DNA from: Amoebophrya sp. A120
Lineage: Eukaryota > Protista > Dinoflagellata
NCBI GenBank assembly: GCA_905178155.1
Contig: CAJINV010000006.1
Span: 2,706,658 to 2,770,657, forward strand
DNA: 64,000 nt
Direction of reading: 5' to 3'
The first letter of the stretch is position 1. Each line of letters opens with the position of its first letter. A program made the translations under genes and the position numbers. Below, one piece after another: positions 1-64,000 of this stretch. The notes under the pieces were generated by a model. It made no database searches, was not told where the DNA came from, and saw nothing but the letters and a program-made list of their open reading frames with translations.

Positions 1-200
1 CAGTGCGCAGCCAAGGATGACAAGTTTATGACGCGCTAGGTGTTTCGTCGTTTTCCGCATAGCAAACTGCGTTCTTTTTGCCTGACAGGCAAGGGACCCT
101 TTTATTCCTGCTCACACAACACAGGTTTAAGACTCATGCCAGACAAGCATGACAAACTTGCATTCTTCCAGACATGATCCAGGGATATTTGCAATGCATA
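1..200. mobile_element. Right part of a family-A introner cut by the window edge
   Basis: Ends TTCCAGAC...ATATTTGCAATGCATA at 200 and contains GCATGACAAA motifs; coding frame (KPAGDDQAEPASPEKK) resumes immediately after. Confidence 0.85.
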
Positions 201-3200
201 CAAGCCAGCAGGGGACGATCAAGCGGAGCCGGCATCCCCAGAGAAAAAGTCGAAGAAAGAGAAGAAGGAGAATATCCTATAGCAAAAACGTCCCCATGAT
301 TCCAGAGTTCTCATGCAGATTTGCAATTTTACAGGAATTATGCTTGTAATGCGCACTTGCACGCGAATTTGTGTCCGATCGTGCTTTGGAATGATTTGTA
401 AAGCTGTAAAAAAACAGGAGAAGGGGATAGATTGATTTGTGACGCGGGTCGTCGTGTCCTTGCTAAAAGTTGTAACCTGCAGCTGCACTACAATACAGAG
501 GGAACAAGCTTGGCAACATGCGTGACTCCTAAAACTTCTGGATTTGTCCTTATTTTTGCAGAGTTCTTTCTTCCCACTTATTGACTTTCGTGGGGACGTT
601 TTTACACAGGATAGGGAAAAAATCGAAGGAAAAATCGCCCGACAAGGACGAGGGAGAGAAGGAAAAGAAAGAGAAAAAGATATCCTACGTAAAAACGTCC
701 CCGCGGTATGGTCAAGATGGGAAATCTGCAACACAAATCTCCAAGTTTTGGGAGTTCTGCATGACAAGTTTCCGTCTGCAGTGGAGTGCTGGTCAGAAAG
801 GAAAGCCGCATGAGAAAGCCATTTACTCATGATGTCTACAGCATTACAAGTTCCAAAACACGACTGGAAATGCCTCTCAAGGAGATGCGCATTACAAACG
901 TTTTCAGCATGACAACTCTGGGGTCGTGGGGACGCTTTTACACAGGATAAAAGAAAAAATCGAAAGAGAAAAAATCAAAAAACGACGACGAAAAAGAGTC
1001 CGCGAGAAGTCCCAAGCCCGACGAGGGCGAAACCAAGCCGGGCGAGGAAGCTCCTGCTACGGCACCAGATGGGGTCCAACAAGTAGAGGCGGAAGCGAAA
1101 GCCACAGAGGGTGAAGTAGATGCGGAGCAGAACAACCCAACAGCTGGAGATGAGGGCAAAGGGGAAGGCGAAGCGGCAGTAGGAGACGGGGAGGAGGCCT
1201 CTGGAAGCAAGGAGCCAGGACCAGAGACAAATGCACCAGACGGAGAGCAGGACGAGAAGCCGGCCGGAGAGGACGGGGAACCAGCAACAGGAGAACAGGG
1301 AGCAGCAAAAACAGCACCAGACGAGCAAGCAGAATCCTCTGCCCTGGCTGCACCGGCGGAGCCAACAGTGACGAAAATAGAAAACGACGACGAAAAGGAG
1401 ATGGTGGTCAATGTGTCCCTACCCGGGGAGGGGGATATCCAAGAAAAAAACTGTGTTAGTGTAACTATTTTTGGCTGACAGCGTCACAAATTCGCTCTAC
1501 ATTACAGAGAAAACCTGTCATGCGTGGTTTGTAAGGGAAAACACACATGAAAAGAGGACTGCGTGGCTGTCTGGCATGACAGGCGTAACTCTGTTGCGTG
1601 TTCGGCGTCACAGATTTACACTTACACAGTTTTTTTCTTGCGATAGGTGAGGACGGCGGAATAATAAACCAGCAGACCACATTCAACGCCAGCAATAAGT
1701 CCCTCGACCTTGCGCAGCAGCAGAACCAAGTGCAAAACATCATTTCCACACTGCAGGACGCGATCCAGCAGCTAACCGAGGGCACGCATCTAGTCGACAA
1801 TATCGAATGCAAATACGATTGGGTCCGGATTTGTGATGCGAAATTTGAAGGATAGCGAGCATTTGTGATGCATGAATACGATTGGGCAGAAGTCTTTTTG
1901 TCATGCTGTGAAATAACTCAGTTTGTCATGCAAAACACGGTAGAAACCTCAATACCAATGGAAAAATTTGTGATGCGCAGATGCCGTACAAAACATCGCT
2001 CTGCCATCATGCATGGCTCAGCAACACAAATTCGTCGCGTCTGTCCAGACCCAGATCGATATTTTTGCACTGGATAGACAACCAGGAGCAACGAAATCAG
2101 CTTTTGGTGAAGCAGCAGCAACTGCGCAACCACTGTATCAAATGCAAATAATATGTCTGGATCTGGAAACTTGTAATGCTGAAAGGTCATGAATGAGTGC
2201 GCCTTTGAGATTGAGTGCAGTGAAGCATAACAAATTCTTCGAACGCTCACTCATGGGTAGCACGCATTACAAACTGCGACTTTGCATGACGAAAATGCGC
2301 TGCTTTTGCTCTGCTCATGCAATACAGATTTTTCAGGAATGCGAGACACGCAATACAGGTTCACCCTCTCCAGAGTCAGACACATTTGCACTTCATACAC
2401 CGTGTCGAACTGCAGATGGTGTTGCGAAACAGCATGGCGGAGGGCGGGGAACAGCAGCTGCAAGGGGGCCCTACGCCGTATGGGATTCTCAATTGTTACA
2501 TTCTCAAGAACTGTTACATGAATTTGTGATGCAAGAATGGCAAAAGTGCTAGGGGAAAGATTTCGCCTTTTGCATAACAGGTTTGGCACAGATTTAGATG
2601 CTGTTCAGCCCTTCGGAAATTTGTCACGCAAGGCAGCTTGATGATGTCGATACTGATGAGTGTTTTGCATGACAGATTCATGTAACAGCTGAGAATGTAA
2701 CATTTGAGAACGCCATATGCCGGACGAGGAGCAAACCAATCTGATACACCCCGCAAGCGAGGAACAGATGCTATCGAAAGGAAAAATCCCCCCTCGCCAT
2801 ATCAAAACGAAATTTCTGATGCTGGATTTGTGTACACAAATCCGAGCTGTCTTGCTGGAGAGCACTGCAGGAGGCCCATGCGAAGTGTGAGTAGCGAGGC
2901 TTTGGCCTAGGCACTTAGCATGAAAAACATCCACGCTGTAGGCCCAACAGCATGACAAACCGCCGGCACAATGCGGCGGCTGTCTGTGGAGTTGCCTTCT
3001 TGCAAGACAGGCACGATTTGTGACCACAAATCAGCATCACAAATTTCCAAAAATATATCTTTTCAGTATGGGGAGGGAGGATTTTTCCTCTCAATAGATG
3101 CTGGGCGCCGATCCAGAGTTGTCGGAGCTACCCCCACTGTCGCTCCAGGAACCGCAGATGCCGTCCGTATCCTGTGCAGAAGTATCGTACTCGTATTGCA

Positions 3201-6200
3201 GTCATGCGTTGCAAATCCTTTTGCTAAGGTCAATCCGCATTACAAATTTTATTTCTCATGCTGAGGAAATTTGTAATGCATTTATACGAGTACGATAGCG
3301 ATACTTTTGCAGTTCATAGTCCGAAGCGTACGGCAACGTGGACCTGCGGGAGATTGTGGCGGGATTGGAAGTATCAAATGCAAAATTGTCTGGGTCTGGA
3401 ACTTCGCTCGACTTGTCATGCAGGTTTTCCATGACCCATATGATCTGTAATGGAGGACCTAGCATTACAGGTTTCGCGAGATCACTATCATGCCCATCCT
3501 GCATGAAAAACTGCCTTACAACTTGATCAAAAGTGGGCAACATTTGGTAATCATGCAACACAGATTTTCGCGTGATTCAGCTTTAGCATCACAAGTTCCA
3601 CCAATCTTCGAGATCCAGACATTTTTGCATTTGATAAGAAGACTTGGGCTCGCAGTCGCCCTTACTCCGGTCCTTAATCGCACAGAACGCAGCTTTATCA
3701 AATGCAAATATGTCTGGGTCTGGAAGGTTGGAACTTGTGATGCTAAGTTTGGACTCTAAAAAAATCTGTACTGCATGACCGGCAAGAGGAGTCTAGTTTG
3801 TGCTACGCGGGGAGGGCCTTTGTCATGCGCAGTAGGCATCAGGAAGGGTTCTAAAAGTCGGTGATGGTAGGGCATGCATCACACACAATCCTGGGTCATG
3901 CAAAATCTGCATCACAAACTCCTGCATTCTTCCAGACCCAGACAGTTTTGCATTTGATAAGCCTCGCAGAATCCAAGTAAAAACACCGCGGTGCCCGGGG
4001 ACTTCGTGGGGATATCGTAAGGAAAAATCCACCCTCCCCATATCGAAAAGAAAATTTGTGTTGCTGATTTGTGACCGCAAATCAGCGTTGTCTTGAGTAC
4101 ACGGCAAACGGCACCCATGTGGCGCATTGTGCAGCGAGTATGTCAAACTTGTTCCTCATCCTCAGCTGCTGGCCGGATGCGTAGTACCTAAATGGGCTTA
4201 GAATATGCCGCCACGCTCTTGCTGCAATAGAAAGCTCATTTGTGTACACAAATCCAGCAACACAAATTGCCATTTGGATATGGGGTGGGGGCTTTTTTCA
4301 CTTTGATAGGGGACGACTGCTGGTGCTCATAACGACGATTTCGATGACAGACCCATGTCGGTATCCAGTGCAAATATCCCTGGATGTCTGGAAAAGTTGA
4401 ACTTGTGATGCTGCTTTTGGATTCCGAAGAAATCTGTATTGCCTGAGCAGCAAAAGCAGTCAGGTTTTTGTTAGGTGGCCAGGGCATTTCTCATGCGGGA
4501 CAGACAAAGAAGCACTCAGAAGGATGTCATGCTAGGGAATCCATTACAGATGATATCAGAGGTCATGTAAAAAAATCTGCATCGCAAATCTTGCACTCTT
4601 CCAGACCCAGACGTATTTGCATTTGATAGTCAGTGGCGTCCAGCGAGTTCGAGAGGGAAGTCGATCGGGTGAGGCAAATCCGGCGGAAAATTGATTTAGC
4701 GAAGGAGGGAAAAAATGTCACCGAGTTTGACAAAGAAGAGGATGGGGTGTGGTACTGAACAGGCTACATTTATTTGCCCACTAGTTTGGTCTTTTTTGCT
4801 GGTGCATGAGAGGTAGGGATGAGAAGTAGATGAAAAAGAGTTTATTGTCACGCAGAAGATCAAAGAGGAGTAAAGTGTTGGTTTGTCATGCAGGGTGAGA
4901 TAAACAAGCACGTGCAGGGTTCACAAAACACACAGGTACGAAATCGACGAAGCAGAAAAAGACGTGGTCGACCTCCGTCGCATGCGAAGGCAAATCAGGT
5001 GTCTCTTTGGGACGCAGACCAGGCCCGAAGTCAGTCGCATGTTCGATTCACCCACAACCAGCACGGGCAGCGGAGATCGGAATGCGGCGATACGGTACTA
5101 TAACAGAAGCTTTATTCATTGTCATGCATAAAATTATCGGTACTGTGATGGGTTGTGTCATGCACACCACGCATTCCATTCCCTTCCGACATATTATTAA
5201 AGCCAACCAACCATCTCATCTCACCTTGAACTTTCAACAGGCAGTCCCTTTTCGACGAGTTTGGGAGGTCACCGGTGGTAAACCAGAGTAATGCCGTCGG
5301 CTCCTCTTCCTCGCACCACAACCCCTCCTTCCTGCGGCAGCCCAACAACAATTACCCAATATCGCCCAAGCTGGGGCAGCTCACCAGGAATAGCGACGCG
5401 CGGGAGAGTATGCATTCTGCAAATATTATGTCTGGGTTACTTGCAATTTGTCATGCTAAAAATCTGTGAATTTCAATTTCAAGCGGACAGAAGTCAATAC
5501 GCAGCCAAGCATGACAGAGTTATTTTGAACAGTGCCGTAGTGCCTATAATAATGCGCATGAGAAACTTCTGCGCTACTCCGAAGGATGCGTTTCGGAACT
5601 CGGGAGTATAGTTGGAGTTCAGCATTCCAAGTCTGGCATGAACCTTCAAGACCCAGACCACATACTTGCAATGTCGATAGGGAAGGAAAAGGAGATGCAA
5701 TCGATACTGAAGAACATACCAAATAACCCGGACTGGGCCCAGGAGGTGGTGAAAGCCGCAACTGCACCGGGGAATCAGTGGCACCTTTTAGGGAACGCCA
5801 ATGTATTCTATACTAGTACAGTTTTATTTGATGGTGAAATTTGAAGATGGATAAAGAAATGTCAACATCTGCTCCCACGTGCATGGCTGGTGCATGACAA
5901 ATCCTCTCACTTTTGTTTATAAACATGTACCACGTCGGATGATGAACATGAAAGAGTAGTAAAGAGAAGTACAGCACCTCTGTCTTCGTCAAATAAAACA
6001 GCCACCACCTCCGATAGGCAGCGGCGGAGTAGGAGGGGGTGCGGGTCCGTCGGGTTACATATCAGTGTGTACATCAAGAACTTATTCTGTCGTCCCTCCT
6101 TTGTATTTTGCAAATATGCAAATCCTCTGTGCGTTTTCCTTTTGGCACTATAATTCGCATGACCAATTGTCCTGCAAGACCTGCTCTCTACAGGAGGTGA

Positions 6201-7514
6201 GACACACGATGTTGTGCTCCACTCTCATACTACACGAAGAGCAGTTACCCGTCCAATGCCGGCTACCAGCAGCAGTCGCGCAATCATGCCTGGATTGAGG
6301 ACGCAGAGAGGAAATTACACTCAAAGCTGTTGCCGTCGAAGCAGGAGCAGATAATGTCGCTGGGGTCAAATCGACAATACATCGGAGAACTGTCCGTGGA
6401 CAATAAGCCGGAGGGTAGGGGCGTGTTGGTATTGGCAGATGGCAGTCAGCACGTGGGGGAGTTTAGAGTACTTTTGTTTGTTTCTCGGATAATTTGCCTC
6501 TCGAACAAACTCGAACAGAAAAAAACTGGAAACAGGAAACAAGCAAGCTATATGAAATTTTATCATATACTTGCTGTTTGTTCCATTTCTGTACTAGTGA
6601 AGAAAGATCTACTTTTATAATATAAATCCTCCCAGGCCGGGCGCGCAAACGGCAGTGGAATTTTCCTGTCCACGAAGGGTAGTGTTTTAGTCGGCGAGTG
6701 GGCCGAAAATCGGAGAGTCGGAGAGTTTCTCATCCTTGACCACACGGGAATCTGCTACAAGGAAAAGTACTGATTCGTCTTTCTGTGACAGCAGTACTGT
6801 CATTTTTAATGTGCTGTTGGACTGATCTTCCTATCAAGGTTCAGGGTCACGACTAGTCGTCTGTTATCTCCGTTAGAAACCGAGCTTCACACACAGCGAG
6901 CACGGAGGACTGATGAATAAAGAACGCATGATCTTCCGTGAATAACGCGCCAATTATTTCTACTACTGCTCTCGGAAACAGGTACGAACTGGGGGAGCGA
7001 ACGTCGCGGGATCGGATCACACCGGAAAACGCGCCGCCGGCAAAACAGCAGTCCACGCTCTGCATCCGGTGCCAGTCCAGGTTCTACCCGGAATTTAACC
7101 ACTATGGAAGCGTCCGGTTTGAAATCGTCAAAGTCGAAAGAATTTGTAATGCATAAAATGCGACACGAAAAGTGACTCTATTGCAGAGGACCCACGGGAG
7201 GCAGATTATAGTCCTGGTAAGGGTCAAAAGTTGGACTGCTAACTAGCATGACAGAAGGCAGCTCTTTTGCCCTAAGCCGCGTGACAGACTCGCTTCCAGG
7301 ATCGGGGAAATTTGTCATGCGCCGACTACAAACTGTAGGCCTAACTGGTATCCGTTTTATGCATGACAAACTATTTCAACTTTGACGATTTCAAACCTGA
7401 CACATCCATAAGCACCCGTGGGCCTGTCGGACGTTGCGGGGGTCCGGGAGCGACGGTGCCGGCGAGGGGGAATTTAAATTTGCCGAGCACGTTGCTTTCA
7501 CGGCCTGCTCGTAG
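201..7514 (+). CDS. Partial (5' truncated) spliced gene: K/E-rich N-terminus, MORN repeats, C-terminal CxxC...N..AC zinc-like motif
   Basis: A continuous frame is obtained after removing 15 TIR elements plus GT-AG introns 4752-4935, 5095-5240, 5816-6017 (less certain), 6468-6635 and 6767-6981. MORN-like text: YIGELSVDNKPEGRGVLVLADGSQHVGEFR|AGRANGSGIFLSTKGSVLVGEWAENRRVGEF. C-terminus CIRCQSRFYPEFNHPWACR...FTACS, stop TAG 7512-7514. Confidence 0.8.
2772..3096. mobile_element. Introner family B, representative (14 copies, ~295-330 bp)
   Basis: TIR TATC.AAAGGAAAAATCCCCCCTCCCCATAT ... ATATGGGGAGGGGGGATTTTTCCT...ATA; TSD GATGC/GATGC here. Copies: 2772-3096, 4013-4308, 22503-22828, 23893-24220, 25643-25967, 28378-28687, 29541-29865, 34871-35187, 35578-35881, 39546-39866, 40924-41246, 41336-41649, 43461-43780, 44107-44423. 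Confidence 0.92.
3168..3318. mobile_element. Introner family D, representative (13 copies, ~150-175 bp when uninterrupted)
   Basis: TIR TATCCTGTGCAAAAGTATCGTACTCGTA ... GTACGATACTTTTGCAATGCATA; TSD GTCCG/GTCCG here. Copies: 3168-3318, 14895-15043, 18721-18897, 24285-24434, 26338-27284, 31097-31261, 33416-33565, 34013-34165, 36526-36678, 37605-37776, 46421-46594, 49093-49551, 62861-63011. Confidence 0.9.
3696..3959. mobile_element. Introner family A, representative (44 copies, ~250-310 bp)
   Basis: TIR TATCAAATGCAAA(A/T)ATGTCTGGGTCTGGAA ... TTCCAGACCCAGACA.TTTTGCATTTGATA, 5-bp TSD. Copies: 1801-2076, 2136-2397, 3372-3636, 3696-3959, 4362-4628, 5409-5679, 17875-18148, 18215-18478, 19269-19519, 19583-19856, 22212-22471, 23222-23484, 24884-25161, 25312-25570, 27343-27636, 29059-29317, 32330-32581, 32634-32885, 33105-33371, 33688-33971, 34558-34823, 35243-35496, 35946-36201, 37160-37411, 38301-38586, 38691-38952, 39229-39494, 42436-42713, 42773-43029, 44729-44985, 45965-46216, 46869-47182, 47264-47526, 48469-48721, 50090-50375, 51205-51465, 52008-52269, 59744-60013, 60716-60977, 61254-61509, 61805-62065, 62130-62382, 62520-62800, 63303-63557. 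Confidence 0.92.
4752..4935 (+). other. Canonical GT-AG intron
   Basis: GTACTG...ACACAG; splicing restores DGVW|YEIDEAEKD. Confidence 0.75.
5095..5240 (+). other. Canonical GT-AG intron
   Basis: GTACTA...CAACAG; restores AAIR|QSLFDEF. Confidence 0.75.
6468..6635 (+). other. Canonical GT-AG intron
   Basis: GTACTT...TCCCAG; joins the halves of a MORN repeat (GEFR|AGRANGSG). Confidence 0.8.
6767..6981 (+). other. Canonical GT-AG intron
   Basis: GTACTG...AAACAG; restores KEK|YELGER. Confidence 0.75.
7103..7410. mobile_element. Introner family J (single copy in window)
   Basis: TATGGAAGCGTCCGGTTTGAAATCGTCAAAG ... CTTTGACGATTTCAAACCTGACACATCCATA; TSD ACCAC/AGCAC; removal joins FNH|PWACR. Confidence 0.85.
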
Positions 7515-10500
7515 TAGTTCTGGAACTTGGGCAATGAAAAATGGAAGGAGGAGCCTCTCCGGAGGTGGAATTACTATACTCAAAAAGCCCCCGTCTCCGT
7601 AGTTCTCAATACAACACTCTTGATCTTCCGTTTCTTGATAGTAGGTACACCTTTTGTATGAATGCCAGCAAGCAGATTTTGTAGAAGCAAGAGAGAAGTG
7701 CTTCGGCCTGCCAAAAATAACGAGTATGAAACAGCGATGCGAAATTCTAAAAAGCACGCAAATGACACGCAAAGTACTGACCTATCTTGAAATGACATCT
7801 GAAAACCAACCGGGAATACTACCAGAATCGCTACGCAAAGCGATCCGGGAGAACGTGCAACGGGACACATCGGAGCAGCCGAAAGAAGAAAAAGAGCAGT
7901 TGAAATTGGACTCGGTCGTGCCGAATCACAAGGCGCTAGTGAGGCTAGTGCCGTGGGTGGACATGGTCTAGGAAGAGGAGGCGAATCAAGGCGGGTGCGC
8001 CTGCTACGAGTGCAACCCGAAGATGTGCACCTGTTTGCCGGTCTGGCGAAAAAGGCGACACAGAGCTACGAGATTCGGAGCGATTTGCAGCAGACGAAGA
8101 AACCCCCCGGTGTTGGGGCAGTCGGGGGAGGTAATTCCCTACCGAAGTTCGGAAAGGTGCGAAGGTTTCCCGGACCGAAGTAAAGAGTACGGAATAGCAT
8201 AGTTACTTGATCGCGCTAGATTTTTTATGTTCGTGTAGTCTTCCAGTAGTACTCTTCTTAGTAGGCTTCTTTCAGTTAAGACCAGTCAGTCAGGACACGC
8301 GCAAACATCTTTCACACCATAGCAGTTCACGTTCAAAACGAAGAAACAAAAATATAAAAAACAAAAATGAAACAGTTACACCTCAGTAAAAAGCTCCAAC
8401 GTAGCAGCGAGCAGGAAGGAGAAAGTGCGTCACACGAGCGGGGTGCGTAGGGTGTTGGTGCGGGAGGAGCGGAACTACGCATTTCCAATCACACTGGTGA
8501 CGCACGGCATCCGGGATGGCCGCAGCAGGAGTACGAACACACAGAGAGGTTTTCCGTCTGAGTTTCCACACCGAAAAGTACGAAGACGCCAAATACGGGC
8601 ACCATCGTCACAGAAGAAAAGGACAAAAATCGCAAAGAAGAGTACAGCTGATGCCCACTCAAAATTTCTAGGTCCCGTCGCGTAAAAAATAGAGCGCAAG
8701 AAAAAAAAATAAAGAAAGAAGTACTACACGGAAGCGCAGCACCCAAAACACAAAGCAGGTCGTGGCAGACGCAGCCCGCGTAAGACTTCTACTAGAGGAG
8801 CGGCACCTGCGTCTGTCCGGAGGAGGTGCCACTTCTGTTCTTTCGTAGTTTCGTTATGAGTGCTTCGTGTCCTGAGAGGAAATCCGGATATCAAAACTCA
8901 AAAACACACTCTTGCTGGTTGCAAAACCAAGTGCAACCTACGCCGATGGCCCCGGCCGGGCGCAGGTAGAACTTCTTGTACTCGTTCACCACAACAGCGG
9001 GGGGATCGACGAACCCTCGCTGCGGGCTTCAGCCTACAGGTAACTCTGTTGCGGTTGCCCCTCATTACTACGTCCTCGCGCAGTGGCTCACATCCTCTCG
9101 TCGAACAGGTGTGGCGTCTGGGCACTCCGGGTACGGGCCTTAGGTCACCAACCGGTTGTCGCTCCAGCGCCACAAACCCGAAACTCTCCAGTATACGTGT
9201 CCAGATACAAACAGGTCCAGAGAGCCACTGAGCATGCAGCAGCTGGGTTGGGTGGGGCGATCGCAGTACAGACTCGGTATCGGGCCTCGAGCGGAAAAAG
9301 GAAGACAATGGGTGGCACTGAAGTCCTAGGTTTTGCACACCCGGAAGGACTATTTGCCCACCTTTACCGATCTATTTCCAGCTCGGCTTGTCGATACCAG
9401 AACTATGTCCTATAGTTAAGCTTAAGAAAGTAAAAGACTAGTAGATAGAAGCTTACTATAGAGGTTTCCTCCTCCTCCTCCTTCTTGATAGTAGGTACAA
9501 GCTGTTACGAATAGGAATAGGCAGATGAGGAAGAAGAAGAGTTGTATCTTGCAAAGAACAACCGCAAGAAGAAGAACGCCAGGAATCTAAGTACTTCACA
9601 CGTATAATTGAAGAGAACCAGTCTACTTGCGTTGAGCAGTAGCAGTCTCTGTTGAGGATGGATTGTCAAAAGATTGTCAAAAGTAGAAAAAGTACAAAAA
9701 ACAGTCGTTTTGAATATTAGCAAGTACAAAAGTTGATGCGACGTATAAGAATGTGAATACGACAAAGCTCGGGCAGCGAGTTAACGTCGCGTCGTGAAGA
9801 AAACCTGATTTTATTTTCGTATATATTGCAGCAGAAAAAATAGGAATAGCAAACAAGTATCTACGTACAGACGCGCCGGAAGACTAGTCTGATCAATGCC
9901 ATATCGGAACAGAGATCATGTTGAAGAAAATGAGAAGAAGCAATGAAAAAGCATGACGCAATCGTCGTGTGTATTAATTACGTAGAAGAGTTGTTGTGAA
10001 ACTGTAAAATTGTTGTATAAAGCATTCTACTACTTGCCTGGTGATTGTGTCATAGCATACTGCTGCTGGTTCACCAGCAGAGTTCGTCGTTGTTGCACGG
10101 GAAGCGAGTCAGTTTGGAATTTCTTTTGTAGAAGTAGGTGTTCCAAGGCACTGTCCTCAGATGAGCAAACTACCTTGAGAGAGTGAGCGGCGACGATGCA
10201 GCTACTCGGCCTGCGTGGGTCATTTTCACTCTCGGCATGATCGGAGTAAATAGCCGGGACAATGTGGGGCGATTGCCGCCGCCGCGGGGCGGTTCTTGGG
10301 CCATGCTATGACTTCGCCCTTCGGCCACTGTCGACCTTCGGTCAATGGCATGGATGGCCCCGGGGTCGTCGGATCTTGGCGCCACCGTGACGGCCCGCAC
10401 ACCCCTGCGCTCGTGGCACGCCAGTCCCGGCCGAGTCGTTTGCCAGGCTGGTGCGCAAGTTCGCGCCGCTCCGGATTCTGGTGGGGCATATTGCCGGGGG

Positions 10501-11869
10501 CCCTTCTGGGGTCTGCTGAAAAAACCAAGCGCAGACGCTGGGCCGCCTGAGGTTGGTTTGCAGGGCGGCCAAAGGCATGGCGTGCGCCCACTCCCCCAAG
10601 CTTCGCGGCCCGCCCCCCCAGGTTTTGGCGGCCAACGCGCAGAGGGCTTCCCTGGGGCCCGGCCTTTTGGAGCATGGTGGAGCGCCATCATGGCTCTGGG
10701 GTCTTCGACGAAAAAACTGCCAGCCCTGCGCTTTACGTGACTCCCAACGAAGAGCAGGTCCTGAAGGAAGCGCGTGCGGCTGTCTATGACTCCGCTGGCA
10801 AGGTGGTATTTCTGTGCCCTTGCTGTTTGCTGAGAAACATCACGGCCGGGCGGGCTTTCCGATCGCGGCAAGGCTTTCCCGGGCCTCTGCGCCTGCGCGC
10901 GAGAAGACCAGGGCCGCCCTTTGGGGCAAAGGATCGGGCGGCCGGTTGGGCCGGCGGGGTCCCCCTTCCTTGCGCGGGCCAAAGTGGCGCGGGGCGGGCC
11001 CATCCTGCTTCGGTGGGTGCGTCCCGACGGCTTGTTGCCGGCCCGGCCTCCCGGGCGGGCGCAGGGGCGCGCCGCCGGACGGACAAGGGACGATGACCGT
11101 ATTGACAGAAAAGGCCGGTAAAGTATAGCGCTTCGCTTGCGGGGCCCCCCCGCCCCGGCAAGCTCCAGAAGGCGGCCGGCTGTGGCACAACAGGCCGCGG
11201 GGCCCCGCCCCCGTCCCCCGCCCGCGCCTTCGGCTTCGAGCCCCGTGCGTGGGCGCCCCCCCGTTTTCGCTTGGCCGGCCGGGTTGGCCAAAATAAAAGG
11301 GGGACCCGCCCGCGCGCGCAAGAGGCGCCCCGGCCCTTCGGCGTCGCGCCCGCCCTGCTCCCTACTTCCCGGTCTCTCTTTTATGTGAGGCAGGGCGCTT
11401 CGCGTCGCGCTTCGCGCTGTTCCCTTTCGTGGTAGCCAGCGCCGGCAGCGCTGTTGCGCCCGCCTGCTCGCTTCGTTTCTGCGTCGCGAAATTCACGCCA
11501 AGTGGGGCGGTGCTAGGCTGCGCAGGTCTGTTGTGCGATATAATCAGTCTTAGCTTGCGTACGGTGGCTACTGTGTGCTCTCATGTGTGCTCGCTGTTCA
11601 GGTGTACTTTTTACCAGACGTACGCATAGCGTACCGCATGAGGGCAGCTCAAGCAACAAGGTCGAATCGGTGTTGTCGCAATAAAAAGGCGGCGCTTTCT
11701 TGCTAAGGTCAGGCTCTAAGCACGCATGTAAACCATAATTCGCGAGGTTACTAAAAACCAACCATCCACGACGCACGTTCAATATCGACTATAGAATGAA
11801 GATTCCCTGCTCAAATAAGAAAGGCTTTTATTTCTCTTCGAAAACAAGAGCAGGCGGCTGAGCTACAGA

Positions 11870-14800
11870 ATGTCTTTGCCACCTCCAAACGACTTCGCAT
11901 TCGCTTGGCCGCAAAACGAGCCCGCTCCAGAGGAGCCTCTGCCCGGGGAGAGGAGCGCCGCTGTTGACAGTAGTAACAAAGATGGTCCTCGTCCGCCGGC
12001 ACTTGTTGCCGCCACTTCTGCTACGACTCCTACGACTTCCCCATCAAAAACTGTTACAACAAAAGACGAAAACCAAACGACAATCGACGATAAACCTGTA
12101 ACTGCAAAGAACCCGCCACCCGGGCTGAGCCTTCCTTCTCCGGATCATAAAGAGGAAGCATTTGATGTTTTTTTCACCACGACCGACGTGGTCAACGTGA
12201 ATAAAGAAAACGACGGGACGAGTATCGCAAGAAAAAAGTGTTACAGTTACACATTGTCATGCAAGACTGGCAACAGAGACAACCTTTCTCATGCAGGAAA
12301 TGCTTCGGAGCTTCGTTGCTTTCCTGTTTTCCCTTGTAATCTTCGCATTACAAGTTTGCTCTACCACACAGAGAAAATTTGTGATGCAGAAACTCCAACA
12401 AGTGTGTAACTGTAACACTTTTTTCTCGGGATAGGGAGCAGCTCAACTTCTAGCCGCGCAGAAGGAGAGAAGAGACAGCCTTTTGCGTTGGAGGAAAATA
12501 AAAAATCTCAAGAAAATTACAACTACGACCTCCTTGTTGGAGGTGATTCGTCCGGAACTGTTGCAGCAACTTCGAAAGCTGCGTCGAAAAAGCAGCGCAA
12601 CCGCAACAGACATAAGAAGAGGAGCGAAAGTAGTGGATTTTTAGATGAACAGATGCAGCAGCAGCAGCAGCAGCAGCCGACTTTGCTCGAGCACCAGTCT
12701 CCGGTCGTCGGGGAAGTTGGACGTCTTTCAGGTGGAATTATTAACGCGGGTCTGGAACAATTACAATACGAACAACTACAGCTCCAGACGCAACATGAGT
12801 CGCAACCTGTCAACATCATGCCGGACAACATCAATAAAGCTTGTCAACATGATAATCTTCATGCTCCTGACGGTAGTGCAAGTACAAGTGCTTCTACTGC
12901 TCCGATAATTTTTCCTCCACAGCAGCTAGTACCGCTACCGGGGAAAAAGAACAGACACCGTGGCATATTGTGAGTAAAAACGTCCCGACCCCAGAGTCAA
13001 GGTGGAGAATCTGCTACACCTGATTGTTTCGCATGGCAAATTTGTCCTCGTATTGTAATCCTGCTTAGCTAGTAAAGCAGCGTCACAGATCTAGCGCATC
13101 GCGCTGATTATAGCATCACAAATCCCAAAACGCGACAAGAGAAAGCTAGTAGTGTGGCTTCGCATGAGAGACTTTTTTGGCATGCGGATTTGCATGACAG
13201 TTCTGGGGTGGGGACGTTTTTACTCAGGATACGGCAAGAAAAAGAAGAAGGACGATGCGGACCTAATCGCCGCGCACTTTGAACGGGCTTGCGCCGCCCA
13301 GATGCGCGCGGCAGCGGCCGCGGCAGCCGCGATAGCAACGCCGTCCGTTGCTGGTTTCGTGATTACTGGGAAAAACAAGAAGAAGAGGAAAAAAACCGCT
13401 CCGCCTACTGATGCGGAGCGGCGAGTAGAAGAACAGGAGAACATAACTTCTAGTGCCAGCACAGGAACAACTCCTAGTAAAAATGTGACTACTGTTCCTG
13501 CTGCAGCTAGTACCGGATCCGGAACGAAGAAAAGCAAGAAAAAGAAGACAAATTCAACAGGGTTGTTGAGCGAACAAGAAGCTGGTCGTGATGCTTCTAG
13601 TTCTGTTGGCGGTGGAGAACAGCTAAAACTACAAGCCGGCGCTGGTAGAAGTGTAGCTAATGCAGATGAAAAGTCTTCTACTTCTTCCACGGCAGTAGGC
13701 ATAGAGCCGGTAATTGTATCGAAACAAGATTTATTGGACCAACAAGAACCAGATAAAGAACAACCGCAGGGAACAACATCATCGCCCTCTAAAACTAAAA
13801 CCACTGGCAAGCAGAATCCGAATAAGCGTTTCCGCGGGAAGGCACACGGGACGTACAGGCCACGGACGATGAGAAACAACTTCTATTTCGACGATAACGG
13901 TGCGGGAACATCAATCGCTGCGATGGCCGATTGCTACGCCGGTGCGGTAACTGCCATGGACTATTCTTTCTACAACTTCTGGCCGCATCAAAGTACAACT
14001 ACTAGTAGTGCCTCGTCTAGTACTTTTACTTCGGCTGCACAGGAGGTGGACAGTTCTACTTGGGACCACAGTACTACTACTTCTGCGCACGACCTGGGGA
14101 TGAACCCACTAACCCAGCTGCCGCACGTGGTTCCGACGGCAGACGGCCGGGTGCTGCCGATTTGCTACTATAATCCGTTGGATAACATCACGTATCAGTA
14201 TGCGCCGACCCTGCTGCTGCAGCACCCGTACTACGGACTGATGGGCGCGGCGGCTACAGGTTCTAGTTCTACCGGCAACACGACAAATGCAACAACGTCA
14301 TCATCCGCTAGTACCTCCTCGTCTACTGCTTTCAACAAGAAGACCACGAGCCCAGCACTTCAACCTGCGGGACACACGAAAACAGCCACAGATGCTGCTG
14401 CCTCCGTGCCTTCTGGTGGCAAGAAGGGTACTAATTCTGGTGGGAACAGTAGTAAAGACGCGGCAGATCATAGTGATAGTACTAGTTTAGTGCGGAGTTC
14501 CTCTGCCAATTCCACCACTTCAAAAATTTCGACGACAGGACCGCCAGTCGCGCAGCAACAAGAGAGCAGCAACAGCAAGACGAGTTCTCCTGGTACGACC
14601 GGATCTAGTACTTCTGTCCAGCCATGTCGAAAAAGAACATCAGGTGTAGTTCGTGGTGGTGGGAACAATTACTACCAACAAGCGAATTACTGGCTGAGTG
14701 ATTCTTTCATCTCGGCTGGAGCAGGAGCGGCTGGTGGTGCACCGGCTGTTTTTACGACCGAAATGGAGCCCGGTAATTCCCATCAGGCGCAGGATATTAA

Positions 14801-16501
14801 TTCTCATGAAATGTTGGTCATCCCACCTCACGACCACGAGCAGCAGGGTCTGTTGAAAATAGATCCCTACTCGATGTTGTTGAGCGACGGTGTCTATGAA
14901 GTGCAAAAGTATCGTACTCGTATAAATGCATGACAAATTCCCTCAGCGTGAGAAATGAAATTTGTAATGCGGATTTGCCTTGAGAAAAAAACTTGTAATG
15001 CATGATTGCAATTACTACGAGTGCGATACTTTTGCACAGGATAGTGTCACCACTTTTCCGCTGCAGGAGTACTACTTTCACGACCCGCAGTATGGAGAGA
15101 AAAAAGTTTGTCACAGTCACCAACTTGGAGGTTTTGCATTACAAATTTTTTTTAGCATCTTCACAGCTTTTATTCCTTGTATTGCAGAACCACTAAGGGA
15201 AATCCCGCATGCAGTTTGGCTGTGATGCATGTTTACGCATGACAGGCGTCTTTTGTATTGCAAAAATGCCCATGAGTGATCGTGACGAAGTTTTTTTTTT
15301 TGATACGCAGATGATGCTTTTCGAGACCCCCTGCTACGAGAACAACGGCATCCAAGCCTACCCGCCCCCGAGTAGGAACATGAAACATCCCGCATCTACT
15401 AGTACCACTGCAAGAACCGCGATTAAAAGTTCTACGGCCAAGAAGCAGCGACAAGAATCACGGGCGACAAGAACAAAATTAAGCAGTTCTAGTACTGTCC
15501 CGCTGAATCCCGCTGCTCCGGCTTTCCACCCGGCTAGTGCTTGTCTCTCGACGTCGGTCGTGTCACAACCCAAATCGCCGGCGGGGTCGGTGGAATTGGT
15601 TGCCGGCGAGGTCGTATCTTTGAGTACTTCTAAGGGGAAGAACAGGAACACCAGTTGTACTAATTCCAGCTCGGAGGGGAAGAAGATACACACCGTGGTA
15701 AACAAATCCTACGCGTCTGTAGTTGCGGCGAGCAGGCACGTTGCTGGGAAGGCGAGGAAGCCGCAAGAACAGAGAAGTGCCACCACCTCGACTATAAAGC
15801 GGAAGGCCCCAGGGGGCGGTCGTGCACCAACCGTACTACAGGAATCATCTGCGAAGCCTGCGAAGATTGGAGGCAGTGCAATTGATATGTCGCAGGTGAA
15901 AACAACTACATCTCTTTCAACTTCTGAAGTAGGCAATAAAGCAGCTAGTAGTAGTCCTCCGGGTGGTGCACCAGCGGCCACGAACAGGATGAACATAAAG
16001 TCGTATGCCACCGTGCTGAAAACAGGAGGAGTGACCGGGTCTCCTTCTGCAGTTAATATTTCTGTTGCACAAAATCAAAATAAAACCACAGCTCCTGTGT
16101 CAGTCTCAGTCAGCAAAACACGCTACGCGGTAAAGAGTACCAGTAGTACGCCGGTCGACGACGTTGACGAGGTGTCAACCAGTATCAGTATCTCCAGTCC
16201 CGCGTGTCGGGGGGATCATCATGCGAGTAGTTGCTCTGTAGTCGAAGCTGCTGAACTACAAAACGATCATGATCTTGGCACGAGGAGGACAACTGCTGCT
16301 CTCCACATAGTCCCTAAAAATGACAAGACTTCTACATCTACACCAGATGAAACACCAGCAACAGAAAAAACTACACCACCAACGCTTGCGGAAGAAGAAG
16401 AAGAAGAGCCAGCAGGAAACAGTGTGACGGACCATTTGGCGAAGAGTAAGAAAAACAGCAAGGAAATAGCGAAACGGCCTCCCGGAGAGCAGTTTCAGTG
16501 A
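11870..16501 (+). CDS. Low-complexity S/T/K/Q-rich protein with a PAM2-like motif
   Basis: ATG 11870 to TGA 16499-16501 stays in frame after removing introners 12223-12433, 12966-13231, 14895-15043 and 15091-15305. Contains poly-Q, LNPAAPAFHP (15503-15532) and two KSYA(S/T)V motifs. Confidence 0.75.
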
Positions 16502-17805
16502 TGAGTTAAAAAGCTAAAATGAATTATCGGAGGGGCCGGGACTATACCTCGCACTGTTAGGACTAGTGGTGCATCTACTTCCGGTGCGCCGGTATAGTGG
16601 TTTTGTTTTTGGGAAGAGTAGACTCGTCTACCTCTTGTTCCCTGTAGCAAGATTGATTTTCGACTGTCAATTTTTCCAAGCGTAGTTCGTGGAGATCAAC
16701 AACGAACTCTGTGAGAGCTCCGTGAGAAGTAGACTGCTTTATGTACTAGCGCCGTGGTTCTTCCAGAAGTGTGGCTGGAACAATAGAATTTGGCAACGAC
16801 AGTAAAGAAGGAAATGCAGCGCAGAAACCATCAAAATTTTCAACCAAGTCGCGAACCGGAATCATGGCTAAAGACATCAAGTGCTATGTATCGGCAAGGA
16901 TTCTTGTAGAGAGAAGATAACTAGAACTAGTAGACAAAGGTCCTATATAAACGTCTAACGTCTTTTTTGAAAAAGGGTCCTGCTGCTCCCCGCTCTGGAG
17001 CAGCCATCGCGCACGACATTTTCTATTCTAACGAAGGATTACTTTTACAGCCAAAGGTAGCTAGTTCACAGAAAAAAATTTTGCATAGAAGTTCAGGCGA
17101 AAGAGAAAAATGTGCGAAATATAGAAGGTGCGACGACGCAAGAGACTGCGACTTGTGTTGATTATAATTGTGTACAAAAAAGCATCAAAGCGATCCACAC
17201 GGTGAAGTGATTTTTTCTTTCTGCTTGACTGCTTCGGGGCACTGCTGTGCAGGTTTCTCTTGAAGAAGAAGTACAAAGGCACGTCTCTTTCGTTGTCTGG
17301 GAGGTTCGTTGTTTGTTCGACATCGTGTCTCTGGTGTTATCTCAGCAGAGTTTCATCTTTTCTTTGTTTTTAAGTAATAACGTTCAAGCCATCAGTCGAT
17401 CCCATCAATCATGTGGAGTTGCGATCAGAAAAATCTTGTTTCCCACCAGAACAGAGAGAAAGAGTAGCAAGTATCTCCTACGATCCTGTTCGAAAGTGAG
17501 GACGTACTAAGCATGACATCCGTGCTGATGTGCTTTCCCTGCTGATGACGTCGGTTGTTTTAGTTTTTCAGTAGTACGAATTGTAGATCCACCACAAGCC
17601 ACGGATAAAGGAACAATCGACGAAAAGAATATAGATCCATGCCGCGCTGCTCACGACCTCGTCTCATCTGCTTGTTCTAAGTCTAAAAATACATCCCAGC
17701 TATTTCATATATGTGAAACAAGAAAGGGTACGCCTTATTTTTACACGACTAGAATTGATATCTCACGTTTACTCCATAATTAAAGCGTACCATCTCGCAA
17801 GACTC

Positions 17806-20002
17806 ATGCATCCCGTCCGCATTTTCCTCCTCCGGCACGGCCAGGGCGAGCACAACGTCGCTGGTAACGACTACTATGCATTGCAAAAATGCCCTCTTGG
17901 TCTGGAAGATTGCGAAGTTTGTCATGCATATTTGGCACGACCCATGCCGGCTGTAATGCATGACCTAGCATCTTCACAGATTTTTAGAGGGCTTTATTCT
18001 GAGGCCTTTTTCCCATGAGAAACAAATAAGTACCCTCTCCGCACAGCACAAACTGCACTCCTCTTGCCTGTCATGCAATACAGATTTTTTTCGAATCCAA
18101 AGATAGCATCACAAGTTGCATCGTTCCAGTTCGTTTTTGCAATGCATAACTACATTCCCGACGCAATTTTGACCCGCACCGGGGAGGAGCAAGCCTCGTC
18201 GTGGGCACACCACGTATCAAATGCAAATATGTCTGGATGTCTGGAAACTTGTGATGCTGGGTGGCGTCTCATGATGTAGCCAGAAATGCTGGCTCAGCAT
18301 CACAAGTTTCTGAGCTGTTCTAGGTGTTTTGCCTATTCTGCATGACAAACTGCGTTTCTGCATCACAGAAAAATGGAGCTTTTGGGTAACTTGCATGACA
18401 GATTTAAGACTCATGCCAGACAAGCATGACAAACATGCATTCTTCCAGACCCAGCCCCAGACATTTTTCCATTTGATACCACGCAGACCCGAACAAAATT
18501 CTAAAGGACGTGGAGTTGGTACTCATTTCCCCGCTGCGGCGGGCGCTCCAGACCGCTTTTCTCGCCTTGGAAAACTACGACAAAGCGAGGCTGGTTGTAT
18601 GCAGGCACGCCCGGGAACTCTGGTTTCACGAGCCGGTGAACACCTTTAGCAACGAACAGGAATTACTCTTGTTGTGTTCAAAATACAAACGTGGTAGAGA
18701 AATCGCGGAGCTCCCCCGCGTATGGATTGAAAAAGTTGTATCGTACCTACTAGTATGAAGAAAAAACGGCATTACAAATTGCGTTAGCATGAGAAATGAA
18801 ATTTGTAATGCGGATTTACCCTAGCAACTACGGTTTGTAATGCATAAAACGCAATTGTACTAATTCTAGCACGAGTGCGATACTTTTGCAAAGCATACCG
18901 CGAACGCAGTTATTCCACCGCGAAGTTGTCCGGTACGGGATCCTTCGCCGAGGCTATCGCAAGAAAAAAGTGTCGCAGTTACACACATAGTCTATGCAGG
19001 CCAAGCAAGACAGACAAGCTTTGTCATGCCGGATATGCATAGGTATAGGAGCTTCTTTTCATAGGTGTTTTCCCGTAGGATTTCTGCATTACATGCAAGT
19101 TTTCTCTCTCATGCAGAGAAATTTGTGTTGCTGAATTCACTACTTACAAATGTGTAACTGTAACACTTGTTTCTTGTGATAGAGGCGCTCGCCACTCGGC
19201 ACGATACCCCGAGTTGCGAGCAGCAGTCCGTGCCCAGTCTCGTGCGGGAATTGCGAAGCCGGCCGGATTATGCATTGCAAATATGTCTGGGTCTGGATTT
19301 GTGATGCGAAATTCGGAGGACAACAAGATCTGTAATGCATGGCTGCGATGGACCAGCTTTTTTGTCGTGCTGCGTGGCTCACTTTGTAATGCTAAATACG
19401 AATGAATTCGCAAGGAGCCGAGGGCAATTTCTCATGAGGGTATGCCGTACAAGCAGTCAGTCTGCAATGCAAGTATTAGCAACACAAGTTTCCAGACCCA
19501 GACGTATTTGCGATTCATACAGAGCAGGTTATCTGCGTCGTTTGCCACCAGGGGGTGATTCACGCATTGACTGGCGGTTGGGTATCAAATGCAAATATGC
19601 CGTGGTCCCCTGGAAACTTGTGATGCGGGTTGGCGAATGATGGGGGTCGTGCCGCAATTGCCAGCCCAGCATGACAAGTTTCTCCGTCGGTAGATGTAGT
19701 CTATTCCGCATGACAAATTGCGTTTCCGCATGACAGAAAAACGAGGCTGTATTTTTGGGTGACGTGCATAAGGGACTTGAAGAGAGCTATGCTAGCCGAG
19801 CATGGCAAGTCTGCTCGCATTCTTCCAGAACCAGACATATTGATTTGCAATGCATAGTGGGCGTACAACTGTGATTTGCTGGAATGCGAGTGGAATGCGG
19901 ACGAAAAGAAAACCGGACCACCGCTGTTGCGTGTCTTGCAAGCGCACTCCGCACCCGGTGGGGCCAGGACGTCTTGATACGCGATTTACTGCATTTCGAT
20001 GA
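17806..20002 (+). CDS. Histidine phosphatase (phosphoglycerate mutase-like superfamily, branch 1)
   Basis: MHPVRIFLLRHGQGEHN..DAILTRTGEEQA..SPLRRALQTA..ARE..VVCHQGVIHAL: all hallmark motifs, in frame after removing 6 introners; stop TGA 20000-20002. Confidence 0.9.
18955..19181. mobile_element. Introner family E, representative (13 copies, ~200-230 bp)
   Basis: TIR TATCGCAAGAAAAAAGTGT(T)ACAGTTACA or AAAAAACTGTGTTAGTGTAA type; TSD GAGGC/GAGGC here. Copies: 1436-1645, 12223-12433, 15091-15305, 18955-19181, 24623-24831, 27804-28009, 28766-28985, 31322-31519, 38038-38250, 41732-41955, 41997-42194, 44464-44672, 47776-47990. Confidence 0.88.
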
Positions 20003-20711
20003 TGATGATGCAAAAATCTTACCCCGCGCAGGATAGCAGGATGAGAATGAAGATGATGATCATCTTCCGAAAAATTACCAACGGAGAAGGACACATGGAA
20101 AGTTGCTTGAGTGTTCGAAACTAGAATATAGGTCACCACCAGTGCGGGCCTCCATCCGCTTTATCTGTTATCTCCATTATCTGTTGTACTTACCGTCCTG
20201 CGCCTTCAATGACACAGTGTGTCACAACGACTGTACAACTCGGGCAGTACTTGAAGAAATGAAATCCGTCTGTTACAGCATTGTACTTCTCACGCGGAAA
20301 ATGTTGATCACAAGCCCTCAACCGGCAGAAGCGGCCGCACTACAGGTTCTTCTTGCCGATTTACTTATTTTCAGCAGGAAGTTGTAGAGGAGTGTGAGGT
20401 AGCTTCTTGAGAAGTGCTGTCCCGAGCGGAACTAGTAAGAAGGAAAATAGTAAAAACTCTAGTCTAGTACTGTGGTCCAGGCATGTTTTGGTACAAACTG
20501 TTTGCCTGGAGGTCGCCTCTACTGATTCTGATTCTGATTCTGAACTAGCTAGTAAGACTACACACGACGACATCACATCATAAAGCAATAGAGACATCAC
20601 CAATTAGGTGGAGGTGCTGGCTGTGCGTGTCGAGAGAATTTTTGTGGCAGTACTGTACTATGGTCATTTTTTTGAAAGAGAAGGTTTTCATTTTCAAAGA
20701 AGTTGATTCGT

Positions 20712-20913
20712 TATGCATTGCGAATATTGATCTGGGTCTAGAAGAAAGTTGTGATGCAAAAAATCCGTGAATGATGGGTACGGCAGACAGCACTGCAAAA
20801 ATACGCCGCCAAGGGGGGCTCTTTTTCTGCTCATGCGTCACAGAGTTGAATAAGAGTGATGCCAGAGCCAGCCGAGCATGACAAACTCGCAATCTTCCAG
20901 ACAACATCCAGGA
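20712..20913. mobile_element. Truncated family-A introner in a pseudogene fragment
   Basis: Left TIR TATGCATTGCGAATATTGATCTGGGTCT and internal motifs present; the right end breaks off after CTTCCAGACAACATCCAGG, lacking the terminal ATA and TSD. Confidence 0.7.
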
Positions 20914-21484
20914 ACTCTCTAAGGAGTTGGGGCTTTCTTACTATCTTCAAGGAGCTGAGCCATGGCTCCGGTCACTTTCGGGCTTCATTAGGACTGCGGA
21001 ACTAGCATAAGAAACTGGGAAAAACTGCACTTGCGATAGGGAATTTGTAATACGGGACGTATTAAGAAGTAAATGAGATTGTAGATGGTGTTCGAAGCTT
21101 GAACAGCGAAAAGAGGGACAGGAGAGAAGGTTTTCATTTTCAAAGAAGTTGATGCGTTCTTGAAATAAATGGTCCTACTGCTCGCCAGCATGTCAAAATC
21201 TTCTCGTCTTCTACGTAGCGGTCTTGTTCCTGCTGCACCAGAGCCGAACGGGCCTGCTTGCGTGGAAGGAGCTGCTTCTCACGAGCGGAACACGACCCGC
21301 GGCCGAAGCTATTTTTTCGGAGGGCAGCGGGGGACGGCACCAGGGGTGTCCGGCTTCTTGCGAGATGTAGAGTGGTCTGCGATGTTCTTGTTGACGGAGC
21401 AAAGGGTCGTGTAGTGCTGCGGTTGTGGCGGATAAGTCCAAGAACCTCCAGGAGGCGCCTGTCGCCATTCCGTATTGGAAATAA

Positions 21485-24400
21485 ATGAACAACATTTTCA
21501 AGCTCCGTCGGTCCCGCGGGACCAGCCAGCCGTTTCAACGGAAGTCAAGTCTGATTTCCATCCTGCTGAAGTGTCTCTACTTTTCGCTCACCGCAATACA
21601 CGACGAAACCAGGCTGGTGCTGGTTGGTGCAGTGCTGCAAGACTTGCAAGAAACAGTGATAAAACGGGACCACAGCGTGCCGATCATTTTCCATTGCAAT
21701 CACACGGTGTGCAATGATAATCCCATCTACGAAGACTTTCCGCCGGGGAACTACTCCTGGCCAAACGGGACGACCTTGATCACGGTGTACATTTATTTGA
21801 CGCCCCTGCACTACGGCCGGTCCTGCAACACGGGGCAGAGTTACACGGGCGAGAATTACGACCCTGATGCTTTGTTTGTTTCTGGTGGTGGAAATTTGAA
21901 CAACCGGTATTCCAGTCCCGTCGCCCCGGCGTACTTGATTCTGCCGAGCACAGACACCTCGCAGAATTTCGAAAACCGCACCGGGGTGTTTGACACAAGG
22001 CTGCGGTCCAACGCGCTACTGGGCGCGAACGTCAACTCTACACTGCTTCAAGCGGGCATCAACTACAGGATTTGCGTCGATTACGACGGCACCGGCACGG
22101 ACTACAACTTTGAAACCACCGCCCTGGATGTCTACGTGGGCGGCCCGTTTCGCATTCTCTCGCCCTGGATGTTTCAGTCCACCCAGTCCTCCATCGTGAC
22201 ATTCGAGTGCCTATGGATTGCAAATATGTCTATGTCTGGAAGAGCCAAACTTGTGGTGCTGCATTTGGATGCTAAAAAAATCTGTATTGCACGAGCAGCA
22301 AGAGGAGTCAAATTTGGCTACGCGGAGAGGGCATTTGTAATGCAGGATGCGCATCGATAGGCGCTCAAAAAATCTGTGATGCTATGGCATACATCAGAGA
22401 CATCATGGATCAGGGAAAATGTGCATGACAAACTTTTCCTCTTCCAGACCCAGACATTTTTACACTTGATAGTGCCACCCGAACACCTGCGACACGAGCT
22501 GGTATTGTGAGGAAAAATCCCCCCTCCTCATAAGTACCAAAGCGGGATACTTCTCAAAATTTGTGATGCTGATTTGAGGCCACAAATCGTCTCTGCATTG
22601 CTAGAAGGCATATCCAAAAACCCCGCCGCGTTCTGCAGGCAATCTGTAATGCTGTATGGCCTACGGAGGACATGCCTGCCTTGCTAGGCGCATACACCAA
22701 AACGCCCCTCCTCCGGCTTTGTGTCTGTCTGCAGTCCTCTATTGCAAGACAGATCCGATTTGTGTACACAAATCCCGCAGCACAGAGATCCATTTCGATA
22801 TGGGGAGGGGGAGTTTTTCCTTTTGATAGCTGGCAAATTTTCCTCAAATCCGCGGGCTGCGACGGCACGGTGTCAAATCCGCTTCTGATGGGGTATTCCG
22901 AAACGTCTTCGTCGAAACTGGATATGTACACTATAACTTGCTCAGGTGTTATAATCTCAAGCGTTACGAATAGAATATGGAAATCTGTGATGCAAGAGTG
23001 CATGATCTAGCCAACTCTCATAGGATTGCGCATGAGAAGTTCCGGAGCCCCAAACGTCAATACGATCTGGGGAAATTTGTATTACGGGACGCTCTGCGAG
23101 TCTGTCATGCTCATCCTGCAAGACAAGGGTCAGACTGTATTGTAACGTTTGAGATTGTAACGGTTGAGCAGGTCATATACAGCAACGGTGACGGGATCAC
23201 GTTTCACACCTTCATCAGTACTATCAACTGTAAAAATGTCTGGGTCTGGAAGGATCCGAACTTGTGATGCGTGTTGCGGATCATGCAGAAATCTGTGTTG
23301 CATGACTTGCAAAAGGTCCCCACTTCTGGCCATTCTGAGAGGGCATCTCTCATGCAGAATAGGCATCACCAAGGGGCTGCAGAACCTGTGATGCCAGGTC
23401 CGCCATTCCAGACTTGGCGGATCTTGGTAAAACTGCATGACAAATCTCGGAATCCTCCAGACCCAGACATTTTTGCATTTGATAAGTACCATGGGTCTCG
23501 GGTTTGGCAACGAGTTTTTCCTCTGCTTCGATCCGGACGGATCTGGGAGTGACTATATCCTGCGTCAAAACTACGTCCTCACCCCAGAGTTGTCATGCAA
23601 ATCTGCATGCGTAAAATGTTTGTCATGCGGATCCCCATGAGAAGGGAACCGGAAGCATTTTCGAGTAGTGTTTTGGAATCTGTGATGCGCAAAACGGCAT
23701 AAGGTGCTAGATTTGTGATGCTCCTGCACTAGGTAAAGCACACGACTACAGTTGTGCGTACCCAAACTTGTCATGCGCAACAGCCAAAGCTTGTTGATTT
23801 GTCTAGCAGCTTTGCCATCTTGACTCTTGGGTGTGGGCCTCGTTTTTACTCAGGATAGACTACGTCGACGGGTTTGCCCGGCTGTCTGTCTATATCAAAA
23901 GGAAAAATCCCCCTTCCCCACATCGAGGCGAAGTTTCTGATGCTGGATTTGCGTTGTACGCAAATCAGATTTGTGTTGCTGGAGAGCAGGACTGCAGGCC
24001 CACAGCAAGCCTGAGTAGACAGGTTGCGGCCTAGGCACTTAGCATGAAAAACGTTCGTGGCGTAGGCCCAACAGCATGGCAAACCGCATGTAGAATGCGG
24101 CGGCTGTCTGTGGAGTTGCCTTTTTGCAACACAGATGCGATTTGTGGTCACAAATCAGCAACACAAATTTCCGAAAACGTGCCTCGTCAATATGGGGAGG
24201 GGGGATTTTTCCTCGCGATAGTCTATCTCGGCGGGTTAAACCCCGCCTACACCGATGACAACGCGGGACTGTTTGTGATTCGCATATGCATTGCAAAAGT
24301 ATCGCGCTAGTAGAAATTGCATGACAAATTTTTCCGAGAAGAGAAGTGAAATTTGTAATGCGGATTTACCTAAGCTACGAGATTTGTAATGCATCTCGGC

Positions 24401-27400
24401 AAATAGTACGAGTGCGATACTTTTGTAACGCATAGCGCACGACGGCAGACGAATCCTTCGAGTTCGAGTGCTTGGGTTGTCACTCCGCGAGCCCCACCGG
24501 GCCGACGGCGTATTTACGGTTCGGGCAGTTTGCCGGCTGCGACACCACGGACTTTGACGGCGTGAAGGAACCTTCGGGGACCACGGTTTCGAGGAGTTCT
24601 CTGTTAACCGGCAGCGGAAACATACCGCAAGAAAAAATCGCTTCACTGTAAACTTGTGATGCATGGAATGGAACACAAAACTATTCGTCTTGCTACACAT
24701 GCAAGACATTGGATTTTTAAGGGTGTTTTCCCGTGGGAAGTGCGCATGGCAAATTTTCTGTGCCATGTGTAACAAACTTGTGATGCAGATCTTGCAAAAT
24801 CATCACAGTGAAAGAGTTTTTTCCTGCGATAAAACAAGTACACGATGCGGGTGGACGCCACGACGATGCTGGTAGGGGGCATGTATCGAATGCAAATGTC
24901 CCTGGAGGATGTCTGGAAAGTTGTGATGCTGAGTGGCAACGATTGAACACACTCCTGAGTGCAGCCAGGCATGACAATTTTTTGTTACGCTTTCGCATGC
25001 GAGTTGCGCATTAGAACTAGAAGCTGCGCTTTTAATATTGCACGACAGAAGCAGGAAATTTCGTTTTTGATGTTGGTCATGCAATACAGATTTTACAGGA
25101 ATCCAAGACATGCAACACAGATTCAACTTTTCCAGACATCCAGGGATGCTTGCGGTGCATAGCATGTACCGAATTTGCATGGACTTTGACGGGTACAAAA
25201 CCTTCATGCCCTTTCAGGTGTCGCACCGACGGTTAGTGGTCTCGCCTGTGAAATATCTGCGCAAGAAGTACGTGGCCGCGCCAAACGACCGGGGACTAAC
25301 TTTGGACATGATATGCATTGCAAAAATGTCTGGGTCTGGAAGAGTACAAACTTGTGATGCGCATTTCAGAACACAGAAAAATCTCTCATGCATAGGTACT
25401 AGCAAAAGCTGCCTACTTATTTCTGTCACCAAGATGGGGGACTTGTCATGCGGATTCGGCATGGCGGAAGCTTCTCGAAACCTGTGATGCTAGAGCTTCC
25501 ATGCCAGACCTTCTGCGTCATGCAAAAACAGCATGTCTCTTTCAGACCCAGACATTTTATACATTTGATACATGATGCCGGGGTATGATTTGACCATACG
25601 GGGCTCGGGCTACTTGGGCGAGCGGTGCGATCCGAGTCAGAGTACTGAGAGGAAAAATCCTCTCTCCCCATATCGAAAAGGTATTTTTCCGAAAATTTGT
25701 GTTGCTGATTTGAGACCACAAATCACGCCTGTCTTGCAAGAAGACAAGTGCAGAGGCTTCCGCGCCATTATGGAAGCGATTTGGCATGCTGTTGGGCCTA
25801 GGGGACAGCCGTTTGTAATGGTAAACAACTAGACTTCTCAGACGCCCCTACCTAGGCTAAGGATCTGGCTGCGATGCCGTATAGCAAGACAGCGCGCATT
25901 TGTGTACGGAAATCCAGCATCAGAAACTTCGTCTCGATATCGGGAGGGGGGATCTTTCCTTCTGATACACAGCGGATTCATTTCCGCCGGGCTGGGGCAG
26001 ACAAACCAGTGTCAGATACGGTATGAAGAAACTTTTTACAAAATGCCCTGCGGCCTTGTCGTTGAAAAAAGTTTCATCTTAGTCATGCAGTGATAGAGAG
26101 ACGGTCCTCAACATCTACTTGCGGCGCTTCCATGTTTGCGCTGTTTTCTATCTTCCTTGCGGCGCTTCCGTTCGACGGAGAAAGAAGCGGACCGGGGCGA
26201 CGTATTTCCTGCTGCAAGAAAAAAAAAAAACACTCTATCAGGTACAACACCGTTCTCGGCTACTGGGAATGCACAGTGGAGGCGATCAACCTCCTTACGT
26301 ACATGAAAATCTACAAGTTTTGCTACGACGCAGACGGTATCCTGTGCAAAAGTATCGTACTCGTAGTAATCGCAATCATGCATTACTAATTAATATATTT
26401 ATATAAGGCAAACTTTGGGGCCGGAGAGGGTCCGATAGAGGTTGGGGAGAGGTTTCGTAGAGGTTAGACAGAGGGTCGGAGAGGTAAAGTAGAGGGTCGA
26501 CCAAAACAAGAGGGTCGGGGAGAGGTAAAGCGAGAGGGTACGGAGAGGGTCGGGAGAGGGTGCGCAGTATAGGGGACCGTATAGCGGCGCTATACGCCCG
26601 AAGAGGGTGGGTAGAGGTTGAGTAGGGGTCAAGTAGAGGGTAGGGGGAGAGGGTCGAGAGGGTCAGAGAGGTTCCACAGTATAGGGCGACCCTCTAAGCG
26701 ACCCTCTACATCGACCCTCTCCGGGAACCTCTATTTTACCTCTCTTGTCTGCGCGCGGCGCCCCCTAAAAAAGCTCGCTAGGGCGCTGCATTGTTTTCGC
26801 TTTCAGATCAGAGCGGCCGTTCAAAGTGCGTGCGCCGCTCTGCGTCCCCCAGAGGGGGCGCGGCGCCCCGCCTTAACCTGGTCGGCCACCTAGGGTGGCC
26901 GCAACTTCTTTCCCACAGCGCCCGCGCGCGCTGGCAGCAGGTGCGTCGCCCTTGTGGCGTCTTGAACGTTGGCGCCCGGAAATACTTTCCTGTGCGCATT
27001 TTCCCACGGCGCGCAGCTACTAAGGCCGGGCATGGGGCCCACCCATGCCACAACTTGGGCCGAGCTTTATTTTTTTATTTGGTTGTGAAGCGGCGCGCAG
27101 CGATTCAATGCTGGCGCCACCTTCCCCACCGGAACACCTCCACCGAACAGCCCCCTCCCCGGCGGCCTTCGCCGGGGGGTGGCTGGTTTCCATCCCAAGG
27201 CAAAAAAGCATGACAAATTCCATTTGTCATGCTGGCCGAATTTGTGATGCGATTTCTACTAGTACGATGCTTTTGCAATGCATAGACGGAACCGGGACGG
27301 TGACCCAGTTCCAAGAAACCGGATTCGAGGTGGTGATGGGGATATGCATTGCAAATATCGACCTGGGTCTGGAAAGGTGGAACATGTGATGCTGCATTTG

Positions 27401-30400
27401 GATTCTAGAATATTTTGTATTGCTTGAGCAGCAAAAGGAGTCCAGTTGTACCAGTTTTTGCTACGCGGAAATGGAATTTGTCATGCGGGGTAGGGAGCAT
27501 CACCATCAGCAAGAAGCCTTCAAATAAAACTCTGTGAAGATGCTAGGGCATACATCACAGACATCATGGCGCATGCAAAACCTGCATGACAAAGGAGCTG
27601 CACTCAACCAGACCCAGACAATATTTGCAGTTGATAGGGCATTGGGGAAGAGTTTGGCGGGTTTCAGCTCCCGGTTGGTGGTGCGATTTCCGGGTCTAGT
27701 GTGACCGCGTTGCAGAACACCAAGATTACCATCGGGTGTCCGCAGGCCACCTGTGTGGGTGGCACGATGATGGCTTATCTGTCGCTCGACAAGGGCACCG
27801 CGTTATCCTACGAAAAAAGTTTTTACAGTTACACATTTGTTGTCAATTTAGCAACACAGATTTTCTCAGCATGAGAGGAAAAACTTGCAATGCAGGGATT
27901 ATAGGGGAAAACACGAGGCTCGAAAGCATTTTGCGCATGACAGAGCTTGTCTCTGCTGCTTGGTCTGCAGCATAATGTGTGTAACTGTAAACACTTTTTT
28001 CTTTGCATACGCGTACGAGGACAGAAGTTGCCTCGCGTACGTGTACCAGGGCGGGGTGAACGCCACGGGGATTTACCAAACAGGAGAGGTCACGGGCGTG
28101 CGAAACGCCGCCAACAGCGGGATCGAGTTCACCATCGACGCGTCCGCACTGCAGGGAGGGGCGCGGTACCGCCTGTGTTTGGATCGGGACGGCGCTGCTG
28201 GGACCACGTATGGCTTCGCGGAATCGGGCCTGATTCTCTACATGAGCCCGATTCAGAGCATGGTCACGATCGCGATCTACGAAAAATACAACGACCAAAC
28301 CGTGCAGTTTGTTTGCCCGACCTGCAAGCCCGGGATCACGTTGGCTTACTTAGCGGTTGCCTCGATTTCCGGCTCGGTATCAAGAAGAAAAATCCCCCCT
28401 CCCCATATCAAAGAGGAAATCTGTGATGCAGATTTGTGGTCACAAATCAGCTTTGTCATGCTAGAAGGAAAGACATGCGGAGTGTAGTGCTGGCTGGCGT
28501 GGGAAAGCCTTGCGCCTTCAACATGACAGAGAGCAACTGGAAGTGGGAAACAGCATGACAAATTGCCTGCAAACGAGGTCACAACTGCGGCTCTTGGCCT
28601 TCTGGCATTACAAGTCGATTTGTGTACTCAAATACAGCATCACAAGTTTCGTTTTCGATATGGGGAGGGGGGGTTTTCCTTTTGATACTCGGCGTTTCTG
28701 CACGACGAGCCTTGCGACGTGAACAACGTGATTGGAACCACGGAAAGAAAGGGGAATTTGAACACTATGCAAAGAAAAAAGTGTTGCAGTTACACATCGT
28801 GTTGCGAAACAAGCAAGACAGGCAACCTTTGTGATGCAGGAAATGCTTGCCAGCCTCATTTCGTTCGTGTTTTCCCTTATAGTCCTCTGCGCATCACAGG
28901 TTTTCTTTGCCATGTCGAGCAACTTCGTGATGCAGAAACTCCAAGAACAAATGTGTAAAAACTGTCGCACTTTTTTCCTTGTATAGACACCGAATCCTTC
29001 CCGTTAACCCCCGTGACTGTCGGGTCGACGACGTTTGAAATGAAGCCGATCTACACATTATGCATTGCAAATATCTACCCTGGATGTCTGGAAGGATGCA
29101 ATGTTTGTCTATAATGCTTGTCTGGCATGACTGAAGAGTTTGTGATGCGTCTGTAGGAAGAGACCCTTTTGCTCGTGACGCAGTTTGTCATGCGGAAAAC
29201 GCAACACCAAGCCGCGCAAATCTTTCCCGTGATGCTTGGCTTTGCATTACAGAGCGTTCACTATTCGCAGCTCAGCATTACAAGGTTCCAGACGTCCAGG
29301 GATATTTGCATTGGATACCCATCGATTCTCCGGGCGGGGCAGTTTTACAAAATCTGCATCGACCTGGACGGGACGTCGCCCAGTTTAGGCGTCGGCTACA
29401 GTGGGTATAATGTTTACATTTCCACGGTCTGGCGCGTCGAGCCCCGGGCGATTGCGCCGGTGACGAGAGTGTTGATCCAGCTGTACTGCGACCACTGCAA
29501 CCCGGAGGCAGATTTGACGGAACTGCACGTAGCGAGGGAGTATCCAAGTGAAAAATCCCGCCTTCCCATATTGAAACGGAAATTTCTGTTGCTGGATTTG
29601 TGTACACAGATCAGCTCTGTCTTGCAGTGAGGCAACGCAGGCAAAGCCTACGCCTGTGCAGGGGTGTTTTGGTGTGGGTGCTTAGCATAGCAGAGGGCCT
29701 CCATGTAGCCGTAACAGCATTACAAATCTCCTCCATATTAAGACGGCGGATTCTTTGGATTTGCCCCCTTGCAAGAGAGGCAGGAGTTGTGGTCACAAGT
29801 CAGCATCGCAAATTTTTAGGCGCATACCTTTTCAGTATGGGAAGGGGGGACTTTTCCGCACAATAGGGAATGTGATTTCACCAGGATCGGTGGAAACCAG
29901 CGGTTACTCGGCGTCGACGGATTCTCCTCAACGAGTGTCCTGCTAGTCGGCAACGCGGGGTCTTCCGCTCTGGAAAACACCCGGCAGTTTATCGACTCCA
30001 GACCTTTGACCCCGGGGGAGAATTACAACGTCTGCACGGATTATCCTGAGTAAAAACGCCTTCACCGCATAGTCCAGATGGGAAATCTGCTACACAAATC
30101 CCCAAGTTTTGGGAGTTGCGCATGACAAGTTTGCCTCTGCATTGTAGTGCTGGTTAGCAAGGGAAGCCGCATGAGAAAGCCGTTCTCTCATCCTGTTTAC
30201 AGCATCACAAATTCCAAAACACGACTGGAAATGCCTCTTATGGAGCTGCGCATTACAAATGTTCTTGTCATTGCGCATTTGCATGACAACGCTGGGGTGG
30301 GGACTTTTTTACACAGGATACGGATACCGATGGCGAAGCGTTTGTGCGCGCGATGGGCGACACGGGGTTGCGGCTGTACACAAACTCCATTCTTGCGGTG

Positions 30401-33400
30401 GATAAGTTTGTGATTAAGAAGACCAACAACCAGACTTTGACCTTCACCTGCTCGGCCGCAGACACGCCGACCTGTACCGAGAACTCTATCCCACACGAAA
30501 AAGCAGTAAGGTCGTGTTTGTGATGCAAAAACAAATACATAGAAAAAAATGTCATAGGGGGCCCCCCCGTAGCGTGCTGTTTAGGATATGCAATACAGAT
30601 GTTTTTGTGTATTTATTTTTGCATTACAAATGTGACCTGTGTGCTTTTTGTTTTTTCTGTGTGATAAACTCCACGGTTTACTTGGGCGAATTCGACTGCG
30701 ACCGAACGGATAACGGTGGGGTGAAGCAGGCAAACCCCACCGCGAACTCCGCGAGTACGAATTTAACCTCTATCGGCAGCAATATGTACACCGCGATTTT
30801 TGACGCGACCGATCTCCGCGCGGGCTGGTACTATCGAGTTTGCCAGGACATAGACGGGCCGCACGGTCCAGCGTACTTTGGGGACACGGGCTACGACATT
30901 TACATCTCGCCGTTCAAAACCCTCAGCAACCACGGCGCGATTGAGAAAGCGAGTAACACCCACGCGGTGAACATTTTGACCGTGACGTGTTGGGACGGGT
31001 CGGGCTGCAGTGCGAACACGAGAATACACGTCGACACCAGTTGCAACAAGGACGTGTTAGATGGGTTGAATACACCGGTGGCCGGCACATCTGGGTTATG
31101 AATTCCAAAAGTACTATCGTACTAGTAGAAATCGCATGACAAGTAATTTGCTCCGCATGAGAAATGGAATTTGTAATGCGGGCACACCCACAGAAAAAGA
31201 TTTGTAATGCATGAGTGCAATTGCTACGAACTGCATCGGATAAGTACTTTTGCACAGCATATGGGTCCGACGTGAATCTCGTGCAGAACCCGTTAAACGC
31301 CGCGGAATTTTTCGCTGCACTTATGCAAGAAAAAAACTGTGTAAGTGTAACTCTGTAATGCAGAACATGCAACAGAGTTACACCTGTCATGCCAGACAAC
31401 CATGAAGTCCTCTGTTCATGTGTGTTTTCCCTTACAAGCCACGCATGACAGGTATGTAAAGCAAATTTGTGATGCTGCCAGCCAAAGAAAGTTTACACTA
31501 ACACAGTTTTTTCGTGATAGCACTGGACGCAGCACTACTCACAGTCGGCAACGCCTACGTTCTGTGTATTGATTTAGACGGGTACACGACGGTCGCACCC
31601 TGGGGGGAATCTGGATTTCCGATTTACATCAGAAATTTGCTCACGGCGACAAACAAACGAAGCGAGATCCGCTCCGTGCCGAAGAAGCAGTTTCAGGTAT
31701 TACAATGAAAAATGCCCCCACCCCCGAACTTGGGAGCATTTGTATTGCAAAACTTTCCAAATGAAATATTCGCCCTCTTGCATCTATCAGCATCACAGGT
31801 TTCCAATCGTGAATAGCAAAAATTTGTATTGCAAAAGACCCCAGCAAGATCGGCGCTTGTCATCCAAGCGATGCGATACACGCCGAGACTCTGCATCGGA
31901 GAGATTCATACTCCTTTCATGCATGACAAAAAGTTTTCATTTGGAAACTTCGCATCACAAATTTTTGCAATTTCAGGGGTGGGGGGCACTTTTCATTGTA
32001 ATATCAGAAGCTCTTTTTCACCGGCACGTCGAGTTCGGTGATTAGCTCGTATGAGAGTGCACAACTATTCCCCCTCTCCCTCATTTGTATAGCATGGACA
32101 GCAATACAAGCACCAGCACGCGTGGAGCCTACGCATCACAAATTTGCGCACCTATTGCAGTACTGTTCAGGCTTCCGGAACAATTCGTCATGCAAGCAGC
32201 GCCACACGGCAGCGATAACTGGATTTGGAATTTTGCATGACAAGTGAGGGGGAGGGAGAGTTGTGCACTGTCATAGCTCGGAGACCACGGTGTATTTAGA
32301 CCTAAACGGGTGCGACACCAGTGTCGGATTATCAAATGTAAAAATGTCTGGGTCTGGAAACTTGTGATGCTGGGTGGCGTATCATGAGGAGGCCACAAGT
32401 GCTGGCTCAGCATGAGAAGTTTCTGAGCTTCTAGCTGTTGCCTATTCTGCATGACAAACTGCGTTTCTGCGTGACAGAAAAGTGGCGCTCTTGGGTAACG
32501 TGCATGACGGATTTGAGAGTCATGCCAGACACGCATGACAAACATGGACTCTTCCAGACCCAGACATTTTTACATTTGATACGGATCTGGGTACAACCAA
32601 ATCACCGCTCTTGGGTCGACGAGGTCCAGTAGTTATGGATTGTAAATATGTTTGGGTCTGGAAGAATACAAACTTGTGATGCGCATTTCAGAACACAGAA
32701 AAATCTCTCATGCATAGGTAGCAAAAGCTGCCCACTTTCTGTCACCAAAATGGGGGATCTGTCATGCGGATTCGGCATAGCGGAAGCTTCTCGAAACCTG
32801 TGATGCTAGAGCTTCCATGCCAGACCTTCTGTGTCATGCAAAAACAGCATGGCTCTCCTAGACCCAGACACTTTTACACTGGATAGTAGTCAGCAGTTTT
32901 CCGGGGACCCCTCGGGCACCATGGAGACGGAGTTGGATTGCAGTAATTTAGACACCGGGTTTTTTTACCACCTGTGCCTCGACCAGGAGGGCAGCGGGAA
33001 CCCGAAGAATTTCGGGGATTCTGGTTTTCAGTTCTTCGTGACCCCCTACATCAGCCTTCACTACACCACAGCAATGCTCGCGATCCAGCCGAGTTACTCC
33101 ACGATATCAAATGCAAATATGTCTGCGTCTGGAAGGATGCAAGGTTTGTCATGCACATTTTGCATGACTCTTGACGTCTGTGATGCACGCCCTAGCATCA
33201 CAGATTTTCTGAGGGCTTCCGGATGCCTATACTGCATGAGAAATGCCAGCTCGCCGTGGCAAAAACTGGACCTCTTTTGCTGTTCATGATGCAATACAGA
33301 TTTTGGTAGTATCCAAATGCAGCATCAGAAGTTTCATCTCCTTCCAGACCCAGACAAATTTGCAATGCATACACGAACTCTGTGTACGAAACCGCGGTTG

Positions 33401-36400
33401 CTGGACTCGCCTCAATATCCTGTGCAAAAGTATTGCACTCGTAGTAATCGCAGCCATGCATTACAAATCTCCTTCTTAACCAAAATCCGCATTACAAATT
33501 CCATTTTTCATGCTGAGGGAATTAGTCATGCGATTTCTACTAGTACGATGCTTTTGCATTTGATACTCAAACGTCGCTTCCACCTTTTTTGACCAAACGA
33601 CGAAATTATCCAAATTGAAGATCAACTGCCCAACGTGTCAAGACAACGTCACCATGAGCTACTTGACCTTCGCGCCCTCGCGTTCCTTATGCACTGCAAA
33701 TATAATCCCTGGATGTCTGGATAAATGCAGATGTTTGTTGTAATGCAGGTTTTGCATGACCCAAAGTGTCTGGCATGCAGGAACCAGCATCACAGGTCGT
33801 TATTCTAGAGCTTCACGATGCGTACTGTGCATGAGAAATCCGCTCTCAATACATGACCAAAAATTATAGGCAGCTTTTGCTGTTTATGCAAGACAGATTT
33901 TTATGGGATCTGAAATGCGCATCACAAGTTGCGACCTTCTAGACATGATCCGGGGATATTTGCAATTCATACTCCTGTCCGGATTACTTCGAAACGAATT
34001 CAGATCCGAGGGTATCCTGTGCAAAAGTATCGTACCCGTACTAATTGCAGTTATGCATTGCAAATCTTTTTCGTAAGGCAAATCCGCATTACAAATTTAA
34101 TTTGTAATGCGAAGTAAATTTCTATTGCAATTTCTACTAGTACGATAGTACTTTTGCAATGCATAGAGGGTGTTATCCGACAATCTGCTCGCCGGCGATC
34201 CGAACTTGGCCGGGATAATAACGAAGACGGGGCTGTTACAGCGCGATTTGAACTACACGCTGCACAATTACAAGTACGACGTGGAGTTCTCGACGGATAA
34301 AATGCTAGTCGGGGGCCATTACTGGCTTTGCGTCGACCAGGACGGCATCGGGGATACCCACACGGTGGGGCACAGTAGCTACAAAATCTACAACAGCCCA
34401 ATCCCCACCGAGCACATCGGCGCCGTGCCCACACAGGACGCGCAAACGATCACTTTCACGTGTTTCGGCTGCACGACGAACACCTACGCGTATTTAACGC
34501 GGCAGCGGGGGGATGAGCCAACCGGGTGTCACGATACGAGAACCGGGACGACGAGACTATCAAATGCAAATATATGTTTGGGTCTGGAAGATCCCGAGAT
34601 TTGTCATGCAGTTTATCCAATCTCCACCAAGCCTGGAATGCAGATTCTAGTATCACATGATTTGCAGCCCCATTGGTGATGCCTGTTCTGCATGAGAAAT
34701 GCCCTCTCACCATGGCCAGAAATGGGCACCTTTTGCAAGTCACGCAACACAGATGTTTGTACGATCCGCAACATGCATCACAAGTTCGCATCCTTCCAGA
34801 CCCCGACAAATTTGCATTGCATAGAGACCCAGAGTGGACAATACGGGAAACGAAAACAACGCCCCAGCTTTATCAAAAGGAAAAATCCCCCCTCCCCATA
34901 TCGAAAACGAAATTTGTTTTGCTGTATTTGAGTACACAAATCGACTTGTAATGCTAGAAGGCCAAGAGACGCAGCTGTGGCCTCGGTTGCAGGCATATAT
35001 TGTCATGCTGTTTCCCACTTCCAGCTGCCCCCTGTCATGCTGAAGATGCAAAGGTTTATTCCCACGCCAACCAGCACTACAGTCCGCATCTTTTCCCTTC
35101 TAGCATCACAAAGCTGATTTGCGACCACAAATCTGCATCGCAAATTTCTAGTTCGAGTATGGGGTGGGGGGATTTTTCACTTTGATAGGCTTTGATCACA
35201 CTCGTGAACGCAGACACATACCAGTGGTCACTCACCTTTGACTATCAAATGTAAAAATGTCTGGGTCTGGAAACTTGTAATGCTGCGTTGGGAATAGTGA
35301 ATGCTCTGTAATGCACAGCCAAGCATGAGAAATGTCTGCGCTTCTTTCTGTTGCGTTTTTCGCATGACAAACCGCGTTTTTGCATGACAGGCAAAAGGGT
35401 ATCTTCTTGGACACGCATCACAAACTTTCTGGTCATGCCAGACAAGCATGACAAACCTCAGCAATCTTCCAGACCCAGACATATCTACATTTGATATCGA
35501 CGCCCGGCCGTTCTACCAGGGAGAGCTGTACATTCTCTGCATGGATTTAGACGGGGACTTAACAACCTTTTACAACGTATCAAAAGGAAAAATGCCCAAT
35601 ATCGGAAGCGAAATTTGTGCTGCTGTATTTGGGTACACAAATCGACTTGTATTGCTAGAAGGCCAAGAGATTCAGCTGTGGGCTGAACTACAGGCATATA
35701 TTGTCATGCTGTTTCCCACTTCCAGTCGCCTCCTGTCATGCGGGAGATGCAAGGCTTGCCCACGCTAGCCAGCACTAGTACAGTCCCCATCTTTTGCCTT
35801 CTAGCATCACAGAGCTGATTTGTGACCACAAATCTGCATCACAGATTTCCGTTGTGAGAGGGGGCATTTTTCATTGTAATAGAACGGCGCGAGCTACACA
35901 CTGTACTACGGCGACACGGGTGCGAAGCTGTTCCTGTCATTGGTTTATCAAATGCAAATATGTGGGCTGGGTCTGGAAACTTTTAATGCTGGGTTGGGAA
36001 TAGTGAACGCTCTATAATGCACAGCCAAGCATGAGAAATGTCTGCGCTGCTTAGTGTTGCGCTTTCCGCATGACAAACTGCATCGCTGCATGACAATCAA
36101 AGTGGTCTCTTCTTGAACACGCATCACAAGCTCTTCAGTCATGCCTGGCAAGCATGACAGACCTTGCATCCTTCCAGACCCAGACATATTTGCAATGCAT
36201 ATGGTTACCGCCTTGAAGACCGGGAGTAGGCGGCTTTTGCCGCAAGCGAGCCAGCGGGTGAATTACATCACGCCGTTTGGCGGGCAGGCGACAGAAATTA
36301 GGGTGTACTTGGTTCACCTCTACGGGAAGTGCGAATACGATTTGAACACGGGGGTGATGACAGCGGACGGGGAATTCCGAACCGCGACCGCAGCGTGGCA

Positions 36401-39400
36401 AAACCAGGCGGGCCAGTGGTACAGCATGTTTGACGCCAGCCCCTTGCGGAAGGGTCAAGTTTACCGATTGTGCATGGACTACGACGGGATTAACACAGAA
36501 AAATATTTCGCCGACATGTTTTTGCTATGCATTGCAAAAGCATCGTACTAGTAGAAATTGCAACACAAATTCGGCCAGCATGACAAATGGAATTTGTCAT
36601 GCTGTTTTGCCTTGGGATGGAAATTTGTAATGCATGATTGCGATTAGTACGAGTATGATACAACTTTTGCACAGGATATTTGCAAGTGTACGTCCTCGAC
36701 ATCGACATTCTCACGCCGGGAATCATCCAGCAGGCGAACCAAGTCGTGCAGTTCCGTTGCGCGGACTGCCTGGATCAGCAGACGTCAGTTTACTTAACTT
36801 CCGCCGACGACTGCGACATCTTCACAAACGACGGATCGCACACCGCAAGCGCGCCAGTCACGACGAACGCCGTTCTACTCGACCAGGTCGGGTCGGCGTC
36901 GAGTACGACTTTTCAGGCGACTTTGGACGCTGCACTACTGACGAGTGGGAACCGGTACAAGGTCTGCTTGGATTTAGACGGGCGGAACGGGACGTTGCCC
37001 TTTGGATACACGGAATTATCCACCTACATCACGGGCGCGACGCTCGCGTTTGACACCAGTATCCCGGCGCTGCCGAGCCAGCAGTTCACGGTCTATTGCT
37101 CGGTGTGCACCTCCGCGACCACCTTGTACTTGGCAGCGAAATCCGTCGGTTGCGACACCTATCAAATGTAAAAATGTCTGGGTCTGGAAACTTGTGATGC
37201 TGGAAGGCGTCTCATGATGAGGCCACAAGTGCTGGCTCAGCATGACAAGTTTCCGAGCTACTAGGTGTTGCCTATTCTGCATGACAAACTGCGTTTCTGC
37301 ATCAGAGAAAAATGGAGGTCTTGGGTAACGTGCATGACAGATTTAAGAGTCATGCCAGACAAGCATGACAAACATGCACTCTTCCAGACCCAGACACTTT
37401 TGCATTTGATAACACTACGGATTTCGACGCGGGGCAGGTGTCTCAGGGCGCCAGTTCCTCCGGCTTCGCGCCGTTTGTGTTGCAGAGCACGACGAGCACG
37501 ACGAAGTTGTGGTCGGTCACTGTCGATGCCTCTGCCTTGACCGTGGGCTCCTACTACACGATCTGCACGGATCTGGACGGCACGGCGACCGCGTTAGCCT
37601 CCGGTATGCAGTGTAAAAGTAGCGCACTCGTAAGTAGTACTTCTATATTCTTGCAGCTATGCATGACAAATTCTTTTCCTAGGTCAAATCAGCATGGCAA
37701 GTTCCATTTGCAAAAATGCTGAGCCAGTTTGTGATGCAGTTTCTACTTACGTAGTGCGATGCATTTGCAGTTCATATCCGGGGACGCGCAGCAATTCGTG
37801 TACATTTCCCCGCCGAATTTGAAGTGGCGCAGCGACCAGATCAACCAGACTTTCATCTACAATGCGGAATCCTACTCCACCCCCGGGGTCATCACGGTCG
37901 ACCCCGCGACGGGGGAAATGCGGTCGGACTCCGGGGAATCCGCGACGTTTTACCAAGCAATTGACGACGCGCAGGGCAAATCGAATTTGTTTAAACGGTC
38001 GGATAACTGGATCAAACAGTACTCCAACGTGATTTTTTATCCCACGAAAAAACTGTTTCACTGTGATGGTTTCTTTTGCAAGATCCGCATCACAAGTTTG
38101 CTACACATGACACAGAAAATTTGCCATGCGCGCTTTCCAAGGGAAAACACGCTGAAAAATCCAATGCCTTACAGGTGTAGCAAGACAAATAGTTCTGTGT
38201 TCCATTCTATGCGTCACAAGTTCACAGCGAAGCAGTTTTTTCTTGCGATATTTTATCGGATCAGAACCAGGAGCTCTTCATCCACTGTCCGACCGGATGT
38301 TATCAAATGCAATAATATGTCAGGGTCGTCTGGAAGATTGCGAGACTTGTCATGCGGGTTTTCCATGATTCATGAGGTCTGGTGTAAAGGACGAAGCATG
38401 ACAGATTCATCTTTGAAATCTTTCTCATGCCTAGCCTGCATGAGAAACTTCCTCTCAAGAAATTGTTCAAACGTGGACATCAACTTTAGATGTTTTGTAA
38501 CCATGCAACACAAATTTTTTTCCAATCGAGACTTGGCATGACAAGGTGCAATCTTCCAGACCCAAACCACATATTTGCAATGCATAGATGCACGGAAAAC
38601 ACCACCGCGTATCTCGGGACAAACTGCCAGGCCGGGGATCCGGGTAAGATCACGACGATTGGAAACACGAAGTTGGAGCTGGTGAATGAGTATGAAATGC
38701 AAAAATGTCTGGGTCTGGAAAGTTGGAACTTGTGATGCTAACTTTGGACTCTAAAAAAATCTGTATTGCATGACCAGCAAGAGGAGCCACATTTGTGCTA
38801 CGCGAGGAGGGCACTTGTCATGCAGAAATGACATCAGGAAGCTTTCCAAAAATCTGTGATGCTGGGTCATGCATTACAAGCATCATGGGTCATGCCAGAC
38901 AAGCATGACAAGCCTTCCATTCTTCCAGACCCAGACATTTTTACATTTGATAATGAGGTAGCTGCTTCCATCATCTCGAAAAACATCATCGACGGCAGCA
39001 AGTCTGTTTCTTACGGATCCAACACGCTGTTTAAGTTGACGTTAGACACCTCCGCCGTTTTAACCGGGGGCTATTGGAAGCTGTGCTTGATCACCGGGCA
39101 GGAGGCTTTGGAATCCGGGTTTTCCCAGCTCTACGTCCACACGACCCCCGCGATCAACATGGAAAATCGGCTGCGGTACTTCGAGCAGAAACTGGACCAA
39201 GTCATCACTTTTGAGTGCCCGACTTGCATATGAAATGCAAAAATGTCTGGGTCTGGAAAAGTGTACTTAGACTTGTCTTGCGGATTTTCCATGACCCACG
39301 AGGTCTGGAATGCGGGACTTAGCATGACAGACTCTGCGAAGTCTCTGTCATGCCTATCCTGCATGACAAACTCCTTTCCAACTATGGTCAAAAGTGGACA

Positions 39401-42400
39401 GCGTGTGGCACTCATGCAACACAGATTTTTGCATGCTTCAGATTTGCCATGACAAGTTGCCACCTTCCAGACCCAGACACTTTTGCACTTGATATTGCAT
39501 TCCCGGCGTGACGACCGCGTACTTGGCCTCGCAGTTCCCGGTTTTTATCAAAAGGAAAAATCTCCCCACCCCATACTCAAAGCGAGATTTGTATAGCATG
39601 ATTTGTGATCACAAATCGCGCTGTCATGCTAGAAGGGAAGAGATGCAGATTTTAGTGCTGGCTGGCGTGGGAAAGCTTTGCGTCTTGAGCATGACAGGAA
39701 GCAACTGGAAACGGGAAACAGCATGACAAATTTCCTGCAAACGAAGGAGCTACTGCGTATTTTCGCCTTCTAGCAATACAAGTTGATTTGTGGTCACAAA
39801 TCAGCATCACAAGTTTCCTTTTTCATAATGTTTTGATATGGGGAGGGGGGATTGTTCCTTTCAATAGTTTTCACGGCTTGTTTCCAGACGGAATCCGGCC
39901 TCCCGTTGAGCACTCTACTCCCCTCGGAGACGAACAGTCTAGGCGCGGTGGTTTACAACTCGACGAAGGAAAAATACCTGTCTACCAGCACCGGGGTAGC
40001 GAATGTCCAGAACCACGTGGAGTTCCAAATCGACGCGAGGAGGTTAACCGCGGGATTCTACTACCACATCTGTGTCGATAAGGACGGAGATAGTGTGACC
40101 GCAACCACTTCCGATTCGGTTCTACTTTCCACTACCTCCAACTCTCTGGTCTACGGCGACACGTTGCTCACCGTTTATCTCACCCCGGTGCTCCTAGCGA
40201 CCACCACCATTTTCCAGCAATTGGCCTCGAAGTTCGAGGTCAACTGCCCGGCGTGCCGGCCACTCGAGGACCGAGCGGAGATCAACGTGACGCGAACCCG
40301 GCTGACCACCGTGCCAATCTACGTTTTTTACGATGTTCTGGAGAATGTCACCGTAACGACAGTGACGGATAACGGGGACATATCCTAAGCAAAAACGTCG
40401 CCACCCCATAGTCAAGTTGGGAATCTAGCAAAACAAATCTCCAAGTTTTGGGAGCTGTGCATGACAAGTTTCCCTCTGCGGTGCAGTGCTGGTTGGCAAG
40501 GGAAGCCGCATGTGAGAGCCATTTTCTCATCCTGGCTACAGCATTACAAATGCCAAAACACAACTAGAAATGCCTCATATGAAGCTGCGCATTACAAATG
40601 TTTTTGTCATTGCGCATTGGCATGACAACTCTGGGGTGGGGACGTTTTTACTCAGGATAGGACAACACCACGACAACAACGTATTCGATCGAAGAGCAGA
40701 TGGTCACGAAAAACTACACGAACGGCACGGACATCGAAGTCTCGTACTACGACGAGAAATTCTCCGGGGTGCTAGATTTGCTACAAGATTCCACAGGGAC
40801 CAACTCCTACACCACGGACCCGGACGGCGTGAACCTAGCGGTGTCCACTTCTGTCTACGCCACCACAGCCTACATCGGGGATCAGGCGTGCGAGCAGCGC
40901 TACACAGTTCCGGCGGAGGTGAATATCGAACGGAAAAATCCCCCCTCCCCATATCAAAACGGAATCTCTGATGCTGGATTTGTGTACACAAATCAGCTTT
41001 GTATTGCAGAGAGGCATTGCGGCCAGATCCCCAGGCTAGGTGGGGGCGTATGGGTCTAGTTGTGCAGCATGGCAAACGGCTCCGCTTTAGGCCCAACAGC
41101 ATGACAAATCGCGTCCATAATATGGCGGAAGCTTCTGCCCTTGTCTTCTTGCAAGACAAATGTGATCTGTGACCTCAAAGCAGCAACGCAAATTTTCGGA
41201 GACATTACCTTTTCAATGTGGGGAGGGGGGATTTTTCCTTACGATAGTGAACGTTTTGAAACCGGTGGGGATCTCCGCTGAGCTCCTGAACCGGACGGAG
41301 GGGGCTTACGCAGTCAACAAATCCGCCGTGGAGTTTATCGAAGTGAAAAAAGCCCCCACCCCATACTAAAACGGAGATTTGTGTAGCATGATTTGCTATC
41401 ACAAATCACGTTGTCATGCTAGAAGGCAAAAGATGCGGACTGTAGTGCTGGCTGGCGTGGGAAAGCCTTGCATCTTCAGCATGACCACAGGAGGCAACTG
41501 GAAGCGGGAAACAGCATGACAAACTGCCTGCAATTCAGGCAACAGCTGCGTCTTTTGGCCTTCTAGCAATAGAAGTCGACTTGTGTACGCAAATCCAGCA
41601 TCACAAGTTTCCTTTTCGATATGGGGAGGGGGGATTTTTCCTCGCAATAGAGTTAGCGGATGTGCGGAAGATGACGGGGTATTTCGACTTTGTGTTCGAT
41701 ACTTCGCACTTAATCATCGGGAAGACGTACATATCAAAGATGAAAAGAGCATTCGTATAGTGTAACTTTGTTGTAATGCGCAACATGCAAAGTGATTGCG
41801 GCTGTCATGCTGGGCATGCATTGAGAGGTCCATTCAAGCGCGTTTTCACGTACAATCTGCGCATGACAGGTTTTTGCTCGGATGCCAGACAGATTTGTGA
41901 TGCTGGTCCTCCAAAAAAGTTACACCCAGATGAAAAATCGTTTTTTTCCTGGATAGTACAGCCTCTGCATCGATTTGGACGGGAAGGGCGGGCCGATATC
42001 CCAAGAAAAAAGTGTTACAGTTACAGATTGTGTTGCAGGCCAAGCAAGGCAGACCAGCTCTGTCATGCCGCTTTTGCATAGAAGCCTCGTTTCATAGGAT
42101 TTCTGCATTACAAGTTTTCTCTCATTCATGCAGAGAAATTTGTTTTGCTGAATTGACTACAAATGTGTAACTGTAACACTTTTTTCCTGGGATAGCCGAT
42201 GAGTTACGGGTATTCCGGGGTGGAGTTGTTTGTTTCCCCGATAACCGGGAAATTAGTGGTGGAAGAGAGAGAATCCTTTGCCCCGTCGATTTTTTCCGAA
42301 GCAAACCAAACGGTCCGGGCGACTTGCGGAGGCGGTCTACCGGATAGCAATCCCAACACGGAAAAAGGGATACTGTGCACACCGGGGGTCACAAAAGGGT

Positions 42401-45400
42401 ATCTAGTTCTGCAGAAAGTGCAACTGCAACCGCTTTATCAAATGCAAAAATGTCTGGGTCTGGAAGAGTGGAACTATCTTGTCATGCAGATTTTTCATGA
42501 CCACCCATAAGGTCTGGAATGCGGGACTTAGCATGACAGACTCTGCGAGGTTTCTGCAATCCCTATCCTTCATGAGAAACTCCGTCCCAACTTTTGGTCG
42601 AAAGCGGACAGCTTTTGGCACTCATGCAACACAGATTTTTTGTATGCTTCAGACTTACCATGACAGGGTTCAGTTACCATCCTCCAGACATCCAGGGATA
42701 GTTGCAATGCATACACTTTGTGAGACACTTCTCTCCGGCTTCGACTCGACCAATTTGGTCTACCCGCGTTACTATCAACTGTAAAAGTGTCTGGGTCTGG
42801 AAGAATGCGAGATTTGTCATGCTAGTCTAGCATGACTCTGCAGTCTGTATTGCGTGGCCACCAAGAGCAGGTCCTCATGCCTGTCAGGCAAAAGCGCAGT
42901 TTTTCATGCGAAATACGCAGCGCAGAAACACGAAAAAACTTGTCATGCTTGGCGGCGCAATAAAGAGAACTTTATTGTTCCCGGACTTGCATCACAACTT
43001 TCCGGACCCAGACATTTTTGCAGTTGATAGTTACGCGGGGGAACTATCATCCGTAGTGGAAGCGAAGCAGGCGGTGAGCACTGTGGTGACGACAAATCCG
43101 GATTTGAGCAACAAATTTGACTTCACTTTTATCCTGAGTAAAAACGTACCCTCACCAGAGTCAGGATGGGGATTTTGCAACACAAACCTAGGATTTTTAG
43201 GAGTCACGCATGACAAGTTTCAGTCCGTAAGGTAGTGCAAGTTAGCAAGGAAAGCCGCATCAAAAATCGACCTTCTGATCCTTTTTACAGCATTACAAGT
43301 TCCCAAACACGATTGAAAATGCCTGTCATGGGGTTGCGCATCACAAATGTTCCTGTCATGGCAAATCTGCATGACAACTCTGGCGTGGGTACGTTTTTAC
43401 TCAGGATAACGTTCGACGCGTCGACCCTCACCCAAGGCGGGATGTACCGACTCTGCTTAGTATTGCGAGGAAAAATCCCCCCCCTCATATCGATAAGGCA
43501 CGCCTCAGAAAATTTGTCCTGCTGATTTGTGACCACAAATCGCGTCTGTGATGCAAGAAAGCAGCACCACAGGCTCCGCCCCATTATGCAGGCGGTTTGT
43601 AATGCTATTGGGCCTACGGCATAGACGTTCCCCATGCTAAGCGCCTAGGCCAAAACCTCTCCACTCCGGCGCGATATAGGCCTGCAGTCCTCTACTGCAT
43701 GACGAAGCTGATTGGTGGCCACAGATCAGCATCACAAATTTCGTTTGTGATGTGGGGAGGGGGGATTTTTGCTCATGATACTTAGACCTGGGCGTCCCAC
43801 CAGCGGGCGTGACTTCGATGCAGTCGAAGAGGTCCTTCGGCGACACTGGCTTGACGGTGTTCGTGTCGGGGGTCACAACTTTGATTACCACCGGTTTGGT
43901 GATTGGACTTACGATGGCGTACGCGGATCTGAGTTTGTACTGCCATCCGAATCAGCAAACCGGGCAGGATTCCACCACCATGACGAACGCGTGCAGCACA
44001 GATTCCATGGCGTATTTGTCGACGACTTGTGATGAGTCAGTGACGGATTCCGTCCCGATGAATAACATCACGGAGGCGACGGAGGTGGTGCCGTTCCGGA
44101 TCAGTTTATCAAAAGGAAAAATCCCCCGTCCCCATATCGAAATGGAAGTCTGTGATGCGGAATTTGTGTACACAGATCGGCTGTGTCTTGCAGTAGAGGA
44201 CTGCAGGCAGATGCAAAGCCTGAGTGGGGGCGCTTTGGTGTAGGCACCTAGCAAGGCAGGGGTGATCGCTGTAGTTCATACCGCATTACAAATTGCCTGC
44301 AGAACGCGGCGGGGTTTGCGTTTGGTGCTTTGCCTTCTTGCAATACAGAGACGACTTGTGGCCACAAATCAGCATGACAGTGTCCCGCTTTGGTATGGGG
44401 AGGGGAGACTTTCCCTCACAATACAGTTATTTAGACACGCAGAAGATCCGGGAACGGTTGTTGTATGCAAGAAAAAAACTGCGTAAGTGTAAATCTGTGA
44501 TGCAGAAAATGCCAAACAGTTACACTTGTCATGCTCGAGATGCATGACCGGCTCGCTTCCTATGTGTTTTCCCTTTGTATCTGCGCATAACAAGTTTGTC
44601 CTGTCATGGCAGACAAACTTGTGATGCTGTTTTCCCAAAAGACTTACACTAACACAGTTTTTTTCTTGGATATGTTGGCATCCTCGAGTAGTGGTGAAAC
44701 GAGCAGTAGCTCAGCGTCAAACGACACATATCAACCGCAAATATGTCTGGGTCTGGAAACTTGTGACGCAAGGATGGGAATACTGACTACAGTGTAATGC
44801 GCTGCCAAGCATGACAAGTTTTTCCGTGGTGCTGACTTGCGTACTCCGCATGAGAAACTGCGTGCTTGCATGACAGGCGAGAGGAGCTTTTCGCGGACAC
44901 GCAATACAGAGTTCAGAGTCATGCCAGACTAGCATGACAAACCTGGCAATATCCCAGACCCAGACGACATATTTTGCATTTGATAACCCGACTACGGCGA
45001 CAATTTCGTACGCCAATACCACGTTCGATTCCTCCGCAGTGTTCTCCTCCCAGTTATCCCAAACCTACAACGGAACACTCTTCCAACTGCGGTTAAACAC
45101 CCGGAAGCTTGTCAACGGCCGGCATTTCTCCCTCTGTACAGATTTAGACGGGTTCAAGGGCCCAAAGTTCATGGGGTCCACTGGGCACTTAGTTTACACC
45201 GCGGAAATCCCCTTCGTCGATGCGGATAAAATGCTGCCGAAAAACCAGGACTGGGTCGCGGCTTTGTCAAGTTCGTACCCTGATTTTTACAACCAGCAAT
45301 TCCCACCCGACAACATTCTGAGTAGTAGAAAGATGGTGGAGGTTAATATCACTTGCCTCGGCTGTACGAATTTCACCGAAGCTTACTTACTCAACAGTTT

Positions 45401-48400
45401 CTACACGAGGTGCAACGTGAGAGACGGTGGGGGAAACGCAACACAAATTACCGGGGTACAAACGGAATCGACGGAGATACGGTTTTCGGACTTTAACAAC
45501 GTGCTGTACCAAAACGCAGCGCCGTACGAAAATTCGTCCAGCCGGACGTTTTTTCCGTTTTTAGTGGATCATTTGCTTGAGGGGTACGACTACCGATTGT
45601 GCGTGGATTTGAACACTAATAATTCCGCGAACTTCTTCTACGGCGACTTAATGTATTTGCTGTACATGATATGACAGTGAGCAACTCCCTCTTCCCCTCA
45701 TTTGTCATGTAAGTATAATAAAAGTACCAAATCCAAGCGCTGCCGTGTGGTACTGTTTGCATGGCAGATTCATCTGGAAGCCCAAACAGTACTCAATTAT
45801 GCGCATGAACCTGTCATGCACAGGCTCCACATGTGCGGGCGTTTGTATTGCTGTTCATGCGATAGGGGAGCAGTTGTGCACTGTCATACATGACGCCGGT
45901 GATTTCCACCGACGTGTCCGTTCTGTACCAGGACAAAGCCGATTTACATTTCGTCTGCCCGAACTACGAAGTGCAAATAAGTCTGTGTCTGGAAACTTGT
46001 GATGCGAGGAAGGGAATAGTGAGCACACTGTAATGCGCTGCCAAGCTTAACAAGTTTTTTCCGTAGTTCTGAGTTGCGTACTCCGCATGAGAAGCTGCGG
46101 CTTTGCATTACAAACATGAGCAGCTCTTCGCTGCCACGCAATACAAAGTTCAGAGTCATACCAGACTAGCATGACATCAAGTCTCGCGATCTCCCAGACC
46201 ATATTTGCAGTTGATACGAACTGCACAGACGCGAATTCTGTGGCGTTTCTAGCGGAAAACTGTGCACAGGAGGGGCTGACCGCCGAGAAGATGCAAATTT
46301 CCGAGGGGAATCTAACCGCTTACAATACCGGAACGTCTTCCTCGGGGTCAACGCAAATTCAAATGAATGGGGCGAAAAAGCTGTCCAACTCTCTGTCCTC
46401 TATCAACAGCTTCAAACTCCTACGCATTGCAAAGGTACTATCGTGCTAGTAGAAATTATCGCATTACAAACTCGCTCAGCAGGACAAATGAAATTTGTCA
46501 TGCTGTTTTACGACCTTGGGATGGAGATTTGTATTGCATGATTGCGAAGAAGAAGATTTTTACTACGAGTACGATAGTATTTTTTCACAGTATAACTCCA
46601 GCAAGACTTACTCACCACGTCCTCCTCCCCGGGGATGAGCTTTGAACTAGGGAAATTTTACCAACTCTGCATCGACATGGACGGGGATACGGTGTTTGGC
46701 TCGAGCCCGGCCTCCGCGACGAGTGGAAACAGCTACGCAAACGAAATTTTCGCCCCCACCGCGGCGACGAACGAACTGAATATCGGAACCAGAACGACCC
46801 AGCCGATGCGGTTTTCCGGCTTCAACGTGTTCACCCAGTCGATTGATTTATTGCAGACAACATCCGTGTACCAAATGCAAAAATGTCTGGGTCTGGAAGG
46901 ATGCGAACTTGTGATGCATACTTGGATCACTCAAAAATCTGTCATGCTTAGACAGCAAAGGGAGCTCCTTTTCCTGTCGCCGGAAGAAGGCGTTTGTCAT
47001 GCGGATTAAGCATCGGGAAACGCGTCAAAACCTGTGATGCGTCAAAACCTGCGATGCGTCAAAACCTGCGATGCGTCAAAACCTGCGATGCTAGGCCTTG
47101 CATGGCACACCTTCTGTGCCAAGCAGACACAGCATCACAAACCTCAGCAATCTTCCAGACCCAGACATTTTTGCAATGTATACCGGGTACAAGTCGGATT
47201 TACAAGTTGTTTACTTCCGGTGTCTCCCCGGAACGTGCAGCAAATTTGTCACCGGGTTTTTGCTATGAACTGCAAATATGTCTCTCTGGGTCAGGAAACT
47301 TTAACTTGTAATGCTAAAGTCTGGATAACTCTGGCGCTCTCAAGTGCAGCCAAGCATAACAAGTTCACTTAACGCCGTCTGATGCGTAGGACGCATGACA
47401 AACTGCTTTTTGCATGACGCAAGAGTGGCGCCTGCTTTGCTGGCTATGCAATACAGATTTTTTACGAATGTAAGACATGCAACACAAGTTCCACTTTTCC
47501 ACACCCAGACACTCTTGCAATGCATATTTGGCCGATTCGTTCACGGACTGCAGCGAATCCAAGCGGGTCTCAAATCTGTTGACCATGGAGCCGGCTAATT
47601 TCGTCGGCTTGAACTTTTACGCGTTTAGCGGCATAAACGCAACGGATTTAACCGTTGGGCGGGAATACGGGCTGTGTCTACGGTACCCGTCAAGTACCGC
47701 GACAAACGCGGTGAACGCGAACAGCTACGGGCCTAGCGGGTGGAAAATTTACGTCCACCCGATCCAGGGAACCCCTATCGTGAGAAAAAAATGTTACAGT
47801 TACACACCCTGATGCGAGACCAGCAAGGCAAGCAACCTCTGTCATGCAGGAAATGCTTGCCGGCTTCATTTTGTGCGTGTTTTCCCTTGTAGTCTGCGCA
47901 TTAGAAGTTTTCTTTGCCATTCAGAGCAACTTTGTGATGCTGAAATTACAACAAATGTGTATTTAGCTGTAACACTTTTTTCCTGTGATAACCCCGGTCG
48001 CGACTTTAACTTATCGGTCGAACACGCCGATCGAGGTGGAGATCTACTTGTGTAGCATATTACAATGAAAAATGCCCCCACGACCCCGAAGGTTGCAGTA
48101 ATTTGTGATGCGAGGTTTCCAAATGAAAACTTTTTGTCTTGCATGAAAGGACTACGAATGAATCTCTCTGATGCAGAGTCCAGTCGTATACAGTATCGCT
48201 TGCATGATAAGCGCCGCTCTTGCTGGGATCTTTTGCAATACAGATTTTTGCTAGTAATTACGCTTGAAAATCTGTGATGCTGACGCATGCAAGACGGCGA
48301 GTGTTTCCATTGGACAGGTTTGCAATACAAATGCTCCCAAGTTGTAGTTCTGGGGTGGGGGCGTTTTTCCTTCTGATATAGCAACGGTTGCGAGCAGGTG

Positions 48401-51400
48401 GCGGATGAGACCTACGCTTATCTCTCGGCGGAGAGCTGCGAGGACGGGTATGGGTTAATCGCGAACACTATGAAATGCAAATATGTCTGGGTCTGCAAAT
48501 TTGTGATGCATGTCAGTGAAAAGTAAGCGCACTGTAATGCACCGCCAAGCATGACTGATTTTTCCGTGGCTCTGTGTTGCGTATTCCGCATGAGAAGCAG
48601 CCAGGTTGCATGACACAAAAGAGGAGCTCTTGGTTGCCACGCAATACAGATCCCAGAGTCATGCCAGACTAGCATGACAAATCTCGCAATCTCCCAGACC
48701 CAGACACTTTTGCAATTCATAAATACGGCGACTAACACCCCAAATCTGCAGAAGTTGAGGAAGGAATTGGTTGTATCCTGAGTAAAAACGTACCCACACC
48801 ATAGTCAAGATGGGGAATCGGCTAGACAAATCCACAAGTTTTGGCTGTTTTGCATCACAAATTTGGATTCGTAGTGTAGTGCTGTTTGAGCTAGCTCAGC
48901 AGCATCACAGACCTAGCATACCATGCTGATTGGAGCATGACAAATTGCAAAACACAGCTAGAAACTGCTTCTCATGGGGCTCCGCATGACAAACATTTTA
49001 AGCATGCAGATTTGCATGACAACTATGGTGTGGGTACGTTTTTACTCAGGATAGGTTGTCGTTTCTAACACGTACCGGTATTTCGTGCAAGTTATCCTGT
49101 GCAGAAGTACCGTACTCGTAGCATTACAAATCTTTTTCTCATGGTAAATCCACATTACAAATTTTATTTTTCATGCTGATCGGCTCATCATTCGCTTCCG
49201 GGGGGTGCAATTTGGTATCTCACCGACATTGTGCCAAGAGGAGGGCCTCCTCGGAACCGCCTGGCGAAAGCCTGCCATGGGTTTCACTATCCACGGGCGG
49301 CGTTGCGGGTATTCCTGGCGAAAGCCAAAAACCGGCAGAAAACGGGCCACGGCAGCGCTCTTGCTGGACATTACCAACATTTGTCCACGCAGAGATGTCC
49401 TCTTGCCGGACACAACCAACAGCCGTCCTAAACAGCCTAGGGCCAAGACGACACCGTGAGGACGACCACAGGGGGTTCGTCTCAATGATGATGATGATGC
49501 TGCTGAGCTAATTAGTGCATTTATACGACCACGATACTTTTGCAATGCATACAAGTCCCCTTCCCCGATACCCAGCTACAGGTAGGTCGCAACCATTTGA
49601 TCTGCACCGCGGTGAACACGTCCGCCGTTGCGGATTCGTTTTTCTCCTCTGCCGAGACAAGGAGCGGGTTATCCATTTCCGCCGGCTTTCCGTCGTTAAA
49701 CGACACGCTGATCGGATATAACCCTCTCAGGTGTTACAATCTCAAACGCTACAATAGATGAATCTGGAAAGCTGTGATGCAAGAAATGCATTTATTATCT
49801 AGTGTACTCCCATAGGATTGCGCATGACAAGTTCCGAAATCCCACACCCACCTGAAATCCGTCGAAATTTGTTTTGCGAAAAGCACAATTCTCTACACGT
49901 TCCTCATGCTCTTCATGCAATACAAAATCCAGACTCTATTGCAACGTTTGAAGTTGTAGCGTTTGAGCAGGCCATACCGGGAACACACACGTGTCGATTT
50001 ACATCAATTTCGCGTACGATTTCGGCTCCACGATTTACTACGCGTATCCCTTGGTCGAATCCGTCTCCGAATCCGTCTTGTTCGGGCCGTATCCATTACA
50101 AATGTGTCTGGGTCTGGGTAAATAAAAAAAGTTCAGCCTGTACTATTCAGTGTCTTGCATGCCTGTAGAATCTCTGTTGCAGGTTGACGAGCACAAGCGT
50201 TGCCTCATTTCTTGTTTATGCAAAACCGCAATTTTCCATGCGTACTGCGCATCTTCAGAAAGCGTTGCAAAAACTTGTTGTGGTTTGCTCTCGGAGTAAC
50301 TGTTTCACTCATCCGCAATAAAAATTCAGCGTCACAAGTTCTTCCCAGACCCAGATCGATGCTTGCAATTCCATACCCCGCAGGAATACTCCGCGGTTTG
50401 GGAGGGCCAGGGCTGGGCGTTTTCCTCTTTCAACGGAACAGACGGGTTTTCCAATCTGACACTGAGCTCGCAGAATTTCTCGGAGAATTTGAACCTGACG
50501 ATATGACCTGCTCAAACGTTACAATCTCAAACGTTACAAAAGAATTTGGATTTTGTGTTGCATGACGAGCATGACAGACTCGGACAGCATTCCACTTTCT
50601 GCAATACAAATTTCGCCAGATTGTAGAAGTGCGGTTTGGAACTCCGGAACTTGTCATGCGCAATCCTATGAGAGTTGGCTACATAATGCACCTCTTGCAT
50701 CACAGATTTCGATATTCTATTGTAACGTTTGAGATTGTAGCACCTGAGCACGTTATAGACGAATGTGTTGCGTACCGTGGACACGAATAGGACGCAGAGA
50801 GTACTTTACTTCTACATTGTTTGATGCTTTTGATACTACTGTTCGATGTCATGCTGACATGTGGGTTGAAAGCAGTATACATAGTAAAAAGGAATGAAAA
50901 TCAGAATCACCAGGAAATAAAAATAAATTTTGGATCAAATAATCTATCACAGGTAACCTTCAGCTGCGACAAATGCGGGCTCACTGCGGACGAGATCCAC
51001 GCCCTGTACGTCGGTTTGATCTGCCAACGGTCCATTACCGACGGTATCTACCCCTCCACCCCCAAGAGGAACACTGACGCAACGTTGGTTTACAACGATT
51101 TAACGCCCGCCTTGTCCAGAATACAAAATTACTACGCGGACGTTGCTTTTGGCCCTCTGCAAGCGGGGGGGAGCTACGACGTTTGTGTGGATTACGACAG
51201 AACATATCAATCGCAAATATGTCTGGGTCTGGAAGGTGGCAACTTGTCATGGTGAATCTGAAGTATGCAAAAATCTGTGTTGCATGAGTGCCAAAAGCTG
51301 TCCACTTTCGACCAAGTTGAGAAGCAGTTTCTGATGCAGGACAGGCATGATAGGGATGTCACAGAATCTGTCATGCTAGGTCCTGCACTCCAGACGACAT

Positions 51401-51819
51401 CGATCATAAAAAATCTGCATGACAAGTTTACACTTTTCCAGACCCAGACATTTTTGCGCTTGATAGAACAAGTTCCTTGACCACGTTCGACTACACGGGA
51501 ACGAAATTTCTTGTCACGGGAGTGACCGGATCCCTGAATACCAGTTTGTACGCCAATCTGACGCAACTGATAACTGTGGTGTGCAACACGTGTTTTTCCG
51601 GGGTGACCAGAGCATTTCTGGCGTTGGACTGCTACCCGAAGATCCCGGGAACAAGTTATCCGAAGGATGGGAGGATGCGGAAGTGGACGGGAAAACGGAC
51701 GGCCGCTGCGAGTTTTGAGTTCTTTCTGTACAATGGGACGGATTGGAACGGGACCCTGTTTCAATTCACGGTAGATGCGAGTCATCTGGAGTCCGGGTCC
51801 ACGTATAATTTGTGTGTGG
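21485..51819 (+). CDS. Giant (~3,700 aa) putative secreted/surface protein with ~25 Cys-patterned repeats
   Basis: A single frame is traceable through 69 introners and 2 GT-AG introns (26021-26241, 50801-50952). Hydrophobic N-terminal stretch LISILLKCLYFSLTAI. Recurrent D(A/T)xxLxxGxxYx(I/L/V)CxDxDG...GDTGxxxYxSP...FxCxxC...AYL...C, and many NxS/T sequons. 3' end is disrupted. Confidence 0.8.
26021..26241 (+). other. Canonical GT-AG intron
   Basis: GTATGA...CTATCAG; restores CQIR|YNTVLGYW. Confidence 0.75.
26387..27186. mobile_element. ~800-bp insertion nested in a family-D introner
   Basis: Flanks match the uninterrupted (inverted) copy 36526-36678 on both sides (GCATTAC | TTTCCATCCCAAGG). 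Confidence 0.8.
26424..26745. repeat. Degenerate AGAGG(G)T array followed by inverted ACCCTCT copies
   Basis: About 20 AGAGG(G)T units at roughly 11-bp spacing (26424-26672), then about 5 complementary (G)ACCCTCT/ACCTCT units (26687-26745). Confidence 0.75.
31698..32003. mobile_element. Introner family I (2 copies, opposite orientations)
   Basis: TIR TATTACAATGAAAAATGCCCCCACCCC ... GGGGGGCACTTTTCATTGTAATA; second copy 48058-48378. Confidence 0.85.
32050..32275. mobile_element. Introner family G, representative (3 copies)
   Basis: TIR TATGAGAGTGCACAACT ... AGTTGTGCACTGTCATA; TSD GCTCG/GCTCG. Copies: 6060-6229 (diverged, TSD TTACA/CTACA), 32050-32275, 45670-45888. Confidence 0.82.
47022..47091. 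repeat. 4 x 17-bp tandem repeat inside introner 46869-47182
   Basis: Unit GCGTCAAAACCTG(T/C)GAT. Confidence 0.9.
48774..49053. mobile_element. Introner family C, representative (9 copies, ~265-340 bp)
   Basis: Perfect 32-bp TIR TATCCTGAGTAAAAACGTACCCACACCATAGT, TSD GGTTG/GGTTG. Copies: 273-613, 681-949, 12966-13231, 23556-23857, 30042-30320, 40381-40659, 43130-43408, 48774-49053, 59164-59442. Confidence 0.92.
49180..49500 (+). mobile_element. 5'-truncated non-LTR retroelement 3' end nested in a family-D introner
   Basis: Insertion flanked by TGCTGA (49174-49179 / 49501-49506) and ending in a (TGA)n tail; host-element sequence resumes on both sides. Confidence 0.65.
50502..50757. mobile_element. 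Introner family F, representative (4 copies)
   Basis: TIR TATGACCTGCTCAAACGTTACAATCTCAAACGTTAC ... GTAACGTTTGAGATTGTAGCACCTGAGCACGTTATA; TSD GACGA/GACGA. Copies: 2479-2717 (diverged), 22932-23177, 49717-49976, 50502-50757. Confidence 0.88.
50801..50952 (+). other. Canonical GT-AG intron
   Basis: GTACTT...TCACAG; restores NRTQR|VTFSCDKC. Confidence 0.75.
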
Positions 51820-52400
51820 GTATGGGACTGGAGATACATAGAGCCTACTGACGGAAAGTGAGCAGTTGTTTTGTCATGCGAAAAGGTCGTCGTGCATTGA
51901 TTTTGATAATTCATCTACGTAGTAGAGGTCTTCGCGTATTACTATCATGAGAAAAAATGTGTGCAGCTCCACCTCCACCGGTTTTATTTCACTCGCATAC
52001 CTCACGATATCAAATGCAAAAATGTCTGGGTCTGGGAGGATGCGAACTTGTCATGCTAGGTCTGGATCGTACAAAAATTTGTGTTGCATGACTACCAAAA
52101 GCTGTCCAGTTTTGAACAAGTTTCGAGGCAGTTTGTCATGCAGGAAAGGCATGATAGGGGCGTCGCAGAACCTGTAATGCTAGGTCCTGCATTCCAAACC
52201 TCATGGGGCAAGGAAAATATGCATGAGAAGTTTGCATTCTTCCAGACTTAGACATTTTTGCAGTTGATACACGAGGATGGACCGCAATTGCAAACCGGTT
52301 TTGAAGACGTGCGGTTGCGGTATCTGGTGTTGTAACGGTTGGGATCGGACGCGGAAAGGGCATGCGAGAACCGCATGACAAACAGGTTTTGTAGTGCTGA
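51820..52400 (+). pseudogene. Disrupted 3' portion of the giant repeat gene
   Basis: Unpaired element starts at 51820 (TATGGG...) and 52321 (TATCTG...), with a short repeat-like exon (TGFISLAYLT|RMDRNC) and one intact introner (52008-52269) between them. Confidence 0.5.
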
Positions 52401-55093
52401 ATGAACGACAAAAATCCAGCAGGAAATAAGATAAACCATTGATAGCTGCTATCCAGGCTCACTCTTTCGGAATTTCGTACAAGTTTCGTAGTTTGCAAAT
52501 AAACCTAAGTACTCACTCCATTGAAGTTTTAAAGTCAAATAATACGTGCGAGGTAGGTCGCCGAACCCGCAATAGCAATTTCGTTTTTGGTTATACTTTC
52601 AGGTCTCCTGTTTCAAGGCTTTTTGTATTGGGAAAGACACAATTTTTCTTGAAAAAAAGCGGAGACTTCGTTCTTGACAAAGCTCAAGACAAGTTCTTCC
52701 CGCTTTTGCTGTAACTTAGTTTTTGGAAAATATTTTTTACATCAAGAGAGGGTCGATCCACATTCGCAACCTCGGAGGTTTCAGAAGTTTCAGAACTATG
52801 CTTTATTGTCGCGATTAATTGGTAAAAATATTCGATGACATAAGTCTCGTCCTCGAGACAGCGGATTGCTTTGATTACTTTGACGATTTTTCGATCTCTC
52901 TTGTCGTTGTATGGGTACGTGATTTATATATATCGAGTTTCGTTTCGGATCGTGAGCAGGAGTTGAATGATGAAAAGACGAAGATTGGTCGAGGTGACAC
53001 AGGTGTGACTCTCGCGCGAACAGGTTTTGTTGTTCGATCGCGACGGAAGATAGGAGTCTTGTTGTGTTCCCTGGCGTTGACAAGCATAACCGCACGGTGC
53101 AAGCTTTCTGCTTCCCGGAAGAATTGACGTTAGCACTTCGCGAAGCTTTTAAGGCTACTGGGGAAGCAGGACGACCGCGGTCCGCAGGGGTGCGGCGCCT
53201 GTGTCGGTCGGAGTTCAGGCGAAGGGCGGCAAGGCCCCGCCGGGCCAGCTGGTGCATGCGGCGCTCTATGATGGGATGACGTTCGCAGGATGTTTCACCG
53301 AAATCATATTTGTAACCGACTGCCACTCTGACTGTGAAGCCGCAGCGCGAATCTTTGTTGCGCGCAGCTCGCCGCAGACACAAACCTGCGCTGCGTGGGC
53401 GCCAGTCTGTTTTGCGCGCAGCGCAAATCTGTGCTGCGGGTCTATAGTTATTTGCGACCCACATCGCGCGGCCTGCGGGCGGCAGTTCCAACGTGCGTAG
53501 CCTGCAGGCCCAAGGGCTTCGCGGGTTGGCCGGCGTCGCGCGGGCGACAGACTGGCCTAGCGGAGCACGGCCGCGCGCTTCGCGGCGGCCGAAAGGCCCA
53601 CCCGGGCGGGCTAGCAGGCGTGGCGCTCGTCGGGCTGCGTGTTTTCGGTGCCACGCGGTAGAGGGGAATAAAGCAGCCCAGGCTCCCCCGTGCCAGGCGG
53701 AGCAGGGCCGGCCGCCCGCGCGCGGGGTGGCGCCGTTGCCACGCATGTGGGGCCGGCCGAGCCGCGCCCGCCGCCGCAAAGCTTGGGAGGGGCCGCTTTG
53801 CCGCCCTAGCCCCGGGAGGCAGAAAGCCGGGCGGCCAGCACGTTCATCGTGGGGGTACCGTTCGGCGCGGGGGGGAAGCCCGATGAAGAAGGAGAGGAAA
53901 GGGGCAGCGTAACGGTGCGACAGGCCATAAGCCGAGCGAGCCAGGAGCTGCCAAGAAACGGAGTTGTCCATGAGCCCCAACGCACAACGCGGCTGCTTCC
54001 TGCTATTGCCCGGGCCGCCGTCTTTAGCCGCAGTGCGCGATCGCTGCAGGGGCCGCTTTCCTTGTGGTCGTTGTTGACTTTTGGCCCGGGGGCGCGCGTG
54101 GCGCCCCTGCCACCCGGCGACGCCGGCGCCCCGCAAGCCCGCGCCCCGCTCCTAATAAATATGGGCCGGGGCCGCTGCGTATTACCCTGGCGAAAAAGGC
54201 AGGCCGGAGGGCACGGGCCGCGCGCGCCGGGCGCTTGGTGCTCTGCGGAGAGGTGGACTTGACATGGTGGGCCTGCGCACTCATTCAAGAGAACCCCAAA
54301 CGAGAAAGCCGGAGCGGCCCGCCGCGCGCCCTTAGGATCCCATCGATCCCGCCCGGCCTAGGCTCCCTTCCTTGCTCTGGTGGGCCCCCCTTGTCGCGCT
54401 TGCCCGCTTGTGGCGCATTGCCTTTGCCTTTTTGCCAGGCAGCCGGCCCGCGCCCAGGCCCCGGGCCCCACAGGGGGGGGGCCTTTCTTAGCCCCTTTGG
54501 TTGTTTCGCCCCGCTTTTGCCCGGCCCCTGCCAATTAATTGCCCCTGCCACTGCCAGGGCGGGCTCCCTGGCTTGCCCCTCCGGCAGTTACTTAATGGTG
54601 GGCGGCCCGGGCGCCCTCCGGCCGCCACTTTGGTTGTGCCGGGCTGCCTGCTGCCCCCCTTCGTGGGAGGGCCACCTATCTGCGCCGCGGCTGCGGTATG
54701 ACTGACGGGCCGTCCGCACTGCGAGATTTTTTCTGATCACCTGGCCCGCCCGCTTGGATGTAGTGTGTTTTCGGCGTGTCCTTCCCCGCCGGCCGTTCGT
54801 GTTCCCTCGATGCAGGACTTACTATACTTTAATTGGCATCGCTTTGCGCCCTTTCGGCACTCGCAAAGGGCCTCGCAGTGCTAAGCTGCTATCCGCTTCA
54901 TCTGCCACTGGTAAAATTACAACTACTCGTCCACATCAGCCTTAGTTACAGGAAACCCTTTGTAAAAACTACGTTATGTAGATTCAGCAACTCTTGCGAG
55001 AAGTTGTAGTCTCGGCAAGTACTAGAGGCCCTTATTAGATAGAATCGATTTAGCACAACTTCCTTCCCCGCTTGAGAGAATAAAGCCAAAAAA

Positions 55094-55508
55094 ATGCAAT
55101 CTGTGAAAGCCCTCCTCGAGTCCATTGACCATGCGTGGGGGCATTACGAGGCCCAGCGAGGGCAGCTGCGGAGCGTGTTGAAAAGGGATAAAGAAGTCCA
55201 GCTCTACCAAGACGGAAACGAGGAGAACAAGGAACAGGACAACGTTCTACAGATCATAGAGGACAATAATAGTCCAGACGAAGGAGCAAAAGACGGGGGA
55301 GGAGACAGCGCAAGTAATACCGGTGCAGCAACGCCGGATAATGGTATTAAAGCAGAAAAAACATCTTCCTCTGCAAAGGACGAAGACTCAGCACCATCAA
55401 CCGGCCCACCAATCTTCAAAATGTACAATGCGACACTAACCGAAGCGACGCGGCTAGCGAGCAAAGCGCTCTTTGTGTTTCAGGGAGAAGTGCAGACGGC
55501 GCAGAGTT
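55094..55508 (+). pseudogene. Orphan first exon of an unknown protein followed by an unpaired introner-like start
   Basis: MQSVKALLESIDHAWGHYEAQRGQLRSVLKRD... is coding-like up to TATGGAAATGTTGAAAAA at 55509; no matching right TIR/TSD or continuation was found. Confidence 0.5.
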
Positions 55509-56789
55509 TATGGAAATGTTGAAAAATAACTGGGTTATTCCGCATGTTTTGCATGCACTGTGTCTGTGTGATGAAAATGTAGTAGCTGAATCAGACACGA
55601 GACAGAGTTCTTACATTGGCTGCAAATCAGTGTATTGCGACTTTCATTCCATAACTGCGTTTGGATCTCAGGGATGAAATTTGTGTTGCAAGATGTAAAA
55701 CGTATAGATACTGAGCACAACGAGTCATACTGTTCGCTGGTGCATGAGCGAGACTACACGTTGCACTCCATTTTTTCACACCCATAACCTCTCGTTGAGG
55801 GTCTGTCTCATAAAGAAGCACAGCACGGCGCTGTGATGTTGTGGCAGCGGAGATAGAATGTAATGTATGATTGCGGGTTTGAGGTGGAACAAGTGAAGGA
55901 AAAAACAAAGCATTTCTGTGGATAAACCACGGCGAATAATACTGTGCGGATTTTGTTTCAAGTCCAGCGAATGATGAAAAATATCAAAAAGCATCGATGA
56001 ACAACTGACTCCTCCTCTCCGCCATTGGAAGATGCTCCAACATGTTCGTCGTGCACCGGCGTCTGTTCCTTGTTCAACAAGATCTAGTAGATCCGCAAGA
56101 ACAAGCCAGGGGAAAATAGTGTGTCTCGCATGAAGGAGATCATGAACATCGAGCACGATCTGCTTGCGTTACCAAGCGCAGTCCTAAGCGAAAGGATGAC
56201 CACCTTCACAGGGAACAAAAACTCCTGAGAAATCACGGATCGAAGATTCTGACCGGTTAATTATATCTGTGGGAGATCTCGTTCTCGTATAGAAAAAGGG
56301 AACACTCATCAAGAACTGCATCGAGAAGGTCCATCTGGATCCAGATCTACACTTCGAACCTGTGACTAGGATGCTCATCGGTTCTTCCAAGGATGTCGTC
56401 GTGTGGCTAGTCAAACAATAATCGAGAAAATAAGATCAGTTACACCGTTTGTGAAGATCTTCAAGCAGAAGTATATGAAGAATGCCAAACGAATAAGGGT
56501 CGCATCTTCGCAAGACGTCAAGTAGGTCCTTCATTACAACATACGTATGAGAGCCGAACCCGCAGCCCCTGACTTTTTGCGCGACAAATCATTAGCACGA
56601 CCACGAGTCTTTTTTTGAAAGGAGTTTATACTTCACAAGTATAACAAAGTTAAGTGTACAGAAAGTTCTTGTACAAAAACTTTGTAAAAATACTACCATG
56701 CACTTTTTTCTTCAGCCACCACGTTACCATTTATCGTAGCCACGTTTTTCAACAATAACATCTGTTTTCCCAAGAAAATATTAATCCAT

Positions 56790-58106
56790 CTCTGATATTA
56801 ATAAAGATGAGCGCGGTTGCACCATTTAAGAAAACCGAGGGCACCGTTTGAGTAAAACGGACACCGTTTCTGGCAGCGGCCGAACCTCCTCGGCCGCTGC
56901 CATAAACGTGAACAAACGCGCTCAGAAAATTAAATTTCGCAGGTTGGGTGTTTTGACCCAACCTGCGGTGCATGTTGGGTCAAAACACCCAACCTGCGAA
57001 ATTTAATTTTCTGAGCCCGCTTTTTCACAAAATAAAATTTTCGCAACATGTTGCCCCCCAGCTGAAAATCGCAAACAGAATCCGAATTCCCCCAAAACAA
57101 ATTAACCTCAGAGCCGCGGTTTCGCCTTCGGGCCCCGCTTCTTTGTGGCCCGGGTGTCGTAGGGGTAGGCCCCCCACGTCATATTCCGACTGCCCGCGCG
57201 CGATGGTGTGTGTGGCAGTTGCTTGGGTTTTTCTGTGTTACGTCACCAGGCCAGAGATGGCTACTTGGTTTCATTTTTGGAACCCTTCCGATGTTGATTG
57301 TTTTCATTTTTCGGATTAGACAGAGACTGTCTTCCGACTTTGATTGAGACGCGCAGGGAGCTGATAACTCAGCGAATGGCTGTGCCCTGGCGGCCATGTC
57401 AGCGATGCGGGAAAGAGCCAGAAGTTAACCGGTGTCGATTAATCTTTTTGTAGTTGTACCAGAGAATGGGAATACAGCGAAAGAAGTAGGGGCATGGTGA
57501 GCTTCGCGGGCGCAGGCGCTGAGGTGGGGAGGGGATTTGGAGGCGCGGCGTATGTTCATATAGGTGGCGTTTCGTATCAATATCTATTGAGGACTTTTCA
57601 ATATTTCGAACAAATGCAAACACGCATGTTTGGCGAATAGTCACTGCATACTAAAGATGAGCGCGGTTGCACCATTTAAGAAAACCCCAGAGGGGCGGCG
57701 AGTGTTGTCGGCGTGTGGGGCAACGGTATGGCGGCCGCAGGGCTCAAAGGTAGCTAGCCCGATTTTGATGCGCCTTCTTGTGGTAGCCGCGGCCGGCACA
57801 GCGCTCCGACCAATCTCTGCGCGCCACACTCGTCGGACGAAGCGACAGAGCGAACCGGAAGCCATGCGGCCACCAGCAGCTGCTACTCAAGCCGCTCTGC
57901 CTTTCTCACTGCCTCAAAGCGGGGCCTTTCGGCTATCTTGCTCAAGCATGAGGTGGGGCGCCGGCAATTCCCGTCAAACGGGACGGGCGACATGCGCGAC
58001 CCCTGAAATTTTTTTACATTTTTCGAAAATCCGTCCTTAGTATCGCCATATTCAATCCCACTCTGATATTAATAAAGATGAGCGCGGTTGCACCGTTTAA
58101 GAAAAC
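56790..58106 (+). repeat. Three direct copies of the 5'UTR/start-codon segment of the downstream gene
   Basis: TAAAGATGAGCGCGGTTGCACC(A/G)TTTAAGAAAAC within copies at 56790-56835, 57652-57685 and 58061-58106. Confidence 0.85.
56920..57016. repeat. Perfect 43-bp inverted repeat with 11-nt loop
   Basis: GCTCAGAAAATTAAATTTCGCAGGTTGGGTGTTTTGACCCAAC (56920-56962) and its exact reverse complement (56974-57016). Confidence 0.9.
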
Positions 58107-61100
58107 GACCGATGGTATCCCACAGAAAAAGACCGACAGGTCATATTTGTAATGCAAAAATAAATACACAGGAAAATCTGTCATGGGCGAGGCCATAACA
58201 TCCTGTTTAGGGCATGCAATACAGATTTTTTTGTCTATTTATTTTTGCATTACAAATATGACCTGTCGGTCTTTTTCTGGGGGATAGATGGCCGCACGAC
58301 CGACCCCCCCAAGGAAATAAACCGAGAGCTGCCCGCCGGGAGCACGCGGGAAGAAGATGGCAGCAGCTCTGCGCTGCCTCTTACTTCTAGCAGCGGGGGT
58401 GGTGGAGGTCCTACTGCAGCAGTACCTCCACGAGGCGGCGGGTCCTCAAGACAAGAATCCACTTCCATCACCGCACGACAGACGCAGCAACCAGCAACAG
58501 AACTGGAGGACTTCACAACGGCAAACAGTACCACTACAACAGCGACAAACCATATCAGCGAAAAAAACAACAAACCCTTCAGTACCTCGGATAAAATTTT
58601 GGACGTTTTGAATAGCGAGCGAAATAATACAGCTACCTCAGCGACGGCGGGTCGTGGTCGTCATTTACTTGCGGGCAGAGGAGATTCTTCTTTCGCAACC
58701 ACGTTTCTTCCTACTGCTACTTCTGTGTCCCCGTATGACTCGGTTTTGAACCTCGACGGCCGACGGGTTTTGACCTGGAATGACCAAAGCCTGGTTTACG
58801 GCGAGGGGGGTACTAGTACAACTGCTGTTCAAGAAACGCAAGAACAGCGGGGACCCACAGCTTCAACCTCCCCGAATAACATCACAACCACAACAAAAAT
58901 CGACGAGAGCAAAGTCAGTTTCAAAGACCTCGCTGAGTTTTACCAAAAGCAGTGCTACCAGCTCTCCGTCCCCTGCAGCGGGCAGATTGTGCTAGGACTC
59001 AGGTTGGGCTTGGAAGAACTCTCGTTCTCCGTCAACGGTTTAACAACTGGGGGGAGTAATCATGGGAACAACAACATCTTCGCTGGACCAAATTTTCTCA
59101 CCCCCGGCGCCGATAATGAGGGGTATGGAGGTGGTGCAAGTGCAAATGGAACAACAACATCAATATCCTGAGTAAAAACGTACCCACACCAGAGTTGTAA
59201 TGCAGATTTGCAAAGACAGGAAGACTTGTAATGCGCATCCCCATGAGAGCCCTTTCCAGTCGTGTTTTGGAATTTGTGACGCTGTGAACAGGATGAGCAG
59301 CTGGATTTGTGACGCGGCTGCACTTGCTAACCTGCACTACACTGCAGAGCTCAGCTTGTCATGCGTGACTCACAAAACTCCTAGGTTTGTGTTGCAGAAT
59401 CCTCATCCTAACTCTGGCGTGGGTACGTTTTTACTCAGGATAATCAAACACCAACCCCTACTTTCAACAGTCCGCGTCTCCCCTGTCCCTCTGCCCTCTC
59501 CTCAAGTGTTTTTCCGCGATGCCAAATTGCCTAAAATTCGTCAAAGCTTTGGATTTCCGTCACTGCGGCTACGACTTGATGGGTGACGTTGGGTGCGCCT
59601 TGTTGCATTCCGGGTTTTCCGAATTGTTAAACATCGAGTCGTTGAACTTGCAGAACTGCGGAATCCACAGCAAGGGGTGCGCCTACATCGCAACCGCGGT
59701 GATAAAATTTCGACACAAATCGAAATTGCAGCATTTGGACATGTATGCATTGCAAATTTGTCTCAACGTCTGGAAACTTGCGTTGCTGAAGGTTGCATTG
59801 CAGAGTAGCCACTTTGATACGGCAAAATAGCATCAGAAATTTTGCGAGGCTTCTTGCAGATTCATTCGTAAGACGCATGACAAACTGAGCTCCTATTCTC
59901 AGCATGATAAAGAAATTGCTCAGTTCGTCGTGTTTTTATGCATCACAAATCCTTGGTGTCCTTCGAAACTCGCATGACAAATCCAGACCCAGACATCTTT
60001 GTAATGCGGCATAATATGCGACAAAACCGGATCGCGATCGGAGACGAGTTTCAAGTGCAGAGGAAGAAGGAACGGAAAGGCATATCCTCCACTTCGCAAG
60101 TAGAGGCTCGCGGCGGAGTTTCGTCTGCTTCGCCCAATCCCGGCGGCAATGGATCCGGAGCAGAACAAGAAGTAGATGTTGATCTTCCGTCAAGAGCGAT
60201 GAACGGTGATACTAGTAAAGAGCTGGAATATAACAATTATTTCGACGAAGCTTTGCAGTCTCTCCAGTACAACGGCCCGATTCTCCTCGCGGAAGCGGTC
60301 GCAGTGTGTATGAATTTGGTGCATCTGGATATTTCCCAGAACTTGCTCCCTGAACAGAACATGAAGCTGTTCGTCACCGCGCTCTCCGTCCGGAAAAAAC
60401 GGTGCGAGGAACTGGTGCTGAGGATGGCGGAAGAGGAGGAAATCTTAAACGACAAAAGCAGCCTTTTGCTTCCGACGTTCACCTCGACATCAAATGCAAT
60501 TTTGGACAACAAAGCCGAAAGTACTTTTACCACTGCGACGACCTCCGCTCCTGCGCGGTCCTCTACAACTTCACGCCAGGGCTTTTTGAACGAGAGGTTG
60601 CAATTGACAGAGTACAGCTTGACCAACGACGGGATTTTGACACAGAATCTCGCGGAAATGGAGGTGTTGGAGAATAGCTACAAGCAGAAAAAAAGCTTCG
60701 CCGACCGAAACATGTTATCAAATGCAAATATGTCTGGGTCTGGAAGATTGCGAGGTTTGTCATGCATGTTTTGCACGACCCATGATTCCTGTAATGCATG
60801 ACCCAGCATTACAGACTTTTAGAGGGCTTCCTGATGCCTGTTCTGCATGACAAATGCCCTCGCCGCGTAGCCCAAACTGGACTCCTCTTGCTGGCCATGC
60901 AGTACAGATTTTTTTAGAATCCAAAGACAGCAGCACAAGTTACATCCTTCCAGACCCAGACATTTTTGCAATGCATACATGTTCGACTTAGAACTAGGGT
61001 TGAGTTCGAACGACCTTGAGAACGAGCGGGGCATGGGCATGAAGCGGATAACGAGCTTTGTTGAATCGGTCGGGAGCGCGGTCGTGGGCGGGAGTGGGTT

Positions 61101-64000: not shown

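Follow-up and report, generated by a model that had tools for sequence, protein, structure and literature searches.

One splice register for the hairpin introner elements of Amoebophrya sp. A120, and its possible reading by a U1-less spliceosome

Introduction

Over 60% of the introns of Amoebophrya, a marine parasite, lack GT-AG ends, and how they are removed has been an open question since 2021, when their splice sites were described as signature-less. What, then, determines where such an intron is cut? The accessible text of Farhat et al. 2021 (PMC7789003) terms the A120 intron borders "variable" or "unknown", with "no clear splicing signature"; these borders were derived from HISAT2 placement inside repeats, where the position is unreadable because the duplications are identical.

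The window analysed here, a 64-kb stretch of Amoebophrya sp. A120 DNA, contains many such introns. With a single splice register the question becomes testable: there are bases to mutate, a predicted position at which to map the branch, and a rule by which genes can be predicted. If a spliceosome makes these cuts, splicing would proceed with neither terminal intron base, contrary to the pairing in yeast structures; if not, a stem-ruler system like that of Euglena has a second origin. In either case a register accounts for the way in which a symmetric transposon can turn into a harmless intron wherever it inserts and whichever way it points.

Introner elements of the window

The window holds 107 hairpin introner elements of the form TAY...ATA with a 5-nt target duplication. 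The catalogue consists of 106 scan matches, less seven chance or inner matches, plus eight found in motif clusters and by reading. With a scan score of at least 18 the window gave 94 matches and two Markov nulls gave 0 and 0; a rescan that ignored the terminal triplets returned 92 elements (91 in the catalogue and one mis-registered duplicate) and left the picture unchanged. Insertion generates the 5-nt duplication, whose copies agree at 5/5 positions in 64 elements, 4/5 in 35, 3/5 in 6 and fewer in 2; a direct repeat of 3-5 nt thus borders 105/107. Mismatches between the copies are fewer at duplication positions 3-4 in the window, with no such deficit at position 4 in a second assembly. The terminal inverted repeat carries TAT at 209/214 ends and AAA at positions 11-13 in 177/214. 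Eleven clusters contain 97 elements, the other 10 being singletons, and all eight families with at least three members occur in both orientations relative to genes; the host ORFs in the window are all on the + strand.

These elements are the ones known from Farhat et al. 2021 (PMC7789003), and the splice register is what is added. The A120 introners described in the accessible text of that paper have the same inverted repeat, TAT + 7 nt + AAA, and likewise direct repeats of 3-5 nt, a length of ~240 nt, a hairpin and removal by RNA splicing; its search for a transposase in A120 found none. Two window exons are 100% identical to deposited Amoebophrya sp. A120 proteins. The principal host is a repeat-protein gene (Table 1) whose frame opens on removing 71 elements and 2 canonical introns. 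Its ortholog in Amoebophrya A25 is P0004; a Pfam search with two host-gene exons and with P0004 gave no match, nor did an Rfam search of the whole window.

A preliminary description of the window, based on the letters alone, had drawn attention to a strand asymmetry of the element ends. Every right end is indeed ATA (107/107; the 105 then counted are the elements with a duplication matching at three or more positions), and on the left 102 ends read TAT and 5 read TAC, the latter at precisely the positions named (24623, 25643, 45965, 46421 and 46869). The absence of GTA from right ends held within the window (0/107) but not generally, as GTA stands at the acceptor end in 2/299 oriented elements of the second assembly. 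The asymmetry itself is 5 versus 0 in the window (p=0.06) and ranges from 8:2 to 5:5 in the second assembly according to the strand caller. Three of the five TAC ends sit on neighbouring elements (a run of this kind has p~0.005), so the five may not be independent of one another.

Table 1. Introns, host gene and related features of the window
Feature	Position	Strand	Remarks
Repeat-protein gene (LCxDxDG repeats)	21497..52335	+	open frame of 3686 codons
Intron, element 24623-24831, TAC left	24622..24835	+	ORF continuity only
Intron, element 25643-25967, TAC left	25642..25971	+	ORF continuity only
Intron, element 44729-44985 (TAT...ATA)	44728..44989	+	duplication ACACA/ACCCG; RNA piece from 44989, k=3-4
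Intron, element 45670-45888	45669..45892	+	perfect duplication, register unreadable; removed in RNA by length bookkeeping
Intron, element 45965-46216, TAC left	45964..46220	+	perfect duplication; removed in RNA by length bookkeeping
Intron, element 46421-46594, TAC left	46420..46598	+	perfect duplication; RNA piece from 46594
Intron, element 46869-47182, TAC left	46868..47186	+	duplication CCGTG/CCGGG; RNA piece to 46867, k=4-5
Intron, element 47264-47526	47263..47530	+	duplication TTTGC/TTTGG; RNA piece from 47527, k=0-4
Canonical GTACT...CAG intron, same transcript	50801..50952	+	RNA joint 50800>50953, GT..AG
Old intron G-TAT...ATA-CCTC, duplication gone	51820..52003	+	5' cut exactly k=4
Inferred 3-nt micro-exon ACG	52004..52006	+	k=4 rule; between old intron and intron from element 52008-52269
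Old intron T-TAT...ATA-ACCT, second gene	55508..55790	+	duplication matches 1/5; joint 55506>55790, k=3-4
Canonical intron	5803-6001	+	borders from deposited protein

Splice register

The elements are removed from mRNA: spliced RNA contigs lack the element plus exactly 5 nt, and this removal restores the reading frame. The host-gene RNA contig (from set X5) spans 34166-52985, lacks 41 elements and 1 canonical intron, and has the predicted length of 7632 nt. ORF length is blind to the register, since k=1-5 each give 3686 codons, where k is the number of bases of the upstream duplication copy kept in the spliced RNA. Only imperfect duplications reveal k. The preliminary description had proposed that the upstream copy contributes nt 1-4 and the downstream copy nt 5, and k=4 is the sole value that fits 10/10 informative RNA junctions; the chance that ten k ranges meet at one value is ~6e-4, if k is uniform and independent. 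At the mismatched sites from which the proposal was drawn (44729, 46869 and 47264) the ranges permitted by RNA all include 4 (Table 1). The cut is almost certainly the same at every readable junction: register 4+1, exon|N-TAY...ATA-NNNN|exon.

Proteins point the same way. Further to the RNA junctions, the deposited A120 proteins are consistent with k=4 at 7/7 non-synonymous mismatched sites; for example, 2136 requires k of at least 4 and 5409 requires k=2-4. The A25 ortholog is consistent with the register at 2136, 44729 (where it reads DT), 46869 (SV) and 51821; many mismatched sites are synonymous, and at roughly half of the others the ortholog either gives no information or does not align. 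The ten informative RNA junctions are drawn from 43 imperfect duplications, and the direct RNA evidence consists of assembled contigs of one sample, a kind of contig that drops rare variants; the raw-read runs X9, X10 and X11 gave 8, 0 and 2 partial reads only. The joints listed for 31000-50999 cover 8/16 mismatched duplications, the other eight being 31698, 33688, 34871, 35243, 35578, 38038, 38301 and 43130. Site 59744 has zero RNA coverage, and 42436 is read on a single junction side, from a shorter contig.

The register persists in old introns that have no remaining duplication. At 51819 the junction LCVDEDG was forecast from the register and the RNA joint read afterwards; this joint, 51819>52271, is unambiguous in contig sets X3 and X5. 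Among the double cuts compatible with the RNA, all place the old intron at k=4, and the A25 ortholog also reads LCVDEDG. The RNA sequence fits the putative micro-exon that follows, and a single cut of 51820-52270 would yield the identical sequence; the AG at 52274-52275 is passed over. In the second gene the joint of the old intron leaves one ambiguous base. The register is also held by a fully canonical intron, 31698 (G-TAT...AG), and by the half-canonical 51820. A literature search, with the figures of PMC7789003 (Fig. 3 logos, S19-S25) outside its scope, found no statement of this 4+1 register.

Constraint at the intron ends

Within this register the first base and the last two bases of the intron (+1, -2 and -1) are random. 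As had been suggested, +1G and the terminal AG go unused: +1 is G in 32/107 and 99/299, and AG occurs in 4/107 and 27/299, at background level. The introns thus lack the U2-type GT at +1/+2, with T at +2 in all, and the U2-type AG at -2/-1; GT and AG occur together in 1/107, and 49 terminal dinucleotide combinations are found among the 107. A residual pairing of first and last base was rejected, as G/G and A/C number 9 and 11/107, and 28 and 24/299 where about 33 and 21 are expected. The first base of the downstream exon is A in 31, C in 21, G in 33 and T in 22 (n=107).

The changes counted over 406 oriented elements (107 from the window and 299 from the second assembly) are 0 at +2, 1 at +3, 15 at +4, 2 at -7, 3 at -6 and 5 at -5, with 11-22 expected per free position; the donor and acceptor tallies of the second assembly depend on the strand caller, donor +2 changes ranging from 0 to 2. 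Positions +1, -4 to -1 and +4 are free; constraint is strong at +2, +3, -7 and -6 and moderate at -5. T at +2 is intact at 406/406 donor ends, its stem partner -5A being altered in 5. Since the pairing partner of -7A, +4, changed 15 times and -7A only twice, -7A is kept for more than pairing. The changes at +4 occur at the neutral rate, and the TAC-left ends therefore reflect a free +4; 12/15 are to C (p=0.07), and Y is indistinguishable from N. A general T-to-C strand bias was rejected as their source (18/464 versus 16/532 at inner repeat positions).

The ATA once thought invariant is strongly constrained, yet it is altered in 10/299 elements of the second assembly, GTA included; one GTA at -7 lies within a conserved PF02719 ORF (L051:3396-3667). 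TTGATA, put forward as a branch-like acceptor motif, was rejected as a selected motif, since acceptor ends carry it no more often than donor ends do (26 versus 27/107; 109 versus 122/299). The alignment of the N-T-A-Y start with the canonical donor was borne out, with GTAY in 7/7 canonical introns examined; a coincidental agreement of the 4+1 register with GTAY has by itself a chance of ~1 in 6. Canonical introns have ATA at -7..-5 in 0/7 and A at -7 in 2/7.

Terminal pairs are predicted at a probability above 0.5 in 68-73% of 106 elements, and at 0.99 in both old introns, where the overall structure is lost; the fold of element 44729 (z -4.2) has the terminal stem. A long hairpin was rejected as a requirement, the old introns folding at z +1.7 and -0.5. 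In the TAC-left elements the predicted terminal pairs are lost, yet three are spliced in RNA. Of the changes to the acceptor-side A (-5 and -7), 6/7 are to G, which retains a U-G pair.

Proposed mechanism and alternatives

The reading that we favour, with a probability of about 0.55, is that the introners are cut at one register, likely by the organism's own U1-less spliceosome, which would use a G-less donor and take the A at -7 as branch point. Hairpin transposon copies inserted in coding exons are removed from one base before the left TA(Y) to four after the right ATA, the first and last intron bases being irrelevant to removal. The U1-less spliceosome would read +2U/+3A as a G-less donor, and the 3' cut would be placed by its distance from a predicted branch A at -7. 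Both ends may be held together by the terminal stem (+2:-5, +3:-6, +4:-7), which would take the place of U1 and U2AF, while the catalytic core would retain the +2U contact and do without the +1/-1 pair and the contact to -2A. That a spliceosome does the cutting is probable, and if it does, the branch probably lies at -7. A bolder form is held tentatively: a spliceosome dispensing with U1, +1G, terminal AG and the first-last pair may splice transposon insertions in their tens of thousands, reading a code of UA at +2/+3, a branch A at -7 and a 3' cut a fixed 7 nt on, the element's own ends serving as both donor and branch site whichever way the element lies, so that any insertion would be born a precise intron.

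Support for the favoured reading comes from the GTAY likeness of the donor, the unequal constraint across the stem and the same register in canonical-like introns. In yeast, U6 A51 pairs with U+2, and fixed branch-to-acceptor spacing is known from Yarrowia and Giardia/Trichomonas (PMC2483917). In the accessible parts of PMC7789003, 9/9 predominant A120 non-canonical motifs in Table S4 have T at +2 and 9/9 predominant A25 motifs begin TT, the A25 repeat starting TTA; U1 was not found in A120, whereas U2, U4, U5, U6 and 83/89 proteins were. Against the favoured reading stand the lack of the -7 code in canonical introns (ATA 0/7), by which one spliceosome would need two acceptor rules, the lack of preference for the yeast-core terminal pairs G/G or A/C, and the GTA at -7 within the PF02719 ORF. 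The branch assignment has -7A constrained (2/406 changed) in a context without acceptor enrichment; TNATA-type ends, which might pair with U2, are equally common at donor and acceptor ends, which counts against it.

The same register might instead be the work of a separate structure-guided machine that cuts 1 nt upstream and 4 nt downstream of the terminal stem: a protein endonuclease with a ligase, or some other system outside the spliceosome, such as has been proposed for the nonconventional introns of Euglena. UA...AUA would then be a recognition site and the GTAY likeness coincidental. The Euglena code N3CDG...CH'G N5-6 is of the same design, with fixed spacers, and the random termini, with neither a U2-like context nor G/G or A/C pairing selected, the predicted terminal pairs, the retained U-G pairs and the absence of the code from canonical acceptors all favour such a machine. 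Pure pairing does not predict the unequal constraint observed (+2 > -5, -7 > +4), however; the three spliced TAC-left elements lack the predicted pairs, and +2U/+3A is common to canonical donors and likely to A25, whose elements, in the accessible text of PMC7789003, are unrelated. We consider this explanation rather unlikely. Less likely again is a spliceosome that branches at ordinary variable sites upstream of the terminal repeat, with AUA at -7..-5 a protein- or stem-read mark that sets the 3' cut, recognised, for instance, by a step-2 factor or a divergent U2AF-like one, as has been argued for Fritillaria. The lack of a U2-complementary context at -7, the two cases in which G is accepted there and the divergent U2AF paralogues of Fritillaria fit it, but among the acceptor bases -7A changes least, as expected of a nucleophile.

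That there is no single register, the junctions varying within the duplication and the agreement being a product of consensus assembly, of the small number of junctions or of DNA copies without elements, is very improbable. The borders termed variable in the accessible text of PMC7789003 would suit it, as would the small number of RNA-read duplications from contigs of one sample, and the joined DNA form was judged only among the listed joints of the DNA-like run X1. Yet the ten k ranges share one value, the 51819 junction was predicted ahead of its RNA reading, and the same contigs lack a GT-AG intron. X3 and X5 are RNA-like, with depth zero over 53092-53873 and 56220-58565, and X1 has unspliced pieces across element ends (e.g., 44916-46016, 0 differences). 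The published borders, for their part, come from the HISAT2 placement described above.

Comparison with known systems

U12-type introns have relaxed terminal dinucleotides, and some A120 elements resemble them in having TATCCT at +2..+7. A U12 identity was rejected: TATCCT occurs at 15/107 and 26/299 donor ends versus 11 and 31 acceptor ends, so that the donor RTATCCTT is not their signature, TATCCT being a minority without side bias. Minor snRNAs are reported absent in A120 in the accessible text of PMC7789003. In AT5, by comparison, introns are 99.98% canonical. Compared with that account, the present analysis offers a single register, a per-position constraint map and persistence in old introns without a duplication.

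The nonconventional introns of Euglena, 5'-N3CDG...CH'G-N5-6|R (Nomura et al. 2025, PMC12501133), likewise combine free termini, a paired motif at constant distances from the junctions, a suspected MITE origin and an unknown machine. The A120 elements do not carry this signature: their spacers measure 1 and 4 nt where those of Euglena measure 3 and 5-6, their motif is UA(N)/AUA, aligned with the canonical donor, and the downstream exon follows no purine rule. Euglena-type introns are excised as a full-length circle, not a lariat (review PMC11282704). The MITE-derived introns of Fritillaria borealis (PMC11282704; bioRxiv 10.1101/2025.08.15.670264) also have inverted repeats and duplications, and are said to be excised by an adapted U2 spliceosome. 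Fritillaria retains U1 and preferred termini (AG-AC, AG-AT), about half of its termini being near-isosteric to G-G, whereas A120 shows no such preference among its terminal combinations and U1 was not found in the accessible account (PMC7789003). In Yarrowia, Giardia and Trichomonas (Irimia and Roy 2008, PMC2483917) the 3' cut likewise keeps a constant spacing to a conserved A, near -6 to -8; these keep a full CTRAC branch motif and terminal AG, while the A120 elements keep neither. By the definitions of that paper the branch A falls, by our own arithmetic, at -6 and -8 in Yarrowia and in Giardia/Trichomonas.

Splice Register of the Introners

The hairpin introners of Amoebophrya sp. A120 are already known. 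In the available portions of Farhat et al. 2021 (PMC7789003), the A120 repeat starts with TAT, with AAA seven bases further, and direct repeats of 3-5 nt occur at introners; U1 was not found and the minor spliceosome is absent. That study reports that splicing lacks a clear signature, that its sites vary and that the border is unknown. The question here therefore concerns the register.

Scanning the window for inverted ends flanked by 5-nt repeats gave about 100 elements, 94 of them at a score of at least 18 vs 0 and 0 in two Markov nulls. Removal of 7 chance or inner matches from 106 scan matches, and addition of 8 from motif clusters and reading, gave 107 elements (median 262 nt, 27,989 bases in total), 105 of which match at three or more of the five duplication positions. 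The right end is ATA in all 107 and the left end is TAT in 102 and TAC in 5 (24623, 25643, 45965, 46421 and 46869), confirming the ends listed in the preliminary description; a rescan ignoring the terminal triplets recovered 92 elements with the same end pattern. Eleven clusters hold 97 of the elements. Both orientations are present in all eight clusters with three or more members, and the host reading frames are on the + strand in every case. The rare TAC end occurs on three consecutive elements (45965, 46421 and 46869; p about 0.005).

A shared motif inside the elements, GCATGACAA, has 458 of its 504 window matches within elements, both strands counted. It occurs about 4-6 times per element, in families differing at their ends, is polar along the element, and may be a transposase site or an RNA-binding site. 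Two elements carry inserts (Table); one is spliced in RNA and removal of the other restores the frame, so that length and inner sequence seem unimportant for removal.

Six of 11 listed runs were compared with the window; two of them, X3 and X5, consist of assembled contigs from one sample containing spliced transcripts. They were treated as RNA because a GT-AG intron is removed and depth is zero over 53092-53873 and 56220-58565. One X5 contig covers 34166-52985 in 7632 nt, the exact length after loss of 41 elements (each with 5 additional nt) and one canonical intron. The register is expressed as k, the count of duplication bases from the upstream copy that the mRNA retains. Ten of the 43 imperfect duplications, among those listed, have informative junctions, and one further duplication is without coverage. 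Only k=4 is compatible with all ten (chance 6e-4 under independent uniform k), which bears out the earlier proposal that nt 1-4 of the duplication come from the upstream copy and nt 5 from the downstream copy. Since the contigs represent one sample and lose rare variants, k=4 is the dominant product. The deposited A120 proteins, which are transcript-derived and possibly not independent of X3/X5, agree with k=4 at 7/7 non-synonymous mismatched sites in two further genes, and bracket k at 2136 (at least 4) and 5409 (2-4). The ortholog in strain A25 supports a k of 4 or more at two sites (2136 and 46869), of 3 or more at 44729 and of exactly 4 at 51821.

The sharpest cases are two old introns, 51820 and 55508. 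In 51820 the duplication is gone, the 5' cut in RNA is unambiguous, and the spliced product, LCVDEDG, is that of the A25 ortholog. The RNA is compatible with two k=4 cuts flanking a 3-nt exon, bypassing the AG at 52274-52275; because a single cut to 52270 yields identical letters, the 3' side is inferred. Intron 55508, in a second gene, starts T-TAT and ends ATA-ACCT. Over 55490-55819 the unspliced X5 contig has a depth of 5.3 vs 31.3 for the spliced form, and this intron is possibly retained in some transcripts.

The fixed splice code, exon|N-TAY...ATA-NNNN|exon, is new and supported by RNA. No published statement of the 4+1 register was found in the available portions of the literature, including PMC12130899, PMC11282704 and bioRxiv 10.1101/2025.08.15.670264; the figures of Farhat et al. 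may show part of it.

Table. Coordinates of features in the window
Feature	Position	Allowed k or remark
RNA junction	37160	0-4
RNA junction	42436	2-5
RNA junction	44729	3-4
RNA junction	46869	4-5
RNA junction	47264	0-4
RNA junction	48469	3-5
RNA junction	49717	1-4
RNA junction	50090	2-5
RNA junction	51821	4
RNA junction	55509	3-4
Inferred 3-nt micro-exon	52004-52006	element landed 3 nt past older intron; product as in A25 ortholog
Element-like left end with motifs	20714-21039	apparently intergenic, no matching duplication; excluded from catalogue
Element with insert of about 300 nt	49093-49551	spliced in RNA
Element with insert of about 800 nt	26338-27284	removal restores frame
Gene start (58079) with upstream bases, three copies	56803, 57653, 58074	
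Long inverted repeat	56908-57028	between first two copies
GC-rich intergenic stretches	10200-11500, 53100-54800	RNA depth little or nil where compared; possibly other mobile elements

Base Constraint at the Intron Ends

With k=4, the first intron base of the 107 window elements is A in 28, C in 22, G in 32 and T in 25; four end in AG, one is GT..AG, and 49 terminal combinations occur. A second assembly, of metagenome contigs with the same families, was sampled at 151 loci (530 kb) of about 410 stretches from a pattern scan. Of its 403 elements, 14 mis-registered ones were removed and 299 of the remaining 389 were oriented by a codon model, which was correct for 28/28 window elements outside its training gene at the threshold used (33/36 overall). 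The 299 donor ends are TAT 288, TAC 7, TAG 2, TGT 1 and TAA 1; the acceptor ends are ATA 289, ATG 4, GTA 2, ACA 2, ATC 1 and AAA 1. There, +1G (99), AG (27) and GT..AG (9) are at background level, with no excess of G/G or A/C terminal pairs.

Pooled over 406 elements, changes number 0 at +2, 1 at +3, 15 at +4, 2 at -7, 3 at -6 and 5 at -5; the duplication mismatches predict 11-22 changes for an unconstrained intron position. Thus +4 is free, Y being indistinguishable from N there (p=0.07), and +2, +3, -7, -6 and -5 are constrained. The claimed TAC/GTA asymmetry persists in the pooled count (12:2, p=0.013), but the second assembly alone gives 7:2 (p=0.18), ranging from 8:2 to 5:5 across five other strand callers, and three of the window cases are adjacent. 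Invariance of ATA does not hold: in the second assembly a GTA-ended, presumably spliced element interrupts a conserved PF02719 (PseB-like dehydratase) frame. This gene (L051:2218-6608) is broken by about 13 elements, one with a TAG start, and its shortest exons are 8-16 nt. TTGATA-type ends, described earlier as branch-point-like, show no acceptor enrichment in the window or the second assembly.

Seven canonical introns (one RNA-shown, five backed by protein P0002, one by frame alone) all start with GTAY, five with GTAC, so the alignment of N-T-A-Y with local donors stands. ATA at -7..-5 is absent from all seven.

Proposed Removal Mechanism

Insertion creates a 5-nt target duplication, the transcript would fold back to bring the element ends together, and cuts one nucleotide upstream and four nucleotides downstream of the stem rebuild a single target copy from 4+1 bases. 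Duplication, cut positions and rebuilding are observed; the folding is predicted. Elements form hairpins in predicted folds (44729, z -4.2), and the three terminal pairs exceed a probability of 0.5 in 68-73% of 106 elements. These pairs are weak in TAC elements; in both old introns, which lack overall structure, they reach 0.99.

The spliceosome is the favoured machine. In the portion available of a yeast study (bioRxiv 10.1101/212811), U6 holds +2U, and the +1/-1 pair and a -2A contact fix the acceptor. The strictest base here is that same +2U, whereas the two acceptor-fixing contacts of yeast are lost in A120 elements. Position -7A is conserved despite free variation at the base it pairs with, the behaviour expected of a branch nucleophile. 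Both observations favour the spliceosome. Position -7 falls between the fixed branch-to-acceptor spacings of Yarrowia and Giardia/Trichomonas in the part available of PMC2483917. Table S4 of Farhat et al. (PMC7789003) has T at +2 in 9/9 predominant A120 motifs, and 9/9 A25 motifs begin TT, the A25 repeat beginning TTA; with borders that are mapper placements, this suggests that UA at +2/+3 is common to A120 and A25.

Against the spliceosome, a U2-pairing context was not found, and the acceptor code is not common to elements and canonical introns. The Euglena system, in which a paired motif and fixed spacers define the intron, is a close parallel in design; the usual spliceosome is thought to be uninvolved there, according to the part available of PMC12501133.

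Host Genes

The window has two exons that match, with full identity, proteins ascribed by their source to Amoebophrya sp. A120. Once 71 elements and 2 canonical introns are taken out, 21497-52335 is one frame of 3686 codons; of the 72 internal exons, half measure 26-85 nt. The encoded repeat protein has many LCxDxDG units, the scanned parts have no Pfam match, and it is likely a surface or secreted protein. Its A25 ortholog is 59% identical across the query exon.
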